IMG/VR virus record: IMGVR_UViG_2541047813_000002
Source: a virus
Taxonomy: Duplodnaviria; Heunggongvirae; Uroviricota; Caudoviricetes
Strand: one strand, 5' to 3'
Length of the DNA stretch: 19,395 nt
Part shown: piece after piece, positions 1 to 19,395 of the stretch
How positions within the stretch are numbered: position 1 is the stretch's first letter
How the letters are laid out: the number at the start of each line of letters is the position of its first letter
Notes under the pieces: model-generated
What the model was told of the DNA's origin: nothing
Databases searched by the model: none
The model's input: only the letters and a program-made list of their open reading frames with translations
Made by a program: the position numbers and the translations under genes

Positions 1-339
1 TTATAATTTGTTACTGTGCCACTCAAGGGCAATATCTTTGAAGGTGTTGTTTAACTGCGTTTCCCGGGCAATCTTTTCCTCTCGCTTCACTTCCATCAGA
101 TCGATTCCCCCAGAGATACCTCTTTTAGCTTCTTCAAGTTTTGCAGGAGCATCAGCTAAGGTGACCTCAGGATACACACCTAGTGCTAACAGCTTCTCTT
201 TACCAGCTACACGATACTTGAGACGCCAATATTCTCCTCCACCAGGTTTTACCAGGAGGTACAGACCACCACCATCAGCCAACTTGTAAGCCTTCTCTTT
301 TGGCTTGGCAGTGTCTATTTGACGGGCATTGAGTTTCAC
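1..339 (-). CDS. int: Tyrosine integrase (P4-type), N-terminal 112 codons only; the gene continues beyond the window start. Apparent GTG start at 339.
   Basis: ORF open to window edge. N-terminus (M)KLNARQIDTAKPKEKAYKLADGGGLYLLVKP...WRLKYR is about 92% identical to the N-terminus of the complete integrase at 18181-19395 and has the typical P4-like integrase arm-binding N-domain. In-frame TAG upstream excludes a longer ORF. Confidence 0.85.
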   Translation of the reverse strand: MKLNARQIDTAKPKEKAYKLADGGGLYLLVKPGGGEYWRLKYRVAGKEKLLALGVYPEVTLADAPAKLEEAKRGISGGIDLMEVKREEKIARETQLNNTFKDIALEWHSNKL

Positions 340-575
340 TTGGGGGTATCTCCACTAAACTGAACAGCAAATCCCCTCAATTGCTTGTAGAGTTTGGGGT
401 ACTTAAATAGACGTCAAAAGACTAAAAGGGGCATTAATATACTGATTATAAGAGGTTTTTAAATACTTGAGTAGACGGGGATAATAGGAACAAAACAAAC
501 AACAAAAACACATTGATATATAATTATATTTTTTCATTACATCTTATAAGATACCCCCAAAAGTACCCCCAAACA
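339..575. promoter_or_regulatory. Integrase-proximal inverted-repeat cluster around an AT-rich core; putative int promoter and att/arm-type site region at the junction between two tandem islands
   Basis: TTGGGGGTATCT at 340-351 (+) and its reverse complement at 550-561; TTTGGGGTACT at 393-403 (+) and AGTACCCCCAAA at 562-573; the pairs flank an AT-rich segment (about 404-549) immediately upstream of the int start. Confidence 0.3.
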
Positions 576-885
576 ATTTTCTCTCACCACCATTTGCACA
601 TAAAGCAGCCATGTGCAACTGGTAACTGAACAGACGGGTAGACCATTCGTTCAGTAAATACCTGATATTTCCGCCAACGAAAAATTGCGTTGGCTGGCAG
701 AGTGCAAATTTGCACGATGACCTAACCCATTGATTTTTTCGAAAACCTGCAATGCAGGAGATCTGTGAAATAATCCTAACCCATTGGTTTTCCCACAATC
801 CTCAATTTGAGGAATGTACCTAAAACCATTTTTATAGCTCCGATCCCTTCAAAGTGAGGGGTAATTTGCCAAAACAGAGAGAGCA

Positions 886-1173
886 TTACTGTCTCTGGCA
901 ATCTTTATCGCGATAACGCCTGAAGTACCCTCTCGCTTCCTCATCCATACCAAGAGCCGAATGAGTCCGCTTAACTGCCTGTCTTAAATCTCCGAATCTG
1001 TCTGTAGTTGCTGGTGGGCGTGCCGCCTTACGGATACATTCAGAGCGTCTGTTTGCTGCATGTTCACGTTCTTTATCGCCATCTGCCAGCATCATGACTT
1101 CTGCCCATCGTGCGGCAGCTCTCCGGTATAGCCCTTTTGACTCCAGCTCTTCAGCTTTCCTGTCCTTTATCAT
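886..1173 (-). CDS. PerC-family-like small transcriptional regulator (95 aa)
   Basis: ATG at 1173 with GAGAGG 5 nt upstream. Sequence MIKDRKAEELESKGLYRRAAARWAEVM... matches my recollection of the PerC/Pch family N-terminal signature (AEELExKGLxRRAAxRW); not verified by search. Confidence 0.55.
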   Translation of the reverse strand: MIKDRKAEELESKGLYRRAAARWAEVMMLADGDKEREHAANRRSECIRKAARPPATTDRFGDLRQAVKRTHSALGMDEEARGYFRRYRDKDCQRQ

Positions 1174-1209
1174 TTCTGCCTCTCAGATTATATAGATAAG
1201 CAAAAAGGT

Positions 1210-1330
1210 GTTGGTTCAGTTGGTTCAGTTGGTTCAATTTGTAAAGAGCGTTGTTTTTATTGTGTTTTTTCTAAAATATTGAACCAACATCAACTCATTT
1301 TGAACCAACACAGCCCAGCTCTGAACCAAC
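1210..1330. repeat. Iteron module A: three contiguous GTTGGTTCA 9-mers (1210-1236), 43-bp AT-rich spacer, three TGAACCAAC 9-mers at 21-bp spacing (1280, 1301, 1322)
   Basis: Read directly from sequence. Reverse complement of module B at 9393-9504. Confidence 0.75.
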
Positions 1331-1432
1331 AACACAGCGATAGATTTGTGATTGGTCCGTTATTTTCTGACTGATATTTGAGCGTATAACAGTGTTATAC
1401 AGTGGTATACTGTATGGATATTACTCACTGAT

Positions 1433-1873
1433 ATGGTCTTTGCAATGAGCAAATCTAATCTGATCGCGTTCCGCATCCCATCTGAATTGCAGGATGAGTT
1501 TAATCGGTCTGTTCTCGCTTCTGGAGGGGATAAAACCTCCTGGCTTGTTGATGCGATTCGCATGAAGCTGGGACAGCCGGAAAAGTCTATTGATTCACGA
1601 ATGCTTGGGCTGGTGGAGCGCATGGAAAAAGCCGCAGCATCGCTTATTGCCGGAAAGCCGAACATCCCACCAAAGCCATATAACGAAACGGCAGTTATAA
1701 AGATCATTGCCGATACCATCCGACAGGGATTTGATAATGGGCGTGTGATAGCTGAACGGCTCAATGAAGCAGGCTACCAAACAAAAGCTGGTAAAGCGTG
1801 GGATAAAGACATTTACAGCGCGTGGAAGCGTCAGGGTAACAATATTAAAAGAATCAATACGCTGCTTCAGTAA
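1433..1873 (+). CDS. Putative DNA-binding protein (146 aa) with RHH-like N-terminus and recombinase-type HTH-like C-terminal segment; start could be M5 at 1445
   Basis: ORF adjacent to iteron module A and to palindromes at about 1384-1415 (TATAACAGTGTTATA, ATACAGTGGTATACTGTAT). N-terminus KSNLIAFRIPSELQDEFNRSV and C-terminus IAERLNEAGYQTKAGKAWDKDIYSAWKR. Function is inferred. Confidence 0.55.
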   Translation: MVFAMSKSNLIAFRIPSELQDEFNRSVLASGGDKTSWLVDAIRMKLGQPEKSIDSRMLGLVERMEKAAASLIAGKPNIPPKPYNETAVIKIIADTIRQGFDNGRVIAERLNEAGYQTKAGKAWDKDIYSAWKRQGNNIKRINTLLQ

Positions 1874-1902
1874 TTGATCAGTGTATAAATGATATTTATC
1901 GC

Positions 1903-2925
1903 TCAATCGCTCCCTTTCCGCCCTTCAGCTACAGGGTCGTTGTCGGCGATAACAAAACCTAAGTCCTGAGAGAATCTCTCTCGTGGGAATCCTTTAGCAG
2001 GTAAACCCATTGAATCATATCCACATCCGGGAACATTTGGTTTAGAGTCAATAAGGTCTGCAATTTGCCGAAGCCATGTTGATCCCGGACCAAGTCGTTT
2101 AACTAAGTACCAGATAATACAGATCGCGCTAAAAATCCTCTCGCAACTCTCTGGATGGAGATTAAGTCCGTCAAAGTATTCATTATCCGGTACTGGAACT
2201 CGGGGATGCTTTCTATTCCATATTCTGGAATGGTGAGCGCAACGATTCCTTATGAGATTAAGGCACTTCAACCATTTTGCAAATGTCTGCTTATTATCAA
2301 TGCCAAAACGACGTATAATTTTCCCCTGCATATGACCATTAAGCATCGCATAATATTTAGACATCTGACCAAAATCCCATGTCTCCACCGCCACCCAAAA
2401 TGGAATCTCCTTGCCTTGGCTTCGATGCCATTCAATACAGTCATCTCTGCTTTCGTCTAATTTTACTTTTTGCTTATACACCCAATGCTCGAAGGCAGAT
2501 GAGAATTTTGGATTAATGTATTTTGATGACATGTAGGCAAGTGGATCATTGCGACCAACCTCATGCGCGATGACTGAACGAACATGAATCTCTATTCTTT
2601 CGATAGCATCAATCATCAAAAGACGCAGTTTTTTGTCAAAAAGATATAGATCGTACGTCTTCTCGAAACTGGTACCAGCAAGAAATCGGTCTGTTCTGTA
2701 CGAAAGACCTTTATCTGTTGTCGCAATAATTCTTGAAGGGTACCAAAAACCTGACAATCGATAATATCCAACCTGCGACAGCTTACGTATCGCACGATTT
2801 CGATCATTGATAATCATGCCACGTTCAAGTAGCAATCCTAGCAATTCGTGATAGTCCTTATGAGGCTTTGCGGCAATCATAGTGGCGAAACAAAAGATAA
2901 TAAAAGGCCCGACCGTGAAACTCAC
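1903..2925 (-). CDS. Abi_2 family (AbiD/AbiF-like) abortive-infection protein; true start possibly ATG at 2880
   Basis: KPHKDYHELLGLLLERGMIINDRNRAIRKLSQVGYYRLSGFWYP matches the conserved Abi_2 N-terminal signature (...YYRLSxYWYP). Lower-GC than the replication module. No convincing RBS at either candidate start. Confidence 0.8.
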   Translation of the reverse strand: MSFTVGPFIIFCFATMIAAKPHKDYHELLGLLLERGMIINDRNRAIRKLSQVGYYRLSGFWYPSRIIATTDKGLSYRTDRFLAGTSFEKTYDLYLFDKKLRLLMIDAIERIEIHVRSVIAHEVGRNDPLAYMSSKYINPKFSSAFEHWVYKQKVKLDESRDDCIEWHRSQGKEIPFWVAVETWDFGQMSKYYAMLNGHMQGKIIRRFGIDNKQTFAKWLKCLNLIRNRCAHHSRIWNRKHPRVPVPDNEYFDGLNLHPESCERIFSAICIIWYLVKRLGPGSTWLRQIADLIDSKPNVPGCGYDSMGLPAKGFPRERFSQDLGFVIADNDPVAEGRKGSD

Positions 2926-3682
2926 ATGCCTGAAATCGGCGGCGGAGAAACAGAGGATCGGGCTCGGTTGCCTGTAACTCTATCCGAAGTTATCCACATG
3001 TCAATGCACAGTTACTTAGGAAACTAACATAGATACTATCATCACTCACGAAAAACCACTATATGTGGTTTTTATTCATATCGTTATCCACTACAGGCTG
3101 TGTCAATAACTTTTACCTATTAATTGGGTAATTTCTACATTTTCCTATGCTGGCTAGTTTCTCTACTGAAAAGTTGGCACTCCTTAATCGCTTTTCGGTT
3201 AATACTATCGGTCTTCATATTGCCAGCAGCATACGCCATCCGATAATTTCTATGCTACGCGCGCGTACTTGTCGCAAAATATCAGGCAAAGGCCAGATTC
3301 AGAACGTCGTGATAACCACCAGCACAACATGAGATGTCATGTAACACGATTTATCACATCAGATACATGTGATTGGTGTACCCGCATAAAACATCGTCAT
3401 AGCGCGTCCTGTGCACATATACGCCGATAATCAACACATCACCACCACTCTGTCTCGTGTAGAGAACAGTTTCATGGTATCCCCCGCCATCGTGTGCGTA
3501 CTGGTCGGACGTAGTTGCAAAATTTTTGCAACTGATACCCCTCGCGCGCGTACTGGTCACGAAATTGGTGTTTTGCTGTGGCAGTGATATCAGAAAAATC
3601 TTCCTGTTTCACATAAAGCGGATATGCGCGTACTGTAACAGCCCCATCAACTGGGAGCGGATTTGAAATCCCGACCCAAGCT

Positions 3683-4102
3683 ATGTACCAAATGCCATGT
3701 CTTGGATATATGATGATTGCCATTCTAAACAAAGCTAAAGGGAGGGTTGGTGTGAATGCTCAGGCTGTCATCATGGTTTTCCTTGGTCTGATTGTCGCAA
3801 AACTATATCCAGACTGGTGGAAAGGGGCATTAGCAACTGTCGCCATCTATTTGCTTTTATCCGTCGTTAAGCGATCGTTCGTTAAGACCGTAAATCAAGC
3901 AAAACGTTTCTCATTTAAGAATTTAATAAACTATATTACTGGGCTTATTTTTTGCCTTTCACTTTTGATCGCTTCAGCTTTTTTGCCCGTATCAATAGCT
4001 AATTTTTTTGGCGCACCATATGAGGTAGGTTATCTATTCTCTGTTTTTTGTCTTGTTCTTTCCCTTCTTTACCTATGGATGAGAGCAAAGAACAAAAATT
4101 AG
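3683..4102 (+). CDS. Small polytopic membrane protein (about 116-139 aa); probable start GTG at 3752
   Basis: AAGGGAGGG sits 5 nt upstream of GTG 3752. Three to four hydrophobic helices (VIMVFLGLIVAKLY, ATVAIYLLLSVV, ITGLIFCLSLLIASAFL, LFSVFCLVLSLLYLW). AT-rich. Convergent with the 701-aa gene. Confidence 0.55.
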   Translation: MYQMPCLGYMMIAILNKAKGRVGVNAQAVIMVFLGLIVAKLYPDWWKGALATVAIYLLLSVVKRSFVKTVNQAKRFSFKNLINYITGLIFCLSLLIASAFLPVSIANFFGAPYEVGYLFSVFCLVLSLLYLWMRAKNKN

Positions 4103-4120
4103 CCATCCATGGCTAACCAG

Positions 4121-6226
4121 TTATTGAGCTTCTTTTTGTGATGCCTGTGCGACTCTGGTGAGCGATTGTGTGACCGTACTGATCGCTCTGTCATATGCTG
4201 TGCTACCTTTTGGCGTATTTGCCAGACGTAACAAGGCATTTCGTATAACAGGGCTTTCGTATGCCTTCGCTGCTCCGCCTACGGCACCAGCAGCAGGAAC
4301 AACAAACGCAGCCGTTTTTAGCATCCCCGCTAATACTGCTGCGTTTATGATGCCACCACCAACTAACAATCCATAAAGCTGCTGACCATTTAAGTTTTGA
4401 ACGTTCGCTTTTGCCGCGTGTCTTGTATCGTTGAGGTATTTAATAACGCCGTCCAGTTCCTTTCCATGTACGCCTTTAAAGAAAGTTGCTGATTGCTTCC
4501 TGTTCCGGTGTAACGCATTAATAAACTTCTCAACACTGATATTTCCAGACGGATCAGTCGCCTTATCTACAGCATTCTGAACTATGGCTGCTCGTGCGTT
4601 TTGCCTACCATTGTCATCCAGAAGCCTGTAAAGCTGAGAACGTTCTGATGGGCTTTGGCTAAAAACGAGTTTTGTTACATCCTCAGGCGTGGCCTTGCCG
4701 CTGGCTATTGCCTTTTGAACGCGCGTTCTTCCCATCATGTCATTGAATTTAGACCATGAACGATCAACCCTTGCCATATTAATGGCTTCGTCTGCTCCAA
4801 GATTTTTGGCTACGGCTTTTTTCATATCCGCCGTATATGCCTTGTAGATAATATCGCTGGCTTTCTGGAGCGTATCTTTATCAACAGTGTCAGATGACGC
4901 CATAAATCGCTTTCGAAGATCGGTTCTGTTTTCCCTCGCCAGACGCAGGTCATTTGGTCCGCTGGTGATATCGTCTTTAAATTGCTGCAAGACTTTTACC
5001 GCGGCTCTATCCTGAGATTTGCCCGGGCGGCTTAACACGGCAATCTGATTGTCGATAGCTTTTACCGTGTTTGAGAGATCGACAGGGGTATCCCCCATAG
5101 CGTCAATTATGCGGTTATATCGCTTTCCTGCTGCCTCAATGAATTTTTGTTGCCCTTTAGTCGCAGATTCATAAAGCTGTTTATCAGAAATGCCACCCAG
5201 ACCATCGCTAAATGTTCTGACTAAATTTTCTCGTGCTTGTTGTTGATTCAGCCGATTCTTACCGGTTCCAAAAAAAGGAACTCTTTCGCCTAATGTCTGA
5301 GCCTGACTCTGCATAAAGGTTTTATCTTTCAGCATGTCACTGGTCATTAACGGCAGATTTCTTTCCGATGCAAAGTCGACAGCAGCCTTTGCTTCAGGCG
5401 ACATATCACCACGAACAGCCCTCGAAACCGCACTCGCTGTATTTTCCAGCCCCTTACCAATACCACCAATGCCAGCAGAAATTACCGTTTGTAACGGTTC
5501 AATATCTTCTCCACCAGCAAGGCTAGTGGCTCCCTGTAGTGCTAAATCTGTAGCTGCTGATTTTCCTATGGCACCAAGCACCGTTCCAGCCCTGCCAGCT
5601 GGTGTAAACGCCAACGCATTAGCAAGAAACGAAGTCAGGTCTTGCGGTGATAAACCCGGCTTGTTCAGGGCATAATCACCTGATGGCAGAGAAACGATAG
5701 TATTCCCCTTCTCATCCTGCCTTAATGTCGCCCCCATTCCCTGAAGAATCTTTTCCTGAGACGCGTCAGAGCCGAAAAGTTGAGACCATCCAGCCTTTAG
5801 GGCATCCATGCTTAGTGAGTTCAATTCTGGGGCAGAGGCGACATTTTGCAGTCTCTCCATCTCTGGAGTCATTCGGCTTTCGCCTGTTATAGCATCGCGC
5901 ATCGCAGCCCCAAGACTGGCTCCCTGTTCTGCTGAACGCTCAAGCCCCTCTCTTTGCTGAGTAGCTAACTTTGCATACCCTGACGCAAGAGAATTATCAG
6001 ATGATGTATGTTGAATATTTTGAGTTGCTGATTGGGATCGGTCTATTTCATTCGTTGATGGTAGTGGATAGGCAGCATAAAAAGCCTGCTTAGCCTGCTC
6101 TACACTTTCTCCGGCTTGCGGGGCAACGACTTCATTGAAGTATTGCTCCTGAGCCTGCGCTTTTTGTTCTGGTGCTAACGCCTGATACTGTGGAGAGGCG
6201 ATAACATCTTTCCATGCTTTAGCCAT
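4121..6226 (-). CDS. Large Q/A/G-rich protein (701 aa) with C-terminal glycine-zipper hydrophobic segment; phage ejection/DNA-transfer protein-like (P22 gp16-like by size and position)
   Basis: Long ORF; ATGA start/stop overlap with the upstream gene at 6226; C-terminal LLVGGGIINAAVLAGMLKTAAFVVPAAGAVGGAAKA. The family assignment is an inference, not a match. Confidence 0.85.
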   Translation of the reverse strand: MAKAWKDVIASPQYQALAPEQKAQAQEQYFNEVVAPQAGESVEQAKQAFYAAYPLPSTNEIDRSQSATQNIQHTSSDNSLASGYAKLATQQREGLERSAEQGASLGAAMRDAITGESRMTPEMERLQNVASAPELNSLSMDALKAGWSQLFGSDASQEKILQGMGATLRQDEKGNTIVSLPSGDYALNKPGLSPQDLTSFLANALAFTPAGRAGTVLGAIGKSAATDLALQGATSLAGGEDIEPLQTVISAGIGGIGKGLENTASAVSRAVRGDMSPEAKAAVDFASERNLPLMTSDMLKDKTFMQSQAQTLGERVPFFGTGKNRLNQQQARENLVRTFSDGLGGISDKQLYESATKGQQKFIEAAGKRYNRIIDAMGDTPVDLSNTVKAIDNQIAVLSRPGKSQDRAAVKVLQQFKDDITSGPNDLRLARENRTDLRKRFMASSDTVDKDTLQKASDIIYKAYTADMKKAVAKNLGADEAINMARVDRSWSKFNDMMGRTRVQKAIASGKATPEDVTKLVFSQSPSERSQLYRLLDDNGRQNARAAIVQNAVDKATDPSGNISVEKFINALHRNRKQSATFFKGVHGKELDGVIKYLNDTRHAAKANVQNLNGQQLYGLLVGGGIINAAVLAGMLKTAAFVVPAAGAVGGAAKAYESPVIRNALLRLANTPKGSTAYDRAISTVTQSLTRVAQASQKEAQ

Positions 6227-7359
6227 TAATCACCCCATAGTGAAGAAAAGTTACTGCTGGCTGCTGGCTGTGATACCTGCTCAGATTGCGGCAATGTCTG
6301 CGACGAAGAAGAAGTTCCTCTGTCAACTGCTGAAATAACCCGCAAAGCATCATAAGCTCGACCAGAAGCAGCTTTCAGCGAATTGAACTGGTTTTCCATC
6401 TTCCGGCGCTTGGTATCAATGGTTTTTGTGGAGTCGCCAGGCTGAGGGAAATACATTTGATAATATTTTGACATTTCAGCAGGTGCGATAGCTGCCCCTG
6501 TTTCCTGACGGAGTATTGCCATTATTGCGTCATTAGCATTAACAACGTATTGCTGCTCTGTTGGGCTGAGCGTTAAGTTAGCCAGCGTCCCATTACCCAA
6601 AGCATTATTAATGATCGCCACTCGCTGTGGGCTAAGCTGGTCTCTCAGTGTATCTATTGAATCAAGAGCATCCCTAACCCTGTATGCAAATCCAGCAGCT
6701 TTTTTAGCCCCTTCTGGCGACTTTTCCATGATCTTTTGGGCTGTTGGCAAAGCTATTGGACGAAACCCATCTCCAGATATTGGCTGGTTTAGTTTTCCCT
6801 GCTCTTCACTTCCGTCTGTGTAGTATTTTGTGACAGTGCCATCATCGTTTTCTCTAACACTCATTAATTTTTTGGCGTTTGTATTAATTCCAGCCGCTGC
6901 CGCAAATGCCGCCGCCCCCTCTGGATCCGCCTTTAACATTTGAGCGTACTGATTGTAATTCTGCATTGCTGCTGTTGGTGCATATGCTGACGTTAACGCA
7001 TTTGCTCGGCTAATATCCTGCCCTCTCGCCTGAAGTGCTTCGCCAGCCTGATTGCTGCGGATTGTTTCTGCCAACTTGCCACGCTCAATATCCCGACCTT
7101 CCATTTGATCTTTGATATCGAAATACTTCTCATGACCGAGAGAAAACAGTGCCATACTACCAGCAAGCCGCTGGAATCCCTGTGGATCATTAACATGCAT
7201 TTCGGCAACAGACTCAGGAGAAATTCCCAAGCGACGCATTTCATCTTCGTTATCTGCTATGAATTTTCCAAATGCCCCAGTTCCGAGCGAAGATGCGATT
7301 TGAGCACTAGTCGCAAGATGACCAATAGAATTTCTCTGGTCGTCATCAATAAAGCCCAT
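6226..7359 (-). CDS. C-terminal 377 codons of an apparently split ~470-aa gene (P22 gp20-like size)
   Basis: Reading frame stays open and protein-like upstream of the ATG back to a TGA at 7420-7422. No usable RBS before ATG 7359 (AAAGGG abuts the ATG). Confidence 0.75.
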   Translation of the reverse strand: MGFIDDDQRNSIGHLATSAQIASSLGTGAFGKFIADNEDEMRRLGISPESVAEMHVNDPQGFQRLAGSMALFSLGHEKYFDIKDQMEGRDIERGKLAETIRSNQAGEALQARGQDISRANALTSAYAPTAAMQNYNQYAQMLKADPEGAAAFAAAAGINTNAKKLMSVRENDDGTVTKYYTDGSEEQGKLNQPISGDGFRPIALPTAQKIMEKSPEGAKKAAGFAYRVRDALDSIDTLRDQLSPQRVAIINNALGNGTLANLTLSPTEQQYVVNANDAIMAILRQETGAAIAPAEMSKYYQMYFPQPGDSTKTIDTKRRKMENQFNSLKAASGRAYDALRVISAVDRGTSSSSQTLPQSEQVSQPAASSNFSSLWGD

Positions 7360-7634
7360 CCCTTTCTGAACGCTTTCAAATTCTTCTGGATACTCAGCAT
7401 TTTGTTTCTGTCTCCAGACTCAAAAGCCCCGGCATATGCTTTCTGAAACTCTGCTTTACGCTGTTGTTGACGTGCCTGCTGATTAATCTCAGCAACGCCT
7501 CTTAGCCCCTGTAGCGCCATTAAACCTACGTTTGGCTGCTGCTGATACTGCACAGGCTGAGGAACGGAAGAACGAGGAGCATTATCATTTTGCGGTGCCA
7601 TGCTAGGCAGCCCGCCAAGTTGCCATGTCGCCAT
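7257..7634 (-). CDS. N-terminal fragment of the same split gene; translationally coupled to the upstream 225-aa gene (TAATG); protein-like only for the first ~80 codons
   Basis: ATG 7634 overlaps the stop of the 225-aa gene. Sequence is Q-rich like its neighbours until about 7400, then becomes junk-like (ALLMTTREILLVILRLV) where the 377-codon frame takes over. Confidence 0.5.
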   Translation of the reverse strand: MATWQLGGLPSMAPQNDNAPRSSVPQPVQYQQQPNVGLMALQGLRGVAEINQQARQQQRKAEFQKAYAGAFESGDRNKMLSIQKNLKAFRKGWALLMTTREILLVILRLVLKSHLRSELGHLENS

Positions 7635-8311
7635 TAGAATCCAAGCCCCCCAACAAGACCAATAAGCCCACCACCAATAGCCCCGGCGACATTACCTATA
7701 CCCGGAACAACGGAACCAAGTTGCGCACCCGCTAAAGCGCCTGATGCCGCCCCACCAATACCACGCGCAAGACTGGATGGCTGCTGCGCCTGACCTGCAC
7801 GAATAGCGCCAAGCCCCTGCAAGAGTTGCCCGGTATTATTGGCGTAGTTTTGCCCTGCTGTTGCCTGCCCTGATGCCGCATTCATCCCGACATTTAGCAG
7901 GTTTCCATAATTTTGCATTTGCCCACTAAGCCAATTGTTATAAAGCATGGGCGCAATGGAAGATAACTGGTTACTGGTAGCTGTTGAGCCAAGCCCCCCG
8001 GTAGCTTCTGCTGAGACAAGGTTCTGATAACGGGCCTGATCTGCCTGTGTTTTATATAAACCAGAACCAAAGAAATCATTCGCGGCTTTATTCTGCCCTT
8101 CCAGAGTCATCAGTCCTTGTAGTTGTTGTAAAGCAGGCAATCCGACTTCTGCATACGGCTTGAGATTATTCATCACCGTATTCCACTGCTCGCGCTGCAA
8201 ATCAATTGCCTGCTGCTGGGCCTTCGCCTGAGCTTTAGAGGCACCACCATCACCGCCTTTTTCGTATACGGCACGATTGAGATGTTTATGAGCTATATGG
8301 GTAATTAACAT
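7634..8311 (-). CDS. Q/G-rich protein (225 aa) with C-terminal glycine-zipper; ejection-protein-like (P22 gp7-like size)
   Basis: ATG 8311 with AAGGAA upstream; overlaps the stop of the 153-aa gene. Contains EKGGDGGASKAQAKAQQQ and ends GIGNVAGAIGGGLIGLVGGLGF. Confidence 0.85.
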   Translation of the reverse strand: MLITHIAHKHLNRAVYEKGGDGGASKAQAKAQQQAIDLQREQWNTVMNNLKPYAEVGLPALQQLQGLMTLEGQNKAANDFFGSGLYKTQADQARYQNLVSAEATGGLGSTATSNQLSSIAPMLYNNWLSGQMQNYGNLLNVGMNAASGQATAGQNYANNTGQLLQGLGAIRAGQAQQPSSLARGIGGAASGALAGAQLGSVVPGIGNVAGAIGGGLIGLVGGLGF

Positions 8312-8766
8312 TCGCTGAATTCCTTATATTGTTGCCGAGTTAACTGATAAAGCGTTACGCCGACGGGTTTACCACATCTGATATAAGCATCATCAAGGTG
8401 ACCAACACGGGTAGCGCCAAGCAAACGGATAATTGCCCGTCCGTATTTGGTGGTGTCAGGAACCATGGTAATGCTGTTAAGGAATGGTGAGTTTTCGAGA
8501 AGCCATTTGCAGAATAATCGATGCCCTTGCAGTGCATATTCACCACGGAATCCGGGGTCGTACACCGCATGGCATTCAACAATGCTATGCCAGAAGTTAC
8601 GCACTTCATGAACGCCAGCCAGCACCAATCCTTCGTAGATACCGAGATATACCGCATCAGGCTTGATGTAGTACGTGTGCCCCGGCTCAACAATATTTTC
8701 GGTATTGCCAGGCTCGTTAAGAAAGGCCTGTAATCGCACAGGGTTATCAATAAATTTTAGTTCCAT
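8305..8766 (-). CDS. Hypothetical protein (153 aa), first large gene of the operon
   Basis: ATG start; ORF; stop overlaps the start of the next gene. Confidence 0.8.
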   Translation of the reverse strand: MELKFIDNPVRLQAFLNEPGNTENIVEPGHTYYIKPDAVYLGIYEGLVLAGVHEVRNFWHSIVECHAVYDPGFRGEYALQGHRLFCKWLLENSPFLNSITMVPDTTKYGRAIIRLLGATRVGHLDDAYIRCGKPVGVTLYQLTRQQYKEFSEC

Positions 8767-8782
8767 GCGATGCCATCCATTT

Positions 8783-8944
8783 TCACATACAGCCTGCCAG
8801 CGCCTTATCTATTAACCCTCGTGCAATTTCATGCAGAGTTGGCGCTACTCCAATTCCTGATTTTTTACGCTGCTCTTCCTGAATTTTCTTTATCGCTTCC
8901 ATTTGCTTCTCACTTATCAATACCGGCTTTACTGAAATAGCCAT
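8783..8944 (-). CDS. Small RHH-like (ribbon-helix-helix) protein, 53 aa, below the ORF-track size cutoff
   Basis: ATG 8944 preceded by AAGGGGG (4-nt spacer). MAISVKPVLISEKQMEAIKKIQEEQRKKSGIGVAPTLHEIARGLIDKALAGCM has a beta-strand-helix-helix pattern. Ends 16 nt before the 153-aa gene. Confidence 0.45.
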   Translation of the reverse strand: MAISVKPVLISEKQMEAIKKIQEEQRKKSGIGVAPTLHEIARGLIDKALAGCM

Positions 8945-9039
8945 AACGCCCCCTTAGAACTGTATAAAACAACAGTTATTATAGTTTCATAAATCGCAAT
9001 ATTCATCATCGTGATTGCAAAATATGAAACAAATAGCAC

Positions 9040-9071
9040 AAAAAAATGCCACCGCTCAGTAGCTGGTGGCA
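9040..9071 (-). terminator. Rho-independent terminator for the primase transcript
   Basis: On the minus strand: TGCCACC-11 nt-GGTGGCA hairpin followed by TTTTTTT (plus-strand A-run 9040-9046). Confidence 0.55.
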
Positions 9072-9265
9072 TCGTTCTGTGTGTCAGGTTTTGACAGGTT
9101 TTTTATGGACTCTAAAAACTATATTTATGGTGTCGCATTACTCTTCACGGAAGGCGCTTTCCAGTTCTGCCCTTGCTTCTGGCTCCATTGGTAATTTGAT
9201 TCGCGATCAGCTATGCGGATGGTTTGCTGAACAGGCATAACAACTTCTCAGGGGCTGTTTTCTGA

Positions 9266-9342
9266 ACTACGAAAATTTCGTAGTGCTCACTTTCAAAAAC
9301 GTCACGCCCTTGTACACAGGATTTTACGAAAGTCTCGTAAAA
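9266..9342. promoter_or_regulatory. Two palindromes sharing TACGAAA half-sites within the origin region
   Basis: ACTACGAAAATTTCGTAGT (9266-9284, perfect 9-bp arms) and TTTTACG-7nt-CGTAAAA (9322-9342). Confidence 0.35.
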
Positions 9343-9392
9343 CACTCTCTGATGCCAGCCAGGTGTTGTGCGCATCAATTCAGTCACATTGT

Positions 9393-9504
9393 GTTGGTTC
9401 AAAATACCGTGTTGTTGGTTCAGTGTTGGTTCAATAAAAAGAATAAAATCCTTATAAAACAACACTCTTTACAAATTGAACCAACTGAACCAACTGAACC
9501 AACG
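9393..9504. repeat. Iteron module B (putative ori): GTTGGTTCA at 9393, 9414, 9425; AT-rich spacer; three contiguous TGAACCAAC at 9478-9504
   Basis: Read directly; lies between the primase stop (9529) and the terminator; reverse complement of module A. Confidence 0.75.
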
Positions 9505-9528
9505 CCTTTTCTACGCACATGAAGAAGC

Positions 9529-12288
9529 TCATTCTTCAGATGAGTTGTAATCTCCTGGCTGGTAATTGAGTACATAAACGTTTATTTGTCGTCCCTGAAT
9601 ACGTGGTGATTTTCTTTGGTATCCACGACCGCTGTTTGGTGGGGTTAGCATCCCGGCTTTTTTCAACACTTCAGCAAACTGTTTTGCGTTGAAACCACAT
9701 GCGATCTCCTTTTCAAATGTGGCCGGGAATGTGTAGAAAATCATTGGGCTTTCGTCATGTTCTCCACGCTGACGGTATCCGGCTAAATCTTTGATGGGCA
9801 AATCTGCCGGGCTGTATGGAAATGGTGCAAAACGGCTAAGCCCATAGGCATTAAGAAATGCCTCCGTTTGTTCAATAATCTGCTGATGTTCTTTGTTACC
9901 TGTGCCGAACTCGCGCAACCATGCGTTATAGCTGTGCTGTATCGCATCACGGCATGTCTGAGCATCCCAGCCTGTTACAACCTCGCCTAACAGCAATGCG
10001 GCCTCCAGAATGGCAAATCGCGCGGCTACACGGTGAACCTGCTCACCATAATCGGATGGGATCAGACTTCTCCATCTGCTTTCGCAGTCACGAACAGTTT
10101 TAATTGCCTGTTGCTGGTGGTCTGCCAGCCATTTAATCCACTCACGCCCGGCTGCGCCGTGGTGATGCTGGTAAGCGTCTTTCAGTGCGTCTGCGTGCTG
10201 TTTTCCGTTCTGGTAATCGTGAAAGCGTACTGCTTTACTCAACGGAATATTCAGCAGTCGCACCAGTTGTCCGGCTTTGGTTTTTCGCCCGGAAGTAGCG
10301 ATAAATGTTTCTAAATCCATTTCTCCGGTGCTGATTGCCACTGTACGCCAGCGTTTTAGATCCCGGTTTCCACCATCTTTAGCGCCTTGCAGTTTCCCTA
10401 CACCGTTAAATAACGCATAGGCAGACTGTGAAACACTGACAGGATCAGCGCCCTGACCAACTTCATCAAGCGGCATTAGTCCGTCATTGTGGGCGGCGGC
10501 TTCATTTGCCAGCCCCAGCGCGGTTCCGTACCACGTCAGCCGCAGTAAATCAGGGTTGCCGTATAAGCTGCTCGCCACGTTTGCCGTGGTGGTCTTACCT
10601 GCGCTCGACTGCTCATAGAAATGAATGCCGAACCCGTCAGCGCCCACCAGCCCAATCAATGGCGCTGCCAGTGCTGCGCCGATCCCGGTCATCATTGAAT
10701 AGTTACCAAAGGCCAGACGCGCCACGTTATCACGCCAGCTTTTCGCGCTCCCTGAGACGGTATATCCGGCTGCGGCTGAGCTTCTCCCGCTGAACAGCAC
10801 AGGATTTTCAGGTGTTCCGATGATTTCCCCATCAGGCATGATGTACGCTCCGCATTGCCAGCCAGTGGCATGAGCAACACGCCACAATTCACGAGAGCCA
10901 CTGCGTTGTAGCCAGTCTGCCAGTATTGCTCTGAGGCTGCTTTTGGTCGTGACATTTACCCCACCAGCTTTAAGTGTGCGCCATCCTTCACGTTCACCAA
11001 TATCAGCCAGTGGAATGGCAGCGGTTGTCGGCGTTTCAGAACCAAACGACAGCCAGCGAAGAATGAGATACTGGTCTTTATCGTCTCTGCCAGTACCGAT
11101 AACGCTTAACGGCGAACATAACCAGCTTTCGTTATTGATGATTTCTCCACTCTGGCTGTCAGCTCTCGGAGATACCCAATAAATACCATCCTCTCGGCTT
11201 TCTATTCTTGGTTTCAGTGGGTCGGTATCCATAACCTTAAAATCGCTTCCCTCAATGGTCTGTGGCTCCTGTTTCACGCCATTACCCTGTGGTTGGTACA
11301 TTGACTTATTGAACGTTTCTGTGGCGCATTTAATGCCGTGTTTTTGGTGGTAATCATTCCAGTCTGCTTTGTGATCTGTCGGGGGTAATGCCACCCATCC
11401 AGAAACAGATAAAGCTGCTTTTTCTGCTGCTATTCTCCCCGTGTTTTGTCTTCCTTCGCTGTGGTCGTTATCCGCAGCAATGATGATTTGTGCTGAAGGA
11501 TATTTATCCCGCAGTACCTGGGCGACATATAACAGGTTCCCGGCATCAATCGCCGCCACTGTCAGCGCCTCTGGACGAATTAAATGGGCAGATAATGCCG
11601 TTGCCAGCCCTTCTGCGATTAAGATGCTCTGTGTTGTTTCTGGTGCGTTTATGGCGTGATATGCTCCCCGTTTTGCTGAACCTGTCAGGAGTCTTTTTTC
11701 ACCATGTGAGGTAATAGTCTGTGCTGCTGTGACTGCGCCGGATTTATCCACCAGCGCCAGCAACAGAGATCCATCGGGCAACACGGGGAATGTAAAATCA
11801 CCTACCCCTTTCGCAACCAGATAATCAGATTTACCGTTTACAGCCTTTCTGCGCATGTCATCAAACTGACGGGAAAACGTATCCCGTCTTTGTTGTTCGT
11901 CCTTCTCTGCCCTTTTCAGGCGCTCCTGTTCGCGTCGCTGGCGCTCGGTTTCCAGTTGTTCCCGTTTCTGGCTGGTGGCTTCTGGTGTTTCCGTTGTCCG
12001 GTAATCAATACCCAGAACATCAGCGGCAAGAAGCGCCGCCTCTGTTGTGTCGCAGTTATTTACGCGTTTAATTAAATCCAGCCCATCACCAGCGCCGCAC
12101 TGATTACAGATGAAGCTACCGCGCCCGTTGTCATCGAACCGGAATCGATCTTTGCCCCCACATGCAGGGCAGGGAGCATGACGGCGCGGAGAGTCAGGGA
12201 CATTTATGTTCAGGCAGCCCAGCACATGAGGCCAGTTGTTTTCAGACGCACTGATAACCTGACGGATAAGATCAATGTTTCGCATCAC
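9529..12288 (-). CDS. Primase with zinc-ribbon and Toprim domains plus a P-loop NTPase-like domain (P4 alpha-like); probable start ATG at 12285
   Basis: CPACGGKDRFRF...FICNQCG zinc ribbon; Toprim acidic motif IIIAADNDH; P-loop-like SSAGKTT; 919-aa ORF. Confidence 0.95.
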   Translation of the reverse strand: MMRNIDLIRQVISASENNWPHVLGCLNINVPDSPRRHAPCPACGGKDRFRFDDNGRGSFICNQCGAGDGLDLIKRVNNCDTTEAALLAADVLGIDYRTTETPEATSQKREQLETERQRREQERLKRAEKDEQQRRDTFSRQFDDMRRKAVNGKSDYLVAKGVGDFTFPVLPDGSLLLALVDKSGAVTAAQTITSHGEKRLLTGSAKRGAYHAINAPETTQSILIAEGLATALSAHLIRPEALTVAAIDAGNLLYVAQVLRDKYPSAQIIIAADNDHSEGRQNTGRIAAEKAALSVSGWVALPPTDHKADWNDYHQKHGIKCATETFNKSMYQPQGNGVKQEPQTIEGSDFKVMDTDPLKPRIESREDGIYWVSPRADSQSGEIINNESWLCSPLSVIGTGRDDKDQYLILRWLSFGSETPTTAAIPLADIGEREGWRTLKAGGVNVTTKSSLRAILADWLQRSGSRELWRVAHATGWQCGAYIMPDGEIIGTPENPVLFSGRSSAAAGYTVSGSAKSWRDNVARLAFGNYSMMTGIGAALAAPLIGLVGADGFGIHFYEQSSAGKTTTANVASSLYGNPDLLRLTWYGTALGLANEAAAHNDGLMPLDEVGQGADPVSVSQSAYALFNGVGKLQGAKDGGNRDLKRWRTVAISTGEMDLETFIATSGRKTKAGQLVRLLNIPLSKAVRFHDYQNGKQHADALKDAYQHHHGAAGREWIKWLADHQQQAIKTVRDCESRWRSLIPSDYGEQVHRVAARFAILEAALLLGEVVTGWDAQTCRDAIQHSYNAWLREFGTGNKEHQQIIEQTEAFLNAYGLSRFAPFPYSPADLPIKDLAGYRQRGEHDESPMIFYTFPATFEKEIACGFNAKQFAEVLKKAGMLTPPNSGRGYQRKSPRIQGRQINVYVLNYQPGDYNSSEE

Positions 12289-12643
12289 CGTACCCCACGT
12301 GGTCTATAGCGTTTGCGATATGGCTAACCAGCATCTGCCACTTGGTTATTCCGTAATCAGTCAGCATGCCATCATTGTTTAGCCACATATCAAATTCAGC
12401 GGTTGTCGCAAGTTTCCACTTATCGCCGTGGACAGTCCTCATTGCTGGGTACATGAATGCGCAAATCAGATCACAAACATCTGACGGCTTCAGAGATGTA
12501 GTAATGGTGCGTCCCTCTGGCGTCTGAATTGCCATTTTCTCTTCACCAGTAGAATGAAGGTTATGAATCCACACAGCGCCAGCAATCTTTGCCACCTGCT
12601 CTCCGATTGCGGAGCTAAGCGCCATTTCTGCATTTTCACGCAT
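12272..12643 (-). CDS. Hypothetical protein (123 aa); paralog of the upstream 113-aa gene
   Basis: GGGAGG sits 6 nt upstream of ATG 12643; start overlaps upstream stop (ATGCGTGA). Shares NDGMLTDYGITKWQML with KDGLTDVGREIWQSM in the neighbour. Confidence 0.75.
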   Translation of the reverse strand: MRENAEMALSSAIGEQVAKIAGAVWIHNLHSTGEEKMAIQTPEGRTITTSLKPSDVCDLICAFMYPAMRTVHGDKWKLATTAEFDMWLNNDGMLTDYGITKWQMLVSHIANAIDHVGYGDAKH

Positions 12644-12977
12644 GAGAACCTCCCGCTACAGTTGCGCCCATGTCATTAACCATGCTTTGCCATATCTCAC
12701 GCCCGACGTCAGTCAATCCGTCCTTAGTGACGCAACGATCAAGAAGCTCTATCCCCACGGTTTCCCACTGCGGGTAGAACACTTTCATGGCTGCCAGTGT
12801 GTAGCTATCGATCAGGCTGCGAACGCCTTTTACTCCATTGACGATTTCCACACGGACGGCCTCGCCGTCCGCATCAACCATGAAATAGTCCCCGCCGCTG
12901 GTGGAGGTAATGTGGTTATACAGTGCCGACGCATACTTATTTGCCAGCGCATTTAGTCGGAAATTTTTAGTAATCAT
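12636..12977 (-). CDS. Hypothetical protein (113 aa); paralog of the 123-aa gene
   Basis: ATG 12977; ORF; shared motif with the downstream gene. Confidence 0.75.
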   Translation of the reverse strand: MITKNFRLNALANKYASALYNHITSTSGGDYFMVDADGEAVRVEIVNGVKGVRSLIDSYTLAAMKVFYPQWETVGIELLDRCVTKDGLTDVGREIWQSMVNDMGATVAGGSHA

Positions 12978-12987
12978 GGCTCCATCC

Positions 12988-13590
12988 TCAGTGCGTCACT
13001 GGTTCCGCTGGCATGCCGTTTTCATTCAGTTCAGCTATAAAGCTGTTGTGAAGTTCAGCAAGCGTTTCACGACCAAATGGAGTCAGTGCTCCTTGTTCCA
13101 CATCCATCATGGCTCTGTAGAAAATGATGGCGCGTTCTGTGCCAGACTCGATGCCAAAACGTTCTATCATCGCGCCCTCAATGTTGTTTGCCATAGCGAG
13201 GCGCTCTGCTACTGGATACAGCGGCATGGCGACGATGCCGTTGGAATAAACAGCCACTTCGGAAGGATTGCCAGTATCATCAATGATGCTGACAGTGCCG
13301 TTTTCCTCTCTCATTTCCAGCATGAATACTGTTGCGATCAGCCATCTCCACATAATGACGTTATGCTGTGATGTGTAATCGAAATATCCCTGGTTGCCGC
13401 CATCGGCAATAGCGAGATGTATTGACATACCTTCATCTGGTTTATCGTCATAATCCCCGGCATCCAGACGATTTACGGCATCAATATATGAGACGGCCTC
13501 AACGCGTTCTGTCATGCCATCGTTGCTGCGGTACATGATGTTTACGCCGTCAGGCGTTGCTTCTGCATGGAAAGTTAAGAAATTATTCAT
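12988..13590 (-). CDS. Hypothetical protein (200 aa); start reassigned to ATG 13590
   Basis: GAGG RBS, and ATGAATAA overlap with the stop of the upstream 73-aa gene. The ORF-track extension to 13695 overlaps that gene out of frame. Confidence 0.7.
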   Translation of the reverse strand: MNNFLTFHAEATPDGVNIMYRSNDGMTERVEAVSYIDAVNRLDAGDYDDKPDEGMSIHLAIADGGNQGYFDYTSQHNVIMWRWLIATVFMLEMREENGTVSIIDDTGNPSEVAVYSNGIVAMPLYPVAERLAMANNIEGAMIERFGIESGTERAIIFYRAMMDVEQGALTPFGRETLAELHNSFIAELNENGMPAEPVTH

Positions 13591-13804
13591 GTTTCGCCTC
13601 GCCTGAATGATTCTGTAACTCATATTTGCCCAACAATTCGTCCGCTTCCTGAATAGCTTCTGGTACGCCATTGAGCAGTGACATAACCGCGCCAATCATT
13701 AACTTGTCTCTGTTGCTGGGGCTGGCCCCTTCAAGCCAGAACCCTAAAACAGTCTGAACCTGTTCGATGCGACATTGCGCTTCAATGAGCTGGATGTTGG
13801 TCAT
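13583..13804 (-). CDS. Hypothetical small protein (73 aa)
   Basis: ATGA overlap with upstream gene; part of the coupled operon. Confidence 0.65.
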   Translation of the reverse strand: MTNIQLIEAQCRIEQVQTVLGFWLEGASPSNRDKLMIGAVMSLLNGVPEAIQEADELLGKYELQNHSGEAKHE

Positions 13805-14064
13805 TTCGCACTCTCCACATCGATTAAACCGATATCTATCAGGGAGGTAACTTTTTGTAGCCAGCTATTGATTACTGTCGCCTGTTCCCCTCCCACCGAG
13901 GGAACAATCTCATTCATCACATGAACCAGACCTGTGCGCGCTCTGGTAAGCCGTTCAGTCGCGCAATCTGCGGGAGTGAATGTGTCTGGATATGGCTCTT
14001 CGCGCCCCAGCAATGATTCAATTTCCAGCTCACACGGATGACGATAAATTAAGTTGATATTCAT
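13801..14064 (-). CDS. Hypothetical small protein (87 aa)
   Basis: ATGA overlap with upstream gene; part of the coupled operon. Confidence 0.65.
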   Translation of the reverse strand: MNINLIYRHPCELEIESLLGREEPYPDTFTPADCATERLTRARTGLVHVMNEIVPSVGGEQATVINSWLQKVTSLIDIGLIDVESAK

Positions 14065-14255
14065 TTTTCACCCCCAAGAATTACCAGCTCTGCACGGGCA
14101 TCGTTAACCAAAGATGAGCACGCTTTAATCGCATCCACGACATCAGCAGCGTCCATTTCTTCAGCCGAAAGACTGACAGCAACCAGGACAGCCGCTGCTT
14201 GCTCGATTAATTGAAGTGCGGACGTAAGGCGAGGGGTATTAATTGAGTTATTCAT
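14061..14255 (-). CDS. Hypothetical small protein (64 aa; [10 protein letters not shown]...)
   Basis: ATG 14255 with GGGGG upstream; ATGAATAA overlap with the stop at 14248-14250. Confidence 0.6.
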   Translation of the reverse strand: MNNSINTPRLTSALQLIEQAAAVLVAVSLSAEEMDAADVVDAIKACSSLVNDARAELVILGGEK

Positions 14256-14466
14256 TGGTTGCCCCCGTTTTTCCTGGCATTTCGCCACCTTCCAGCAGGA
14301 AATGAACGTCGCGAACGGCGAGGTCCAATATCGCGAGTAACGCCTTCAGTCTTTCGTCTCGTGAGGGAGAGTTGCTCACCAGAATGTCGTTAATCACTTC
14401 TGTCAGTGTGATGATCTGGCTTGTGCGTTCGAGGGGGTCCATATGCACATCGTAGGTTTTAATCAT
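14248..14466 (-). CDS. Hypothetical small protein (72 aa; [17 protein letters not shown]...)
   Basis: GGAGGTGG sits 6 nt upstream of ATG 14466; ATGATTAA overlap with the stop of another frame. In-frame with the long ORF 14248-15315. Confidence 0.5.
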   Translation of the reverse strand: MIKTYDVHMDPLERTSQIITLTEVINDILVSNSPSRDERLKALLAILDLAVRDVHFLLEGGEMPGKTGATNE

Positions 14467-15315
14467 GTGCCACCTCCATGCGGATACGACCAGCAAAAAA
14501 GCAGACGTGATCGCGCACCAGAGAACGGCGAGCATCGCGTTCAGACTCGGCAGCAATATGATGAATTTTGGCGGTAATTGTCGGGCAATCGCGGCGAACT
14601 GCGGCGATAATCCAGATAAATTGCGTTTTTTGGGTAGGGGTAGTAGCCAGCATGTGGCAGCCTCCTTGTACTGGGAATTCTTCCCACCACCGGAGCTGCG
14701 AAACTCGCTGGTGGTGGACTGAACAGAGTTCGCAGTACCGGCGTACAAGGAAACCGGCCAGCCTTTCGGCTGCCCTGTCCAGCCCACCATAATTTTGCAA
14801 GCGACGCGGATTATAACCACATCACTGAAAAAAGTGTGAGTCTGGCTAACGGCACAAAAAAAGACGCTCGGCGCGTCATGTGTCGCCTCGTACATTTCCG
14901 GGCTGCGAAACCCGGCACCCGTTTTATGAGGTGCCTTATAACCATAAACCGTGTTGCCGCATAACGGCAAGCTCTTTTTTATGGACTCCGAAAACTCACT
15001 ATTGGAAGAACCAGAAGCACAGTACATCGTGCTCATTTCGTTAACGTCACGCGCGTGGACGAATGTTTTTGTGGAGTCACTACACGAGCGGAAGACATCA
15101 TCTACGACCAGAAATTTTCTGGCGCAGCCGCTGACCTTCTCAATGCTAATATCATCGCCCGAGATTTCTGGTATGGTTAAGGCATCCGTTCCGACCACCA
15201 GCAAATGATAAACTTTGCTTGTATCTGCTGTATTAATGCCTGACTTTGCCGTCATATTGCTGGATTTTGGCGACATGCCAGCCAGTGAAAATGTCTTCTT
15301 CTGGACGGTTAGCAT
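14248..15315 (-). CDS. Long ORF (355 codons) anchored by a well-supported start at 15315; the 3' extent is doubtful and it may be chimeric. The N-terminal ~150 codons are protein-like.
   Basis: GGAGGTT sits 6 nt upstream of ATG 15315, which overlaps the upstream stop (ATGCTAA). The distal half is W/P/C-rich and overlaps two RBS-supported small ORFs. Confidence 0.4.
14459..14653 (-). CDS. Possible small protein (64 aa; [11 protein letters not shown]...), or part of a structured non-coding region
   Basis: AAGGAGG sits 7 nt upstream of ATG 14653; stop coupled to the next start. The region also has open frames on several other strands and frames and nested inverted repeats. Confidence 0.35.
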   Translation of the reverse strand: MLATTPTQKTQFIWIIAAVRRDCPTITAKIHHIAAESERDARRSLVRDHVCFFAGRIRMEVAHD

Positions 15316-15491
15316 TTGTTAACCTCCGCGAACTCCTTCATGAAACGTGCCAGCGGTTGTACGCATGGCGATTGATACCCGTCGCGATAAAACGTCACTC
15401 GGTTGTGAGACACGCTTTCGACAGTAACGAGTGCTCCGTGGGCATCTTTGTAGCGTTTTTGTGGTTGTGGTGTTCCTGTTGGCTTAGACAT
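15309..15491 (-). CDS. Hypothetical small protein (60 aa; MSKPTGTPQPQKRYKDAHG...)
   Basis: GGAGGTGG sits 5 nt upstream of ATG 15491, which overlaps the stop of the Rha gene. The longer 89-codon ORF would overlap Rha by 95 nt. Confidence 0.55.
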   Translation of the reverse strand: MSKPTGTPQPQKRYKDAHGALVTVESVSHNRVTFYRDGYQSPCVQPLARFMKEFAEVNKC

Positions 15492-16317
15492 TGACCACCT
15501 CCAGACGCTTGGCGAGCCAGCGTTGCGACAGGCGGGTGAGTTCTCCTTTACGCTGCTCATATTCCATGCCCATATCAATTAACGTGATATTGGTGCTTTC
15601 GAGATATGAGAGGTGCTCAAGCTGTTCTGCGTTCATATGGTCGCGAGGTTCGCCAGAATAGCCATTTATCCGCGCCCACTGCTTAGCAGTTAGCCCACCA
15701 AGAACGATACGAGAAATCATATTGCTCTCGTTTGTGTAGTGGTGTTGCTGCGTCGTTTTCCCCTGCTCGGCACGGGCCATATTCAGCGCATCGCACATTG
15801 GCTTAAAGTTGTTTGCGGCACTGATACGGGCTTTTAGCTGGCGACGATAGCGGGCGGCGATTTCAGGCACGCTACGCTGTAATTCTTCCTCGCACTGGAT
15901 GAAATAACGGCGGATAGCGCGACCCTGATCATTGCGTTCGATCATTGCCAGTTCTTTCGCCATTCCGACACTTAACAGATAGTCTTTGCCGGGTCTGCCA
16001 GACTGCTTAATCTTGCTGTAAGCCGCGCCATTCGGGCTTTTCCCCAAATTTGGGGAAATTGTTTTATGGACTGAGTAATCGTGCCCAATGGTGAAGTCAT
16101 ATTCAGAGATGCGATCAGTGATCCATGTAGAGAAGTCTTTTCCCACGCCCAACGCTTTGTGTAACGCTTTTGCGCTAACAATATTGGTTTCACGCCCACC
16201 GATATGACCAGGAATAACCGGGACAATTGCGGCAAATTCATTACCGTTAATTGTGCCCAGAGAGGCGTTCAGATGAGGGGCAGCCTCAGAAATTAATCTG
16301 CTTTTTTCGATGTTCAT
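15484..16317 (-). CDS. Phage antirepressor-family protein (Rha-like N-terminal domain plus KilA-C/ANT-like C-terminal domain), 277 aa
   Basis: GGAGA RBS; motifs DYLLSVGMAKELAMIERNDQGRAIRRYFIQCEEEL and an N-terminal Rha-like segment. Confidence 0.85.
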   Translation of the reverse strand: MNIEKSRLISEAAPHLNASLGTINGNEFAAIVPVIPGHIGGRETNIVSAKALHKALGVGKDFSTWITDRISEYDFTIGHDYSVHKTISPNLGKSPNGAAYSKIKQSGRPGKDYLLSVGMAKELAMIERNDQGRAIRRYFIQCEEELQRSVPEIAARYRRQLKARISAANNFKPMCDALNMARAEQGKTTQQHHYTNESNMISRIVLGGLTAKQWARINGYSGEPRDHMNAEQLEHLSYLESTNITLIDMGMEYEQRKGELTRLSQRWLAKRLEVVNV

Positions 16318-16329
16318 TTTCAGTCTCCG

Positions 16330-16761
16330 TTAGGCGGCGTTAAACGCGTCCGGGTAGAGTTTCAGAATGTCGGCAATTTCCTGCTGAGAAAGTCCGTTGT
16401 GATCATTTATGTTCGCAAGATGGTTAACATGAGTGATCACTTTCAGAACATCACCACGGCAGGAGAAACGGTAGCGAAGGTGTGTTCCGATACCATCAGG
16501 ATTCTTTTCGTCGATACGCTCCAGAGTGATTCCAAGCTGGCGTTCTAACTCTGTTGCATAGTTACGACCAGAAGACAGACGGCAGTAGCGAAGAATGTCA
16601 TTTTCTGTCCATCCCTCTATACCAGTACGCAGCATATAGACTCGGGCGCGATGCTTTTTCGGTGTGCGCTTTGGTGCTTGAAGGGATTTTGTCAGGGGCG
16701 TAACATCAGATACGCGAATATCTGAATTAGCCGCCTGTAATGGGCGGTTTTTCTTATTCAT
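16330..16761 (-). CDS. Hypothetical basic protein (143 aa) coupled to alpA
   Basis: TAATG overlap with the alpA stop; ORF. Confidence 0.75.
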   Translation of the reverse strand: MNKKNRPLQAANSDIRVSDVTPLTKSLQAPKRTPKKHRARVYMLRTGIEGWTENDILRYCRLSSGRNYATELERQLGITLERIDEKNPDGIGTHLRYRFSCRGDVLKVITHVNHLANINDHNGLSQQEIADILKLYPDAFNAA

Positions 16762-16958
16762 TACGCTACCTCGCCACGCGACTCAGCGATGCGCTGATTA
16801 ATCCATTCTTCAATTTCACTTTCAATAAACGCAATTGATCGGCTTCCAATCTTTACAGATTGAGGGAATCGCTGTTCTTTGATGAGCCGATAAATCCACG
16901 CTTTGCTGTAACCAGTACGGCGTTGAACCTCAGAAAGACGAATAAATGATTGAGACAT
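16761..16958 (-). CDS. alpA: AlpA-family HTH transcriptional regulator/excisionase-like protein (65 aa)
   Basis: AGGAG sits 6 nt upstream of ATG; LSEVQRRTGYSKAWIYRLIKEQRFPQSVKIGSRSIAFIESEIEEWI is typical of AlpA. Confidence 0.9.
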   Translation of the reverse strand: MSQSFIRLSEVQRRTGYSKAWIYRLIKEQRFPQSVKIGSRSIAFIESEIEEWINQRIAESRGEVA

Positions 16959-17040
16959 GTTTACTCCTATATTCTGTCATCTTCTTTAATGGACATCAGT
17001 AGACAGAAAGGAGATTAAACAAACCGGTGAATGGGTGATA

Positions 17041-17111
17041 GCGGATAAAAATAAAATATTTTTTTGAGAAGATTATCCGCTTTGAAATACACAGTAGCGT
17101 ATTCAAAGCGG
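17041..17111. promoter_or_regulatory. Nested palindromes upstream of alpA; putative operator
   Basis: CCGCTTTGAA (17077-17086) and TTCAAAGCGG (17102-17111) form a perfect 10-bp inverted repeat; GCGGATAA (17041-17048) and TTATCCGC (17073-17080) form another. Confidence 0.4.
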
Positions 17112-17155
17112 AAATCGCGAAATTTACTTAAAACGTTTACGTAGGATTTTGCTTG

Positions 17156-18037
17156 CTATAAATCTCTACTCATTAAATCAGATATTTTTATCAAGCTCAT
17201 TTCTCTGTCTTTGTTTACATAAAGCTGAAGCAAGCGGGTGTATCTCTCGCTTATGGATTCAAGTGCAAAAGGCTTTATTGATTCCTTAATAGCCTGCGTA
17301 TCTTTCGGATCATCACTAAAAACCAAGGCAGAAATCATCGGATTGCTCACTTCCTTACCTGACTTCTCACCCCAAATCAGCAGATCAACAATAGGTATCA
17401 CTCTATTAGATATCAACTTCTGGAGGGTCTTTAATCCAATCCTTTTCTGAGCGACATGCTCTCTCTCTGGTACTTTTAACTCTTTTCGCCATAGAGGTAG
17501 AAGGTGAGTCAGGCTGGTAATAATTTCGTCATCAGTGGCGTCATCTAAATCTATAGAAACGAGTATGCTGTTAGGGGAACAATTACTTAGGTTTCCAGTA
17601 ACACTCGCAAGCATAGCGTTTGCCTTGAGGTAGCAATCCTCTTCGTCTCTTTTAAAAAAGCCTTGATCTATCGATGAGAAAGAGTACATGGCCAGCTCTG
17701 AAAATGTTACTGGACTAACCCCCATAGCTGAAGATAATGAGGGAAGATCATCGTACTCATTTCTTAATGATGGGGCTTCATCATTTACTTTGCGAATAAA
17801 TTCTTCAACCTCTTCCTCTTCTTCATTGAGAATGGTTAGGTTAGGATCGCCCGAAAAAATCCTTTCATATTTTATATCGTACTCTTCTTTGAATATAGCA
17901 GTGTCATCTTTTGCATGACGCAATAAAAAATCGCGCCACTCTAATTCTTGAATCAAGTCCGGCAAGGTTAAATCAATTAAAAATTCATAATTACTAATAT
18001 CAAACCATGCTAAATCTTGTTTTTTGGCTCTCACCAT
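17156..18037 (-). CDS. AT-rich orphan protein (293 aa) with an acidic patch (NEEEEEVEEF), between int and alpA; function unknown
   Basis: ATG 18037; long ORF in a markedly AT-rich segment bounded by GC-richer flanks. Confidence 0.8.
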   Translation of the reverse strand: MVRAKKQDLAWFDISNYEFLIDLTLPDLIQELEWRDFLLRHAKDDTAIFKEEYDIKYERIFSGDPNLTILNEEEEEVEEFIRKVNDEAPSLRNEYDDLPSLSSAMGVSPVTFSELAMYSFSSIDQGFFKRDEEDCYLKANAMLASVTGNLSNCSPNSILVSIDLDDATDDEIITSLTHLLPLWRKELKVPEREHVAQKRIGLKTLQKLISNRVIPIVDLLIWGEKSGKEVSNPMISALVFSDDPKDTQAIKESIKPFALESISERYTRLLQLYVNKDREMSLIKISDLMSRDL

Positions 18038-18180
18038 ACGCCACCCCGCGCCCCCTAATTCTGACGGCTATGCCAGCCCGTAGGGGTGTACGGGTTTTCG
18101 GGGATCAGCCTAGACATAGCCTATTCTTTGTTCGTCTACATAAGTCTACTACCATTGCTTAACACTGTCTATTCATACAG

Positions 18181-19395
18181 TTAAGCTCGTTTCCCAAACG
18201 AACCATGAACAACGTTCTCCTCCTTCTCCAGCGCATCCATATAGTCGGCATACCATTGAAGCATCTCCCGCCGTCCATCCAGATATTGCGCATGGTTGTA
18301 TGTGCCACGAATTGAGTTCTTATCAACGTGAGCGAGCTGCGTTTCTATCCACGCGGTGTTATAGCCCTGCTCATGCAAAATCGTGCTCATAGTGTGTCGG
18401 AACCCATGACCAGTTACACGTCCAGCGTAGCCAATGCGCTTAAACACTTGGTTTATGCTGGCCTCACTCATTGTTTTCCTTGGATCATTGCGCCCGGGAA
18501 ACATAAGAGGGTAATTGCCTGTTATTTCTCTAATCTTCCCAATAAGCGAAAGAGCCTGCTCAGACAATGGCACAATATGAGGCCGCCGCATTTTCATACG
18601 TGAAGCGGGTATCTCCCAGATAGCCTTGTTGAAATCAATTTCATCCCATAATGCGCCACGTAGTTCGCCAGTCCGCAAGCCGGTGATAATCAGTAGACGA
18701 GCCGCCATAACAACCAATGCGCTTCCTGAGTAACTGGACAATGCCTTGAAAAAATCAGGTAATTCTTTAGCTGTAAGGAAAGGGTAATGATTAGATTCAT
18801 GGCCTTGCATCGCGCTAGTAAGGTCTGGTGCAGGGTTATACTCTGCGCGACCAGTGACTATTGCATAGCGGAAAACTTCCCCGCACCGTTGCCTCACTTT
18901 TTTGGCTTTTTCTGTCGCACCGCGCCCCTCGATGCGCCGCAGCACATTCAGAAGTTCAAGTGGTTTGATTTCGGCGATTGGTTTTTTGCCAATGTAAGGG
19001 AACACATCTTTGTTGAAGGCTTCGAGGATGTCTGAAGCATAACCAGCAGACCATTTTTTTAATTTGCTGCTGTGCCACTCAAGGGCAATATCTTTGAAGG
19101 TGTTGTTTAACTGCGTTTCCCGGGCAATCTTTTCCTCTCGTTTCGCTTCCATCGGATCGATACCACCAGCGATACCTCTTTTCGCATCTTCACGTTTTGC
19201 CCGAGCATCGGCTAGAGTAACCTCAGGATACACACCTAGTGCCAATAGCTTCTCTTTACCAGCTACACGATATTTAAGTCGCCAGTATTTACCTCCATTA
19301 GGTTTTACCAAGAGATACAAACCGCCACCATCGGCCAGCTTGTAAGCCTTCTCTTTTGGCTTGGCTGTGTCTATTTGACGGGCATTGAGTTTCAC
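18181..19395 (-). CDS. int: Tyrosine integrase, P4-type (404 aa); apparent GTG start at the window edge
   Basis: Catalytic motifs HGFRHTMSTILHE (HxxR) and IRGTYNHAQY (Tyr nucleophile); N-terminal arm-binding domain. Confidence 0.95.
   Translation of the reverse strand: MKLNARQIDTAKPKEKAYKLADGGGLYLLVKPNGGKYWRLKYRVAGKEKLLALGVYPEVTLADARAKREDAKRGIAGGIDPMEAKREEKIARETQLNNTFKDIALEWHSSKLKKWSAGYASDILEAFNKDVFPYIGKKPIAEIKPLELLNVLRRIEGRGATEKAKKVRQRCGEVFRYAIVTGRAEYNPAPDLTSAMQGHESNHYPFLTAKELPDFFKALSSYSGSALVVMAARLLIITGLRTGELRGALWDEIDFNKAIWEIPASRMKMRRPHIVPLSEQALSLIGKIREITGNYPLMFPGRNDPRKTMSEASINQVFKRIGYAGRVTGHGFRHTMSTILHEQGYNTAWIETQLAHVDKNSIRGTYNHAQYLDGRREMLQWYADYMDALEKEENVVHGSFGKRA

Follow-up and report, generated by a model that had tools for sequence, protein, structure and literature searches.

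Two related integrase genes at the two ends of one stretch of DNA raise the question of whether a single mobile island has partly duplicated its own integrase, or whether two islands have come to lie side by side at one integration site. The stretch considered here (the window, 19,395 nt in full) very probably represents the second situation: it would comprise one complete unit of a tandem array at the thrW gene of E. coli, along with the initial 339 bp of a second unit. The complete unit is the body of an EcCIMP1-like phage-inducible chromosomal island (PICI) of about 19 kb (480-19395, minus strand; an 18.9-kb unit), and the other is the edge of an older toxin islet that carries vat and vatX. 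The tandem architecture of a PICI and an islet at thrW was already published in 2025 (PMC11773190). What is added here is a map of the probable arm-type sites, their conservation across the integrase family and their co-variation with one residue of the Arm domain, as well as the islet as a probable decayed member of the same att/int family, a deletion at the junction, and a frameshifted gp20-like gene.

Two integrase genes and two separable units

According to the preliminary description of this DNA, the window is bounded by two related but non-identical int genes, about 92% identical over 112 aa. This is what is found: the two proteins share 103 of 112 aa (92.0%) and the two genes 304 of 339 nt (89.7%) in an ungapped alignment, with 23 synonymous and 9 non-synonymous codon differences. 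The right gene (18181-19395, minus strand) encodes the intact tyrosine integrase of the PICI, with 404 codons and a GTG start. Three Pfam domains are recognized in its product, Arm-DNA-bind_3 (PF13356, E 1e-28), Phage_int_M (PF22022), and Phage_integrase (PF00589), and residues R241, H330, R333, H356, and Y366 fall in the conserved R..HxxR..H..Y motifs. The right protein thus combines the Arm part with the central and catalytic parts that characterize IntS/P4-type tyrosine integrases, whereas the left one has the Arm part only. The right integrase would catalyse recombination at its att site; the 98%-identical integrase of E. coli MP1 is required for PICI excision.

The left gene (1-339, minus strand) is the int' remnant of the vat islet, with 112 codons running from a GTG at 339-337 to a TAA at 3-1. 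Arm-DNA-bind_3 is its sole Pfam domain (E 9e-24), and RefSeq labels the product 'Arm DNA-binding domain-containing protein, missing C-terminus'. It had been called a partial int; the open reading frame is as described, but it is not the edge of the window that cuts it. Homology to the full-length int extends to codon 112/113, beyond which the E. coli genome YP3 continues with AT-rich, unrelated DNA, so that the gene is truncated in the genome itself. A nonsense mutation is ruled out as the cause of the short left int, since homology stops at the stop codon. As it ends after codon 112, the left gene is a remnant and not an integrase. The GTG starts proposed for both genes agree with their relatives, which have ATG, GTG, or TTG at that position, and GGAG is found 9 nt upstream.

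A tRNA scan found no tRNA gene inside the window. The earlier suggestion that a tRNA would be met on extending the sequence is borne out in two related genomes: thrW, encoding tRNA-Thr(CGT), lies beyond the right edge, 165 bp upstream of the right int, in L003 (Escherichia sp. MOD1-EC7003), whose sequence agrees at 100% with the right-hand 2712 nt of the window, and in YP3, which matches the whole window at 99.8%. The order in YP3 is yagU, an int C-terminal fragment (159 nt), IS1, vat, the MarR gene (vatX), the 112-codon int' pseudogene, and then the PICI, with about 18.9 kb of satellite-like genes and the complete int, followed by the 165-bp spacer, thrW, and proA. The 165-bp P' arm of the PICI and its thrW core lie just to the right of the window edge. 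On the other side, vatX-vat-yagU are found beyond the left edge in related genomes. The exact 112-aa product occurs in 46,171 indexed blocks of the collection, with vatX-vat next to it in all six places shown; from this constant neighbourhood and from the 100% identity of 1-476 with MP1, we infer that vatX-vat also flank the window on its left.

A copy of the tRNA 3' end is present at the junction as well. The preliminary description viewed the region next to the left int as an attL/attR junction created by serial integration at one tRNA-type site, and held that a single island with a duplicated int would show no att core repeat near 340-575. Such a repeat does exist: GATAATAGGA at 480-489 copies part of the thrW 3' end and lies where the homology upstream of int breaks, so that the pattern expected of a single island does not apply. 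It forms direct repeats with the same sequence in thrW, just past 19395, in L003, YP3, and MP1. In YP3, cores are found in thrW, at the counterpart of 480-489, and, in the degenerate form GATAATATAA, at the yagU end, and an int or an int remnant adjoins the first two. Each unit therefore has its own copy of the tRNA 3' end and its own int, and each also occurs independently of the other, as expected from serial integration.

This independence was assessed by building the predicted junction in which the islet lies directly at thrW, and by comparing it with real genomes. The junction was found in one piece, at 99.8% over all 812 nt, with 494 records matching at 99% or more, and the int remnant lies directly at thrW in about 490 E. 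coli genomes. Of 5426 complete E. coli genomes, 84 contain the PICI, counted as a match to at least 80% of the window, and the PICI-islet tandem junction is present in 16 genomes. In EcPNK004, the PICI adjoins a dnd/dpt island instead; homology to the window begins there at 480, and the junction reads TGGTGC-GATAATAGGA, which corresponds to 16 of the final 17 nt of thrW. In other genomes that carry the int remnant, it is joined to thrW itself, to the P arm of an Ag43/CbtA-type island, or to a prophage. The remnant-at-thrW junction and the PICI beside a dnd/dpt island both agree with the earlier proposal of tandem islands as separate units.

Two int copies that are close to each other (92% at the protein level) and in the same orientation could also have arisen by internal partial duplication within a single island, in which case the repeats of 340-575 would be internal regulatory DNA. 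We consider this very improbable. The copy of the thrW 3' end stands exactly where homology breaks, many genomes have either part alone, and the PICI part alone excises in MP1 (PMC11773190). A DNA divergence of about 10%, including the 23 synonymous changes, further argues against a recent duplication.

The favoured reading, a tandem of PICI and islet, corresponds to a locus described in E. coli MP1. There, EcCIMP1, a PICI of 19,963 bp, is inserted in tRNA-Thr between proA and yagU, next to an 'adjacent unclassified genomic island' (MarR and pseudogenes including vat) that also lies in tRNA-Thr (PMC11773190). According to the same study, the PICI lies between direct repeats of TCCTATTATC, the proposed att core, the PICI circle is seen only with the P22-like helper phage Kapi1 and requires the integrase and alpA, EcCIMP1 is transduced by Kapi1, and excision of the adjacent island was detected in none of the conditions; arm-type sites are not mentioned (PMC11773190). 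The window shares with MP1 the site between proA-thrW and yagU, the TCCTATTATC repeat, and the MarR/vat islet. Identity reaches 100% over 1-476 (the int remnant and the arm upstream of it), 98.2% for int, and 98.1% over 7474-16952, the block that carries alpA, the primase gene, and gp14/gp7.

Further literature also has thrW as an integration hotspot with adjoining vat islands (PMC6592367, PMC7545054). The VAT-PAI or vat-vatX islands by thrW in ExPEC have the same components as the left unit, namely the int remnant, vatX (MarR), and vat between thrW and yagU, and the left unit is such an islet. The differences are that only its first 339 bp and the upstream arm lie in the window, and that the PICI separates it from thrW. 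Because of serial insertion at the thrW hotspot, the vat islet is found at different distances from the tRNA among strains. The correct annotation of the window would be an EcCIMP1-like phage satellite plus the edge of a vat islet, and not one island or a degraded prophage.

Anatomy of the junction at 340-575

Judged from its alignments, the region 340-575 is best described as a hybrid joint, in which the former attL (P') arm of the islet (340-479) is followed by a core, a spacer, and the tandem sites of the PICI P arm. Positions 300-700 of the window align with the thrW-int spacer at about 80% identity from the int start to GATAATAGGA and do not align past it, and matches to PICI-only neighbourhoods begin at 480. 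The 10-bp core remnant GATAATAGGA (480-489, minus strand) is the reverse complement of TCCTATTATC and matches exactly the direct repeat that was published as att core of EcCIMP1; it marks the left boundary of the PICI and would be the crossover region. The T-loop was also considered as the crossover site and rejected. The P-arm side reads TTTTGTT, unlike the thrW T-loop TTCGACT, and the identity for strand exchange is therefore found only within TCCTATTATC(G)GCACCA.

On the PICI side of the core lies an AT-rich spacer of 59 nt with 17% G+C (490-548, minus strand), followed by the putative tandem arm-type sites of the P arm (549-572, minus strand), TTGGGGGTACTT and TTGGGGGTATCT, in a 12-bp register. 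The AT-rich core of the preliminary description must be narrowed accordingly: the AT-rich stretch is present, but the true core is the 10-bp GATAATAGGA and not the whole stretch. The distance of 59 nt between the core and the arm pair is also found in MP1, despite a different spacer sequence.

On the islet side, a putative arm-type site, TTGGGGGTATCT, is found at 340-351 (plus strand) in inverted orientation, some 9 nt ahead of the start codon of the left int. It overlaps the Shine-Dalgarno sequence, CTCC at 350-353 being GGAG on the coding strand. The segment 369-380 (minus strand) holds TTGAGGGGATTT, a motif match with two mismatches that appears to be the degenerate remnant of a tandem P' arm pair. 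The intact thrW-int spacer has exactly one 12-bp unit more in this region, as seen from a gap of 12 columns against L003 and the YP3 attL. The rest of the islet P' arm (385-479, minus strand) shares about 80% identity with its counterpart, the thrW-int spacer of the PICI. It contains one more G4TA copy at 393-404 (plus strand) and three (G/A/C)TCTAC-type repeats on the plus strand, at 388-392, 408-412, and 472-476, and it ends in GGG (477-479), the scar of a deletion.

Inverted repeats upstream of the left int had been noticed at the outset, and the count confirms them. TTGGGGGTATCT at 340-351 pairs with 549-560 at 12 of 12 positions, and TTTGGGGTACTT at 393-404 pairs with 561-572 at 11 of 12. 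The exact 8-mer TACCCCCA has three copies in 19.4 kb, all within 341-571; shuffling gives an expectation of 0.26 copies, and three copies were reached in one shuffle out of 200. In a related 41-kb locus, all seven exact copies of TACCCCCA sit at its three att junctions. The two halves of the inverted repeats come from different elements, the P' arm of the dead islet and the P arm of the live PICI, and do not form one att site. The IHF consensus WATCAANNNNTTR has no match within 330-640, and in a promoter and terminator scan of 280-900 matches were no more frequent than in shuffles.

A perfect 12/12 inverted pair around some 200 bp of AT-rich DNA also resembles the ends of a small transposable element, such as a MITE or an IS remnant, with 340-351 and 549-560 as its termini. 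Several observations leave this reading with an almost negligible probability. The left half (1-476) occurs without the right half in about 490 genomes, and the right half also occurs without the left; no target-site duplication is present; and the same motif keeps its place with respect to int and the tRNA core in more than 70 unrelated loci.

For a junction of two att sites, the following course of events can be proposed. An EcCIMP1-like PICI of about 19 kb would recombine, by means of its IntS/P4-type integrase, with the thrW 3' end, the crossover taking place in TCCTATTATC. As a vat/vatX islet of the same integrase family already occupied the thrW site, the islet would have been pushed away from the tRNA. 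The PICI attR (P arm at 549-572, 59-nt spacer, core at 480-489) would in this way have become fused to the former attL of the islet (340-479).

Putative arm-type sites across the integrase family

Whether the repeats are arm-type sites, as had been supposed, was addressed with 80 integrase relatives (61-100% identity) collected across Enterobacterales. Their tRNA, at about 165 bp, is Thr(CGT), Gly(CCC), Arg(TCT), Arg(CCT), Ser(TGA), SeC, or Phe. A motif-free search, for any 7-mer repeated at 11-13 bp with its reverse complement at most 30 nt from the start codon, matched 72 of 79 loci (71 at the control threshold), with a spacing that is always 12; among 3724 random 120-nt windows of these loci, 19 matched (0.5%). 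The copies typically lie at -51 and -39, in direct orientation and 12 bp apart, and at -9, inverted and over the ribosome-binding site. It is this last position that the inverted copy at 340-351 occupies, and it is kept in the same 71-72 of 79 loci. The layout recurs beside six kinds of tRNA (Thr, Gly, Arg with two anticodons, Ser, and SeC), and the motif follows the integrase rather than the tRNA.

The motif also co-varies with the Arm domain. GGGGGTA (G5TA) is accompanied by Leu in the YL-x-V segment (YL-L-V) in 39 of 39 loci, and GGGGGCA (G5CA) by Glu or Gln at that position in 21 of 21 loci, counts that are not phylogenetically independent. A third, TGTATAG-type motif goes together with a ..GLSLLI.. 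/ GWRFRYRF domain in 10 loci, a number not corrected for shared ancestry. The Leu versus Glu/Gln residue might conceivably be a simple specificity determinant for arm-site recognition. On the P side, the core, a spacer of 58-59 nt, and the tandem pair are kept in four P arms of thrW elements whose spacer sequences differ. The tandem pair is kept in the EcCIMP1 P arm, partly at the distal end of the vat islet, and, as G5CA, in an Ag43-type island.

Heterobivalent integrases of the lambda type have an N-terminal arm-binding domain and C-terminal core-binding and catalytic domains, and their arm sites are direct and inverted and found on both arms. The window integrase resembles them in its N-terminal Arm domain, its C-terminal catalytic domain, and the presence of sites on both arms. 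It differs in that its Arm domain belongs to the PF13356 family and not to that of the lambda Int N-terminal domain, in that int faces away from att, and in that the target is a tRNA 3' end. Given the layout in 71-72 of 79 loci and the co-variation with an Arm-domain residue, the comparison favours the arm-type reading: the most likely role of the G5TA repeats is that of binding sites for the N-terminal Arm-DNA-bind_3 domain of Int.

A better studied relative is the IntS/TorI system of KplE1 (CPS-53) at argW, whose integrase is 49% identical to the window integrase over its full length. The KplE1 attL carries two direct copies of the GGGTAAAA type and two inverted ones of the TTTTACCC type, all within the last 45 nt before the ATG. 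The arm-type sites of IntS are known as P'1 to P'4, with P'1 overlapping the -10 box and the sites of TorI, the RDF, lying further upstream; negative autoregulation has been reported for intS, intC, intF, and intL (PMC2951348). In both systems int points away from the tRNA, so that attL doubles as the upstream region of int, short direct and inverted repeats occupy roughly the 50 nt ahead of the start codon, and the RDF gene is uncoupled from int; next to the right int, the 165-bp spacer likewise carries copies of the arm-type motif. Differences concern the motif (GGGTAAAA versus GGGGGTA), the register (-45/-33 versus -51/-39), and the target tRNA. Binding and autoregulation were tested for IntS and are putative for the window Int.

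By extension from these systems, the Arm domain of Int would bind two direct G5TA copies, 12 bp apart, on each arm, as well as the inverted copy over the ribosome-binding site. Int might also repress its own gene through the arm sites, as KplE1 IntS does. No sigma-70-like consensus promoter was detected in the thrW-int spacer upstream of the intact int, and autoregulation is for this reason proposed by analogy. By its position, about -90 to -60, the group of (G/A)TCTAC repeats in this integrase family would be the equivalent of the TorI block, and the positions of the TorI sites in the KplE1 attL make the (G/A/C)TCTAC-type repeats of the islet arm candidate excisionase sites.

Alternatively, the G5TA repeats could be operators of the AlpA-like excisionase or of PerC, or promoter or ribosome-binding elements. 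One copy does overlap the ribosome-binding site and start codon, AlpA-type proteins bind att arms in related systems, and such a protein, co-inherited with Int, could in principle bind the repeats. This is nevertheless improbable, for the sites are found in each of the two arms, with constant spacing to the core and to int, persist by an islet that has no alpA or perC of its own, and co-vary with an Int Arm-domain residue. In KplE1, furthermore, experiments have defined the homologous position as an arm site of IntS, and the sites of TorI are short repeats of another kind, located further upstream (PMC2951348). If the repeats are indeed arm-type sites, the map and the co-variation offer an inexpensive means of predicting att arms and cross-reactivity among hundreds of IntS/P4-type integrases, which adds incrementally to a mechanism already well understood.

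State of the PICI and of the vat islet

The PICI body has the int-alpA-primase order of gram-negative PICIs, all in one direction, a size within their range of about 10-20 kb, and att direct repeats, and no capsid, terminase, or lysis families were found in the window. Just downstream of int, the int-alpA RNA motif (Rfam RF02996) is recognized at 18053-18120 (minus strand) with 46.7 bits, against a gathering threshold of 35.8. An AlpA-like helix-turn-helix protein of 65 aa is encoded at 16761-16958 (minus strand); it matches PHROG 2790 and PHROG 66, with the label 'excisionase and transcriptional regulator', and is a candidate for both the excisionase and the master regulator; its counterpart in MP1 is the alpA product that excision requires (PMC11773190). 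A Zn-ribbon/Toprim/DUF927 primase is encoded at 9529-12288, and P22-like ejection-protein genes are also present. Excision, replication, and packaging on induction by a helper phage, shown for EcCIMP1 with Kapi1, are putative for the present variant with its junction deletion and frameshifted gp20-like gene.

The islet, by contrast with this live neighbour, is dead: its int is cut after codon 112, one tandem copy is lost in each arm, and mutation has altered its distal core. Its P' arm lacks exactly one 12-bp unit and the other is degenerate (369-380), its distal P arm retains one site, and its distal core reads GATAATATAA. The features that remain are those of a decayed member of the att/int family to which the PICI belongs. 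The int remnant, which encodes exactly the Arm domain, retains its start codon, its Shine-Dalgarno sequence, and the arm-type sites upstream, and this Arm domain is predicted to share its G5TA specificity with the PICI integrase. It is conceivable, if unlikely, that the remnant is not inert and that an expressed Arm-domain protein occupies the arm sites of the PICI as a domesticated decoy. Should this be so, the remnant could change PICI excision or int expression, and would couple the two neighbours.

Differences from MP1 are concentrated on the attR side of the PICI, where about 7 kb (477-7473) are largely unlike. This part of the window carries AbiD, another PerC allele, P22 gp20/gp16-like genes of a different lineage, and an unlike P-arm spacer. 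A DUF6387 gene lies between int and alpA in the window but not in MP1. Right beside the core, 23 nt of MP1 (TTGGGGAGACGTTAGAATGGTGC) are replaced in the window by the GGG at 477-479, whereas 16 nt are absent at the junction compared with YP3, which represents an intermediate form. The deletion is absent from the 16 complete genomes listed with the tandem junction, since none of them matches the query length. With about 20 bp beside the core missing relative to MP1, this copy may not excise like that of MP1. The gp20-like gene of the window also has a 13-bp frameshifting deletion (frameshift-specific product of 377 aa). Taken with the junction deletion, this frameshifted ejection-protein gene suggests that the copy may be heading to immobilisation.

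Attachment-site architecture and integrase specificity

Across the related integrase loci beside various tRNA genes (L003-L082), the arm motif in the 60 nt upstream of each int varies together with a single residue of the Arm domain. GGGGGTA is paired with YL-L-V in 39/39 loci and GGGGGCA with YL-E/Q-V in 21/21, both counts including loci of shared ancestry, and a third Arm-domain type is accompanied by a TGTATAG-type motif. The co-varying residue is a possible simple determinant of specificity.

At window positions 477-479, about 20 bp adjoining the att core are absent relative to the corresponding locus of E. coli MP1 (L090:10686-10708). The lost segment comprises the displaced thrW 3' end, GGTGC, and a CTCCCCAA motif. 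It is present in MP1, and the closely matching genome YP3 has an intermediate form. Such a loss may take away a core-type Int site and hamper excision. The yagU-side edge of the islet (L001:13125-13283 and 13284-13395) holds 159 nt from the C-terminal part of another integrase, oriented towards the degenerate core. This fragment looks like what is left of an older insertion, the third element of this thrW array.

Ejection-protein module and P22-like phages

Phages of the P22-like type also use thrW as a target, and at a related locus (L085) the thrW slot used by the PICI in the window holds a prophage instead. Within the PICI lies a complete set of P22-type ejection-protein genes (4121-8766, minus strand), the homologues of gp14 (DUF2824), gp7, gp20, and gp16, and no capsid, portal, or terminase genes were found in this island. 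Its gp20-like gene (6226-7634, minus strand) is identical to that of YP3 apart from a 13-bp deletion at about 7397, which leaves two ORFs, of 377 and 125 codons, in place of one; because the reading frame is split in this way, the window's copy is probably inactive. EcCIMP1, a published relative of this PICI, is mobilised by a P22-like phage (PMC11773190).

Accessory region, RNA elements, and repeats

Compared with EcCIMP1, the attR-proximal third of the window's PICI (477-7473) has been swapped. This region carries a different PerC allele, AbiD (1903-2925; PADLOC, E 8e-58), and two uncharacterised plus-strand ORFs (1433-1873 and 3683-4102), and behaves as a hotspot for accessory or defence genes would. 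Furthermore, a DUF6387 gene (17156-18037, minus strand) lies between int and alpA, whereas the MP1 element has none there.

An Rfam search placed a C4 antisense RNA (14707-14794, minus strand, 81 bits) and isrK (14857-14934, minus strand, 69 bits) within or overlapping an ash-family gene, which suggests that the PICI has an RNA-based immunity or antirepressor control region of the P1/P7/P4 style. Two 39-nt direct repeats, 72% identical and each with a short hairpin, are found at 721-759 and 775-813, and perC and the P arm have a separate 13-bp inverted repeat (589-623) between them.

Follow-up and report, generated by a model that had tools for sequence, protein, structure and literature searches.

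Whether the abortive-infection gene near the far end of an E. coli island works alone or with a partner, and whether the place that it occupies is a site of cargo exchange, are the questions raised by the 19,395-nucleotide stretch of DNA analysed here (the window). Recent work identified AbiF as a pair of toxin and RNA from which Cas13 evolved. To our knowledge, the AbiF systems characterised so far are one from Prevotellaceae and one from Clostridioides, and we know of no coverage of Proteobacteria by the catalogued abiF RNA motif. The initial annotation placed an Abi_2-family gene at 1903-2925, and profile searches against three collections agree on the family: Pfam PF07751 (Abi_2) matched at 178.4 bits (curated cut-off 25.6; E 2.3e-52) over positions 2-184 of its 184-position profile, PADLOC AbiD at 194 bits (E 8.4e-58), and PHROG 2158, 'abortive infection resistance protein', at E 1.8e-56. 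The proposed start did not hold. The coding sequence most likely begins at ATG 2880, the start used in RefSeq and in 23/23 aligned homologues, and not at 2925; bases 2881-2925 are part of a leader RNA with its U-rich tail. The gene as redrawn (abiF-like; 1903-2880, minus strand) encodes an Abi_2/AbiD-F HEPN protein of 325 aa, a predicted RNase toxin. Residues 4-301 (298 residues) align with PDB 8VZ6_A, PbAbiF, at E 4e-36, and R211 and H216 fall on PbAbiF R210 and H215; the R210A+H215A variant of PbAbiF is reported to be inactive (PMC12373285). Five of the six residues of the R211-N-R-C-A-H216 motif are invariant in 24 homologues, with C214 present in at least 90%, such that homology to a solved member over the full length is found together with the R-phi-x3-H residues of HEPN proteins. 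Since abi is preceded by no obvious Shine-Dalgarno sequence, its expression may be negligible. Three distant loci have tRNA genes 300-500 bp upstream of abi, an arrangement that we judge to be a side-effect of island integration sites.

The initial annotation overlooked that the Abi gene has an RNA partner, the component that is central to the mode of action of the AbiF family. A conserved, structured leader RNA (2891-2970, minus strand), predicted to be a cis-encoded antitoxin and attenuator, lies just 5' of abi on the same strand. It is preceded by a sigma-70-like promoter (2977-3004, minus strand; TTGACA, 16-nt spacer, TAGAGT; 10/12 matches) with a predicted transcription start at ~2970, where the RNA motif begins, and the TTGACA column is aligned in most of 79 homologous leaders. 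Within helix P1 (GCCCGAUC/GGUCGGGC), which is G+C-rich and 8 bp long, lie an internal loop that is conserved (CCUCUG / UCACG) and a P2 hairpin that varies; after the helices comes a U-rich tail that ends 10 nt before the abi ATG. Conservation of the leader exceeds that of the coding sequence, with 85-87% nucleotide identity to homologues whose proteins are 66-68% identical. Single-sequence folding is not significant (the leader alone folds no better than shuffled sequence, z -1.3, and the 223-nt upstream region gives z -1.05); support for the structure is comparative. RNAalifold returned 16 pairs in two helices, 12 of them with compensatory changes; paired cells amounted to 94.6%, a figure that fell to 79% on shuffling and to 27-47% on sliding the partners, and the observed values were reached in 0/500 shuffles. 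Moreover, the unpaired CCNCUG and UYAYG nucleotides are invariant or near-invariant from Enterobacterales to Desulfobacterota.

The covariance model (R1) recovers the leader at 49.4 bits (E 6e-13) as its sole match within the window. Among 12 independent loci that had been left out of model building, 13/13 Abi_2 genes, including both genes of a tandem pair, are accompanied by exactly one model copy on the same strand that ends 12-24 nt upstream of the Abi_2 start. No copy was found in nine related islands that lack Abi (L002-L010) or in EcCIMP1, the prototype island introduced below. No Rfam family was found at the leader when the window, the sub-region 2800-3750, 20 homologue loci, and a single Pseudomonas leader were scanned. 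In particular, RF03085 (the abiF motif), which we take to mark the characterised Firmicutes AbiF systems, went unmatched in the window at E<=1 and E<=10, in the 20 homologue loci at the gathering score, and in the Pseudomonas leader at E<=10. The leader is absent from Rfam. A 'lactis-plasmid RNA' match at 3008-3097 (minus strand), the sole one nearby, reached 18 bits where the gathering score is 70 (E 5.4) and was treated as chance; the matched stretch precedes the promoter, and homologues do not conserve it.

The exchangeable Abi cassette spans 1844-3190 and comprises the abi coding sequence, the leader RNA, the promoter, and ~190 nt of upstream sequence, with an A/T-rich hairpin (3050-3075) inside it. 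Its limits come from homology breakpoints with related islands (L002-L010, L098, and L104), and the abi gene in it sits ~1.4 kb from the island end and 15 kb from int, in DNA of 41-44% GC. In the related islands, the flanks (586-1331 or 586-1843, and 3190 onward) are 91-99% identical and the genes between them differ, as the initial annotation had anticipated for this position. Nested within the cassette is a smaller swap unit (1844-2950), consisting of coding sequence and leader only, that trades places with a 51%-identical Abi allele; the leader is exchanged together with the ORF and the promoter stays, being 97% identical in islands with the alternative allele. The backbone flank was found in 604 of 5426 E. 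coli genomes, the Abi cassette in 73 of the 5426 (at >=80% coverage), and the 51%-identical allele in ~56; an Abi allele of either kind is thus present in ~129/604 backbone-bearing genomes, and other cargo is carried elsewhere. Alternative cargo that matches defence or candidate-defence models includes a capP-like ImmA/IrrE protein, and the neighbouring outboard slot of related islands holds PDC-M59 A+B with a Doc/Fic toxin. PADLOC gave no match for the alternative inner-slot cargo (318+145 aa; 125 aa), for DUF6387, or for the membrane proteins. Searched against 50,697 phage records, the distal region returned trivial fragments only, the best being a 97-nt roi-like piece (window 738-834). At least three adjacent variable loci can be distinguished, namely the outboard slot, the inner slot, and the body of a membrane-protein gene. 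These observations support the slot as a real hotspot, a variable accessory/defence site at the int-distal end of a phage satellite. Since the Abi_2 profile is supported and the cargo varies among related islands, neither of the two outcomes that the initial annotation had named as fatal to its reading was obtained. The slot resembles both PICI immune systems and the defence hotspots that Rousset et al. in 2022 reportedly described in P4-like satellites and P2-like phages, in that conserved flanks enclose fast-exchanged anti-phage cargo; as in those P4-like and P2-like hotspots, the cargo differs between near-identical elements. It differs from the latter in belonging to another satellite family with another helper type, in having at least three neighbouring variable loci, and in placing one junction within the 3' end of a conserved ORF.

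The exchangeable unit is ~1844-3190, and the two small regulators that had been counted as cargo, perC and ORF146, are kept in islands with other cargo and are backbone or semi-backbone. The PerC-family assignment of the first (886-1173, minus strand) was borne out (PF06069, E 3.1e-33; PHROG 994). Its product is 53% identical to EcCIMP1_025 of strain MP1, whose PerC-family protein represses LEE1 in C. rodentium. Between perC and ORF146 lies an iteron array (1210-1330), in which exact copies of GTTGGTTCA, three direct and three inverted, flank an A+T-rich spacer; it duplicates an array beside the primase gene (9393-9503), where the iterons abut the primase stop codon. There are 12 exact copies of GTTGGTTCA in two clusters; with one mismatch allowed, the window has 17 versus 4.5 expected, a number reached in 0/200 shuffles. 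The array (window 1090-1331) is kept in every related island examined. ORF146 (1433-1873, plus strand) is a conserved ORF of ~143 aa, with homologues starting at 1445, that is convergent with abi and whose last ~10 codons cross the left cassette junction. Its homologues are 65-79% identical across Enterobacterales and lack a Pfam domain, and its C-terminus varies with the cargo. The earlier description of this protein as RHH/HTH gained no support: no Pfam family was found at threshold (HTH_62 came closest, E 0.04), PDB sequences searched with an HMM profile returned nothing, and Foldseek with the AF2 model (pLDDT 70.9) gave nothing in PDB below E 1. In that model the N-terminus is helix-helix at low confidence, and the C-terminal domain is confident and has no PDB neighbour. 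Residues 3-45 weakly match PHROG 30270 (E 7e-4), which has no assigned function, and the name given in one database entry is 'Arc-like DNA binding domain protein'. On the other side of the cassette, a conserved non-coding backbone segment (3190-3682) without an annotated gene contains five GCGCGTACTG-like decamers and a 10-nt perfect palindrome; it is 94-99% identical in all related islands regardless of cargo, EcCIMP1 included, and showed no Rfam match, no conserved ORF, and no similarity beyond E. coli islands. The adjoining gene for a small multi-pass membrane protein (3683-4102, plus strand; RefSeq start 3713) has a conserved N-terminus and a body that is replaced in other islands, with homology breaking at 3755-3757 and resuming at 4101-4103; this body is the third variable locus, just outside 886-3682. 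The protein of the window has no Pfam, PHROG, or PADLOC match, and a 204-aa counterpart in L098 matches PHROG 7745 ('SieA-like', E 4e-4) and, weakly, PF26849.

That the cassette lies at the island end farthest from int, as first described, is confirmed by the borders. The int gene occupies 18181-19395, with tRNA-Thr just past the window end, and a 10-nt att core copy (GATAATAGGA, 480-489) that matches the tRNA-Thr 3' end (L001 27597-27606) marks the int-distal border; homology with the int-to-tRNA spacer stops just short of it. Positions 1-479 belong to an older neighbouring island, represented by a truncated Arm-type integrase (1-339, where Pfam Arm-DNA-bind_3 matches) and its upstream region. 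The lower GC content of the distal DNA was also confirmed (0.425 for 490-4120 and 0.412 for the cassette, versus 0.477 for 4121-18180). As judged from sequence comparison, the element is an EcCIMP1-type PICI at thrW, not P4-like. EcCIMP1, from E. coli MP1, relies on the P22-like phage Kapi1 for its mobilisation and was classed as a PICI by its authors, and helper-dependent excision, replication, and transfer have been demonstrated for the MP1 element with Kapi1 only (PMC11773190). The island has the PICI layout, with int at the att end, an AlpA-family regulator (PF05930, E 9e-20), and a primase with adjacent iterons; an int-alpA RNA was also detected in the Rfam scan of the window (46.7 bits versus a gathering score of 35.8). 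Window 7474-16949 and the int segment 18205-19395 are each 98% identical to EcCIMP1, encompassing int and the alpA-ant-ash-primase-DUF2824 core, and the kinship extends to synteny; the distal third diverges. Both elements occupy the thrW locus beside the vat/MarR island, integrated at tRNA-Thr between proA and yagU, and at its distal end EcCIMP1 (PMC11773190) shares with the window a gene of the PerC family and the conserved non-coding segment. EcCIMP1 differs in that it has no Abi, its inner slot containing just a 52-aa HTH gene; in that its outboard slot, which is empty in the window, holds pRiA4b-ORF3 and two small genes; in having other alleles of the terminal ejection-protein genes; and in lacking the DUF6387 gene that the window has between int and alpA. 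The int, the AlpA-family regulator (PF05930), the Ash-family protein, and the large TOPRIM/DUF927 primase (the last from RefSeq annotation) are also parts of P4-like satellites, which are known for variable defence cargo, and a degenerate or atypical P4-like satellite with a P4-type defence hotspot could be envisaged on this account. Such an origin is highly improbable given that the core is 98% identical to a PICI with a P22-like helper and that P22-type ejection-protein homologues and DUF2824 stand in place of capsid-size genes. Further, the lack of psu, sid, and delta genes remarked on in the initial annotation agrees with a Pfam scan of ten ORFs, made up of the small core ORFs without a name together with those of ash, AlpA, and DUF6387, which gave no Psu, Sid, or Delta (Ogr_Delta) domain, and with the RefSeq annotation of the island, which names no such product; the absence of Sid is less certain because no sensitive Sid profile exists. 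Of the P4-like layout originally invoked, the variable int-distal slot stands and P4 itself is only an analogy.

Characterised AbiF systems are type III toxin-antitoxin systems whose upstream ncRNA acts in cis as a terminator of transcription and in trans as a ligand of the toxin (PMC12373285, PMC12737573, PMC13064643). The locus described here resembles PbAbiF-AbiFr (8VZ6) and C. difficile AbiF-RCd22 in its full-length protein homology and RNxxxH catalytic residues, in the structured ncRNA directly upstream on the same strand and promoter, in the terminator-like hairpin with which that ncRNA ends before the start codon, and in its location on a mobile element. It differs in that the leader is unmatched by the Rfam abiF motif at any threshold tried, in having one motif copy per gene where RCd22 has two, and in that the protein is gammaproteobacterial, about one-third identical to PbAbiF in the aligned region, and known from sequence alone. 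Equivalence of the leader to the characterised AbiF RNAs is suggested by position, linkage, and analogy, not homology. On this basis we consider it quite probable that ~1844-3190 is a self-contained type III toxin-antitoxin abortive-infection cassette of the AbiF type in an EcCIMP1-like PICI hotspot. The promoter at 3004-2977 (minus strand) would start a transcript headed by the ~80-nt structured RNA (2970-2891), and most transcripts would probably stop at the leader because of its G+C-rich outer helix and U-rich tail, yielding an abundant small RNA. Rare read-through would produce abi (2880-1903), whose product, homologous to PbAbiF over its whole length, would be a HEPN RNase that the leader RNA keeps inactive, by analogy with the characterised systems. 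Phage infection may then tip the RNA:protein balance and free the RNase, and the cell would arrest before the phage matures. The anti-phage labels of abi derive from PADLOC and PHROG database names and from the defence-type hotspot context.

Copies of the leader RNA without abi occur in ~30 viral (IMG/VR) contigs and in three Pseudomonas T7-like phages. In the latter (Ghuch01, MR1, and Ghual01) the copy sits in the gp16-gp17 gap, and in the IMG/VR contigs the copies occupy gaps beside terminase, portal, scaffold, and capsid genes; the leader of the window itself has no blastn match in the 50,697 phage records. It is possible, at somewhat less than even chances in our estimation, that the ~66-80-nt leader represents an uncatalogued RNA family partnering proteobacterial AbiF and that toxin-less copies of it, captured by lytic and temperate phages and expressed from late operons, mimic the antitoxin and disarm AbiF. 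A phage-borne RNA acting in this way would parallel pseudo-ToxI of phage phiTE, an RNA that mimics the antitoxin of ToxIN (PMC3594212), and the cos hairpin of sk1, which, as recounted in a passage of PMC13064643, inhibits lactococcal AbiF (Rince 2000) and is said there not to resemble the AbiF ncRNA. Orphan leader-like RNAs would, by analogy, neutralise the toxin likewise; unlike these precedents, the copies found here fit the covariance model of the antitoxin itself and are single and located in late-operon intergenic gaps. Co-oriented with flanking genes and ending in U-rich tracts, they lie where terminators are expected, and the pattern used to retrieve them itself forced part of P1 and the tail, so that ordinary terminators or processing hairpins, alike by chance or through terminator constraints and uninformative on the leader, have to be considered. 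We find this somewhat doubtful. The copies score 37-73 bits against a model from Abi-linked leaders only, often above the copy of the window, and they retain the unpaired CCNCUG/UYAYG nucleotides; P2, which the pattern left unconstrained, is 92.9% paired with compensatory changes at 6/8 pairs. Presence is also polymorphic among close relatives, as expected for an accessory element (present in Ghuch01, MR1, and Ghual01; absent from phiPst2111 and WRT).

The same loop nucleotides bear on whether the leader could be a cis-acting transcription attenuator or terminator only, silencing a toxic or costly gene with no antitoxin action in trans. P1 is followed by a U-rich tract directly before the start codon, as such a device would be, and in C. 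difficile termination at the leader suffices by itself to prevent toxicity (PMC12373285). However, termination leaves unexplained the invariant unpaired CCNCUG and UYAYG from Enterobacterales to Desulfobacterota, the joint replacement of leader and ORF with retention of the promoter, and the toxin-less phage copies with the same loop nucleotides, and in both characterised AbiF systems the RNA binds the protein (PMC12737573, PMC12373285); a purely cis-acting leader appears quite unlikely. Alternatively, the main role of the cassette could be addiction, with post-segregational killing keeping the island, or the distal end of it, stable; the same anatomy would fit this role. Type III toxin-antitoxin systems can stabilise mobile elements, the authors of the C. 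difficile study raised prophage maintenance as a possible role (PMC12373285), and classical TA-like pairs, such as PDC-M59 with its Doc/Fic toxin, occupy neighbouring slots in related islands. Yet just ~129 of the 604 backbone-bearing genomes have an Abi allele, EcCIMP1 is functional without one, from which it follows that Abi is dispensable for island maintenance, and the AbiF family was discovered via, and is catalogued for, anti-phage phenotypes. We consider addiction as the main role unlikely, and the two roles are not mutually exclusive. As EcCIMP1 confers superinfection immunity without any Abi (PMC11773190), the island does not need abi.

On the preferred reading, that of a toxin-RNA cassette of the AbiF type, the locus provides an E. 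coli family member in which promoter, RNA, and ORF are clearly delimited, a natural allele series of two Abi alleles under one promoter, and a host satellite with a prototype (EcCIMP1) that can already be manipulated genetically. At their distal end, EcCIMP1-type PICIs have an accessory hotspot with several slots, and annotations of Abi_2 as a 'single-gene' system omit half of that system. The covariance model allows the RNA partner to be annotated across Gammaproteobacteria, Betaproteobacteria, and Desulfobacterota, and since it also detects the toxin-less phage copies, RNA-based evasion of AbiF becomes directly testable. Should the phage copies act as antitoxin mimics, they would be a naturally occurring RNA countermeasure to the system from which Cas13 descends, and the joint swaps of leader and ORF would reflect toxin-RNA specificity evolving under pressure from phage mimics.

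In E. coli strain YP3, the DNA of which is 99.8% identical to the window, the region is bounded by yagU/vat/MarR on one side and by tRNA-Thr-proA on the other. The tyrosine integrase gene int (18181-19395, minus strand) adjoins the tRNA-Thr gene just past the right end of the window, and the 10 nt at the 3' end of this tRNA (GATAATAGGA) recur at 480-489. The 480 bases to the left of this second copy repeat the 5' end of int and the int-tRNA spacer at 74-89% identity, and a Pfam profile identified a truncated Arm-type integrase at 1-339. The repeated tRNA end and the homology to int and its spacer therefore indicate that the stump of an earlier (vat) island occupies bases 1-479 and that the island under study extends from about 490 up to the tRNA, in tandem with the stump of the vat island's integrase. 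The island encodes Int, a DUF6387 protein, AlpA, an antirepressor, Ash, a TOPRIM/DUF927 primase, DUF2824, and P22-type ejection proteins. At 7474-16949 and in int, it shares 98% identity with EcCIMP1 of E. coli MP1, a phage-inducible chromosomal island (PICI) whose excision and transfer are brought about by the P22-like phage Kapi1 (PMC11773190). Given this gene set and identity, the element is an EcCIMP1-type PICI, and thus a variant of an already published PICI, and not a P4-like satellite.

The gp16-like (701 aa) and gp20-like ejection-protein genes at 4121-7473 could not be aligned with their counterparts in MP1, which encodes instead a 906-aa protein with a lytic-transglycosylase domain and a different ejection protein, and the alleles in the window are 98-99% identical in related islands; the helper-mimicking injection module of the satellite is itself mosaic. 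Between alpA and int, a low-GC segment (16950-18204; 0.37-0.41) carries the gene of the 293-aa DUF6387 protein (17156-18037, minus strand), which had no PADLOC match, and an int-alpA RNA motif (18053-18120; Rfam RF02996, 46.7 bits). EcCIMP1 of MP1 lacks the DUF6387 segment, which makes this an additional cargo slot beside int. Strong Rfam matches to C4 antisense RNA (81 bits) and isrK (69 bits), at 14707-14794 and 14857-14934 (both minus strand), lie within or overlap the 'ash family' ORF at 14248-15315, a long ORF located upstream of the gene for the antirepressor. They suggest that this PICI has an immunity switch of the P1/P7 C4/ant type; the corresponding region of MP1 is annotated as an Icd-like gene and a truncated ash gene. 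Two near-mirror iteron arrays, each with GTTGGTTCA in three direct and three inverted exact copies flanking an A+T-rich spacer, are present in the island and in EcCIMP1. The array at 9393-9503 adjoins the primase stop codon and is likely the ori, while that at 1210-1330, between perC and ORF146 (1433-1873, plus strand) at the distal end, could be another origin or a replication-initiator binding site that regulates nearby genes.

The initial annotation placed an Abi_2 gene and two small regulators in lower-GC DNA at the end of the island farthest from int, and likened this to the distal defence hotspot of P4-like satellites, while stating that the element itself has no psu/sid/delta genes. The position holds, as does the composition (GC of 0.425 for the region and 0.412 for the exchangeable Abi cassette at about 1844-3190, versus 0.477 for the core), and the PerC-family gene was recovered with PF06069 (3e-33). 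Neither profile nor fold searches support a DNA-binding assignment for ORF146, previously labelled RHH/HTH, which belongs to a well-conserved Enterobacterales family of ~143-aa proteins without a Pfam domain. Moreover, perC and ORF146 are not cargo; both are backbone genes of the island family.

Of 5426 complete E. coli genomes, 720 had matches to a query comprising 490-4120, yet only 57 of these covered at least 80% of it. Ten related islands, integrated at thrW, beside yicG/dinD, or near ykgL, were fetched. On the left, homology (91-99% identity) runs from 586, 597, or 1090 to 1310 or 1331, or as far as 1843; on the right, it resumes at 3188-3249 at the same 91-99% identity. The flanks are thus kept and the genes between them differ: the cargo includes the Abi cassette of the window, an Abi allele that is 51% identical, an ImmA/IrrE (capP-like) protein with a 125-aa protein, a pair of 318-aa and 145-aa proteins, a 66-aa protein, and HTH/AlpA-like proteins of 45-61 aa. 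The left junction at 1843 falls inside the final ~10 codons of ORF146, the C-terminus of which varies with the cargo. Among the 5426 E. coli genomes, the backbone flank at 3250-4100 is present in 604 and the Abi cassette of the window, at a coverage of at least 80%, in 73. In an additional 56 genomes the match was limited to 2959-3180; the other Abi allele was confirmed in the one of these that was fetched (L104) and in a second E. coli island, L098, found via the P0037 protein. EcCIMP1, the prototype, lacks Abi.

Two further variable loci lie on either side of this slot. The outboard slot between perC and att (490-885), empty in the window, is occupied elsewhere by a candidate defence pair (PDC-M59 A and B) with a Doc/Fic toxin, by pRiA4b-ORF3 with small genes, or by a 254-aa protein. 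In the window, 490-885 contains no gene; it carries two 17-nt direct repeats (CCTAACCCATTGATTTT) spaced 55 nt apart and, at 738-834, a 97-nt fragment that is 77% identical to phage roi/antirepressor genes. On the other side, a small membrane protein (3683-4102), whose gene lies downstream of that of the gp16-like protein, is constant over its first ~15-25 codons, and its body (3756-4100) is replaced in other islands by versions of 129, 146, or 204 aa (compare L098 2516-3130 and L007 4906-5346), the last of which, in one island, is weakly SieA-like. The ~490 bp of non-coding DNA at 3190-3682 is 94-99% identical in all related islands regardless of cargo and includes five GCGCGTACTG-like decamers (3261, 3402, 3494, 3546, and 3626), a 23-nt repeat present three times, and a palindrome (AGTTGCAAAA/TTTTGCAACT) at 3513-3533; neither an RNA family nor a conserved ORF was found in it.

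The Abi_2 assignment itself is secure (Pfam PF07751, 178 bits versus a cut-off of 25.6; PADLOC AbiD, 8e-58; PHROG 2158, 2e-56). The longer ORF originally proposed, with a GTG start at 2925, is unlikely, as RefSeq and 23 homologs begin with MIAAKPHK at the ATG at 2880; bases 2881-2925 are part of a conserved RNA. The resulting protein (1903-2880, minus strand; 325 aa) aligns over residues 4-301 with chain A of PDB 8VZ6 (E 4e-36), a Prevotellaceae AbiF solved in complex with its own ncRNA (PMC12373285, PMC12737573). Within its RNRCAH motif, R211 and H216 align with R210 and H215 of PbAbiF, the double mutant of which (R210A and H215A) was reported to be inactive (PMC12373285). Across 24 proteobacterial homologs (50-74% identity), C214 is retained in at least 90%, and the other five residues of the motif do not vary. 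In a second Rx4H-like string, RSVIAH (101-106), the residues R, S, A, and H are invariant within the clade, but PbAbiF has RSAIVN and the string was given no weight. The protein is a clear member of Abi_2/AbiD-F, a two-component family that pairs a HEPN RNase with a small RNA encoded just upstream (PMC12373285, PMC12737573).

To examine upstream DNA, 80 homolog loci were fetched from one-genome-per-species contigs and the 400 nt preceding each gene were compared. A block of 60-85 nt, the end of which lies 10-20 nt upstream of the start codon, shows 82-100% nucleotide identity between loci, versus 42-68% for the proteins; for the window against Raoultella and Aeromonadaceae loci, the values are 85-87% and 66-68%, respectively. 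The aligned regions share TTGACA, a ~17-nt spacer, and a -10-like element, followed by an RNA with a 5' part of CAAY-NG-NGCCCNNN-CCNCUG, a variable hairpin, and a 3' part of UYAYG-NNNGGGC-CUUCUU that leads into U-rich sequence. The counterparts in the window are a promoter at 3004-2977 and a leader RNA at 2970-2891 (both minus strand). For 62 distinct sequences, RNAalifold predicted two helices, an outer P1 and a variable inner P2, with 16 pairs, 12 of which show compensatory double changes. Paired cells amount to 94.6% (79% when shuffled and 27-47% with slid partners), double-change cells number 188 versus 50 expected, and on no measure did any of 500 shuffles reach the observed value.

A covariance model of the Abi-linked leaders, R1, had a single match in the window (2891-2970, minus strand; 49.4 bits, E 6e-13) and none in nine related islands without Abi (L002-L010) or in EcCIMP1. 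In 12 loci outside the model, from prophage, satellite, and chromosomal contexts in E. coli, Klebsiella, Edwardsiella, Cronobacter, Serratia, Proteus, and Rahnella, R1 detected exactly one copy per Abi_2 gene, ending 12-24 nt upstream of it, and no other matches in their ~123 kb. Both genes of one tandem Abi_2 pair have a copy; in Proteus L102 (1145-2241 and 2901-3972), the two leaders score 23.5 and 52.9 bits. P2 is extended in the clade of the window. Pasteurellaceae leaders (L080, L086, and L090) keep CCCCUG but have another outer helix (GGCGUAG...CUACGUCC) and a longer insert, suggesting a sub-family outside the scope for which R1 was built. Rfam 15, applied to the window, 20 homolog loci, and one Pseudomonas leader, had no match at the leader, including to the abiF motif RF03085. 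The locus fits the architectural definition of an AbiF-type type III toxin-antitoxin system, save that its RNA falls outside the catalogued abiF motif; it should be noted that the proteobacterial RNA may already be described in the primary 2025 Cell paper on AbiF.

In E. coli L092-L094, the leader motif accompanies an Abi_2 allele (67% identical) in a different element that encodes SSB, ProQ, up to three tandem PerC-family proteins, and then antiterminator Q, and that adjoins type I-E CRISPR cas genes; the association of PerC-family genes with Abi_2 is therefore not limited to one kind of element. Three distant homolog loci have a tRNA gene on the same strand as Abi_2 and 300-500 bp upstream of it (L021 2607-2679, L025 2673-2746, and L048 2500-2581), which is probably integration-site context.

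By analogy with two characterized homologous systems, from which we infer all steps beyond the existence of the RNA, its structure, and its linkage to the gene, transcription would start at about 2970 from a sigma-70 promoter and the nascent RNA would fold into P1 and P2. The G+C-rich P1 and the U-rich tail (CCUUUUAUUAUCUUUUGUUU) would terminate most transcripts, leaving the small RNA in excess over a rarely made and, with no Shine-Dalgarno sequence, poorly translated Abi protein. Conserved unpaired nucleotides of this RNA would mediate its binding to the HEPN dimer, with the active site masked as a result. On infection, the RNA:protein ratio would fall or the RNA would be displaced, possibly because host transcription is shut off, the RNA decays, or a phage factor intervenes, and the freed RNase would cut cellular and phage RNA, stopping growth.

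Rival readings concern the leader, the cassette, and the slot. The leader might be a pure attenuator, with termination as its whole role; in AbiD/F systems, the small RNA terminates transcription and also binds and blocks the enzyme (PMC12373285, PMC12737573). Further, islands with the 51%-identical allele are 97% identical to the promoter and upstream DNA of the window down to 2951 and divergent from there through the ORF; this breakpoint indicates that RNA and protein are swapped together behind the promoter they share, as a cognate pair would be. The cassette might alternatively be an addiction module. Variable defence cargo on satellites is an established theme. As for a P4-type hotspot, the variable distal slot stands while the P4-like satellite family does not, and no Psu or Delta domain was found by Pfam in the ten island ORFs scanned or named in the RefSeq annotation. 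The earlier finding was therefore well spotted, but assigned to the wrong satellite family and incompletely described.

Leader copies also occur in phages without the toxin. A degenerate motif pattern retrieved 79 IMG/VR contigs and, since about as many chance matches were expected, all were rescored with R1, which retained 55 loci at 36.8-79 bits. An Abi_2 gene follows 19-49 nt downstream in 23 of the 55, one of them the cassette of the window itself (100% protein identity) on a contig classed as viral by IMG/VR. For ~30 loci, no Abi homolog was found anywhere in up to 14 kb (among them L113, L115, L116, L119-L121, L126, L128, L131, L135, L146-L149, L154, L168, L169, L175, L177, L179, and L183). 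Because retrieval was biased by the pattern, the ratio of linked to orphan copies is not an estimate of prevalence. The orphan copies occupy intergenic gaps in the orientation of the late genes: between internal virion protein D and the tail fibre in T7-like phages, beside the gene of the large terminase, ahead of a portal, scaffold, or major head gene, or following the major head gene. Among isolated phages, Pseudomonas phage Ghuch01 (Autographiviridae, Ghunavirus) has a copy of 63 bits in its 93-nt gp16-gp17 gap (L184 2000-2065, equal to PP179330.1 35883-35948); MR1 and Ghual01 share it, whereas it is absent from the close relatives phiPst2111 and WRT, in which the gaps are 62-63 nt. Of all genera in the sample of fetched homolog loci, Pseudomonas also contributes the most Abi_2 loci with this leader.

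In an alignment of orphan copies only, fitted to the model and thus leaning towards structure, 94.5% of cells are paired and double-change cells number 96 versus 32 expected; P2, which the retrieval pattern left unconstrained, has compensatory changes at six of eight pairs. That these copies are ordinary terminators with convergent features is a weakened alternative, as the conserved loop nucleotides count against it. The simplest reading, by analogy, is that the orphan copies may be phage-encoded antitoxin mimics. Precedents for such mimicry include pseudo-ToxI, which acts against ToxIN (PMC3594212), and a hairpin at the cos site of sk1 that is described as inhibiting lactococcal AbiF (PMC13064643). 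This analysis adds the fine structure of the hotspot, an RNA component with strong comparative support, and the phage-borne orphan copies, which merit experimental follow-up.

Follow-up and report, generated by a model that had tools for sequence, protein, structure and literature searches.

Two arrays of a 9-bp iteron that lie in opposite orientation in the 19,395-nt viral DNA analyzed here (the window, taken at its full length) are most likely the two inverted halves of one PICI/SaPI-type replication origin, held approximately 8 kb apart by accessory genes. Module B lies beside the gene for a primase-helicase (Pri-Rep) and module A, its mirror image, beside the gene for a PerC-family regulator; that both are Pri-Rep binding arrays of one origin system is a reading to which we give a probability of approximately 0.85. 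Elements of this type, an origin placed as module B is and initiators of this class are already known, and what is new relative to the published accounts of PICIs, SaPIs and EcCIMP1 is the distal inverted partner, the polymorphism between compact and split forms, and the covariation of the iteron with a wing of the initiator (PMC6092414, PMC9371898, PMC11773190). In those accounts PICI and SaPI origins are single compact iteron blocks by rep, whereas the origins considered here are either compact or divided by accessory genes that span up to 10 kb.

The top inverted repeat of the window has arms of 55 nt at 1203-1257 and 9456-9510 (96% complementary), and a further pair of arms lies at 1275-1312 and 9390-9427 (38 nt, 82% complementary); the remaining inverted repeats across the window are all 28 nt or shorter. 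The two modules, A at 1203-1335 and B at 9390-9510, are mutually inverted copies built to the same plan, in which a tight triplet of GTTGGTTCA at a 9-bp period is followed by a spacer of about 43 bp (approximately 80% A+T) and then by three opposed loose iterons one to two helical turns apart (Table 1). The 9-mer TGAACCAAC has 12 exact copies in the window, and all 12 fall within the two modules (in module A at 1210, 1219 and 1228 on the minus strand and at 1280, 1301 and 1322 on the plus strand; in module B at 9393, 9414 and 9425 on the minus strand and at 9477, 9486 and 9495 on the plus strand). Allowing up to one mismatch there are 17 matches, compared with 4.7 ± 2.1 in shuffled sequence, and 17 was reached in none of 200 dinucleotide shuffles. 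When module A was aligned with the reverse complement of module B, the homology covered only about 130 bp, with the start of the spacer (ATTTGTAAAGAG[C/T]GTTGTTTT) included and the flanks unrelated; the first 21 nt of the module A spacer, ATTTGTAAAGAGCGTTGTTTT, are common to module B, and the likeness of the two spacers within the element is confined to that stretch. An earlier sequence-only reading had described module A as the reverse complement of module B, spacer start included, and the alignment and the iteron positions bear out its coordinates and its description. An Rfam search at modules A and B returned no RNA family, and when the DNA around them was scanned for terminators and, strictly, for sigma-70 promoters, there was no promoter and a single terminator-like site (9048-9063), away from the modules.

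Table 1. Features of the iteron modules, of the interval between them and of the adjoining genes, in window coordinates
Feature	Position	Strand	Remarks
PerC-family regulator, just outside module A	886-1173	-	Pfam PerC, 3e-33
Conserved outer flank of module A, CACCTTTTTGCTTATCTATATAATCTGAGAGG	1174-1209	-	Box after the distal triplet in every iteron type; possible Rep-controlled promoter
Module A tight triplet	1210-1236	+	Three tandem GTTGGTTCA, 9-bp period, outward towards PerC
Module A AT-rich spacer	1237-1279	.	79% AT; candidate DNA-unwinding region
Module A loose iterons	1280-1330	+	Three TGAACCAAC at 21/21 bp, inverted relative to the tight triplet
Cargo between the modules	1331-9392	.	Interval of 0.1-10.5 kb in relatives
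Three repeats of ~10 bp, TATAACAGTG / TTATACAGTG / GTATACTGTA	1378-1410	+	Between module A and the 146-aa gene
146-aa regulator-like gene (p146)	1433-1873	+	In cargo; diverges from module A
AbiD (Abi_2)	1903-2925	-	In cargo
139-aa ORF	3683-4102	+	In cargo
gp16-like P22-type ejection gene	4121-6226	-	In cargo
gp20-like P22-type ejection gene	6226-7634	-	In cargo; frameshifted
gp7 P22-type ejection gene	7634-8311	-	In cargo
DUF2824	8305-8766	-	In cargo
53-aa ORF	8783-8944	-	In cargo
Module B loose iterons	9393-9433	-	Three TGAACCAAC at 21/11 bp
Module B AT-rich spacer	9434-9476	.	81% AT; candidate site of melting in the primase-proximal origin
Module B tight triplet	9477-9503	+	Three tandem TGAACCAAC; end 25 nt from the primase stop codon
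Pri-Rep, 919 aa	9529-12288	-	Zn-ribbon and Toprim primase, DUF927 helicase, C-terminal winged helix (Pfam, structures)

EcCIMP1, a phage-inducible chromosomal island (PICI) at tRNA-Thr, is the known element of which the window is a variant. Among the top matches listed, E. coli chromosomes are 97.5-99.8% identical to it over 91-100% of its length; the copy in strain YP3 adjoins tRNA-Thr, between proA and a vat/MarR island, and the left end of the window is the truncated integrase of that neighboring island. The minus strand carries genes for an integrase, DUF6387, AlpA, an AntA antirepressor, Ash, several small ORFs and the 919-aa primase-helicase, and after these the 53-aa ORF, DUF2824, ejection proteins like gp7, gp20 and gp16 of P22, AbiD and PerC; the plus strand carries the ORFs of 139 and 146 aa. 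EcCIMP1 occupies the same tRNA-Thr site between proA and the vat/MarR island and has the same backbone (int, AlpA, AntA, Ash, primase, ejection-protein genes and PerC), and its sequence holds 12 exact iterons in the same two modules at the same positions, beside the PerC gene and beside the primase gene. It differs from the window in having a hypothetical gene and alpA_1 in place of AbiD and the 146-aa gene, and in the ejection genes, of which the gp16-like gene differs in size and the gp20-like gene is frameshifted in the window. The EcCIMP1 of E. coli MP1 excises and circularizes, is transduced only with the P22-like phage Kapi1, and encodes a PerC orthologue, EcCIMP1_025, that silences LEE1 expression; the replication origin and the iterons are not mentioned in that paper (PMC11773190). 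In gene content and in its tRNA-Thr site the window has what defines a PICI (integrase, AlpA, primase, no structural or lysis genes, a length of ~10-20 kb and an att site), and the further trait of helper dependence is experimental for EcCIMP1, which has a near-identical backbone, rather than for the exact variant in the window (PMC11773190). The gene context proposed from the sequence alone holds in so far as PerC and the 146-aa gene diverge from module A and the Abi_2 and ejection genes lie between the modules; its labels for the 146-aa product (RHH/HTH) and the 139-aa ORF (membrane protein) found no profile match.

In position and architecture module B matches a canonical SaPI or PICI origin. 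It begins 25 bp past the stop codon of the primase-helicase gene, and an iteron cluster starts 26-60 bp past the primase stop in nearly all related loci (at least 60). The origins of Gram-negative PICIs and SaPIs have been placed by experiment just 3' of pri-rep (PMC6092414, PMC9371898), and a pri-rep-ori segment of EcCICFT073 drives plasmid replication (PMC6092414). SaPI origins consist of 6-12 iterons just downstream of rep with an AT-rich center, and their minimum is at least two iterons per side in opposite directions; the C-terminal domain of Rep recognizes the iterons through a winged helix (PMC9371898). As in SaPIbov1, SaPI1 and EcCICFT073, the iterons of module B are directly 3' of the initiator gene, and opposed iteron sets (three plus three) flank an AT-rich region in both modules (79-81% AT); the SaPI/PICI initiator is a self-loading hexameric helicase, and that of the window, whose helicase core is homologous to 8tch and 5dgk, is probably its counterpart. 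Unlike those origins, the window has an inverted second module of iterons and AT-rich DNA 8.2 kb off (0.14-10.5 kb in relatives), with accessory genes between the two, and the PICI and SaPI accounts make no mention of such a distal partner (PMC6092414, PMC9371898).

Relatives were found through the primase (77 loci, from contigs representing one genome per species). Across approximately 130 related loci two inverted tight triplets recur, in a single polarity throughout, at a spacing of either 144-290 bp (compact) or 0.4-10.5 kb (split). In the compact form about 8-12 iterons occupy one block of some 250 bp with an inverted tight triplet at each end. After the distal triplet comes the box CACCTTTTT(A/G)CTTAT(A/C)TATA, which recurs after module A in the window; the module A tight triplet is homologous to the distal triplet of the compact origins and has the same outer flank. 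In the split form a six-iteron module lies beside the primase gene and a second module 0.35-9 kb downstream; at every split locus this second module is inverted in the sense seen in the window, its tight triplet being outermost and its loose iterons on the inner side. The interval holds whatever adjoins the origin downstream in that element: the position of PerC varies, and a p146 homologue or an AlpA-like gene usually lies just inside module A. A scan of viral contigs for exact tight triplets gave 17 compact and 8 split pairs, 25 of 25 with the same polarity, and no paired arrangement other than that of the window; four matches with six tandem 9-mers, which lack a primase, were set aside as unrelated. 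Pooling without redundancy leaves 33 compact pairs, 144-392 bp apart, and 17 split pairs, 1.2-10.5 kb apart, all inverted and of one polarity. A single module in related elements, or repeats peculiar to this locus, had been named beforehand as findings that would tell against a pair; relatives carry two modules, and the repeats of module A are not unique to the window.

The two forms are found among complete circles and between sister elements. In two Klebsiella circles (L083 and L084; 19 and 22 kb) a single 250-bp block contains every iteron, 11 in all, and an E. coli circle of 12.2 kb (L002) has two modules 1.9 kb apart; circular records of this element type, 12-22 kb in length, have been deposited as plasmids. 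In one species, a split element (L014) and a compact sister (L047) have module B in common and are 89% identical in the distal triplet and its outer flank, and between these conserved anchors lie ~120 bp in L047 versus ~5.85 kb in L014. On a neighbor-joining tree of 34 primases, parsimony requires at least eight changes between compact and split, a count that recombination could inflate, given that the primase tree may differ from the history of the origin region. Approximately 11 related loci have one six-iteron module within 10 kb on either side, so a single module may be sufficient, unless the partner lies more than 10 kb away. Two E. coli single-module records (H58 and H80) were rejected as one-module elements, being decayed remnants without a primase and for that reason uninformative on intact elements.

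Modules A and B can be told apart across genera. Proximal (B-type) modules have an 11/21 spacing and a TTTTATAAGG spacer, and distal (A-type) modules a 21/21 spacing and a TTTCAAAAAG spacer, the latter in at least nine genera; because these signatures are distinct, both sites are under long-term selection, and A and B are old paralogous sites, each kept separately, not a recent duplicate. It is extremely unlikely, then, that module A has no function and merely remains from a duplication or from recombination between two satellites. Decayed remnants with only PerC and module A do occur in some genomes (L003 and L082), as that explanation would have it, but the persistence of the A-type signature in so many genera, together with an iteron type that changes along with module B and the primase, is unexpected for neutral DNA. 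The 21 nt beside the tight triplet show 5.1 differences within an element versus 6.3 between elements (permutation fraction 0.0002 in 20,000 permutations that do not preserve relatedness), and the remainder of the spacer shows no excess likeness in the same test (0.97). Since the permutations ignore relatedness among elements, we take this as a hint of short-tract homogenization between A and B, which would explain their 55-nt identity.

That identity also bears on whether the inverted repeats serve as recombination substrates, either for inversion of the 8-kb segment or for capture and exchange of cargo, as the sequence-only reading had suggested. Near-identity over 55 nt in inverted orientation and highly variable cargo between the modules speak for such a role, and the homogenized look of the 21 nt by the triplet within elements suggests occasional A-B gene conversion. 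We compared a synthetic A x B junction with 5,426 complete E. coli genomes (threshold of at least 80% junction coverage), and none of the 616 genomes carrying the sequence had the inversion junction; for this reason the inversion idea is not supported, and no pair of opposite polarity occurs in any collection. An invertible segment is expected in both orientations in populations or relatives and next to an invertase, and neither was found: there is no dedicated invertase beside the repeats, and the sole recombinase, the tyrosine integrase of the tRNA site, is encoded ~9 kb away from module B. With regard to capture, the variable cargo does sit between the modules, but we saw no sign that the repeats mediate its capture, and cargo exchange requires flanking homology only, not these repeats. 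We therefore regard a recombinational role as very unlikely.

The preferred reading, a single origin in two halves, draws further on the initiator. Residues 403-814 of Pri-Rep are homologous in sequence to 8tch ('Pathogenicity island protein', SaPI Rep; E = 1e-11) and more weakly to the SCCmec Cch helicase 5dgk. Residues 700-919 were modeled with AlphaFold from an alignment of 34 sequences (mean pLDDT 83); the end of the model is made up of strands, two helices and a beta-hairpin, and the hairpin contains residues 892-897. In Foldseek the whole 700-919 fragment matched Cch 5dgk (probability 1.0), and the terminal ~100 residues matched a winged-helix protein on oriT DNA, 5vfx (probability 0.98, TM 0.63). 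The iteron itself varies within the family, occurring as TGAACCAAC, TGAGACAAC, ACGGGTTA, GAACCGAC, GTCGGGTA, GTGGGTTA, GGGATAAGT and AACCGACC, and split elements with variant iterons have the same variant in both modules (AACCGAC in L043, GGGATAAGT in L064). We compared 52 aligned primases, counting as a fixed difference any position at which the five TGAGACAAC elements all have one residue, unlike the residue common to at least 90% of the 34 TGAACCAAC elements. All six such differences fall at primase residues 824 and 892-897, with the motif QRKS-PRI in 34 of 34 TGAACCAAC elements and QGRV--RE in five of five TGAGACAAC elements; for the ACGGGTTA type the fixed differences lie at residues 883-904. 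Because the wing covaries with the iteron and the fold matches, the C-terminal winged helix of Pri-Rep very probably reads both modules, and we infer that its specificity residues are R892-K893-S894-P895-I897. DUF927, the 8tch/5dgk homology, the modeled C-terminal domain and the wing covariation all point to a predicted initiator of the Rep/Cch type, as in PICI and SaPI origins. If so, the two motifs paired with their iterons (TGAACCAAC and TGAGACAAC) constitute a testable recognition code for origin specificity and for the incompatibility of co-resident satellites.

For arrays this far apart the closest precedent, by analogy, is the ori/crr pair of satellite P4, which has an initiator of another family. 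In the P4 record, crr lies directly 3' of alpha, ori is flanked by divergent genes at a distance of 4.7 kb, and the two sites have the type-1 repeat in common; the layout of the window parallels that of P4 in view of these positions and of the common repeat, since here too a single iteron occupies two cis sites and the primase gene has one of these at its 3' end. Both elements are integrase-bearing satellites of enterobacteria, and both encode a fused primase-helicase initiator with a C-terminal origin-binding domain and a homologous N-terminal Zn-ribbon/Toprim. The helicase and origin-binding domains, however, are unrelated (the C-terminal domain is Cch-like in Pri-Rep), and so are the iteron sequences different; moreover, crr is a direct 120-bp duplication with ori upstream of the operon, whereas the modules of the window are inverted mirror images with the partner downstream. 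Only residues 8-362, the primase, align between Pri-Rep and P4 alpha (32% identity, E = 3e-41), the alpha family being marked by D5_N, an SF3 helicase and a Pox_D5 C-terminal origin-binding domain. Membership in the P4 alpha family is ruled out by this domain content (DUF927 here versus D5_N/DUF5906/Pox_D5 in alpha). Thus, the idea of an ori/crr-like pair as in P4 survives for layout and, by analogy, for function; it fails as a claim of family membership, given that the part of Pri-Rep responsible for helicase activity and origin binding is of the DUF927, SaPI-Rep/Cch type. What argues for a pair in the window is that both arrays are conserved, change iteron type jointly and track the C-terminal wing of the primase.

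The two halves would work as follows. Pri-Rep would be a self-loading initiator-helicase of the SaPI-Rep/Cch type that reads the 9-bp iteron by its C-terminal winged helix, and after induction by the helper phage and excision of the island its hexamers would bind both arrays. Contact between the bound proteins might then join the arrays and loop out the cargo, as for P4 alpha with ori and crr; alternatively, one helicase might be loaded at each array, the two in opposite directions. In either case the A/B pair would act as one bidirectional origin, and module A may be needed in cis. That A and B cooperate in one of these ways, by looping or by loading oppositely directed helicases, we consider somewhat better than an even bet.

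Each module seems complete alone, which fits two independent origins, or an origin with a control array, equally well. Two redundant SaPI-type origins, whose inverted layout has no cooperative meaning, would each satisfy the SaPI minimum of at least two opposed iterons per side (PMC9371898), but their independence leaves the invariant polarity of every pair unexplained. It also sits poorly with the 231-bp compact class, in which the distal triplet persists although it has no separate AT-rich spacer: the DNA next to that triplet is GC-rich (33-51% AT), which suggests that the distal triplet in this class works with the proximal melting region. On these grounds we rate independent origins as improbable.

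Iteron plasmids offer a different model for a second array. In P1 (oriR/incA), F (incB/incC) and R6K (gamma with alpha/beta), arrays of one Rep-binding iteron pair or loop over kilobases, and control roles for second iteron arrays are established for P1 and F; unlike the window element, these plasmids have a Rep that is not a helicase, auxiliary arrays without origin-like mirror geometry, and no satellite life cycle. Applied here, module B alone would be the origin and module A a negative array for copy control or incompatibility, like incA of P1 or incC of F, that titrates Rep or handcuffs the origin and may also be an operator repressing or timing the PerC unit. Apart from the P1 and F precedents, such a role would suit the circular plasmid-like form, in which copy control would matter, and the relatives that seemingly manage with one module. 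It also gains from the sequence outside the distal triplet, where in most elements a gene starts 37-60 nt on, after a conserved TTTT-GCTTATATATA box with a -10-like hexamer. In 17 of 17 split pairs, however, both modules have AT-rich spacers (lower value of each pair, 0.63-0.81) and module A has the full origin-like plan, none of which titration needs; the gene downstream of the distal triplet, moreover, is not always PerC. We find a control array credible but unlikely.

The PerC side of module A likewise gives a mixed picture. Between the tight triplet and the start of PerC, 36 nt apart, the conserved outer box includes a TATAAT on the minus strand (1187-1192), just 14 nt from the PerC ATG, a position that, like the failure of any site around module A to pass the strict sigma-70 consensus scan, speaks against a promoter there and so against the control array. 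The 146-aa gene has repeats of its own: those at 1378-1410 are likely its own operator, outside the origin, and analogous GTAAGACAG repeats accompany p146 homologues at loci without adjacent iterons. Beside p146 in compact-origin loci there is no third iteron site, only these repeats. Module A had been proposed as an operator shared by the divergent genes; the triplet upstream of PerC with TATAAT between speaks for this, the lack of a consensus promoter and the separate repeats of the 146-aa gene against it, and a shared operator role is possible but weak. On the side of PerC, occupancy of the outer triplet by Rep may modulate the gene.

If the preferred reading of a divided origin is correct, the compact/split series bears on how far apart the two loading sites of a self-loading MCM-like initiator can be, and on looping between sites, as with P4 alpha. 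A further suggestion, which we hold as speculative and rather doubtful, is that the gap between the origin halves is an origin-embedded hotspot for cargo, made possible by dual helicase-loading initiation or by Rep-mediated looping. Were this true, the interval would be favored for the gain, loss and swap of accessory genes such as those for ejection proteins and AbiD, and the cargo would be replicated first or last, so that its dosage would follow the induction of the satellite; such a principle for organizing and exchanging accessory modules in satellites would be new, and distinct from the psu-int defense hotspot of P4 and from the end-of-island regions of SaPIs. Experiments on such elements are feasible, since the same modules are present in EcCIMP1, for which the helper phage, Kapi1, is available. 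For annotation, the two modules account for a conspicuous 55-bp inverted repeat present in approximately 10% of complete E. coli genomes.

The interval between the two inverted iteron modules carries a complete set of P22-type ejection-protein genes (listed, with the other features discussed here, in the table below). It is unusual for a satellite to bring its own ejection proteins for its helper's capsids, and in the EcCIMP1 paper these genes are mentioned only as candidate packaging genes (PMC11773190). Short stretches of Sf6/P22-like podophages, including the phage Kapi1 that mobilises EcCIMP1, match the window's ejection genes at 86-96% DNA identity, and Kapi1 likely represents the helper type of this satellite. 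Relative to strain YP3, which harbours the same element, a 13-bp deletion at position 7396 breaks the gp20-like gene into two ORFs (6226-7359 and 7257-7634, minus strand); this copy is probably a pseudogene, the alternative being a sequencing error.

Features of the window discussed in the text (Rfam matches were counted at gathering level)
Feature	Position	Strand	Evidence or detail
39-nt direct repeat, between PerC and island end	721-759 and 775-813		72% identical; begins CCTAACCCATTG
Tandem ~10-bp repeats upstream of 146-aa gene	1378-1410		TATAACAGTG / TTATACAGTG / GTATACTGTA
AbiD/Abi_2 abortive-infection gene	1903-2925	-	PADLOC AbiD, 8e-58
P22-type ejection set, complete	4121-8944	-	53-aa ORF, DUF2824, gp7, gp20-like, gp16-like
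C4 antisense RNA	14707-14794	-	Rfam, 81 bits
isrK	14857-14934	-	Rfam, 69 bits
int-alpA RNA	18053-18120	-	Rfam, 47 bits

The distal end of the interval (near module A) holds AbiD in the window, whereas EcCIMP1 has a hypothetical gene and alpA_1 at this position; this end looks like a swappable slot for defence or regulator genes. Beside it lies the gene of a 146-aa protein (p146) that has no Pfam match and whose N-terminus looks like a ribbon-helix-helix domain. The tandem repeats upstream of this gene look like its own operator; p146 homologues in other genera carry GTAAGACAG two to three times upstream (loci L021, L022, L028, L061, L014, L023, L025 and L041).

Downstream of AntA, the region of the Ash ORF contains both the C4 and the isrK match, and an Icd-like gene is annotated in the equivalent region of EcCIMP1, which together suggest that a P1 immI-like c4/icd/ant immunity module is embedded in the PICI.

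Several 'plasmids' of 10-23 kb, among them L002 (NZ_CP148430.1) and L083-L085, are whole elements of the window's PICI family; they were submitted with assemblies of E. coli, Klebsiella and Raoultella as small circular plasmids, classed as non-mobilizable. Such deposits suggest that, even where the element was not deliberately induced, its excised form persists or replicates at a level high enough to be detected. Two other loci, L003 (Survcare253) and L082 (O111:NM FWSEC0005), are decayed remnants that keep PerC and a module-A-type (distal) array and have no primase; one adjoins a lambdoid prophage fragment at thrW, and the other is close to a ykgL-ykgR block that has been relocated, next to zur/dusA. 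Their orphan iteron arrays could still titrate the Rep of incoming satellites. In an Erwinia element (L063) the tight array proximal to the primase has seven tandem iterons rather than three (+32 to +171 from the primase end), so this array can expand in the manner of a short tandem repeat.

The ends of the window (1-339 and 19057-19395) form a direct repeat that is 89% identical. The right copy belongs to the intact integrase of the PICI, and the left is a truncated integrase N-terminus (Arm DNA-binding domain) from the adjacent vat/MarR island, the two islands lying in tandem at the tRNA-Thr site. Each copy of the 39-nt repeat is followed by a short hairpin-like sequence, and the pair may serve as arm sites for the integrase or belong to attR.

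Follow-up and report, generated by a model that had tools for sequence, protein, structure and literature searches.

The gene-free stretch between an abortive-infection (Abi) gene and a small membrane-protein gene in the 19,395-nt window, the whole stretch of DNA that was analysed, is probably not a single element but a mosaic of three modules located in a cargo (defence) hotspot, whose repeats and palindromes would mostly be the leftovers of lost genes. The one part of it with good support as a functional unit is the folded RNA leader that precedes the Abi gene. Module A (2881 to ~3187) would be part of the AbiD/F cassette, module B (3203-3246) a dead fragment of a small-terminase gene, and module C (3249-3751) a spacer that evolves nearly neutrally.

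The limits of the non-coding stretch, given as 2926-3682 in the initial annotation, are corrected here to 2881-3751, because the Abi gene starts at ATG 2880 and the membrane-protein gene most likely at GTG 3752. The gene-free stretch itself is real: there is no conserved ORF, and the database proteins that come from it are ORF calls whose ends shift and whose lengths range from 51 to 127 aa. The initial observation as a whole (four GCGTACT copies, a 21-bp palindrome and no conserved ORF) is borne out and exceeds chance, and every feature flagged in it falls in module C. Several hidden coding remnants were considered and rejected. A protein gene was discarded because database searches returned ORFs of shifting length from the same locus only; a DUF4222 gene remnant, because the case in question (P0025) is a deletion by which the spacer was joined to the DUF4222 gene of the island itself; and a primase pseudogene, because the Morganella match sits in a primase gene and the window's own primase has no similarity to the region.

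The island and its two cargo slots

The whole window is a phage-inducible chromosomal island (PICI) of the EcCIMP1 type, an E. coli phage satellite inserted at tRNA-Thr. An annotated twin locus includes an integrase at tRNA-Thr, a TOPRIM/DUF927 primase, an antirepressor, Ash and PerC, and int-alpA, C4 and isrK RNAs are found in the window. As in other PICIs, there is a tRNA integrase, AlpA-type control and a primase-helicase with an adjacent origin, capsid and terminase genes are missing, and cargo varies between conserved flanks across island copies. The virion genes are limited to P22-like gp14/7/20/16 homologues, and the gp20-like gene of the window copy is frameshifted. The origin-like array, at 9391-9503, adjoins the 3' end of the primase gene and consists of three GTGTTGGTTCAA repeats and three inverted copies with an AT-rich spacer between them. 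An att site within the gene-free region was rejected, the tRNA-Thr repeat being located outside it, near 476-490.

EcCIMP1 is a PICI of E. coli whose helper is the P22-like phage Kapi1, and helper-dependent induction and transfer have been demonstrated for EcCIMP1 itself (Pick, Stadel and Raivio, ISME J 2025; PMC11773190). EcCIMP1 occupies the same site as the window island, on the proA side of tRNA-Thr, and has in common with it the integrase, AlpA-type region, antirepressor, Ash, primase, DUF2824, DNA-transfer proteins and PerC. The searched passages of that paper do not mention the intergenic region, and it reports no recognised defence system in EcCIMP1 from PADLOC or DefenseFinder, whereas the window copy has an AbiD/F cassette. 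The elements of the hotspot in the window are the following.

1903-2880, minus strand: AbiD/F-type abortive-infection gene (Abi_2, HEPN RNRCAH motif), cargo slot 1; start ATG 2880 (MIAAKPHK...)
3249-3751, no strand assigned: conserved spacer between cargo slots 1 and 2, present in 545/5426 complete E. coli genomes
3738-3754, plus strand: ribosome-binding site (RBS) AAGGGAGGG and GTG 3752, the translation start common to slot-2 cargo, just after which homology between islands breaks
3752-4102, plus strand: cargo slot 2, encoding a membrane protein of 116 aa at the sieA position, as after gene 16 in P22
4097-4118, minus strand: hairpin terminator between the convergent cargo slot 2 and gp16-like injection gene

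The defence hotspots of phage satellites, such as P4-like satellites and PICIs, hold swappable anti-phage cargo within conserved flanks near one end of the element. The window island resembles them in its interchangeable cargo within conserved flanks, but differs in having two adjacent slots parted by a conserved 0.5-kb non-coding spacer, and in an RBS and start codon in slot 2 that are common to unrelated ORFs. Homology among islands ends 1-5 nt past the GTG and restarts at 4101, and this GTG, behind AAGGGAGGG, is the most likely start of the membrane-protein gene. Other islands hold other genes in slot 2, including in one case (L007) a SieA homologue (E 8e-8). The arrangement recalls gene 16 and sieA of P22, in that a small inner-membrane exclusion gene converges with the last ejection-protein gene and the allele of one island is a genuine homologue of SieA (PMC10461980); the slot-2 allele of the window, however, has no detectable similarity to P22 SieA. 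Upstream of slot 2, the DNA has no significant similarity to P22: a search of the phage collection at E up to 0.01 gave no P22 match, and a scan of the whole of P22 returned noise.

The Abi cassette and its leader RNA

The protein encoded in cargo slot 1 matches Pfam Abi_2 (2.3e-52) and PADLOC AbiD (7e-58), and the RNRCAH of its translation has the R-x4-H form of HEPN proteins. Its start is placed at ATG 2880 rather than at GTG 2925, because the ATG is kept in homologues while the sequence 5' of it varies in length. Upstream of this start, on the same strand, module A is organised as follows.

2891-2972, minus strand: structured Abi leader RNA, a covarying hairpin of ~80 nt with a U-tract, beside 12 Abi homologues
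2977-3004, minus strand: predicted sigma-70-like Abi promoter, with a -35 TTGACA at 3004-2999, a 16-nt spacer and a -10 TAGAGT at 2982-2977
3005-3126, minus strand: upstream block of the Abi cassette, with ATTGATAGGTAAAA, CTGTAGGG and ACTACATATAGTG conserved in the Abi upstream alignment

The leader consists of a basal stem (GCCCGAUC/GGUCGGGC) and a variable apical helix, followed by CCUUUUAUUAUCU about 20 nt before the ATG. It adjoins Abi homologues that have 50-100% amino acid identity, and its consensus pairs 91% of cells, compared with 31-48% in slid controls, with a covariation score of 0.284 versus at most 0.127. In the apical helix all five pairs have changed on both sides in a compensatory manner, and folding of the single sequence reproduces the same structure. 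A conserved structured RNA therefore lies directly upstream of the Abi gene, on its strand. Although CCUUUUAUUAUCU trails the leader stem, the consensus terminator scan made no call there, because the loop of the hairpin is complex. The promoter matches the scan consensus at 10/12 positions, and across all the Abi homologues TTGAC is invariant and TAnAnT is retained. Further upstream, the block at 3005-3126 contains a hairpin (AAAAACCAC-TATAT-GTGGTTTTT, 3051-3073) and a sub-threshold Rfam match to RF01742 (18 bits), and no consensus structure was found for it in the Abi alignment. The promoter and leader move with the Abi cassette and not with the spacer.

The closest known counterparts of this leader are the cis RNAs of AbiF/AbiD systems, namely AbiFr of PbAbiF, RCd22 of C. 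difficile, the structured 5' UTR of L. lactis abiD1 and the Rfam abiF motif RF03085; AbiF cis RNAs have been described in PMC12373285 and PMC12737573. As in these systems, an Abi_2/HEPN gene follows a short structured RNA on the same strand and under the same promoter, here a predicted one, and the RNA ends in a hairpin and U-tract just 5' of the ORF (PMC12373285, PMC12737573). The window leader differs from them in being one long hairpin instead of two 33-37-nt motifs and in matching no Rfam model; for RF03085 neither strand gave a hit at E up to 10. It also differs in its host, an enterobacterial PICI, and in that its binding to the protein is putative. We propose that the leader is an AbiF-type cis RNA that acts as an attenuator and/or an antitoxin. 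A single transcript would run from the predicted promoter at 3004-2977(-) through the hairpin and U-tract (2972-2891) into the abi ORF. If it works like its analogues in AbiF/AbiFr, RCd22 and lactococcal abiD1, the hairpin would stop most transcripts and thereby hold the HEPN toxin at a low level; the short leader RNA may also bind and neutralise the Abi protein. The alignment establishes the structure of the leader and its conservation, while termination at the hairpin, RNA-protein contact and antitoxin activity are inferred from the related systems.

Terminase scrap and spacer

Between the cassette and the spacer lies module B, present only in some island copies and missing where the left breakpoint is at 3249.

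3203-3246, minus strand: 5'-end fragment of an ES18-like (Terminase_2) small-terminase gene (YRMAYAAGNMK), frameshifted

It is identical to ES18 gene 1 at 39/46 nt, with a database E of 2e-3 and 10/10 matches falling in small-terminase (terS) genes, and longer terS remnants occur in three other islands (L065, L072 and L098). This is the sole terminase-like piece with database-level support; repeated Terminase_2 N-termini on the minus strand were also considered and were rejected, there being no Pfam match even at E 10.

The spacer that forms module C matches at 579 places in the 5,426 complete E. coli genomes; almost all of its copies are 90-99% identical, and their flanks are variable. The left breakpoints across islands fall at 2959, 3188, 3193, 3213 and 3249, the right ones at ~3755 or 3666-3677, and the genes on either side differ from island to island. 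Divergence is ~3-4%, versus 4-6% at third codon positions in the hypothetical gene nearby, at 1433-1873, so that the spacer diverges about as fast as synonymous sites, that is, nearly neutrally. As a counterpoint, even its most divergent copies (~5%) differ far less than the injection-gene alleles, which are deeply split and reach 16% at third positions. The N-terminus of the 146-aa protein encoded at 1433-1873 looks ribbon-helix-helix (RHH)-like by eye. No phage source of the spacer was found, in that none of 50,697 phage records contains a near match. The spacer would persist because it separates the two slots, offers recombination homology for cargo swaps and supplies the RBS and GTG; presumably it also supplies the promoter of the gene at the sieA position.

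That the spacer is itself transcribed, whether into a long 5' UTR for cargo slot 2 or into a small RNA from one or the other strand, seems quite unlikely. The conserved block does stop exactly at the cargo-2 start codon, and a promoter-like TTGCCA-16-GATAAT lies just left of the spacer, at 3220-3247(+). This is the sole plus-strand promoter match, the scan having given none nearer to cargo 2 and no convincing sigma-70 promoter near 3660-3745, but it lies in a block that is missing from a large share of copies. Additionally, the terminator scan found no intrinsic terminator within the spacer, its divergence is near neutral, and indels of 8 and 53 nt distinguish its copies. The folding energy of the spacer is no better than that of shuffles on either strand (z -0.4 and -0.7), no structured RNA was found in it or in the motif, and no Rfam 15 family reaches its gathering threshold in the region. 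The small RNA proposed initially is unlikely to come from the spacer, and what stands of that proposal is the covarying leader at 2891-2972, which lies outside all the features then flagged and partly outside the coordinates then given.

The GCGTACT motif and the palindromes

Module C contains the repeats and palindromes from which the region was first singled out.

3256-3280, minus strand: motif copy 1, ATTTTGCGACAAGTACGCGCGCG in minus sense; E 3.7e-5 with a profile of non-E. coli sequences
3328-3372, no strand assigned: two short inverted repeats, at 3328-3343 and 3352-3372
3479-3513, minus strand: motif copy 2, degenerate; profile E 0.064; GCATACT in about a quarter of unique copies
3513-3533, no strand assigned: 21-bp palindrome AGTTGCAAAA-T-TTTTGCAACT, with motif copy 2 on one side and copy 3 on the other
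3537-3565, minus strand: motif copy 3, the best preserved, AATTTCGTGACCAGTACGCGCGCGAGGGG; profile E 1.2e-7
3625-3650, minus strand: motif copy 4, degenerate, TTGATGGGGCTGTTACAGTACGCGC; profile E 0.18

Four plus-strand copies of GCGTACT[GT], first placed at about 3261, 3495, 3548 and 3626, are found at 3263, 3496, 3548 and 3628, where ~0.09 would be expected in 757 nt. The whole window contains seven matches against 0.72 expected, a number reached by none of 200 shuffles. Copies 1 and 3 do lie in CGCGCGCG tracts, as had been noted, and have the 20-mer GCGCGTACTKGTCNCRAAAT in common (two matches versus 0.01 expected). The short repeated sequence upstream of an Abi-type toxin gene is reminiscent of type III toxin-antitoxin arrays (ToxI and similar), which are made of 34-50-nt tandem repeats directly upstream of the toxin. 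By contrast, TRF found no tandem repeats in the region, and the GCGTACT copies are irregularly spaced (233, 52 and 80 nt) and lie 340-700 nt from the Abi start; they do not move with the Abi cassette and are present in islands without an Abi gene.

Comparison with other genera gives the repeats another meaning. At 40 loci of other genera the motif positions alone recur, on the same strand, and the motif is beside an RHH gene in 13/13 loci. In these other Enterobacterales it stands directly before or after a gene for a 63-75-aa RHH protein, at the end of the virion-gene operon. The full motif of ~35 nt reads CTTTGATGATTTAG-NN-ACCAGTACGCGC-(GC-rich)-GAGG, and its core CAGTACGCGC is invariant across genera. 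When the profile built without E. coli sequences was scanned over the whole window, the four copies ranked first to fourth, and copy 3 is identical to a Providencia locus (L054) at 26/27 nt. The E. coli GCGTACT repeats would thus be four decayed copies of this motif left behind after loss of the RHH gene, with copy 3 as the fossil leader and ribosome-binding site of that gene. No RHH remnant matches in any E. coli-type locus; one candidate, a single 16-aa match at E 0.09 that overlaps the Abi promoter, was rejected. The invariance of the core nevertheless implies a function, so the E. coli copies may be more than fossils.

The 21-bp palindrome is as first described, with perfect 10-bp arms around one base (P ~0.006 in dinucleotide shuffles of the region), and would lie roughly at the former start of the RHH gene. 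Short hairpins are enriched in the region (10 versus 1.8 in shuffles), but a few other parts of the window reach equally high scores. Of the two inverted repeats, ATCACAT-N7-ATGTGAT is present at 3352-3372, with mismatched arms in most of the unique copies from E. coli, while ACATGAGATGTCATGT at 3328-3343 is an inverted repeat of only 6 bp per arm, with 4 nt at its centre. The related elements of other genera contain none of the palindromes. A 53-nt deletion takes out the 21-bp palindrome in L012 and two other unique copies, a loss that is due to recombination between motif copies 2 and 3. The motif copies would accordingly act as deletion substrates and the palindromes be debris between them; as judged from these comparisons, the palindromes are lineage-specific, often imperfect and sometimes deleted. 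The idea of a regulatory hub holds in so far as the region carries the conserved predicted Abi promoter, the covarying leader RNA and the RBS and start codon of slot 2. It fails for the flagged features as conserved regulatory sites, given their mismatches, deletions and absence from other genera and the near-neutral divergence.

It is unlikely that the palindromes and motif copies are live operators through which an island regulator controls the Abi and cargo-2 genes, and the same holds for the candidate regulators, namely the conserved 146-aa protein, PerC or a helper-phage protein. The 10-bp arms of the palindrome are intact in most of 42 unique copies while its A/T centre varies, as fits a binding site, and the motif core is invariant without RNA structure, as a protein-binding DNA site would be. 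Moreover, Providencia TTGATGATTT units coincide with -35/-10-like hexamers, and the cargo genes on either side of the region are divergently oriented. However, the palindrome is missing outside the E. coli-type island, the repeat at 3352-3372 is imperfect in most copies, the motif spacing is irregular, half of the 40 related loci carry the 146-aa gene without the motif, and the Abi promoter and leader travel independently of the spacer, whose overall divergence is close to neutral. Even less can be said for iterons of a replication origin served by the island primase-helicase, a highly improbable reading to which four direct motif copies in 400 bp beside A/T-rich palindromes would conform. The motif is unrelated to the repeats of the textbook origin at 9391-9503, is 5.5 kb away from the primase and goes with the RHH gene instead, and an origin in the region was rejected.

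The motif array could also be the packaging signal of the island, read by the small terminase of the helper (Sf6-type in Kapi1) for headful packaging, which we regard as improbable; equally doubtful is that the repeats mimic DNA inside the helper's own terS gene. EcCIMP1 has no terminase gene and its packaging route is not established (PMC11773190). In every genus the motif is found at the end of the virion-gene operon, and the ES18-like terS fragment adjoins copy 1. Leavitt et al. 2013 (Virology) reportedly placed the pac site of Sf6 within terS, in the part coding for the DNA-binding domain. Copy 1 equals 17/18 nt of codons 57-62 of Kapi1 terS, the region's best blastn match in Kapi1, and the best match of the other-genera profile across Kapi1, P22 and 3 kb of ES18 is this same site, on the coding strand (E 0.005). 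Against this, the blastn E-values with Kapi1 are just 0.1-0.26, a gapped alignment of the spacer with Kapi1 is no better than shuffles (35/60 score at least as high as the real one), and no phage in the collection has the motif region in common at E up to 10. The motif also occurs in islands with P22-like and with siphovirus-like virion modules, whereas a pac site should be helper-specific; it tracks the RHH gene, and most E. coli copies are degenerate. Mimicry of P22 pac was rejected: the annotated pac sequence GAAGATTTATCTGAAGTCGTTA agrees at 16/22 positions with 3582-3603(-), in frame with weak gp3 similarity, which is at noise level in a scan of the whole of P22 (E 0.84). With similarly low probability, the ~35-nt motif with its invariant core CAGTACGCGC would be the site at which a helper small terminase captures terminase-less islands of the EcCIMP1 type, its four copies and the ES18-like terS scrap together making up a packaging landing pad for several helpers. 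That it does so by mimicking terS DNA of the Sf6/Kapi1 type, at the edge of the DNA-binding domain, is no less speculative.

The preferred reading, a mosaic with a lost RHH gene, accounts for an unannotated 0.5-kb block found in roughly a tenth of the complete E. coli genomes, since this block is a conserved satellite spacer. Gene callers sometimes fill it with spurious ORFs, and two start codons are corrected here. The arrangement of an AbiF toxin with a cis RNA, a proposed ancestor of Cas13, is extended to an enterobacterial AbiD/F subfamily carried on a phage satellite, with a leader RNA that current Rfam models miss. Finally, a short motif is defined that is conserved over many genera of Enterobacterales at the end of the virion-gene operon of satellites. 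It is a candidate regulatory or packaging site that can be tested directly in EcCIMP1/Kapi1, and capture by a helper small terminase, if true, would answer how EcCIMP1 gets packaged.

The island and the extent of its non-coding region

The window DNA is from E. coli; its twin locus, 99.9% identical, lies beside tRNA-Thr and proA and encodes a tyrosine integrase, an antirepressor, an Ash-family protein, a TOPRIM/DUF927 primase, PerC and the Abi protein, together with four P22-like virion proteins (gp14, gp7, gp20 and gp16). The window island shares its gene set and integration site with EcCIMP1, a phage-inducible chromosomal island that is mobilised by Kapi1, a P22-like phage (PMC11773190). The far island end is near 476-490. 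Three features at the window's left edge point to tandem islands at thrW: a second integrase, of which the N-terminus is present (1-339, minus strand); an att-arm-like stretch within 1-490 with 86% identity to this island type's integrase-proximal end; and the tRNA-Thr 3'-end sequence GATAATAGGA (480-489). Rfam matches to C4 antisense RNA, IsrK (isrK) and int-alpA RNA (minus strand, 14707-14934 and 18053-18120) indicate that the island has an immI-like antirepressor control module of P1/P7 type. Relative to strain EcPNK004, the gp20-like ejection-protein gene (6226-7647, minus strand) has a 13-nt deletion at about 7397 that leaves two ORFs, 6226-7359 and 7257-7634, in its place; this island copy may therefore be defective. 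In the near-identical island of EcPNK004 (L001:15105-17356), the Abi gene is broken by an IS21-family ISEc10 element, beyond which lies a dnd/dpt phosphorothioation island.

The Abi ORF starts at ATG 2880 and the membrane-protein ORF most likely at GTG 3752, behind AAGGGAGGG; with these corrected starts, the non-coding stretch is 2881-3751. That it is non-coding, as initially annotated, holds, since the database proteins at the locus are ORF calls of 51-127 aa whose shifting ends represent no conserved gene. Tandem repeats, tRNAs and matched Rfam families were not found in the region, which comprises three modules:

2881 to about 3187: module A, the Abi cassette, found with the Abi gene in both E. 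coli and Raoultella
3203-3246: module B, a scrap of a small-terminase gene (terS)
3249-3751: module C, a spacer that holds all the previously flagged repeats and palindromes

The Abi cassette and its predicted leader RNA

Module A is 69% identical in Raoultella. When DNA upstream of Abi homologues (50-100% amino-acid identity) is aligned, the predicted Abi promoter shows an invariant -35 TTGAC (TTGACA except in two) and a -10 TAnAnT, followed by a conserved hairpin and then by CCUUUUAUUAUCU, which lies about 20 nt upstream of the ATG. The consensus structure of this leader comprises 18 pairs (RNAalifold) and is also the single-sequence fold. Pairing is found in 91% of cells, compared with 31-48% when the partners are slid, and the covariation score is 0.284 versus at most 0.127 in the slid controls; the basal stem shows one A-U to G-C exchange, and in all five apical pairs both partners are altered. 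With a covariance model of the leader alignment, the structure was located solely beside these Abi genes. A weak match of the same model (26 bits, E 6e-4) occurs in the helper phage Kapi1 (L015) at 15725-15798, directly after the phage's own tRNA-Thr gene.

[quoted passage not shown] Rfam models, including RF03085, gave no match to the Abi leader of the window, which is therefore classed as an RNA that works like AbiF RNA but does not belong to its family; by this analogy, it would be a new form on the AbiF cis-RNA theme. Upstream of the promoter, the sequence of block 3005-3126 is kept among diverged Abi cassettes (ATTGATAGGTAAAA, CTGTAGGG, ACTACATATAGTG); no consensus structure was found for it, and its Rfam match to lactis-plasmid RNA (RF01742, 18 bits) is sub-threshold.

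Repeats, palindromes and the cross-genus motif

A pattern scan places GCGTACT[GT] at 3263, 3496, 3548 and 3628 on the plus strand, although a 757-nt stretch would be expected to hold about 0.09 copies; the whole window holds seven matches against 0.72 expected, a number reached by none of 200 shuffles. Copies 1 and 3 have a 20-mer in common, within CGCGCGCG tracts. The 10-bp arms of the 21-bp palindrome at 3513-3533 match perfectly (P about 0.006 in shuffles of the region), and ATCACAT-N7-ATGTGAT is confirmed in the window sequence. These features are thus present as initially annotated, the first two beyond shuffle expectation; the inverted repeat at 3328-3343 also exists, but merely as 6-bp arms around 4 nt.

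The spacer diverges from the window by about 3-4% among E. coli copies, versus 4-6% at third codon positions of the hypothetical gene at 1433-1873; many islands show 99.7% identity in the injection gene and 96.8% in the spacer. It carries indels of 8 and 53 nt. On neither strand is its folding better than that of shuffles, and that the spacer is a long 5' UTR or a small RNA is very unlikely. Most unique copies have an imperfect ATCACAT repeat, while the 21-bp palindrome keeps its arms around a variable A/T centre and is lost in copies with recombination between motif copies 2 and 3. In 40 related Enterobacterales loci of other genera, reached via the conserved 146-aa neighbour, neither recurs; from the spacer, the motif positions alone recur on the same strand. 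The other recurring site, an A/T-rich hairpin at 3051-3073 in the Abi cassette, lies outside the spacer and recurs on the opposite strand too.

In minus-strand sense, the motif reads CTTTGATGATTTAG-NN-ACCAGTACGCGC-(GC-rich)-GAGG. It stands directly before the ribosome-binding site or directly after the stop of a 63-75-aa ribbon-helix-helix (RHH) gene in all 13 loci with that gene, whose site is the end of the virion-gene operon, for P22-like and siphovirus-like operons alike. The RHH gene is absent from E. coli-type islands, and no consensus RNA structure of the motif was found. With a profile from other genera only, the four window copies take the top four places in the 19.4-kb window (E 1.2e-7, 3.7e-5, 0.064 and 0.18). 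The conclusion drawn is that the repeats represent decayed copies of the sequence flanking the RHH gene; a weak alignment would put the palindrome roughly at the start of the lost gene. The motif core is invariant across genera, as live operator sites might be, although the palindromes lack such conservation, and this function is unlikely. The regulatory or small-RNA role first proposed is partly supported, but by sequences other than the flagged repeats and palindromes, such as the covarying Abi leader RNA.

Module B matches the 5' end of ES18-type small-terminase genes at 39 of 46 nt (database E 2e-3), the sole phage match of the whole region; it is in frame save a 2-nt gap, and 10 of 10 matches fall within terS genes. 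A longer remnant is kept in three metagenomic/viral copies, and many islands lack the module, which is a gene scrap. Because EcCIMP1 is without a terminase, it is attractive to read the motif array as a packaging site: Kapi1 terS is the region's best blastn match in the Kapi1 genome (17/18 nt) and the best match of the E. coli-free profile among Kapi1, P22 and 3 kb of ES18 (E 0.005). However, the gapped alignment is not above shuffles, the P22 pac match is at noise level, and the motif is common to islands with different helper types and goes with the RHH gene, which leaves packaging distinctly improbable. Sf6/Kapi1-type terS genes (L119/L183) form two allele classes, heavily diverged through codon 60 and near-identical from codon 61 (FR|DKYAKA), which suggests that the DNA-binding-domain module is exchanged there; this point is also the site resembling the island motif.

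A replication origin in the spacer was rejected, as a classical iteron and AT-rich origin occurs at 9391-9503, directly 3' of the TOPRIM/DUF927 primase gene, where three GTGTTGGTTCAA and three inverted ACCAACTGAACCAAC repeats surround an AT-rich spacer; this is likely the island's replication origin.

Two cargo slots around a shared block

A 1-kb query across the region finds matches in 545 of 5426 complete E. coli genomes, and most of its length in only 105 of those. Left breakpoints fall at 2959, 3188, 3193, 3213 and 3249, and right ones at about 3755-3757 or 3666-3677, with homology back at 4101. To the left of the shared block, some islands have an Abi gene, others an ImmA-type pair or small ORFs; to its right are at least four unrelated ORFs, all with a common ribosome-binding site and GTG start. 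Given variable genes on both sides, the region separates two cargo slots. A deletion derivative (L016/L017, protein P0025) has the island DUF4222 gene fused to the spacer at ...GYPLYVKQEDF, with about 11.6 kb of island gone, and with it the primase and virion genes.

The best reading of the repeats and palindromes is that they are debris and substrates for recombination within the cargo hotspot of a satellite, and the two parts worth keeping are the covarying Abi leader RNA and the cross-genus motif. In slot 2, the window has a 116-aa membrane protein; in an island that shares the Abi cassette and whose spacer is 99% identical, the slot corresponding to 3752-4102 (L007:3793-4407) holds an unrelated 204-aa SieA homologue (29% identity, E 8e-8 to P22 SieA, RYPGEA motif), exactly at the position of sieA in P22, after gene 16 (PMC10461980). 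This homologue may be relevant to the superinfection immunity that has been reported for EcCIMP1.

Follow-up and report, generated by a model that had tools for sequence, protein, structure and literature searches.

Organization of the cassette

The stretch of DNA analysed here (19,395 nucleotides, referred to as the window) contains a minus-strand operon with the order 53-aa ORF, gp14, gp7, gp20 and gp16. For coordinates and family matches see Table 1. The small first ORF, the coupled ORFs of 153, 225 and 701 aa and the split gene listed in the initial annotation are all present. The 53-aa ORF is separated from gp14 by 16 nt, and the start and stop codons of gp14/gp7, gp7/gp20 and gp20/gp16 overlap by 1–7 nt.

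Table 1. Features of the window and their coordinates.
Feature	Position	Strand	Details
TCCTATTATC, att core reported for EcCIMP1	480-489	minus	marks distal end of island
Convergent multi-pass membrane protein gene, 139 aa	3683-4102	plus	129 aa if start at 3713
Terminator-like hairpin	4097-4118	minus	immediately 3' of gp16 stop codon
gp16 homologue (membrane-associated ejection protein), 701 aa	6226-4121	minus	phrog_770 'DNA transfer protein', 3.9e-163
gp20 homologue (periplasmic conduit protein)	7634-6226	minus	pseudogene here; pieces match Inj_translocase/gp20 (4e-11 and 6e-37); phrog_917, 1.6e-78
Split gp20 ORFs, 125 aa and 377 aa	7634-7257; 7359-6226	minus	
gp7 homologue (ejection protein), 225 aa	8311-7634	minus	P22_gp7 (PF25688), 1.9e-72; island-specific lineage
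gp14 homologue, 153 aa	8766-8305	minus	DUF2824/P22 gene 14 family, profile matches 2.3e-61 and 2e-66
53-aa ORF	8944-8783	minus	first ORF of operon
CTGT-N8-ACAG palindrome AACTGTATAAAACAACAGTT	8960-8975		LexA (SOS) box-like, between -10 and start codon
-10 hexamer TATAAT, cassette promoter	8978-8983	minus	perfect hexamer, read from sequence
Inverted repeat, 17-nt arms GTTTCATATTTTGCAAT / ATTGCGATTTATGAAAC	8984-9030	minus	spans cassette promoter -35; candidate operator
Hairpin and T-run	9037-9081	minus	divides replication module from cassette promoter
Origin-like iterons, 3 x GTTGGTTCA, AT-rich spacer, 3 x inverse	9391-9503		direct copies 9391-9434, inverse copies 9471-9503
Primase/helicase-type replication protein	9529-12288	minus	Zn-ribbon, Toprim, DUF927
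AlpA-family regulator	16761-16958	minus	
Tyrosine integrase	18181-19395	minus	adjoins tRNA-Thr (thrW), tRNA just outside window

The proposed resemblance to the gp14-gp7-gp20-gp16 ejection cassette of P22-like phages is borne out by Pfam and PHROG searches, with E-values from 1e-61 to 1e-163 across the four homologues, and by direct BLASTP comparison with P22. The gp16 homologue aligned with P22 gp16 over 482 aa (30% identity, E 4e-53) and gp20 with P22 gp20 over 239 aa (38% identity, E 8e-45). Judged by these matches, the family assignments are far beyond chance, and the option that the proteins bear no similarity to P22 ejection proteins falls away. The 701-aa gp16 shows 67.6% identity to phage N7 and gp14 shares 83% aa identity with Kapi1 gp14. 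P22 gp14 is an accessory gene of the ejection-protein cluster and is annotated 'head morphogenesis'.

The cassette resembles P22 in the order and tight coupling of genes 14, 7, 20 and 16, in all four family memberships and in a convergent gene for an inner-membrane protein that lies about 20 bp past gene 16 (sieA in P22). Unlike in P22, gp4, gp10 and gp26 are missing upstream and the tailspike is missing downstream. The search for capsid, portal, terminase and tail genes was negative for the whole window and for 43 kb of surrounding sequence in strain YP3, in agreement with the earlier description of a satellite-type island that has no other virion genes.

The split of gp20 results from a single 13-bp deletion after window position 7396, which shifts the frame near codon 80; the intact form comprises 473 aa. 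This deletion is the sole difference from strain YP3 over the 4.8-kb cassette and is absent from all 187 complete E. coli genomes in which the segment occurs. Since gp20 is broken by a private deletion, the window's copy of the cassette is probably not functional.

Identity and backbone of the island

The E. coli island is a member of the EcCIMP1-type phage satellite family, first published in 2025. EcCIMP1 is a PICI of E. coli MP1 (Pick, Stadel and Raivio, ISME J 2025, PMC11773190), which is induced and transduced by the P22-like phage Kapi1. Its excision occurs only with Kapi1 present and requires alpA, AlpA being the master activator (PMC11773190). The backbone (window 7474–16949, 9.5 kb) is 98.05% identical to EcCIMP1, and the integrases share 98% nucleotide identity. 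Both islands are inserted at the same tRNA-Thr gene (thrW, proA-yagU) next to the same vat/MarR island. They also share the order int, AlpA, AntA/B, ash, primase, origin, 53-aa ORF, gp14, gp7, gp20 and gp16-type gene. The match to TCCTATTATC at the distal end is not above chance by itself; this att core is known from Pick et al.

The two islands differ in a replaced region that begins near gp20 codon 54, includes gp16 and extends to the downstream gene. The window has the 473-aa gp20 (intact form; frameshifted in the window), a 701-aa gp16 of P22/N7 type and a 4-TM protein, whereas in EcCIMP1 gp20 has 439 aa, gp16 is a 906-aa SLT-domain protein of HK620 type (48–50% identical) and the downstream gene is a 232-aa lipoprotein-like one. 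With respect to cargo, the window carries AbiD and DUF6387 and lacks a second alpA.

As noted initially, a primase module adjoins the cassette. The claim that inverted iterons flank the cassette held for the primase side; on the other flank only scattered repeats of 10–23 nt were observed. The iterons belong to the replication module and its origin, not to the cassette, and islands with a DUF5906 primase have other repeats in their place.

Several features recall P4-like satellites: the 'ash' region contains a C4/CI-type antisense RNA and isrK, and the island also has an int-alpA RNA, an AlpA regulator and a primase of the Zn-ribbon/Toprim type, with AbiD as defence cargo close to the element end. 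It departs from P4-like satellites in that none of the ORFs scanned here gave an HMM match annotated sid, psu or delta, and in that the characterised relative has a podovirus of P22 type as its helper instead of a P2-like myovirus. The satellite is a PICI with a P4-like immunity RNA that parasitizes P22-like podophages.

Promoter region and leader ORF

The cassette has its own promoter, a LexA-box-like site and the 53-aa ORF, in contrast to P22, where these genes are reached by read-through from the Q-dependent late promoter. The TATAAT hexamer is invariant across all aligned loci. The -35 region is poor, which is why a consensus promoter scan missed this promoter. All E. coli island variants have kept the inverted repeat with 17-nt arms, as have the relatives from Serratia, Citrobacter and Klebsiella; the upstream hairpin with its T-run is kept in the E. 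coli variants.

The CTGT-N8-ACAG palindrome, for which 0.23 sites per window are expected by chance, recurs in 14 of the 15 island loci; these span three genera, and the spacers vary and have diverged. Elsewhere in the approximately 420 kb of fetched loci the pattern matches only dinD, an SOS gene whose promoter served as a positive control within the same loci, and one other site. From pattern and conservation only, on which the box assignment is based, the cassette looks like it is under DNA-damage (LexA) control. Such a conserved LexA-box-like palindrome in the cassette promoter is new for this family, and it recalls packaging operon I of the SaPIs, which is LexA-controlled (PMC5052747). 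Operon I likewise follows the replication module, and the predicted LexA control would couple expression to helper induction. The payload differs, being terS, cpmA/B, ppi and pti in SaPIs and ejection proteins here.

The leader ORF is 100% identical among the five 53-aa island copies compared, 87% identical in two 57-aa variants and 81–87% identical in Citrobacter and Serratia. It had no family match in the searches run, Pfam and PHROG profile searches among them, and is a putative small regulator. In a Klebsiella relative, the operon driven by a homologous promoter and leader ORF contains Terminase_2 and DUF2280 genes. The same regulatory head with another payload suggests that this position is the satellite's helper-exploitation slot.

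Pick et al. described the cassette genes as "DNA transfer"-like and surmised a function in packaging; the genes (DUF2824-like among them) were listed as packaging candidates and not analysed as an ejection-protein cassette (PMC11773190). In this reading, helper procapsid initiation or packaging would be redirected to satellite DNA, with gp16 acting as a 'pilot' protein during procapsid initiation. It is in line with the location of the cassette after the primase and the origin, the place of the packaging genes in PICIs, and with the small-terminase-type genes of the Klebsiella operon. However, a DNA-recognition role is not known for ejection proteins, and the island yielded neither a terS gene nor any nucleotide match to the terS/pac region of Kapi1. 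The proteins are moreover full-length orthologues of virion ejection proteins, neither truncated nor derived, and we consider a packaging role very unlikely.

Distribution and selection

The promoter-plus-leader region is present in 500 of 5,426 complete E. coli genomes (9%). E. coli islands with the cassette occupy thrW and the yicC-dinD site and differ in integrase and primase. Citrobacter islands carry the 53-aa ORF, DUF2824, gp7, gp20 and SLT/gp16, and Serratia islands the 53-aa ORF, gp20 and SLT/gp16. Comparison of related islands, proposed at the outset, revealed that the unit is kept beside the primase/AlpA/integrase backbone without adjacent P22 structural genes. The cassette is maintained as a unit in Escherichia, Citrobacter and Serratia satellites without any other virion gene, which is new.

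All cassette genes are intact in 9 of the 12 copies inspected. The remaining three, the window's own included, have a broken gene, and gp16 is truncated in two of them. A circular 12-kb variant has lost nearly the whole cassette and is the sole locus without gp16. Some islands lack gp14 and gp7, and even so gp20 and gp16 occur together in all 14 cassette-bearing island copies inspected. This joint retention fits swap experiments in P22, where gp20 and gp16 must match one another: exchange of gp16 or gp20 singly gives dead virions, while full foreign sets assemble into virions and function (PMC10883804).

A further new result is that purifying selection acts on all four genes, with dN/dS among island copies of 0.10 (gp14), 0.07 (gp7), 0.23 (gp20) and 0.11 (gp16). 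The gp7 proteins are 99–100% identical among E. coli islands and 74–82% identical to the Citrobacter island copy. Their best match in 50,697 phage records reaches at most 70% identity over 60% of the protein; by this comparison, island gp7 is a separate lineage absent from these records.

These data bear on the suggestion that the cassette is a passively captured fragment of a P22-like late operon, perhaps acquired along with a useful exclusion gene and hitch-hiking without a function of its own. Such a relic could explain the frameshifted gp20, the two truncated gp16 genes, the loss from the circular variant and the recent recombination with prophages described below. Against it speak purifying selection on each of the four genes and conservation across genera, a frameshift private to the window, a gp7 lineage common to E. 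coli and Citrobacter, a dedicated promoter with its operator and LexA-box-like site, all of them conserved, and an occurrence in 9% of the complete E. coli genomes. We give this explanation little credence.

Exchange of the gp20–gp16 block

The gene convergent to gp16 has the position and orientation of sieA in P22 and encodes four or five hydrophobic segments. Its product showed no significant similarity to P22 SieA, and is 88% identical (aa) to its positional counterpart in a genuine P22-like prophage at argW. Sister islands do hold a SieA-like exclusion gene downstream of gp16 (204 aa, RYPGEA motif, phrog_7745), a new finding from sequence comparison; in EcCIMP1 of strain MP1 the sieA position is taken by the 232-aa lipoprotein-like gene. 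Window 3730–5998 is 93% identical in DNA to the same argW prophage, and the segment non-homologous to EcCIMP1 is exactly window 3678–7473. At least three alleles of gp20 and gp16 exist, which are 22–55% identical, against 99–100% identity for the 53-aa ORF, gp14 and gp7 where present. These alignments show, as another new point, that C-terminal gp20, gp16 and the convergent membrane gene are swapped among islands and with P22-like prophages.

In another reading, the cassette together with the adjacent membrane gene acts against P22-like phages. Its ejection proteins could disturb conduit assembly of an incoming phage in the resident cell, or mismatched gp20/gp16 could join helper virions and cut their infectivity. 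The non-infectious P22 particles with single mismatched swaps and the SieA-like gene beside gp16 in sister islands would fit. On the other hand, EcCIMP1 does not lower Kapi1 titres after induction, and the LexA-box-like site predicts low expression in uninduced cells, when exclusion would be needed. Retention of gp14 points toward virion assembly, the published immunity phenotype is more simply explained by the gene at the sieA position, and PADLOC gave no match for any cassette protein. Exclusion or interference is thus unlikely.

Alternatively, the cassette could be an insurance that complements P22-like prophages without ejection-protein function, so that the satellite is still mobilised. 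Pick et al. made a parallel proposal for the second AlpA/Xis-like gene of EcCIMP1, where alpA_1 can replace Kapi1 xis. Degraded P22-like prophages with a frameshifted gene 16 do occur in E. coli, and complete foreign sets work in P22. For so rare a situation, however, weak selection would be expected, which contrasts with the observed dN/dS values and conservation in three genera; allele turnover limited to gp20/gp16 and the downstream gene would be left unexplained. We regard this as quite improbable.

Proposed mechanism

Capsid-forming PICIs (cf-PICIs) have genes of their own for capsid, portal, terminase and connector proteins; their tails are borrowed. The EcCIMP1-type family is similar in that the satellite itself encodes part of the virion, beyond redirecting helper proteins, and differs in that it encodes only internal, ejected proteins and borrows everything else. 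The island carries a full P22-like DNA-injection protein set in place of packaging genes.

Based on these results we propose that upon SOS induction the satellite gives its own ejection proteins to helper-built capsids and thereby sets its own entry properties. We hold this reading tentatively, as a real possibility somewhat short of probable. We favour it over exclusion or a decoy. The cassette would be a helper-exploitation module, located where other PICIs and SaPIs hold the packaging operon. For an EcCIMP1-type island we infer the following steps. In the resting cell the operon would be repressed by LexA, probably together with a second factor at the inverted-repeat operator. DNA damage would induce the resident P22-like helper prophage and lead to cleavage of LexA, so that the operon fires while procapsids are being built. 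Satellite gp7, gp20 and gp16 would then enter helper procapsids beside or in place of the helper's own proteins, aided by gp14. It counts against this reading that DNA packaging follows the entry of ejection proteins into procapsids, so that proteins of the satellite cannot be directed specifically to particles with satellite DNA. Particles with satellite DNA would build the trans-envelope conduit from satellite-specified gp20 and gp16. The block of C-terminal gp20, gp16 and the downstream membrane or exclusion gene is traded with P22-like phages as a unit, which may give every satellite lineage its own entry and exclusion specificity.

The satellite would thus no longer depend on ejection proteins of its helper, and it might get past SieA-type blocks to injection where the recipient is a lysogen; SieA-escape mutations are located in gp16 and gp20. 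In the work of Leavitt et al., however, the two types of SieA did not differ in specificity and most ejection-protein sets were excluded, with partial resistance limited to the HK620 set, which makes a benefit from evading SieA-type blocks speculative. Unaltered Kapi1 titres and a very low transduction frequency of EcCIMP1 (PMC11773190) also count against a supply of own ejection proteins. The broken genes in three of 12 copies, the cassette-less circular 12-kb variant and the islands without gp14 and gp7 were weighed in the same direction.

Gene content and layout of the ejection cassette

The operon at window positions 4121-8944 consists of a 53-aa leader ORF followed by homologues of P22 gp14, gp7, gp20 and gp16. 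All open reading frames listed in the initial annotation were found on the minus strand, at the positions collected in the table. Its proposed likeness to the gp14-gp7-gp20-gp16 set of P22 was borne out by profile searches against Pfam and PHROG, which placed all four proteins. The 701-aa gp16 homologue had no above-threshold match in the Pfam scan of the cassette ORFs; in BLASTP, P22 gp16 aligned with it across 482 aa (E = 4e-53). For gp20, the intact allele of E. coli strain YP3 was compared with the P22 protein (E = 8e-45). The nearest gp16 from a sequenced phage is that of Lederbergvirus N7 (67.6% identity), and gp14 of the P22-like phage Kapi1 is 83% identical to the 153-aa protein. As had been described, the genes are coupled: comparison with P22, HK620, Kapi1 and N7 gave the order 14-7-20-16 with abutting or overlapping ends, an arrangement typical of phage late operons. 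The RHH-like fold ascribed to the 53-aa ORF was confirmed by none of the methods applied.

The split of gp20 is caused by a single 13-bp deletion after window position 7396, the sole difference between the window and YP3 over the 4.8-kb cassette. This deletion was present in none of 187 complete E. coli genomes having the segment and is thus either a private mutation or an assembly error.

At the gp20/gp16 junction (window 6058-6289) the nucleotide identity to Sf6, HF4s and other phages is 95-96%, compared with about 33% for the genes otherwise. Over its first ~55 aa, gp16 keeps 74-84% identity between very different alleles. Judged from these alignments, the junction is a putative conserved recombination joint or assembly signal.

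Features of the cassette, its promoter region and its surroundings (window coordinates; L-numbers denote fetched relative loci)
Feature	Position	Strand	Match or remark
53-aa ORF	8944-8783	minus	operon leader
gp14 homologue, 153 aa	8766-8305	minus	DUF2824 PF11039 2.3e-61; phrog_651 2e-66
gp7 homologue, 225 aa	8311-7634	minus	PF25688 P22_gp7 1.9e-72; phrog_598 1.2e-69
gp20 homologue, split	7634-7257 + 7359-6226	minus	PF16928 Inj_translocase 4e-11, 6e-37; phrog_917 1.6e-78
gp16 homologue, 701 aa	6226-4121	minus	phrog_770 'DNA transfer protein' 3.9e-163
Hairpin with T-run	9037-9081
Inverted repeat, 17-nt arms	8984-9030
TATAAT, perfect	8978-8983
AACTGTATAAAACAACAGTT, CTGT-N8-ACAG palindrome	8960-8975		two bases after TATAAT
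Membrane-protein gene, 139 aa	3683-4102	plus	129 aa with start at 3713
SieA type-B-like protein, 204 aa	L020 11368-11982; L024-L026 867/868-1481/1482		sister islands
Lipoprotein-like protein, 232 aa	L022 12632-13330		EcCIMP1, after the gp16-type gene
Citrobacter counterpart of the 232-aa protein	L035 15353-16171		88% identical
C4 RNA	14707-14794	minus	Rfam RF01695, 81 bits
isrK	14857-14934	minus	Rfam, 69 bits
int-alpA RNA	18053-18120	minus	Rfam RF02996, 46.7 bits; directly after integrase gene
Abi_2 protein, 340 aa	1903-2925	minus	PADLOC AbiD 8.4e-58
146-aa ORF	1433-1873	plus	beside PerC gene

An EcCIMP1-like satellite at thrW

The window is an E. coli chromosomal island of roughly 19 kb at the tRNA-Thr gene thrW, adjoining proA, which extends from about window position 480 to slightly past the window end. 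Read along the minus strand, it encodes an integrase, a DUF6387 protein, an AlpA regulator, an AntA/B antirepressor-family protein and a DUF4222 protein. These are followed by the 'ash' region, several small ORFs, a Zn-ribbon/Toprim/DUF927 primase and the origin iterons, and finally by the ejection cassette, a convergent membrane-protein gene, AbiD and a PerC-family regulator. Integrase, AlpA, primase, a nearby origin and a size of 10-20 kb without capsid, tail or lysis genes are the features of a PICI of EcCIMP1 type, and the island shows all of them. The island is 98.05% identical to EcCIMP1, a PICI of E. coli MP1, across 9.5 kb (window 7474-16949) and 98.2% identical in the integrase, and is therefore an EcCIMP1-like satellite. 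Both share the thrW site, with the att core TCCTATTATC at window 480-489.

EcCIMP1 occupies the same site in E. coli MP1 and was found to excise and circularise only with its helper Kapi1 (Pick et al., ISME J 2025, PMC11773190). It requires alpA, Kapi1 transduces it at low frequency, and it contributes to the superinfection immunity of Kapi1 lysogens (PMC11773190). Its genes EcCIMP1_017-019 were called 'DNA transfer'- and DUF2824-like and named as packaging candidates, with no further description (Pick et al., PMC11773190). A circular 12-kb relative, deposited as a 'plasmid', has lost the cassette and is the only inspected locus from which gp16 is missing.

The earlier view of a satellite-type island with no other virion genes agrees with the surroundings of the cassette, namely the primase upstream and AbiD/PerC downstream. 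A complete or remnant P22-like prophage was rejected on the same grounds, with true prophages as the comparison: there is no gp4, gp10 or gp26 upstream and no tailspike downstream of the cassette. A cryptic P22 remnant left at the P22 attachment site was rejected as well, since the same cassette and backbone occur between yicC and dinD with another integrase. The inverted iterons proposed to flank the cassette are present on the primase side (9391-9503), where they form an origin-like structure of the replication module. On the other flank the claim did not hold; window 3258-3635 contains scattered short repeats only, in a region without phage match.

As in P4-like satellites, the island contains a CI/C4 immunity RNA, and isrK lies like C4 within the 355-aa ORF of an 'ash family protein'. 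Together they indicate that the island has an RNA immunity region of P4 type; the long 'ash' ORF may be an over-prediction. The Pfam and PHROG scans of the island ORFs brought up no family annotated as the P4 genes sid, psu or delta; the matches in this check were DUFs or families of unknown function.

Conservation of the cassette as a unit

We compared related islands, as the initial annotation had proposed, and found the cassette kept as a unit in satellites of E. coli, Citrobacter and Serratia without P22 structural neighbours. E. coli islands with the backbone and cassette of the window occupy two sites, thrW and the interval between yicC and dinD; at yicC-dinD the integrase is another one, and in some islands so are the origin and the primase (DUF5906). 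Only searches with the 53-aa ORF, an island-specific marker, revealed the islands of other genera. The Citrobacter island has the order 53-aa ORF, DUF2824, gp7, gp20, SLT/gp16, and the Serratia island the order 53-aa ORF, gp20, SLT/gp16, without gp14 and gp7; both islands have an int/AlpA/ash/DUF927-primase backbone. A cassette of gp20 and gp16 without gp14/gp7 is seen in some E. coli islands too, and the gp20-gp16 pair was kept in all 14 cassette-bearing island copies inspected. A 563-bp segment with the 53-aa leader ORF and the promoter region occurs in 500 of 5,426 complete E. coli genomes (~9%). A scan for gp16 with one genome per species yielded 13 matches, two of them too short-flanked to classify; the 11 with readable flanks were all in ordinary P22-like prophages, and one window-identical Escherichia contig was set apart.

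The dN/dS ratios, calculated from six to eight island copies with the same allele, are 0.10 for gp14, 0.07 for gp7, 0.23 for gp20 and 0.11 for gp16. All cassette genes are intact in nine of 12 copies inspected; the window is one exception, and in the two others gp16 is truncated. Between E. coli islands gp7 is 99-100% conserved, and the Citrobacter island copy is 74-82% identical to it; its identity to any of 50,697 phage records is at most 70% over 60% of its length. This combination marks the island gp7 as a long-resident, satellite-specific lineage. The cassette is unlikely to be a passive fragment in decay, and we give very little credence to a hitch-hiking relic.

Block exchange with P22-like phages

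The 53-aa ORF, gp14 and gp7 are near-invariant among the islands having them; of gp20 and gp16 there are at least three alleles, with 22-55% identity between them. The stretch of the window that is non-homologous to EcCIMP1 comprises exactly positions 3678-7473 and so takes in gp16, the gene after it and all of gp20 beyond about codon 54. Within it, window 3730-5998 matches a genuine P22-like prophage at argW with 93% identity, and the membrane-protein gene located there shows 88% protein identity to its counterpart in that prophage. The replaced stretch and the prophage identity together indicate that islands and P22-like phages exchange C-terminal gp20, gp16 and the downstream gene as one block. 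The gp16 of EcCIMP1 is different: it has 906 aa and an SLT domain and is 48-50% identical to HK620 gp16, but only ~25% identical to gp16 of the proven helper Kapi1.

A LexA-box-like promoter

All E. coli variants share a conserved stretch of about 400 bp ahead of the 53-aa ORF, irrespective of the upstream replication module. Overlapping the core promoter is a CTGT-N8-ACAG site (see table), which is kept in 14 of 15 island loci. Serratia and Citrobacter retain the promoter core, the inverted repeat and the palindrome, with spacers that have diverged, and the Klebsiella relative has one mismatch. Elsewhere in ~420 kb of fetched loci the pattern occurs at two places only, window 18165 and the promoter of dinD, an SOS gene that acts as an internal positive control. 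We read the palindrome as a predicted LexA box. If so, helper prophages and the operon would respond to one SOS signal, which induces the former and would derepress the latter. Operon I of the SaPIs, their packaging module, is controlled by LexA/SOS (PMC5052747).

In Klebsiella michiganensis (L033/L034, genes after 10001) a 63-aa leader homologue and a homologous promoter/operator precede a different operon, with Terminase_2 and DUF2280 genes, several unknowns, and then Fic and Abi_C. Since the same head drives small-terminase-type genes there, the slot appears to be the satellite's helper-exploitation module. A role of the cassette itself in packaging or procapsid initiation is highly improbable in our estimate. 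A pac-site mimic was rejected, as a sensitive blastn search of the window and EcCIMP1 against Kapi1 1-35435 (including terS and terL) returned similarity in gp14/gp7 only.

The second CTGT-N8-ACAG site (window 18165-18180) is located right after the integrase stop and is present in the window and YP3, not in the other island loci. Window 9082-9345 (minus strand) is non-coding and conserved in all E. coli variants. It contains the palindromes TACGAGACTTTCGTA and TACGAAATTTTCGTA, and its motifs GAAGAGTAATGCGACACCATAAA and GAGTCCATAAAA are also found in Citrobacter and partly in Serratia. Citrobacter islands have a 329-aa gene of which the segment may be the leftover 3' end; alternatively, it may be a site for regulation or packaging.

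The gene at the sieA position

In P22, sieA is convergent to gene 16 with a gap of 23 bp; the membrane-protein gene of the window is likewise convergent and ends 19 bp from the gp16 stop. Its product has four or five hydrophobic segments and resembles SieA in being multi-pass and convergent after gene 16. Homology to SieA was rejected (BLASTP against P22 SieA, E = 0.42). The FxRYPxEAxxFNK motif of SieA is not in the protein, no match was obtained in PHROG, Pfam or PADLOC, and tblastn against the 50,697 phage records returned nothing. From its position, its topology and its co-inheritance with gp16, it is a candidate analogue of SieA in role.

Sister islands with the same gp16 allele encode a 204-aa membrane protein at this position, directly after gp16. 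It is 28.7% identical to P22 SieA (E = 5e-7), contains the RYPGEA core of the published SieA motif ('NRYPGEA'), matches the SieA family phrog_7745 (2e-4) and has the size expected of a type B SieA. Leavitt et al. (mBio 2024, PMC10883804) reported sieA from P22-like prophages alone, a rule that SieA-like genes on satellites would widen.

SieA blocks injection, and the mutations that escape it lie in the C-terminal regions of gp16 and gp20 (PMC10883804). Full foreign sets of ejection proteins assembled and worked in P22, whereas swapping gp16 or gp20 alone gave dead particles (PMC10883804). Two island features agree with these results: the retention of the gp20-gp16 pair and the exchange of the C-terminal part together with the gene at the exclusion position.

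After its gp16-type gene EcCIMP1 encodes a 232-aa protein with a lipoprotein-like signal (…LLAGC), which has a close relative in a Citrobacter island and no family match. This protein is a candidate for the reported, unexplained superinfection immunity of EcCIMP1. That published immunity also speaks for the cassette as a whole being an exclusion or interference module. Helper titres, however, were unchanged, expression is predicted to occur upon SOS only, and the gene at the sieA position is a simpler explanation of the immunity; we therefore consider an exclusion module unlikely.

Proposed mechanism

Based on gene content, conservation and the predicted operator we propose, tentatively and at a little short of even confidence, that upon SOS the satellite supplies its own ejection proteins to helper procapsids and so sets its own entry and exclusion properties. 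SOS induction would turn the cassette on while a P22-like helper is building procapsids. Satellite gp7, gp20 and gp16 would then go into these procapsids, with gp14 as an assembly aid. Particles with packaged satellite DNA would inject via a satellite-specified conduit, and the exchangeable block of gp20, gp16 and exclusion gene would confer lineage-specific entry and exclusion properties.

Several points argue against such a supply of ejection proteins. These proteins are loaded before the DNA and thus cannot be specific to satellite-carrying particles. In the EcCIMP1 system helper titres are unchanged and transfer is rare. Both SieA types tested were alike in specificity, excluding most ejection-protein sets. 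Degraded copies exist, among them the window, and the 12-kb circular relative has lost the cassette. A more far-reaching version lies, in our judgement, on the doubtful side: satellites would re-arm helper-built P22-like virions with their own gp20/gp16 conduit, would trade it and the adjacent exclusion gene with P22-like phages as one entry/exclusion-specificity module, and could enter cells where helper particles fail, including lysogens with SieA-type injection blocks. Complementation of defective helpers by the cassette genes seems a very remote explanation to us.

The island family and its P22-like helper are already published and the cassette genes were noticed there; the window is therefore an allelic variant of the EcCIMP1 family. 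What is new is that the cassette has been identified exactly and found to be complete, that it is conserved across genera under purifying selection, and that it shares a block-swap architecture with P22-like phages. New as well are the SieA-like genes on satellites and the conserved LexA-box-like promoter. In the searchable literature the EcCIMP1 paper was the only one on satellites with ejection proteins, and literature searches found no paper treating EcCIMP1_017-019 as an ejection-protein cassette. Known satellites act on helper capsid size, packaging specificity or late transcription. No satellite described as supplying envelope-crossing DNA-delivery proteins was found in the searchable literature. 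If the more far-reaching version is true, this would be the first known satellite controlling DNA delivery instead of capsid size or packaging; a satellite that provides DNA-delivery proteins would be a new mode of helper exploitation. Satellites using the cassette in this way would set host-entry and exclusion properties independently of the helper, which would affect the spread of PerC-like virulence regulators and defence genes (AbiD, RnlAB and others) in Enterobacterales. Since an experimental EcCIMP1/Kapi1 system exists, these hypotheses are directly testable.

Further features of the island

The N-terminal fragment of a second integrase (112 aa, ~90% similar, window 1-339) lies just beyond the att core, and a second, integrase-truncated island carrying vat comes after the satellite. 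The position of the fragment places the satellite in tandem with a vat/MarR island at thrW, as described for MP1.

An Abi_2 protein at the distal end represents anti-phage cargo; at the AbiD region sister islands carry other genes, among them ImmA/IrrE (E. coli) and RnlAB toxin-antitoxin or Abi_2 (Serratia). Between AbiD and the membrane-protein gene is an ORF-poor stretch of ~750 bp with the direct repeats CGCGCGCGTACTKGTC… and GCGCGTACTG (five copies) at window 3258-3635. Window 3193-3677 is 95.7% identical to EcCIMP1 despite differing genes on one side. An int-alpA RNA follows the integrase gene (see table). The 146-aa ORF, which has no informative family match, accompanies PerC in the seven full-context E. 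coli islands fetched and in the 12-kb circular record, and is absent beside PerC in EcCIMP1 of MP1 (L022).

Follow-up and report, generated by a model that had tools for sequence, protein, structure and literature searches.

The P22 ejection protein gp20 belongs with Sf6 gp12 and APSE-2 P33 to the Pfam family PF16928 (Inj_translocase). In P22 and Sf6, this protein is packaged in the virions and released at infection to give a trans-periplasmic conduit (PMC8954989, PMC10461980). P22 gp20 and gp16 must be cognate, as mismatched pairs kill infectivity (PMC10461980). A related set of genes is carried by EcCIMP1, a phage-inducible chromosomal island (PICI) of Escherichia coli MP1 for which the P22-like phage Kapi1 acts as helper. 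Helper-induced excision and transfer have been experimentally shown only for EcCIMP1 with Kapi1, and the genes of the EcCIMP1 cassette are listed only as 'DNA transfer'-like hypothetical proteins (PMC11773190).

The present analysis deals with a homologue of gp20 found on the minus strand (7634-6226) of a stretch of viral DNA of 19,395 nucleotides, referred to below as the window. The gene falls in the Pfam family PF16928 and in the PHROG family phrog_917, like P22 gp20 and its kin. Its intact form encodes 473 aa and occupies the third place in a 14-7-20-16 cassette of the P22 style. The window copy is interpreted, with a probability of about 0.9, as a frameshift pseudogene produced by a 13-bp deletion which is present in the window and in at least one close relative.

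Host element and comparison with known systems

On the basis of gene content and order, the split gene is assigned to an EcCIMP1-type PICI, probably inserted at thrW, and not to a P22-like prophage. As annotated in L004 and in the 99.8% identical island of YP3, the integrase, AlpA, primase and accessory genes are found in order over about 19 kb, and no capsid, portal, terminase, tail or lysis gene is present in these annotations. An int-alpA RNA is recognized by Rfam at positions 18053-18120. The window itself ends inside the integrase gene; the tRNA-Thr (thrW)/proA insertion site was seen in YP3 and MP1, so that the near-identical YP3 island and EcCIMP1 have this site in common, together with the same neighbouring vat/MarR island. 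The gene order common to EcCIMP1 and the window runs as follows: integrase, AlpA, AntA, DUF4222, Ash, primase (TOPRIM/DUF927), 53-aa ORF, DUF2824, gp7, gp20, gp16 and PerC. The gp20/gp16 pair of MP1 is nevertheless different and intact (439 aa for gp20, and 906 aa for a gp16 that includes a lytic transglycosylase domain), compared to 473 and 701 aa in the family of the window, where gp20 is a pseudogene. The cargo genes of the two islands also differ. The cargo of the window island includes an Abi_2 gene.

The cassette order DUF2824, gp7, gp20, gp16 reproduces the P22 order, and, as in P22, the gp20-like gene is embedded in the block through overlapping stop and start codons. The intact protein is of the same size class as P22 gp20 (473 versus 471 aa) and is 37.7% identical to it over residues 1-223. 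The relationship is mosaic, the C-terminal half being unrelated to that of P22 and close to that of APSE, whose P33 is 53% identical over 93% of the length. Unlike P22 gp20, the window gene is broken by the deletion and resides on a satellite island deprived of capsid, portal, tail and lysis genes. No PDB entry was matched by the intact 473-aa protein in a sequence search.

Reading frames and domain matches

The coordinates of the cassette genes and of the individual parts of the split gene are collected in Table 1.

Table 1. Features of the split gp20-like gene and its neighbours in the window.
Feature	Position	Strand	Description
gp14-like gene (DUF2824, 153 aa)	8305..8766	-	PF11039, E = 2.3e-61; phrog_651; first of the 14-7-20-16 cassette
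gp7-like ejection-protein gene (225 aa)	7634..8311	-	PF25688 P22_gp7, E = 1.9e-72; phrog_598
gp20-like N-terminal part	7398..7634	-	79 native codons, M1-M79; residues 1-79 of the intact 473-aa WP_019841349.1
Deletion junction	7396..7397	-	13 bp absent compared to intact alleles (pairwise and multiple alignments)
Out-of-frame tail of upstream ORF	7257..7397	-	46 nonsense codons LSIQKNLKAFRKGW...HLENS, TAG at 7259-7257
Heptamer A_AAG_GGA (X_XXY_YYZ)	7359..7365	-	zero frame of the truncated ORF; sole such heptamer in the ORF
gp20-like C-terminal part	6226..7395	-	native E85-D473 with the stop codon, displaced to the -1 frame
gp16-like ejection-protein gene (701 aa)	4121..6226	-	phrog_770, E = 3.9e-163

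The reading frame of the gene changes after codon 79. Its native ATG at 7634, which overlaps the stop of the gp7-like gene (TAATG, 7636-7632), opens an upstream ORF of 125 codons (7634-7257) where the native codons are followed by the out-of-frame tail, a sequence whose counterpart is absent from every homologue in the alignment. Beyond a TGA at 7422-7420, the -1 frame is open from position 7419 onwards. The earliest start codon in this frame, the ATG at 7359 (native M97), defines a 377-aa ORF ending at the stop 6228-6226. A second in-frame ATG is located at 7239, 18 nt beyond the stop of the upstream ORF, and its equivalent was selected by the gene caller in L004. The C-terminal part is 99% identical to the intact protein. 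A preliminary description had recognized in this region a single gene of the gp20 type, divided by a switch to the -1 frame, with an upstream ORF coupled to the preceding stop and protein-like for about 70-80 codons, and a downstream frame open beyond its ATG up to 7420 and devoid of a usable ribosome binding site. All of these points hold, including the last one: an AAGG lies only 1 nt ahead of the ATG at 7359, and the 377-codon ORF is devoid of a properly spaced Shine-Dalgarno sequence.

Both ORFs match PF16928 at consecutive profile positions, 37-93 for the upstream ORF (E = 4e-11, 43.4 bits) and 104-217 for the 377-aa ORF (E = 6e-37, 127.9 bits). The intact allele scores 197 bits, and both it and the two fragments exceed the curated Pfam cut-off of 29.7 bits. 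The two ORFs also match phrog_917 (E = 9e-112 for this family), the C-terminal part doing so at positions 112-504. As judged from these profile scores, the consecutive PF16928 matches are far beyond chance. In place of an uninterrupted ORF of about 430-475 codons, the window displays two ORFs, 125 and 377 codons long, that do not share a frame, and the gp20-type ORFs of its relatives are single and comprise 473, 439, 471 or 462 codons. The window copy is therefore regarded as a pseudogene of the PF16928 family, two ORFs corresponding to one ORF in the relatives.

The 13-bp deletion and its distribution

Alignment to intact alleles displays a clean gap of 13 bp at the junction, the sequence being otherwise identical. 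The bases lost from the minus strand are GCAGTCTTATTTC; as both ends have a single C in common, the loss can equally be written as CGCAGTCTTATTT. Without these bases, residues R80-S84 are missing and the native frame becomes -1; an ORF of 473 aa is restored when the 13 bp are put back. Alignment to intact homologues, which the preliminary description had proposed as a check, thus locates the lesion between positions 7397 and 7396. The runs GGGG, TTTT and AAAA that it had listed as candidate sites must be abandoned: a single-base indel was rejected as all three runs are the same in intact alleles and only the 13-bp gap differs. An insertion of 13 bp in the other genomes is ruled out as well, since the proteins of P22, APSE-2 and EcCIMP1 carry residues in the corresponding columns, and P22 gp20, APSE-2 P33 and EcCIMP1 gp20 align across the site free of gaps. 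Transcriptional slippage needs runs of 8-9 nt or more and was also discarded, as no run of A or T in the vicinity exceeds 4 nt, far short of this. An imperfect 8-nt repeat, TGCGCAGT / TTCTGAGT, with a spacing of 13 nt, is found at the deletion. The shared C and this repeat are the two features pointing to replication slippage or a microhomology-mediated event, through which the deletion probably arose.

The 13 bp are kept in 187 of the 187 complete E. coli genomes matching the junction, where one protein of 473 aa is encoded. All 84 bases are found in the 188 matching records from these genomes, versus 71 in the window. At least 462 contigs carry the exact intact protein and 999 carry a sister variant of 473 aa, nearly all full-length alleles being at least 99% identical, versus 2 contigs for the 125-aa frameshift product. 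The exact junction sequence has no match in 185,579 species-representative genomes, and a protein-guided scan of the same collection returned a single locus, in Escherichia sp. MOD1-EC7003, where the copy is intact. Five further islands with an identical primase all possess an intact gp20-like gene of 473 or 439 aa. The two-frame layout is consequently conserved in 0 of the 187 complete E. coli genomes, and P22, APSE-2, EcCIMP1 and the five further islands have single ORFs. The arrangement that, according to the preliminary description, would have spoken against a split gene, namely homologues consistently made of two separate genes, is thus encountered neither in the 187 complete E. coli genomes nor in P22, APSE-2 and EcCIMP1. 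The same deletion has a second carrier, GCA_014896895.1; over 17.6 kb, this assembly and the window are separated by 4 SNPs and a 4-bp indel.

Alternative explanations

A functional split into two polypeptides, or an adaptive inactivation of the gene, for instance one ending the competition of gp20 with the ejection proteins of a non-cognate helper, is regarded as very unlikely. The deletion did persist while its two carriers diverged by a few SNPs, and, since gp20 and gp16 must be cognate for P22 infectivity (PMC10461980), the loss of one partner could affect the phenotype. These observations have to be balanced against two carriers only, versus hundreds to thousands of intact copies, and against the structure of the locus: the break falls within the conserved PF16928 domain and removes five residues, the 46-residue tail is nonsense and the second ORF has no properly spaced ribosome binding site.

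The preliminary description had proposed either a mutation or a sequencing indel; the mutation is retained and the sequencing indel is not. That the gap is an artefact of sequencing or assembly, the real genome having an intact 473-codon gene, could be suspected from the absence of the deletion from complete genomes, the carriers found being draft assemblies only. The identical 13-bp deletion is however shared by two assemblies with the differences given above, and a clean loss of this size in non-repetitive, non-homopolymer sequence is atypical of platform error. Compared to YP3, its closest complete relative, the window displays 5 SNPs and 3 indels in 19.4 kb, and the 2 indels other than the 13-bp gap are both located in non-coding DNA. 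With so few differences, the window is not error-ridden. As it is present in two non-identical assemblies, the deletion is considered a genuine, inherited and lineage-private mutation, and an artefact appears extremely unlikely.

Programmed or effective -1 ribosomal frameshifting could in principle restore a near-full-length gp20-like protein. The window resembles known -1 sites by its overlapping 0 and -1 ORFs and by one formal heptamer in the overlap: whereas the preliminary description had seen none, A_AAG_GGA is found in the zero frame at 7365-7359, within the 160-nt overlap, and a -1 slip at this point would produce a fused protein of about 468 aa. This match looks meaningless. In every intact allele the stretch is read as CAG AAA GGG ATG and the heptamer is out of register; it cannot therefore be an evolved signal, the register having been created by the deletion. 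By chance alone, 53 codons should contain about 0.2 heptamers of this form (calculated from 1/256 per codon), and A_AAG_GGA is judged to be a chance occurrence. Known -1 frameshift sites include A_AAA_AAG of E. coli dnaX and the G/GT type of phage tail chaperones; with GGA in the A site, the window heptamer is a poor slippery sequence in E. coli by the standard of dnaX-type sites. A stimulatory structure would be sought 5-9 nt downstream of the heptamer, and none of significance was found: the segment 7358-7270 folds at -20.8 kcal/mol compared to a mean of -19.1 for shuffled sequences (z = -0.61), 54 of the 200 shuffles being as stable or better. The layout is thus unlike programmed sites in being made by a recent deletion, in its weak heptamer type, in the lack of downstream structure and in its absence from the single-ORF homologues, and frameshifting as the explanation is hardly credible; mutation, one of the two causes that the preliminary description had preferred to frameshifting, is the reading that the located deletion supports.

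Effect on the cassette and annotation

The gp7-like gene is translationally coupled to the gp20-like gene, and the stop of the latter overlaps the ATG of the gp16-like gene (TAATG, 6228-6224). The gp16 assignment extends to Pfam, PF26808 (Phage_P22_gp16) being matched by the identical gene in L004 and L009. In the frameshifted cassette, translation from the native coupled ATG would give the 125-aa product and end at 7257. The 377-codon remainder would yield a low-level product at best, with the ATG at 7359 as its start or, through reinitiation, the ATG at 7239. A C-terminal fragment, or a low-level fused product arising by spontaneous -1 slippage at A_AAG_GGA, is possible. About 1 kb of poorly translated mRNA would now separate the ribosomes from the gp16-like start. 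As this start normally depends on the TAATG overlap, expression of the gp16-like gene is probably reduced, and the upstream frameshift probably exerts polarity on it. The break within the conserved domain indicates that the gp20 function of the island is most likely lost. Having lost its own gp20, the island, if still mobilised, would depend on the ejection proteins of the helper phage.

The finding amounts to a biologically routine and lineage-private knockout, and its sole wider use would be as a natural gp20-null allele of the putative ejection cassette in EcCIMP1-type islands. It is conceivable, though quite unlikely, that the 14-7-20-16 cassette equips helper-built particles with the satellite's own DNA-delivery proteins, for example to evade exclusion of the SieA type, which targets gp20 and gp16; the 13-bp deletion would then be a natural gp20-null. 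In that case the null could be tolerated, the gp20 of the helper substituting for the missing protein. Alternatively, an orphan gp16 deprived of its cognate gp20 might poison helper virions and alter the behaviour of the island.

For annotation purposes, positions 6226-7634 should be described as a single pseudogene, a frameshifted member of the gp20 family of ejection proteins, instead of two hypothetical proteins. The 125-aa ORF is deposited under the accession EQU25822.1 (E. coli HVH 197) and is labeled as a hypothetical protein in GenBank.

Two-frame layout of the gp20-like gene

On the minus strand, a 125-codon ORF begins with the ATG at 7634, which forms an overlapping TAATG (7636-7632) with the stop of the preceding 225-aa gene, and ends at a TAG (7259-7257). 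In the -1 frame, a TGA (7422-7420) is the last stop before an open stretch that begins at 7419. The first start codon in this stretch, the ATG at 7359, leads into a 377-codon ORF that extends to a TAA (6228-6226), and TAATG again joins this stop to the start of the following gene. PF16928 ('DNA/protein translocase of phage P22 injectosome') is matched by both ORFs, which take up successive parts of the profile: positions 37-93 by the upstream ORF (E = 4e-11) and 104-217 by the downstream one (E = 6e-37). Each ORF matches phrog_917 as well. The preliminary description of a gp20-sized gene split by a -1 frame change is thus correct, well beyond chance, including the coupling of the first ORF to the preceding stop, its decay after a protein-like beginning and the opening of the second frame upstream of its ATG.

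The gene product of intact alleles (473 aa, WP_019841349.1) is annotated as 'phage DNA ejection protein'. When this protein was used as a TBLASTN query, P22 gp20 (37.7% identity over residues 1-223), P33 of phage APSE (53% over 93% of the length) and Sf6-, HK620- and epsilon34-type genes were matched, each relative aligning as one piece. Homologs that were consistently two separate genes would have spoken against a single gene, and none of these relatives is divided.

Nature and position of the lesion

The window segment 6100-7800 (1,701 bases) was compared to 5,426 complete Escherichia coli genomes using megablast. At least 80% of the query was covered in 181 genomes, with the top records extending over 1,714 bases. 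The intact allele of E. coli UPEC132 aligns to the window without any difference except that the latter lacks 13 bp at one point. Where intact alleles have ...AAAATG-CGCAGTCTTATTT-CTGAGTATCC..., the sequence in the window is ...AAAATGCTGAGTATCC..., which places the junction at 7397|7396 (minus strand), ambiguous by one base because a C is common to both ends. Residues R80-S84 are lost and E85-D473 are moved into the -1 frame. The protein sequences of UPEC132, EcCIMP1 (a chromosomal island of E. coli MP1), P22 and phage APSE-2 show no gap at this site, which indicates that the 13 bp are ancestral, and the two window ORFs flank it, one on each side. The deleted segment is spanned by a direct repeat, TGCGCAGT / TTCTGAGT, which is weak and imperfect, has its copies 13 nt apart and hints at replication slippage as the origin of the deletion.

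Mutation, sequencing error or programmed frameshifting

Either a mutation or a sequencing indel had been favored over programmed frameshifting; the first of these holds. Among ~15 billion proteins searched, the exact 125-aa frameshift product occurs on two contigs; its database entry is EQU25822.1 ('hypothetical protein G849_00483', E. coli HVH 197). One of these contigs, from GCA_014896895.1, carries the identical 13-bp deletion; over 17.6 kb, 4 SNPs and one 4-bp indel separate it from the window. Because two non-identical assemblies share the lesion, a sequencing or assembly error is ruled out, and inheritance within a small lineage is indicated. The window and the GCA_014896895.1 contig also have the same bases, different from those of YP3, the closest complete relative, at positions 1377, 12400 and 733, which is consistent with a single origin. 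A 71-nt junction query matched 188 records in 187 genomes, all with 84 bases at the site and none carrying the deletion, and the exact 39-nt junction pattern had no match in 185,579 species-representative genomes. By contrast, at least 462 contigs encode the exact intact protein, and 999 encode a sister variant of 473 aa.

Over 19.4 kb, no more than 5 SNPs and 3 indels distinguish the window from YP3, and the two indels other than the deletion both lie in non-coding DNA. One is a single base pair at 733. The other is a variable-length site at 476-479, between the integrase remnant and the PerC gene, where YP3 has 15 and GCA_014896895.1 has 4 more bases than the window.

The homopolymer runs proposed as indel sites, GGGG (7430-7427), TTTT (7425-7422) and AAAA (7403-7400), are all unaltered relative to intact alleles. 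One formal X_XXY_YYZ heptamer, reported earlier as absent, is present (A_AAG_GGA, 7365-7359, minus strand) and lies within the overlap in the zero frame. It is rejected as a frameshift signal: all intact alleles read these bases as CAG AAA GGG ATG, so that the heptamer owes its register solely to the deletion; by our calculation, the 53-codon overlap should hold about 0.2 such heptamers by chance; the 89 nt located 3' are no more stably folded than shuffled sequence (z = -0.61); and heptamers with GGA in the A site shift poorly in E. coli. Rare spontaneous slippage could at most yield a trace of a ~468-aa fusion.

The gp20-family gene of this island is a pseudogene created by a genuine, lineage-private 13-bp deletion. 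The preliminary interpretation stands overall but needs correction on what kind of indel it is, where it lies, whether a heptamer exists and which class of mobile element carries the gene. Gene family, island family and phenomenon alike are already known; a natural gp20-null allele of a satellite-borne, putative ejection cassette is the only mildly interesting angle.

Expected effects on translation

Translation from the native start would give 79 native residues followed by 46 nonsense residues. The ATG at 7359 corresponds to native M97 and, as noted earlier, has no usable ribosome binding site: the preceding AAAGGG lies only 1 nt away and at that distance could not serve as a Shine-Dalgarno sequence. 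Another in-frame ATG (7239) lies 18 nt past the stop of the upstream ORF, and the gene call of the second carrier starts at its equivalent (337 aa), so limited reinitiation is possible there. TAATG overlaps join the gp7-, gp20- and gp16-like genes in the intact cassette. The frameshift would leave ~1 kb of poorly translated mRNA before the gp16-like start, making weaker coupling and Rho-dependent polarity on that gene likely. According to published work, gp20 and gp16 have to be cognate to each other: if gene 20 alone or gene 16 alone is taken from Sf6, P22 is non-infectious. Escape from SieA exclusion maps to both proteins (PMC10461980).

The host element and its other features

The YP3 region, 99.8% identical to the window, adjoins tRNA-Thr and proA. 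Its order is integrase, DUF6387, AlpA-type HTH, AntA, DUF4222, Ash, small ORFs, TOPRIM/DUF927 primase, 53-aa ORF, DUF2824, gp7-like, gp20-like, gp16-like, Abi, PerC and integrase remnant, followed by the MarR/vat island. Layout and location are those of EcCIMP1, a phage-inducible chromosomal island mobilized by the P22-like phage Kapi1, whose cassette genes are listed only as hypothetical proteins similar to 'DNA transfer' proteins or DUF2824 (PMC11773190). Judging from this likeness, the window is not a P22-like prophage. Since the P22 order is 14-7-20-16, the island holds a complete copy of this block; capsid, portal, tail and lysis genes are absent from the island.

The gp20-like gene is intact in all five further islands with an identical 918-aa primase. 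Four encode the 473-aa form, three with a 701-aa gp16 and one (L012) with a 658-aa gp16; the fifth (L010) pairs a 439-aa form with a 906-aa gp16 that has a lytic transglycosylase domain. With two alternative pairs (473/701 and 439/906 aa), gp20 and gp16 appear to be swapped as one unit.

Features of the island (window coordinates)
Feature	Position	Strand	Remarks
14-7-20-16 block (DUF2824, gp7, gp20, gp16)	4121-8766	-	also locus L005 (12598-17766) and the five identical-primase islands (L009-L013)
C4 antisense RNA	14707-14794	-	Rfam, 81 bits, above gathering threshold
isrK Hfq-binding RNA	14857-14934	-	Rfam, 69 bits, above gathering threshold
int-alpA RNA	18053-18120	-	Rfam, 47 bits, above gathering threshold
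Integrase fragment	1-339	-	Arm DNA-binding part only; boundary with MarR/vat island
Abi_2-family abortive-infection gene	1903-2925	-	island cargo
PerC-family regulator	886-1173		island cargo
'ash family protein' ORF	14248-15315		355 aa
Iteron-like arrays	9391-9434; 9471-9503		opposite orientation

The integrase fragment marks the MarR/vat boundary, so two islands would sit in tandem at thrW, the site seen in YP3. The iteron-like arrays, made of copies of GTTGGTTCA(A/G), lie just downstream of the primase stop (9529), a position that makes them a candidate replication origin. C4 and isrK fall inside the 'ash family protein' ORF, which either overlaps regulatory RNAs or is annotated too long. 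Some gp7-like proteins of 225-235 aa (P0020, P0025, P0031) share a 90%-identity cluster with the 473-aa gp20-like protein, and one of them, P0031, continues into the region where gp20 starts and ends in ...DSNDDMATWRAA. This points to another, separate variant at the gp7/gp20 boundary of some genomes, due to a frameshift or to read-through.

Follow-up and report, generated by a model that had tools for sequence, protein, structure and literature searches.

Replication origins of phage satellites

Among SaPIs and phage-inducible chromosomal islands (PICIs), the replication origin is located immediately 3' of the rep gene and consists of 6-12 iterons in two sets of opposed orientation, two or more to a side, which enclose an A+T-rich centre (PMC9371898, PMC7581432, PMC6092414). 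The iterons are read by the C-terminal domain of the Rep protein, which melts the A+T-rich centre and loads itself as a helicase (PMC9371898, PMC7581432, PMC6092414). For one such island, EcCICFT073, the segment that comprises pri-rep and ori drives plasmid replication (Fillol-Salom et al. 2018, PMC6092414), and a direct reading of its origin sequence revealed the same layout, built from CTGTCTACC repeats. A two-site arrangement is seen in P4, where the sequence record places crr immediately 3' of the alpha gene and ori, a second iteron site, 4.7 kb away; ori and crr share one 8-mer, which occurs in each as tandem copies, followed by an A+T-rich spacer and spaced copies.

The stretch of DNA analysed here in full, referred to as the window (19,395 nt), carries an array of 9-bp iterons directly downstream of a gene for a fused primase-helicase, which we call Pri-Rep, and an inverted copy of this array some 8 kb away. 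The array at 9393-9503 and its inverted twin at 1210-1330 very probably form the replication origin of an island of the EcCIMP1 family, with Pri-Rep as the likely initiator; this was concluded from the match between the layout and both the published SaPI/PICI origins and that of EcCICFT073. The closest described system is the Rep-ori design of SaPIs and PICIs (PMC6092414, PMC9371898), and the origin is thus of a known satellite type. What is new is the iteron sequence, the mirror-image copy that brackets a block of cargo genes, and a candidate three-residue specificity determinant.

The likeness to EcCICFT073 extends to gene content, as both elements carry int, alpA, a DUF4222 gene, the primase-helicase gene, the origin and then PerC, and in both the origin lies immediately 3' of the gene, with tandem iterons separated from inverted ones by some 40 bp of A+T-rich DNA. 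The two differ in the helicase (D5_N/DUF5906/Pox_D5 in EcCICFT073, DUF927 in the window), in the iteron (CTGTCTACC in EcCICFT073, TGAACCAAC in the window), in the second inverted module that the window carries 8 kb away, and in the presence of ejection genes in place of the EcCICFT073 capsid genes. The SaPIbov1-type Rep and ori (Ubeda 2007 as cited in PMC7581432; PMC9371898) resemble the window in combining a DUF927 helicase with an origin directly downstream, which in SaPIs has 6-12 iterons in two opposed sets about an A+T-rich centre. In contrast to SaPI, the window belongs to a Gram-negative host, its iterons measure 9 bp rather than 5-6 bp, a P4-alpha-type primase is fused to the helicase, and the C-terminal domain has no detectable similarity to solved structures.

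P4 resembles the window in having a homologous N-terminal primase domain, one iteron site directly at the 3' end of the gene and another kilobases away, the two sites of the window being located at 9390-9510 (module B) and 1203-1335 (module A). However, the primase domain is all that the P4 alpha protein and Pri-Rep have in common; their Pfam architectures differ, that of P4 alpha being D5_N, DUF5906 and Pox_D5, and the helicase and origin-binding domain of P4 are unrelated by sequence to those of Pri-Rep. The iterons differ as well (TGTTCACC, the type I iteron, in P4 and TGAACCAAC here), and P4 crr is composed of two direct 120-bp repeats, whereas the modules of the window are inverted with respect to each other.

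The island and its gene content

The window represents an E. coli island located at tRNA-Thr (thrW)/proA. On the minus strand, its genes run from the integrase through a DUF6387 protein, AlpA, AntA, a DUF4222 protein, Ash and several small ORFs to the primase-helicase, module B, P22-type ejection proteins, AbiD, module A and PerC. The features of Gram-negative PICIs are therefore all in place, that is int, alpA, a unidirectional operon, pri-rep, an origin and accessory genes, and mobilisation has been published for a near-identical element: positions 7474-16952 of the window (9.5 kb) are 98% identical to EcCIMP1 of E. coli MP1, in which both modules are present. EcCIMP1 was shown experimentally to be a PICI that is excised and transferred by the P22-like phage Kapi1 (PMC11773190); the paper makes no mention of an origin or of iterons (PMC11773190). 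The window and EcCIMP1 also share the thrW/proA site beside a MarR/Vat island and the same gene order, and they differ in the cargo between the modules and in the spacing of the module B iterons (21/21 in EcCIMP1, 21/11 in the window). The window is a PICI of the EcCIMP1 family at thrW/proA. When the segment 8770-9560 was used as a query, it was found to be 100% identical to strain UPEC132 and to have matches in 573 of 5426 complete E. coli genomes, roughly a tenth of them. The array gives the EcCIMP1 family a concrete candidate origin.

Positions 4121-8766 contain P22-type DNA-ejection genes (DUF2824/gp14-like, gp7, gp20 and gp16-like), here found within a PICI. The gp20 gene is split by a frameshift in the window (7257-7634 and 6226-7359) and intact in UPEC132, and in EcCIMP1 a lytic-transglycosylase protein replaces the gp16-like gene. 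An AbiD abortive-infection gene is located at 1903-2925 (PADLOC 8e-58); lying between the two origin modules and differing in content among the window, UPEC132, MP1 and MDR_56, this position has the appearance of a variable slot for defence genes.

Pri-Rep, a fused primase-helicase

Pri-Rep (919 aa) is encoded at 9529-12288 on the minus strand and is composed of a Zn-ribbon at aa 35-70 (Pfam Zn_Ribbon_Prim, 2.8e-15), a Toprim domain at aa 222-319 (Pfam Toprim_3, 1e-14), a DUF927 helicase at aa 366-644 (Pfam, 3.5e-47), which reaches to about residue 814 by PDB alignment, and a C-terminal domain. Residues 403-814 match PDB entry 8TCH, 'Pathogenicity island protein' (E = 1e-11), and also the SCCmec helicase Cch, and DUF927 has been placed with the SaPIbov1 Rep family (PMC7581432). 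The similarity to P4 alpha (32% identity, E = 3e-41) spans residues 8-362, and there the alignment ends. Since the match to P4 alpha stops at residue 362 and the helicase matches DUF927 and 8TCH, Pri-Rep is, to judge from its sequence, a fusion of an alpha-type primase domain with a SaPI-Rep-type helicase. It can be viewed as a helicase of the SaPI/PICI Rep kind to which a primase (Zn-ribbon and Toprim) has been joined; in SaPI/PICI replicons the primase is either encoded upstream of the self-loading Rep helicase or fused to it.

The C-terminal domain (about residues 815-919, some 105 residues) had no match in Pfam, nor in the PDB when a profile of it was searched, and a comparison with the C-terminus of P4 alpha by hhalign (probability 0.2) detected no similarity. 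Alignments for AlphaFold2 were shallow and the resulting models unusable (pLDDT 51.7 for the C-terminal 130 aa and 38.7 for the full-length protein), and a Foldseek search of the PDB returned nothing below E = 0.3. In SaPI Rep the C-terminal domain sets specificity, and the same is proposed for Pri-Rep, where we infer that the domain at about 815-919 reads the iterons.

The iteron array 3' of the primase-helicase gene

Module B contains three exact copies of TGAACCAAC on the minus strand, at 9393-9401, 9414-9422 and 9425-9433, with start-to-start spacings of 21 and 11 bp or about two and one helical turns, and three exact copies on the plus strand, at 9477, 9486 and 9495, which form a tandem with 9-bp phasing (9477-9503) on the primase-proximal side and are conserved across about 12 genera. 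The two opposed sets of three flank a 43-bp spacer (9434-9476), 81% A+T, which is the presumed melting site and holds a conserved TTTATAAGG motif. Between the array and the stop codon of the primase-helicase gene (9529-9531) there are 25 bp. Twelve exact copies of TGAACCAAC occur in the 19,395-nt window, where about 0.15 would be expected by chance (2 x 19395 / 4^9), and when at most one mismatch is allowed there are 17 matches, against a mean of 4.7 in shuffled sequence and with 17 reached in 0 of 200 shuffles.

Two further motifs frame the array, both on the minus strand and both kept in most lineages regardless of the iteron sequence. The first, TCATGTGCGTAG (TCACATGCGTAG-like; 9511-9522), is placed between the stop codon and the first iteron, and the second, CCTGGCTGGCA (9353-9363), which has the form TTCTGGC(T/A/G)GGCA, marks the outer edge of module B and is central in those relatives that have compact origins. 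The CCTGGCTGGCA motif travels with the primase/origin cassette, as the homology to E. coli MDR_56 (discussed below) breaks off at about window position 9349. No DnaA boxes were found in or near module A or module B, a search of Rfam detected no known RNA family at the module B array, searches of the literature for the 9-mer, single or in tandem, returned nothing relevant, and a search of a phage collection yielded weak and partial matches to two Klebsiella phages only.

The original prediction, which described six 9-bp iterons, three per orientation, around a 43-bp A+T-rich spacer with 21/11 spacing on one side and tandem copies on the other, placed directly downstream of the primase, is borne out by exact copies at these positions. 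It had added to this module two nearby palindromes and a terminator, and in these respects it needs to be amended. Two palindromes of the form TACGA-N5-TCGTA are present between 9268 and 9343 (CTACGAAAATTTCGTAG at 9268-9284 and TTTTACGAAAGTCTCGTAAAA at 9323-9343), but they were found in the E. coli lineage only, and they remain with the downstream ejection-gene side when the primase and origin are exchanged, and for these reasons they were rejected as a part of the origin. A terminator-like hairpin with a T-run exists at about 9040-9072 on the minus strand, downstream of a 37-codon ORF, but it lies about 320 bp past the array and outside the swapped origin cassette. Neither the palindromes nor the terminator belong to the conserved origin.

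Conservation of the layout and change of the iteron

A scan of one genome per species yielded 80 loci that encode relatives of Pri-Rep at 27-100% identity. Among the 61 relatives with enough sequence, 42, from many genera, have a 9-mer that recurs at least five times within 630 bp 3' of the gene, a criterion that was satisfied by 14 of 1480 control windows. As in the window, the iterons of the relatives are located immediately 3' of the gene, and they keep to one layout. It opens with a short conserved motif, after which come a tandem of two or three iterons, a spacer rich in A+T that measures about 43 bp and contains TTTATAAGG, and three or four iterons with 11- and 21-bp phasing; in many cases a motif resembling TTCTGGCTGGCA and a further group of iterons, both spaced and tandem, come next. 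The 9-mer varies by lineage while this layout holds. TGAACCAAC is found in some 12 genera, with protein identities as low as 56%, and the iterons of other lineages include TGAGACAAC, TGAACCGAC, TGGTACAAC, TGGGATAAC, TGACACACT, TGTTACACC, TGTTACCAG and TGTACCCAC, among others. Within 17 loci of the TGAACCAAC type, from about 12 genera, the iteron columns reach 97% conservation, as against 73% for the intervening columns.

In a distant clade of relatives (L058-L064, L050, L051, L059), a gene about 100 bp past the origin resembles, by eye, an Ogr/Delta-type zinc-finger activator. If this assignment is right, DUF927 Pri-Rep proteins also serve P4-like satellites.

A candidate specificity determinant and a natural cassette swap

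Co-variation between protein and iteron was analysed in an alignment of 44 proteins, in which 21 of the TGAACCAAC type were compared with 7 of the TGAGACAAC type, the two groups being mixed with respect to overall identity. Five of about 919 columns separate the two types; four of the five are located within the last 100 residues, and three of these are adjacent and correspond to residues 892-894 (RKS) of Pri-Rep. The motif found here follows the iteron: GYQ-RKS-PRI is paired with TGAACCAAC, Q-GRV, Q-NRT or Q-GRT with TGAGACAAC, QRKT with TGAACCGAC, QAFT with TGGTACAAC and DGKT with TGGGATAAC. In the distant clade, where identity to the window protein is 31-34%, the TGTTACACC-type and the TGTTACCA(G/C)-type proteins are told apart by 2 of 903 columns, and one of these is the K/R position in G[KR]xQxxxRLPE, a motif that was matched by eye to that of the window protein, the clades having been aligned separately. 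Moreover, protein pairs of this clade that are 97-98% identical overall but have different iterons differ in this very motif. Residues 892-894 are thus predicted, from sequence comparison, to be a candidate iteron specificity determinant, although the C-terminal codons lie 25 bp from the iterons, so that physical linkage within recombination tracts may partly explain the co-variation. The natural variants at 892-894 are already paired with TGAACCAAC, TGAGACAAC, TGAACCGAC and TGGTACAAC iterons, and these residues would be useful for the design of orthogonal satellite replicons and for understanding satellite incompatibility.

A natural chimera is provided by E. coli MDR_56 (L002, 9580-13263), which has the same island backbone as the window. 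Its primase domain is kept to about aa 345 (86% identical overall, with nearly no differences up to about residue 214). Helicase, C-terminal domain and adjacent iterons, with the DNA as far as about window position 9349, have been replaced together by a DUF5906 module, and beyond this module GGTACAGGT/CTGTACC repeats form two clusters, one on either side of a pair of small ORFs. This swap implies that the iterons travel with the helicase and C-terminal half of the protein and not with the alpha-type primase half. The movement of helicase, C-terminal domain and origin as one cassette, together with the placement of cargo between origin halves (see below), bears on the shuffling of defence and virion genes among satellites. 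Matches confined to the N-terminal part of the protein were seen at other loci (L044, L046, L052-L054, L056) and suggest that similar domain shuffling has occurred elsewhere.

These comparisons agree with the original prediction of an iteron origin that serves the adjacent primase gene, since the repeats are conserved in related islands, as it had asked. The iteron sequence is, as it had noted, unlike that of P4. The iterons follow the helicase and C-terminal half rather than the alpha-type primase half, and the analogy that it drew with P4 holds for the layout but fails for the protein family, given the DUF927 helicase and a likeness to P4 alpha that is limited to residues 8-362.

A second, inverted module and its possible roles

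Module A, which the original prediction had overlooked, is a second set of six iterons in inverted orientation. Three tandem iterons (1210-1236, minus strand, at 1210, 1219 and 1228) are located 37 bp upstream of the PerC start codon and are followed by a 43-bp spacer of 79% A+T (1237-1279) and by three spaced iterons with 21-bp phasing on the plus strand (1280, 1301 and 1322; 1280-1330). The longest inverted arms of modules A and B measure 55 nt and are 96% complementary. The modules are 8.2 kb apart and bracket 8 kb of P22-type ejection genes together with the AbiD defence gene.

The arrangement of the two modules differs among relatives. They are adjacent and form one origin of about 300 bp at a number of loci (L007, L008, L009, L011, L024, L030, L032, L034, L035, L047, L080), they are 6-9 kb apart in the window, UPEC132, EcCIMP1 and several others (L016, L022, L027, L039, L041), with split-module elements occurring in Lonsdalea, Chimaeribacter, Pantoea, Leclercia and Cedecea, and some relatives have a single module within the fetched 10-kb flank. 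Two elements of Lonsdalea britannica, one compact and one split, are collinear except for a 5.9-kb segment from PerC to orf146, which is bounded precisely by the last spaced iteron of module B on one side and by the three tandem iterons of module A on the other. As the breakpoints of this segment fall on iterons, cargo can evidently sit between two origin halves, with the iterons as the joints. In MDR_56, module A keeps TGAACCAAC despite the loss of the cognate helicase, and is there either a relic or has a separate role.

One possibility is that the two modules divide the labour as in P4, one module initiating replication and the other acting in cis as an enhancer like crr, which the same protein would bind and loop to; in that case module B would be the crr equivalent. 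The P4 precedent, in which crr directly follows alpha and ori, made of the same 8-mer, lies 4.7 kb away, is matched here by two complete modules 8.2 kb apart, an arrangement repeated in EcCIMP1, UPEC132 and the Lonsdalea, Chimaeribacter, Pantoea, Leclercia and Cedecea elements. Yet in many relatives the modules are adjacent and in some there is one only, the rep-adjacent site is the origin itself in PICIs and SaPIs, and the helicase and C-terminal domain of Pri-Rep are not of the P4 alpha type, so that we regard this division of labour as possible but rather unlikely. It refines the explanation of the repeats as an origin and does not replace it. For a start at module B, P4 is an unfavourable precedent, as the iteron site beside its gene is crr and not the site of initiation.

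A different explanation of the inverted modules is that they are recombination sites that delimit an 8-kb cassette able to move or to invert. That 55-nt arms of 96% complementarity flank variable cargo, and that the Lonsdalea elements differ by a segment with its breakpoints exactly on iterons, would be in keeping with such a role. The segment contains no recombinase gene, however, the repeats form one compact array in many elements, and a synthetic query that represented the inverted junction had a full-length match in 0 of 5426 complete E. coli genomes, all of which makes an invertible cassette very unlikely.

The location of module A between the divergent genes PerC and orf146, with the start codons 37 bp and about 100 bp away, and its persistence in MDR_56 without the cognate helicase might suggest that the repeats are operators for a regulator of the island, such as PerC or the ribbon-helix-helix-like Orf146, instead of an origin. 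Against this, orf146 has its own distinct upstream repeats (GTATAACA or GTAAGACA), it occurs at six loci without nearby iterons while many iteron-bearing elements have no orf146, and the iteron sequence tracks the C-terminus of Pri-Rep; the operator explanation is therefore highly improbable. Orf146 in particular was rejected as the reader of the iterons on account of its own upstream repeats and its frequent occurrence without iterons. Many genera retain the gene (1433-1873) at the distal end of the cargo region; the N-terminus of Orf146 appears ribbon-helix-helix-like by eye with no significant Pfam match, and repeats of the GTATAACA type are located upstream of the gene at 1384-1415.

Finally, a function of the array as a pac signal for a P22-like helper phage, or as an RNA or DNA hairpin at the 3' end of the primase transcript, can be set aside as extremely improbable, for although EcCIMP1 is packaged by a P22-like phage and the inverted copies are able to fold on themselves in single-stranded DNA (-27 kcal/mol, z = -6.8), the same architecture is found in relatives with quite different partner genes, including the Ogr/Delta type, a hairpin does not need three identical 9-mers in tandem plus copies at helical phasing, and there is no Rfam match at the array.

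A model for initiation

Returning to the preferred explanation, that the two modules are the replication origin of the island, the steps of initiation can be outlined by analogy with the SaPI/PICI systems. Upon induction of the island, Pri-Rep would bind the 9-bp iterons by means of its C-terminal domain, with the residues around Q891-R892-K893-S894 possibly setting the sequence specificity. Oppositely oriented protomers that flank the 43-bp A+T-rich spacer would then melt the spacer, the DUF927 ring would load itself as the helicase, and the N-terminal Zn-ribbon/Toprim domain would make the primers. Binding by Pri-Rep, melting of the spacer, priming and the choice of the module that fires are all steps that we infer from these better described relatives.

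A more far-reaching proposal, which we put forward tentatively and consider on the whole rather doubtful, is that the split mirror-image origin is functional as such. Pri-Rep would bind both modules and either loop out the 8-kb ejection/defence cargo, as in P4 ori/crr, or load one hexamer per module; in addition, the iterons would act as the cargo-exchange joints of the satellites, and a three-residue C-terminal 'code' would set the specificity of the origin and so prevent the cross-replication of co-resident satellites.

Other features of the island

Several small RNAs were recognised by Rfam within the window. Two of them, C4 antisense RNA (81 bits) and isrK (69 bits), fall at 14707-14934 within the frame that is annotated as Ash, and an int-alpA RNA is located at 18053-18120, between int and the DUF6387 gene; together, the C4, isrK and int-alpA RNAs suggest a P1/P4-type RNA immunity region. 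Two short segments just downstream of the origin, 9099-9120 and 9291-9325, resemble 14975-14996 and 15036-15070 (91% and 71% identity, respectively), which form the leader upstream of isrK/C4.

At the other end of the window, positions 1-339 correspond to the 5' third of a second integrase gene, which is 89% identical to the island's own integrase (compared at 19057-19356). The neighbour of the island in UPEC132 and MP1 is the MarR/Vat island, and this neighbour and the fragment of a second integrase gene imply that islands are stacked in tandem at thrW.

Follow-up and report, generated by a model that had tools for sequence, protein, structure and literature searches.

An RNA-based immunity switch of the P4 type inside a long open frame of a P4-like satellite prophage of Escherichia coli

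C4-type RNAs are stable RNAs of about 77-80 nt that are cut from a longer transcript, with RNase P acting at the 5' end, and Icd/Kil proteins are cell-division inhibitors that inhibit division or kill when expressed. In satellite P4 the parts follow one another in the order PLE, seqA, cI RNA, seqC and kil, nested in eta, and in the immI region of P1 and P7 the P51 promoters are followed by a1 and b1, the c4 RNA, the a2 and b2 targets, icd and ant; the P1 record annotates a1, b1, a2 and b2 with 'repression of icd ant translation'. A third relative, the isrK - orf45 (STnc1160) - anrP locus of Salmonella Gifsy-1, sits in a lambdoid prophage, and the short IsrK RNA is described there as activating an antirepressor-like gene, not as conferring immunity on a replication operon; Hfq binding and activity in trans of the short RNA are known only for Salmonella IsrK. 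In P4-like prophages IsrK corresponds to seqA and C4 to CI (PMC3632133). In P4, PLE, seqA and CI lie within the eta gene, and termination is prevented when eta is translated from the late promoter, according to the passages of PMC10111431 that cite Forti 1999; translational coupling of eta to the upstream alpA homologue has also been reported (PMC10111431).

The DNA analysed here, called the window throughout, is a stretch of 19,395 nucleotides from a virus of the Caudoviricetes (IMG/VR record IMGVR_UViG_2541047813_000002). Its region 14459..14934, on the minus strand, is an RNA-based immunity switch of a P4-like satellite prophage of E. coli, a system already well known, and comprises a leader RNA, a small antisense RNA and a cell-division-inhibitor gene inside a long frame that is kept open. 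A P4-like satellite immunity region, in a Gram-negative PICI-type island adjoining yicC, is the best explanation overall, with a probability of about 0.85. Among the genes of the island recognized with Pfam there are a P4-type integrase, Phage_AlpA, AntA, a Zn-ribbon/Toprim/DUF927 primase and a P22 injectosome translocase, and the int-alpA RNA was found in the window as well. The window has the layout of P4-like satellites and Gram-negative PICIs, which consists of an integrase and AlpA zone, a Bro/antirepressor zone with immunity RNAs, a replication zone with primase, and captured late genes (PMC10111431). The promoter, the isrK/seqA leader, the C4/CI RNA, the b' and a' targets and icd/kil were identified on the basis of homology and covariation, and the features are as follows:

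15309..15327, minus strand: start region of the eta-like ORF, with Shine-Dalgarno GGAGG (15327..15323) and ATG (15315..15313)
14248..15315, minus strand: eta-like ORF of 355 codons, 'ash family protein' in RefSeq
14941..14970, minus strand: candidate internal constitutive promoter of the P4 PLE / P1 P51b type, from conservation and alignment
14857..14934, minus strand: isrK/seqA-type leader RNA, Rfam RF01394
14934..14915, minus strand: isrK hairpin 1
14914..14899, minus strand: isrK hairpin 2, whose loop carries target b1, UUCGCAG (14909..14903)
14894..14886, minus strand: target a1, UGUACGAGG
14877..14863 plus U-tract, minus strand: intrinsic terminator, GACGC-GCCGA-GCGUC and U7, called by a terminator scan
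14707..14794, minus strand: C4/CI-type antisense RNA, full-length match to Rfam RF01695
14753..14742, minus strand: C4 loop a2, UUUCCUUGUACG
14735..14729, minus strand: single-stranded C4 junction b2, CUGCGAA
14702..14696, minus strand: downstream target b', UUCGCAG, in the loop of hairpin 14684..14717
14661..14671, minus strand: downstream target a', GUACAAGGAGG, holding the icd Shine-Dalgarno AAGGAGG 7 nt before the ATG
14459..14653, minus strand: Icd/Kil-like gene of 64 aa, the first gene under predicted C4 control
14248..14466, minus strand: gene of 72 aa overlapping the icd stop (ATGATTAA)
12288..9529: primase, in the downstream replication operon

A generic sigma-70 scan called no promoter for the RNAs and missed the predicted one, which has a -35 hexamer TTGCCG (14970..14965), an 18-nt spacer and a -10 hexamer TATGGT (14946..14941), with a predicted start at G14934. 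The arrangement TTGCCG-18-TATGGT is kept in related loci and aligns with the homologous P4 hexamers (TTGCCT-18-TATAGT) and with those annotated for P1c4. The leader scores 69 bits with the isrK model RF01394, which is related to c4-a1b1 (RF03163), against a gathering score of 50, the P4 seqA leader scoring 61 bits, and in an alignment of 52 sequences 98.2% of the cells of the isrK structure are paired, with 8 of the 17 pairs changed on both sides.

The C4 model gives 81.1 bits here (gathering score 45) versus 75 bits on P4's own CI. The initial annotation had suggested that a regulatory RNA analogous to that of P4 may be embedded in this stretch, and this proved essentially correct; judged by sequence, the C4 RNA is a homologue of the P4 CI RNA, more than an analogue, and the leader is likewise a homologue of the P4 seqA leader. 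The C4 fold is a long closing stem around two inner hairpins, and the RNA folded alone takes this structure at -45.8 kcal/mol. Across 46 sequences 99.8% of the cells are paired, 14 of the 27 pairs having changed on both sides; none of 500 shuffles was as good, and slid controls reached at most 52% paired. Covariation across related loci, which had been proposed as a check, thus supports both the C4 and the isrK folds through compensatory pairs. The two models also match P4 CI and seqA, P1 c4 and its a1/b1 leader, and Gifsy-1.

Antisense and target segments covary three ways across 81 distinct loci. In the window, b2 CUGCGAA is complementary to UUCGCAG at two sites, and a2 CCUUGUAC(G) is complementary to UGUACGAGG and to GUACAAGGAGG. 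All 81 distinct loci keep 7 of 7 Watson-Crick pairs of b2 with both b1 and b', using nine different heptamers; a2 pairs with a1 over at least 7 bp in 80 of the 81 and with a' over at least 8 contiguous bp in every one, with 24 different a loops. Non-cognate antisense-target combinations give a mean of 3.5-4.5 pairs. The b' hairpin has as its 5' arm CCACCACC (14717..14710), which is the 3' end of the C4 closing stem, and as its 3' arm GGUGGUGG (14691..14684), and in the minimum-energy fold of the unprocessed leader b1-b2 and a1-a2 are paired in cis.

The nested inverted repeats listed in the initial annotation are all present at these positions:

14684-14691 / 14710-14717: inverted repeat CCACCACC/GGTGGTGG
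14663-14671 / 14743-14751: inverted repeat TCCTTGTAC/GTACAAGGA
14690-14702 / 14729-14741: inverted repeat CCGGAGCTGCGAA/TTCGCAGTACCGG
14898-14916: CCGGG-CTGCGAAA-CCCGG

The direct repeat GCTGCGAAAC(T/C)CG was also found, at 14695 and 14902 (spacing 207), and all of the listed repeats are parts of the immunity system: the two copies of GCTGCGAAAC are the b target sites, and CCTTGTAC/GTACAAGG is the C4 loop versus the icd ribosome-binding site. The stretch is indeed highly structured, since the 295-nt minus-strand RNA 14934..14640 folds at -128.4 kcal/mol, compared with -100.2 +/- 5.3 for its shuffles (z = -5.35; 0 of 200 as stable). Its description as GC-rich stands only in part, the G+C content being slightly raised (0.51-0.54 versus about 0.47 in the window) and the enrichment modest. 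As had also been noted, ORFs of at least 60 aa are open in four frames, two per strand, and the open-frame list holds, besides the 355-aa ORF (14248..15315, minus strand), the following:

14459..14800, minus strand: ORF of 113 aa
14465..14722, plus strand: ORF of 85 aa
14568..14792, plus strand: ORF of 74 aa

These three are chance. The 113-aa ORF was rejected as a gene, being open in just 3 of 24 colinear homologues, and so were the two plus-strand ORFs, open in just 12 and 4 of the 24.

The two small ORFs with ribosome-binding sites that had been seen to overlap the long one are real genes, the Icd-like gene (14653..14459) and the 72-aa gene (14466..14248), and both are so annotated in a 99%-identical genome (G749). 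The Icd/Kil-like gene matches NCBIfam NF033153 with 71.6 bits (cut-off 25), and full-length comparison of its product gives identities of 36% with P4 Kil and 26% with P1 Icd. Diversity at its three codon positions is 0.133/0.109/0.357, a strong third-position excess and thus a clear coding signature. The 72-aa gene has no Pfam or NCBIfam match; it shares the frame of the eta-like ORF and forms the C-terminus of that ORF.

The window resembles P4 in the order of its parts, in matching both Rfam models, in the a'/Shine-Dalgarno context (..AGGAGGCUGCC..AUG) followed by an Icd/Kil-type gene, in a long ORF whose start precedes the internal promoter and which spans all of these parts, in the primase operon downstream and in the integrase/AlpA context. 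The specificity sequences differ: b2 is CUGCGAA in the window and UUCUCAC in P4, and a2 is CCUUGUAC and CCUGUGAA, respectively, which should make the two elements hetero-immune. Between isrK and C4 lie 62 nt in the window and 107 nt in P4, the N-terminal part of the long ORF is longer than that of P4 (122 codons upstream of the RNA region), and this ORF is predicted to be coupled to a DUF4222 gene whereas P4 eta is coupled directly to alpA. Moreover, P4 eta ends with kil in frame, while the window frame is +1 to icd and runs into the next gene, ending 211 nt past the icd stop, so that the P4-type nesting, with icd as the in-frame end, is not found here. P1 is like the window in having target pairs both upstream and downstream, the downstream 'a' lying over the icd ribosome-binding site; its c4 is a C4 homologue (69 bits), and its leader matches c4-a1b1 and, weakly, isrK. 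In P1, however, the corresponding frame has stops and no long frame runs through the region, and the gene controlled after icd is the antirepressor gene ant instead of a replication operon. In Gifsy-1, isrK scores 79 bits and C4 69 bits.

The eta-like ORF crosses the internal promoter, isrK, C4, the targets, icd (in the icd +1 frame) and the next gene (in frame). Its start lies 381 nt upstream of isrK and overlaps the TAA (15311..15309) of the upstream DUF4222 gene (ATGCTAA), an overlap that fits translational coupling to that gene. Residues 116-220 align with residues 14-133 of P4 Eta (E 7e-14). The N-terminal 122 codons show pN/pS of about 0.4-0.6, and the 122 aa that they encode have no Pfam or NCBIfam match. 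The initial annotation had regarded the distal part of the frame as not protein-like, had raised the idea of a chimeric ORF and had named codon substitution by frame as a check, with synonymous bias over the whole 355-codon frame, together with the absence of a small RNA, as the result that would speak against it. No such bias was found over the RNA-overlapping part, where the three codon positions have diversities of 0.145/0.145/0.128 in isrK, 0.312/0.372/0.291 in the spacer and 0.234/0.215/0.249 in C4, in contrast with the strong third-position bias in icd. The chimeric idea is thereby supported, with the correction that the long ORF is no accident, its openness being conserved. In 81 of 82 distinct loci the frame is open without a break from before isrK as far as the icd stop or beyond, a count that overstates the number of independent events since related loci share ancestry. 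This conserved openness makes the 355-codon ORF the counterpart of P4 eta.

Two simpler accounts of the frame have to be weighed against these data. An ordinary protein gene ('Ash family protein') with a structured mRNA and no regulatory RNA would agree with the RefSeq annotation and with the match to Pfam PF10554 Phage_ASH (99.4 bits, gathering 26, on aa 124-232, that is nt 14946..14620), but it is scarcely credible in view of two Rfam families above their gathering scores, the abundant compensatory base-pair changes, the three-way covariation of antisense and target segments, an RNA stretch devoid of coding signature, and clear homology to two RNAs defined by experiment, P4 CI and P1 c4. The converse account, with RNA genes only and the 355-codon ORF an annotation artefact, open by chance in conserved, G+C-rich RNA sequence and never translated, draws on the missing third-position bias over the RNA part, on a Phage_ASH model that covers just the RNA region and on the contradictory PGAP annotation of two 99%-identical genomes. 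Concerning the latter, the 'ash pseudogene' of G749 was rejected as a hint of a broken frame, given that translation shows the frame to be intact. We consider this account very improbable, because the frame remains open even at the hypervariable a and b sites and across a spacer that varies in length. Measured from the start of isrK to the AUG of C4, the loci fall into six length classes (102, 105, 129, 132, 144 and 189), all multiples of 3, the other two frames have 1-7 stops, and other frames and the plus-strand ORFs are open in just 3-12 of 24 colinear loci. Furthermore, the frame is +1 to icd in 47 of the 82 distinct loci, as in the window, and nested in frame as in P4 in 35, and the icd +1 frame is stop-free in 47/47 loci where it is used versus just 8/35 where the frame is nested; translation in the same frame has also been reported for P4 eta and Gifsy-1 orf45. 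An 'Ash' frame that is purely a translation artefact of the RNA genes was therefore rejected on the lack of stops and the restriction of indels to multiples of three.

A different logic would be that of Gifsy-1, in which IsrK-type activation is the main function and C4 repression secondary: the leader, acting in trans, would open a closed read-through RNA and so enable translation from the AUG at 14790 inside C4 and then downstream. The leader does match isrK and ends in a terminator, and the read-through RNA, in its minimum-energy fold, has leader and C4 paired in cis, like the inactive 'structure A' of Gifsy-1. The C4 AUG is invariant in 46 C4 sequences, and translated orf45 of Gifsy-1 starts there, at A107, where AUGGUGG in the 5' stem of C4 supplies the AUG; its frame is that of the window ORF. 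However, the Gifsy-1 frame, which begins inside C4, ends at the start of anrP (AUGA), where coupling is possible, whereas the window frame passes the icd AUG out of frame and has no such coupling; AUG 14790 is not preceded by a Shine-Dalgarno sequence, and the genomic context is that of P4, whose CI is a repressor. Activation as the main logic is thus unlikely here. IsrK-type activation and C4 repression are not mutually exclusive.

Under the P4-like immunity reading, a mechanism can be proposed by analogy with P4, P1 and Gifsy-1, which supply its RNA processing, RNA stability, termination and translation of the long frame. The internal promoter (14970..14941) would start transcription at about G14934; many transcripts would end at the isrK terminator, and those that read through would be processed to a stable C4 RNA of about 80 nt, leaving the two segments a2 and b2 unpaired. 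Segment b2 may then bind b' just 3' of C4 and a2 may bind a' over the icd ribosome-binding site, both also being able to pair with a1 and b1 of the leader. With icd translation blocked, the untranslated RNA would be subject to Rho-dependent termination, which would silence the downstream replication genes up to the primase; the Forti abstract reportedly places a Rho-dependent site, timm, inside kil. When the putative upstream promoter of the alpA - AntA-like - DUF4222 operon fires, ribosomes would enter the eta-like frame at 15315 and translate through isrK, C4, the targets and icd, and pairing and termination would be prevented, so that the upstream-started transcript would be insensitive to immunity.

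The frame is conserved open and yet lacks third-position bias where it overlaps the RNAs, so that selection probably acts on translation through this region and not on the residues that the middle of the ORF encodes. A broader proposal, to which we give even chances, is that the frame crossing C4 is a conserved 'ribosome track', selected for openness only, and that P4 eta, the 'Ash family' and Gifsy-1 orf45 are one device with three interchangeable arrangements: a frame in which icd/kil is nested in phase (P4 eta); one shifted by +1, bypassing icd and fused to the next gene (the window and the other loci of its class); or one that opens with the invariant AUG of C4 and ends at the gene that follows (Gifsy-1 orf45). 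If this is true, the device would be translation overriding an antisense-RNA switch. The minor new points are the two frame classes, eta being +1 to icd here, and the use of the same frame by Gifsy-1 orf45.

As a textbook system met again, the region matters little biologically. RefSeq records that are 99-100% identical have nothing here but an 'ash family protein', or else a pseudogene with two small genes, and omit both RNA genes, so that readers of such annotations would miss the immunity switch of the element. The carrier strain UPEC132 is 100% identical. The related loci form a natural experiment on antisense specificity, in which each of the loop and heptamer variants is matched at three sites, and they also present a frame that is probably preserved so as to be translated, irrespective of its product. 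The specificity of the window, set by its b2 and a2 sequences, allows a prediction of the related satellites against which it would have immunity.

The window represents a chromosomal island of E. coli that adjoins yicC, and its 14000-15600 portion is 100% identical in several complete genomes. All genes around 14459-14950 lie on the minus strand, in the order given below.

Features of the island in order of falling coordinates (gene order from Pfam and Rfam)
19395..18181, minus: P4-type integrase, first in the order
18053-18120, minus: int-alpA RNA (Rfam RF02996, 46.7 bits; gathering score 35.8), directly downstream of the integrase gene and ahead of the DUF6387 gene
between the int-alpA RNA and AlpA: DUF6387 gene
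16958..16761, minus: AlpA
16317..15484, minus: AntA-type gene
between the AntA-type gene and 14459-14950, minus: DUF4222 gene
14970..14941, minus: predicted internal promoter, TTGCCG-18-TATGGT
14934..14857, minus: isrK, a seqA-type leader RNA (Rfam, 69 bits)
14794..14707, minus: C4, a CI-type antisense RNA (Rfam, 81 bits)
14653..14459, minus: icd, directly after C4, encoding a 64-aa Icd-like protein (Icd-like model, 71.6 bits)
between icd and the primase, minus: several small overlapping genes
12288..9529, minus: Zn-ribbon/Toprim/DUF927 primase
4121-8766, minus: P22-type injection genes, beyond the primase at the far island end (Pfam and RefSeq)

Among the injection genes, Pfam identifies Inj_translocase at 7359..6226 and RefSeq adds DUF2824 and a "phage DNA ejection protein", which is consistent with captured helper late genes of a PICI-type satellite. 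As PMC10111431 describes them, P4-like satellites and Gram-negative PICIs consist of a zone for integration, a Bro zone that holds immunity RNAs, a zone for replication and late genes that were captured, and the gene order of the window is this layout.

The initial annotation had proposed a P4-like regulatory RNA embedded at 14459-14950, and both isrK and C4 are indeed matched there at full length and above the Rfam gathering scores. The same two models match the seqA leader (61 bits) and CI RNA (75 bits) of P4 as well as the isrK locus of Gifsy-1, while in P1 the C4 model matches c4 RNA and the a1/b1 leader is matched more weakly; IsrK and C4 of P4-like prophages have been equated with seqA and CI, respectively (PMC3632133). 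The Icd-like protein shares 36% identity with P4 Kil and 26% with P1 Icd, in both cases over its whole length. The four ORFs, the inverted repeats and the direct repeat GCTGCGAAAC(T/C)CG (spacing 207) named in the initial annotation are all present, and the minus-strand RNA from 14934 to 14640 (295 nt) is highly structured (z = -5.35; none of 200 shuffles equally stable); G+C is raised, though only slightly for a region called GC-rich. The observation was thus real and its interpretation is supported.

Related loci were collected with the Icd-like protein as query (19 loci, other Enterobacteriaceae) and with an Icd/Kil protein alignment (80 loci in viral contigs). C4 lies immediately upstream of icd in all 19 loci of the first set, 18 of which carry isrK at the gathering score, and nhmmer detected C4 in 80 and isrK in 78 of the 80 viral-contig loci. 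One locus (L023 2363-2450) has an Icd-like gene and C4 RNA with no isrK match at the gathering score, its upstream leader resembling more the P1 a1/b1 type. Unique related sequences lend strong support to the Rfam structures, with 99.8% pairing and changes on both sides of 14 of 27 pairs for C4, and 98.2% and 8 of 17 for isrK; no shuffle reached the observed values and slid controls gave at most 52% pairing. The parts of this region are identified with high confidence.

Mature C4 alone folds into the family structure (-45.8 kcal/mol), leaving unpaired the segments a2 (UUUCCUUGUACG, hairpin loop) and b2 (CUGCGAA, junction). The heptamer UUCGCAG, the exact complement of b2, occurs as b1 in the loop of isrK hairpin 2 (14909..14903) and as b' right after C4 (14702..14696), these being the two sites of the repeated GCTGCGAAAC. 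Segment a2 pairs with a1 (UGUACGAGG) in the isrK tail and with a' (GUACAAGGAGG, 14671..14661), which includes the icd Shine-Dalgarno sequence; the a2-a' pairing corresponds to the inverted repeat CCTTGTAC/GTACAAGG, and CCACCACC/GGTGGTGG forms a hairpin with one arm in common with the C4 closing stem and b' displayed in its loop. Matching a and b sites are annotated in the P1 record as "repression of icd ant translation". In every one of 81 distinct loci b2 is fully complementary to both b sites, with nine different heptamers, and a2 forms at least 7 pairs with a1 in 80 and at least 8 pairs with a' in all 81, with 24 different loops, whereas the average for non-cognate combinations is 3.5-4.5 pairs. 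Such three-way covariation argues strongly that antisense-target pairing is the selected function, and it suggests that many immunity specificities exist.

The predicted internal promoter stops 7 nt short of the isrK 5' end. Conserved among related loci, it aligns with TTGCCT-18-TATAGT of P4 and with the P1c4 hexamers annotated in P1, and was not called by a generic promoter scan of the window. A terminator-like hairpin (TTGCCGCATAACGGCAA with a T-rich run behind it; 14954-14970, plus strand) overlaps its -35 element and spacer; related loci do not conserve this palindrome. A second copy of TGGTTATAA (14810-14819, minus; compare 14936-14944) creates a perfect TATAAT at 14815..14810, 16 nt upstream of C4, which may act as a second promoter, serving C4 alone; it is kept only where the isrK-C4 spacer is 62 nt and is absent with spacers of 21-25 nt.

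The RNA genes lie within a 355-codon minus-strand frame (14248..15315), the counterpart of P4 eta. Its Pfam Phage_ASH match (aa 124-232, nt 14946..14620) coincides exactly with the promoter, isrK, C4 and their targets, and in P4 the same model also matches the old "cI ORF" over CI RNA. In 19 loci and P4 the frame begins ahead of isrK and meets no stop before icd ends, against 1-7 stops in the other frames of the same region. It is open in 81 of 82 distinct sequences, the exception (L088 1223-1366) having a 1-nt deletion in the isrK terminator U-tract, and the spacing between the isrK start and the C4 AUG has six values (102, 105, 129, 132, 144 and 189), each a multiple of three. These data speak against a translation artefact. 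The other candidate ORFs fared differently across 24 colinear homologues (74-100% identity): the plus-strand ORFs 14465-14722 and 14568-14792 and the 113-aa ORF that extends the icd frame upstream are open in only 12, 4 and 3, respectively, and are treated as chance.

Diversity at codon positions 1/2/3
isrK, eta-like frame: 0.145/0.145/0.128
spacer, eta-like frame: 0.312/0.372/0.291
C4, eta-like frame: 0.234/0.215/0.249
icd, own frame: 0.133/0.109/0.357

By this measure no coding signature was seen over the RNA part of the eta-like frame, unlike icd, while the 122 N-terminal codons look weakly coding (pN/pS 0.4-0.6, position 2 least variable). The ORF has a Shine-Dalgarno sequence and its ATG overlaps the DUF4222 gene stop (ATGCTAA). 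In the passage of PMC10111431 that cites Forti et al. (1999), P4 eta begins upstream of PLE, the P4 internal promoter, holds seqA, CI and kil, is coupled to the upstream gene and is translated from the late promoter only, its translation blocking termination. The features of the 355-codon ORF match those reported in that passage, and it aligns with P4 Eta over the RNA-region part (E 7e-14).

In P4 and 35 of the 82 distinct loci the eta frame enters icd/kil in frame, whereas in the window and the other 47 it is +1 relative to icd, because there is one base fewer between the Shine-Dalgarno sequence and the ATG. In this class it crosses icd without a stop and merges into the next gene's frame, ending in the window 211 nt beyond the icd stop; no stop interrupts the icd +1 frame in any of the 47 loci of this class, against only 8 of the other 35 in which it is stop-free. 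For Gifsy-1 "orf45", which lies downstream of IsrK, the IsrK paper shows translation that starts at A107 and is coupled to anrP. Counted from the isrK start, position 107 falls on the AUG of AUGGUGG in the 5' stem of C4, an AUG that does not vary among 46 C4 sequences, and orf45 (L105, the Gifsy-1 locus, 34073-34210, minus) ends where anrP begins; relative to C4 it thus uses the frame of P4 eta and of the window ORF. PGAP treats two genomes that are 99-100% identical in contradictory ways: it calls a single 355-aa "ash family protein" in E. coli genome UPEC132, but an "ash" pseudogene together with an Icd-like gene and a hypothetical one in the 99% identical G749, even though neither genome has a break in the long frame; isrK and C4 are missing from both records.

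The region belongs to a well-known kind of system, whose mechanism would carry over here from P4, P1 and Gifsy-1. Mildly new are only the family-wide conservation of an open frame across RNA genes with its amino acids unconstrained, the two frame classes of the eta-like ORF and the identity of this ORF with Gifsy-1 orf45.

Follow-up and report, generated by a model that had tools for sequence, protein, structure and literature searches.

The gene at positions 17156-18037 of the window (the whole 19,395-nucleotide stretch of DNA analysed here) is a real, intact and conserved DUF6387 family gene, situated in an exchanged cassette between the integrase gene and alpA of an island that resembles the phage satellite EcCIMP1. 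The family is catalogued and has no characterised function; the window gene is a new member. Our best guess, a tentative one that we hold at somewhat less than an even chance, is that the DUF6387 protein modulates the AlpA excision/induction switch in the quiescent state of the element. The features of the window on which the argument draws are as follows.

18181-19395, minus strand: P4-type tyrosine integrase gene, int (PF13356, PF22022, PF00589), adjoining tRNA-Thr (thrW)
18143-18171, minus strand: predicted sigma-70-like promoter, TAGACA-17-TAGACT, with 9/12 matches in a consensus scan, between the int stop and the leader
18053-18120, minus strand: int-alpA RNA motif (Rfam RF02996), putative 5' leader of the slot gene, scoring 46.7 bits (gathering score 35.8)
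18041-18047, minus strand: Shine-Dalgarno-like GGGGTGG in the conserved leader tail (GAGGTGGCGTATG), kept even before unrelated ORFs
17156-18037, minus strand: DUF6387 family protein gene, one ORF with an ATG start, 293 aa
16959-17155, minus strand: AT-rich spacer between DUF6387 and alpA, 197 nt, GC 0.34, presumed alpA promoter region
16761-16958, minus strand: alpA, encoding an AlpA/Xis-type HTH protein (PF05930, E=9e-20)
16950-18204, no strand assigned: 1,255-bp exchanged cassette, delimited by homology breakpoints against L002, L003 and EcCIMP1 (L051), with flanks 98% identical

The preliminary description had presented this gene as encoding an acidic protein of 293 aa between an integrase gene and alpA, and as an orphan with no recognisable motifs. 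The first part was borne out: there is a single minus-strand ORF, preceded 3-9 nt upstream of its ATG by the Shine-Dalgarno-like element, its product has a pI of 4.62 and a net charge of -20, and the neighbours are indeed the P4-type int and alpA. The second part did not hold. Residues 5-269 of the protein matched positions 6-256 of the 258 positions of the Pfam model DUF6387 (PF19924), a full-length match with 131.2 bits compared to the gathering threshold of 28.9 (E=6e-38). The protein also matched phrog_23422, and its RefSeq label is 'DUF6387 family protein'. A profile search among 1.8 billion representatives yielded 502 family clusters at 50% identity; nearly all cluster members are 250-330 aa long, a range that includes the window protein, and the homologs align from its residue 1. 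In an alignment of 80 DUF6387 sequences, the near-invariant residues were W11, F12, Y17, R35, D169, L180, R184, D218 and W222, all of which are present in the window protein. Family membership was thus given both by the HMM score and by the invariant residues together with the length, and the Pfam and PHROG matches along with the 502 clusters ruled out an orphan gene.

An AF2 model of the protein was produced with a pLDDT of 92.4, and no fold relative of this model was found in the PDB or among viral structures. Searches of PDB sequences with two profiles gave no match, and neither did an NCBIfam search with the protein. We did not find a confident predicted DUF6387 model without structural relatives described in the searchable literature. 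No HTH or other DNA-binding domain was detected in the protein. A known defence gene was rejected as an identity for DUF6387, as the PADLOC-DB 2.0 models gave 0 families at E<=0.1, and a membrane or Abi-type effector was rejected given that the protein has no hydrophobic segment (the maximum 19-aa hydropathy is 1.0). The charge statistics of the family (median pI 5.2, range from 4.4 to 9.4, 25% of members above 6) and the fold, for which no structural match was found, also led to the rejection of a DNA mimic of the ArdA/Ocr type. We observed a charge split within the family: the N-terminal and middle parts were negative in more than 80% of members, while the C-terminal part was positive in 79%.

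The acidity of the protein (pI 4.6, with a family median of 5.2) bears on the idea that DUF6387 is an establishment or counter-defence factor, made early in a new cell and shielding the incoming DNA, for instance from restriction or other host defences. The location of the gene at the element's edge, beside int and the att site, would suit such a role, as would a plasmid-like context (L015/L016) and a degenerate copy next to a restriction-modification system (L036), both described below. We regard this role as improbable. Acidity is not a conserved property of the family, as the pI values above show; DNA mimics have a far higher charge density; the fold resembles neither ArdA nor Ocr nor any solved protein; and a family member was present on only 5 of 72,556 plasmids.

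The window is E. coli DNA with an island inserted at tRNA-Thr (thrW) adjoining proA, the tRNA gene itself being located just outside the window. The minus-strand gene order is int, DUF6387, alpA, a gene for a 143-aa protein, the AntA antirepressor gene and DUF4222, followed by a C4/isrK RNA region, a gene for a TOPRIM+DUF927 primase, DUF2824, genes for P22 gp7/gp20/gp16-like ejection proteins and cargo that includes AbiD. In related elements, AlpA is the master activator and RDF. The sequence features that characterise PICIs of the EcCIMP1 type were observed: int at a dedicated att site, alpA downstream, a primase module, and neither lysis nor capsid genes. Judged by its sequence, the window appears to carry a phage-inducible chromosomal island (PICI) of the EcCIMP1 family, that is, a phage satellite.

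The closest functional relative is EcCIMP1 of E. coli MP1, with which the window island shares the att site (tRNA-Thr/proA), the gene order, protein accessions and the presence of P22-type ejection-protein genes. The window was 98% identical to the MP1 chromosome over 7474-16949 and 18205-19395, i.e., across int and a stretch of 9.5 kb that runs from alpA to the ejection-protein genes; four blocks are replaced, including 16950-18204. The two islands differ in the cargo and ejection-protein blocks and in the gap between int and alpA, which in EcCIMP1 measures 427 bp and contains an alpA promoter responsive to the helper; DUF6387 and the int-alpA RNA are both missing from it. The P22-like helper phage Kapi1 excises, circularises and transduces EcCIMP1 (PMC11773190), in which alpA is the master regulator with a promoter region (-449..+50) induced by the helper (PMC11773190). 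Helper-phage induction, excision and packaging are known for EcCIMP1 with Kapi1 and are putative for the window island.

The breakpoints of the cassette fall inside the end of int and the start of alpA. It contains the last ~8 codons of int, the promoter, the leader RNA, DUF6387, the spacer and the first 3 codons of alpA, and therefore carries both intergenic regions and all the sequence upstream of alpA. In EcCIMP1 and several hundred other E. coli genomes, the cassette is replaced by 427-431 bp, or by ~650 bp with short repeats. The DUF6387 version of this slot was present in 84 of 5,426 E. coli genomes; 142 genomes carried the int-alpA leader, and in ~86 DUF6387 was located behind it. In E. 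coli islands the slot is occupied by DUF6387, by one of at least three unrelated hypothetical gene families, or is empty. The alternative genes code for a 265-aa acidic coiled-coil protein (in places split as 106+147 aa), a 251-aa coiled-coil protein and a ~310-337-aa protein. All of them are AT-rich compared to int, none matched Pfam or PADLOC, and none had an HMM match to DUF6387. A slot protein, E148, was considered as a remote DUF6387 homolog and rejected (hhalign probability 0.2%, no HMM match). The empty slot of E. coli CP131 (L003, ~3870-4140) is ~240 bp longer than that of W60/EcCIMP1; direct repeats of 26-28 bp account for the difference and may be iterons upstream of alpA to which a protein binds.

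Two points of the preliminary description agree with these observations, namely that the gene occupies a variable accessory-gene position and that it was separately acquired, here as part of a cassette replacing 427-431 bp between flanks 98% identical to EcCIMP1. Conservation of the gene in all related islands, which would have spoken against accessory status, was not seen; the closest relatives have no DUF6387. The hotspots of P4-like satellites and P2-like phages (PMC9122126) are similar in that variable genes adjoin the satellite integrase gene and conserved flanks permit exchange by recombination. On the other hand, those hotspots hold many recognisable defence systems, whereas the occupants of the window slot match no PADLOC model, and the window slot has one ancient, context-locked occupant family.

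The main rival to the proposed modulator is accessory cargo: DUF6387 would be a single-gene anti-phage, helper-interference or superinfection-exclusion protein made by the quiescent satellite in an exchange hotspot. We consider this possible rather than probable. Besides the variability of the slot behind one conserved leader and the lack of the gene in EcCIMP1, several facts agree with cargo. In a metagenomic locus (L028, 1548-2142), an inserted HigB/HigA-like toxin-antitoxin pair separates int from DUF6387; accessory genes of SaPIs are located between int and stl (PMC6092414); and EcCIMP1-type elements are reported to confer immunity phenotypes (PMC11773190). Neither DUF6387 nor the alternative slot genes matched PADLOC, however, no enzymatic or membrane feature was seen in DUF6387, and the recognisable defence gene of the element, AbiD, is situated at its opposite end. 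The earlier suggestion of an anti-phage gene thus found no support from PADLOC or from the layout of the element.

Base composition was informative on the same question. The GC content is 0.382 in the DUF6387 ORF and 0.340 in the spacer to alpA, compared to 0.466 for the whole window, 0.477 for int, 0.475 for the 143-aa protein gene, 0.495 for AntA and 0.475-0.51 for the downstream genes; in the int-proximal spacer it is 0.510. The preliminary description had spoken of an AT-rich segment with GC-rich flanks: the AT-richness is there, though moderate, and the flanks are ordinary for E. coli. We found that DUF6387 had a GC content ~10 points lower than that of the adjacent int in 14 of 14 independent loci, in contexts ranging from 36% to 59% GC. 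AT-richness is therefore a trait of the DUF6387 family whatever the GC content of the host, and not a mark of recent acquisition in the window island; its use as a sign of separate acquisition had to be dropped, and the argument for cargo loses this element too. We did not find the family-wide AT bias described in the searchable literature.

The int-alpA RNA motif originates from the screen of Weinberg et al. 2017 (PMC5737381). The window instance was assigned to RF02996 by its score, its location between int and alpA, and stem covariation (7 of 20 predicted pairs had compensatory changes); it stops 15 nt 5' of the DUF6387 ATG. Five further loci contained the motif above the gathering score.

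L005, 5917-5987: RF02996 instance
L006, 5917-5986: RF02996 instance
L007, 5918-5986: RF02996 instance
L017, 1502-1569: RF02996 instance
L021, 5988-6055, minus strand: RF02996 instance

In the first four of these (Yersinia, Providencia, Shimwellia and a distant family member), the motif lies 13-21 nt 5' of DUF6387, while in L021, as in L052-L054, other E. coli islands at thrW and tRNA-Gly sites, it precedes unrelated slot genes. The motif was absent from EcCIMP1 even at E<=1, and none was found at gathering score in the EARL islands discussed below. Both promoter hexamers are kept across genera in the leader alignment. The promoter, the stems, the Shine-Dalgarno sequence and the 'GTATG' start context are all retained while the downstream ORF differs. 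Rfam files RF02996 as an sRNA gene; every instance here, however, is located 13-21 nt before a start codon, after a conserved promoter, and has a tail that constitutes the RBS, so the RNA looks like the 5' leader of a swappable slot gene. This reading, which we did not find described in the searchable literature, gives the int-alpA RNA a concrete context. A role of the motif as the int terminator was judged unlikely, since the int stop and the motif are separated by the conserved promoter and the motif lacks a U-rich tail. The slot as a whole appears to be an expression platform, with a sigma-70-like promoter, the int-alpA leader RNA and a kept RBS/ATG, behind which AT-rich ORFs are exchanged. 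DUF6387 is its commonest and oldest occupant.

The context of DUF6387 was surveyed throughout the family at loci collected from cultured genomes, metagenomes, plasmid and phage collections and exact-protein look-ups; the metagenome loci were obtained with a subgroup alignment of DUF6387. An integrase gene on the same strand was found upstream of DUF6387 in 24 of 28 assessable independent loci. In 21 of 26 loci an AlpA/Xis-type gene was located at most 600 nt downstream, the Salmonella locus L049 being one further case. The host elements include primase-bearing PICIs (the window, L009, L017 and L049), a capsid-forming PICI (L018) and ROD21/EARL islands (L020, where the DUF6387 match had E=1e-52). 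In the EARL islands the integrase gene is at the far end, and DUF6387 nonetheless immediately precedes the AlpA-type RDF gene. The median pairwise identity was 28.5% for DUF6387, 28.2% for int and 30.6% for AlpA; the Spearman correlation of the DUF6387 divergence was 0.43 with int and 0.51 with AlpA, compared to 0.62 between int and alpA. Outside such islands the family is rare, with 1 match in phage genomes besides the few plasmid copies given above. It is common otherwise; for example, one Salmonella satellite carrying it was indexed in at least 1,000 assembly blocks.

The near-exclusive int/alpA context, together with a divergence as deep as that of int and alpA, argues that DUF6387 is not free cargo and that its function is tied to the int/alpA module. 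Defence genes, on the contrary, typically show high turnover and many contexts, which counts further against an anti-phage or exclusion role.

Exceptions to this context were one plasmid-like locus, one degenerate copy beside a restriction-modification system and an IS element (L036), and a small clade with another small downstream ORF. The only clearly non-island context (L015/L016, 2613-4875) combines a small ankyrin-repeat protein, DUF6387, an orphan D12 adenine methyltransferase and a TraW-like gene, a set reminiscent of conjugative leading regions. The locus L018 is the K. pneumoniae sequence pKp_Goe_795-4 (CP018459.1), a 16,971-bp circle deposited as a non-mobilisable plasmid. It carries genes for the small and large terminase, capsid, head-tail adaptor, int, DUF6387 (its start overlapping the int stop) and an AlpA-like protein, and by its gene content looks like an excised capsid-forming PICI caught as a circle. 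In the metagenomic locus L030 (3150-4810), two tandem DUF6387 paralogues are present between int and alpA.

Conservation of a DUF6387 gene next to the RDF gene of EARL islands is already in the literature (PMC10763509, PMC6035254); for PICIs and a capsid-forming PICI, we came across no description of this linkage in the searchable literature. The EARL '843-bp gene of unknown function' (KPNJ2_RS09320 in ICEKp258.2) is annotated as DUF6387 and belongs to the same Pfam family. Like the window gene, it is located directly upstream of an AlpA-type RDF gene on the same strand, the proteins being 278-293 aa long, and is itself uncharacterised. It differs in that its host is a mobilisable island rather than a phage satellite and in having no int-alpA leader RNA at gathering score. 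Its counterpart in ROD21 is probably SEN1999. The Salmonella protein P0022 was considered as SEN1999 and rejected, as it resides in a PICI-like satellite.

The near-obligate linkage to int and alpA could also be explained if DUF6387 were a co-factor of Int and/or of AlpA as the RDF, assisting or biasing integration versus excision at the att sites. The overlap of its start with the int stop in L018 is in line with this. In EARL islands DUF6387 flanks the att site, the neighbouring AlpA homolog SEN1998 binds both att regions (PMC8844411), and the EARL papers list the DUF6387 gene beside the excision/integration module (PMC10763509, PMC6035254). Still, we think such a role quite unlikely. EcCIMP1, whose int is 98% identical and whose alpA is similar, has no DUF6387 and still undergoes excision, circularisation and transfer; unrelated proteins replace DUF6387 behind the same leader; and the gap between int and DUF6387 is usually 90-330 nt, with DUF6387 having its own promoter.

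The region between DUF6387 and alpA bears on the proposed modulation of the AlpA switch. Its length was always ~75-220 nt and the two genes were never coupled, so alpA retains a separate control region. The window spacer contains a perfect 11-bp inverted repeat, TCCGCTTTGAA-N15-TTCAAAGCGGA (17076-17086 / 17102-17112), and a third half-site at 17040-17048; its RNA fold is strong (z=-4.6). No homology of the spacer to the EcCIMP1 alpA promoter was found upstream of 16949. The Salmonella satellite L049 has the core CGCTTTGAA at the equivalent position; the core was not found in Yersinia, and there was no further copy in the window. An operator conserved across genera was therefore rejected, given the poor conservation of the spacer, the sharing of the repeat with L049 and not with Yersinia, and a half-site that does not recur in the element. 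The alternative slot genes each have their own palindromes before alpA: ACCCTNAGGGT in 3-4 copies, ACCGCAATTGCGGT in 2 copies, and TTGACATGAC/GTCATGTCAA. As sequences, the repeats fit either cognate operators or private terminators or insulators. Three distant DUF6387 loci (L009 5958-5994, L010 2604-2636, L018 8689-8726) have an 11-13-bp inverted repeat whose 3' arm lies over the alpA Shine-Dalgarno sequence. Such a hairpin could block alpA translation from int/DUF6387 read-through transcripts; no equivalent was found in the window.

In the mechanism that we favour, DUF6387 would be expressed in the quiescent island from a promoter of its own and would act on the neighbouring AlpA switch, gating the firing of alpA and with it the timing of excision, replication and transfer. 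The C-terminal third (residues ~160-260), which is conserved and mildly basic, would be the part in contact with AlpA or with the alpA control region, and the variable acidic N-terminal two-thirds would receive a helper-phage or host signal. Since the cassette carries its own alpA upstream region, a swap of cassettes would be a swap of induction logic. A modulator of this kind is consistent with the lock to int and to AlpA/Xis-type genes, with the ancient residence seen in the similar identity medians of the three proteins, and with the near-absence of the family from phages and plasmids. The palindromes specific to the slot type (the core of the window repeat being shared with L049), the uncoupled alpA spacer and the conserved charge split point in the same direction. 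Further weight comes from two facts taken together: the cassette replaces the region that in EcCIMP1 was shown by experiment to be the helper-responsive alpA promoter (PMC11773190), and no repressor is known for Gram-negative PICIs (PMC6092414), nor is a sensor. Against a modulator stand the lack of a detectable DNA-binding domain in DUF6387, its colinearity with alpA, and its dispensability in the sister element EcCIMP1.

In position and logic, the proposed modulator would be a counterpart of the Stl/Rpr repressors of the Gram-positive PICIs (SaPIs). The latter also adjoin int directly before the excision/activation genes, and diverse, partly non-homologous occupants are found at that one position; expression in the quiescent state and induction coupled to a helper signal would be, by analogy, the further points in common. 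Compared to Stl, which has a recognisable N-terminal HTH and is divergently transcribed, DUF6387 has no detected HTH, is colinear with alpA and has a fold with no known relatives. DUF6387 does lie between int and alpA as expected of the Stl/Rpr type, while the slot-specific palindromes before alpA could be terminators. A repressor role for DUF6387 is put forward here by analogy and as a hypothesis only.

A wider version, which we consider doubtful, is that DUF6387 and the unrelated leader-borne genes make up a set of interchangeable sensor-regulators, Stl analogues built on new folds, that choose which helper or host signal fires AlpA, with the leader setting the level. If true, this set would be the missing 'repressor/sensor' layer of Gram-negative PICI induction, and helper specificity would be explained by cassette swapping. 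How AlpA is silenced, and how helpers or stress switch it on, in Gram-negative satellites and ROD21-like islands is stated explicitly to be unresolved in the literature (PMC6092414). The defined cassette, with its promoter, leader RNA, ORF and private alpA upstream region, offers a clean, testable handle on the gating of AlpA-controlled elements, and EcCIMP1 without DUF6387 and the window island with it form a natural isogenic pair with 98% identical flanks. If DUF6387 proved to be plain cargo, the gain would be modest: a further accessory family of uncharacterised function in the hotspot of a satellite.

The remainder of the window deserves a few remarks. A C4 antisense RNA (RF01695, 81 bits; 14707-14794, minus strand) and isrK (RF01394, 69 bits; 14857-14934, minus strand) are both located inside a 355-aa ORF (14248-15315) that RefSeq calls an 'ash family protein'. 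This stretch, situated downstream of the antA antirepressor gene, is an immunity-RNA region of the P1/P4 type, and the ORF annotation is therefore probably spurious or over-extended.

The P22-type DNA-ejection genes and DUF2824 occupy 4121-8766 on the minus strand, with the gp7-like gene at 7634-8311, the gp20-like gene, and the gp16-like gene at 4121-6226; the block 3678-7473 is unlike EcCIMP1. The gp20-like gene consists of two overlapping ORFs (7257-7634 and 6226-7359), which match the N-terminal and the C-terminal half of PF16928, respectively, a pattern suggestive of either a frameshift or an error in the assembly. AbiD is a 340-aa Abi_2/AbiD protein (1903-2925, minus strand; Pfam 2e-52, PADLOC AbiD 8e-58); this protein, the recognisable anti-phage cargo of the satellite at the end opposite the integrase gene, is encoded in a block (1332-3192) absent from EcCIMP1. 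Positions 1-481 share 99.6% identity with the truncated 'Arm DNA-binding domain' pseudo-integrase gene that adjoins EcCIMP1 in MP1, and 85% with the 5' end of int in the satellite itself. They are a remnant integrase gene of the adjacent MarR/Vat island and mark the far boundary of the satellite.
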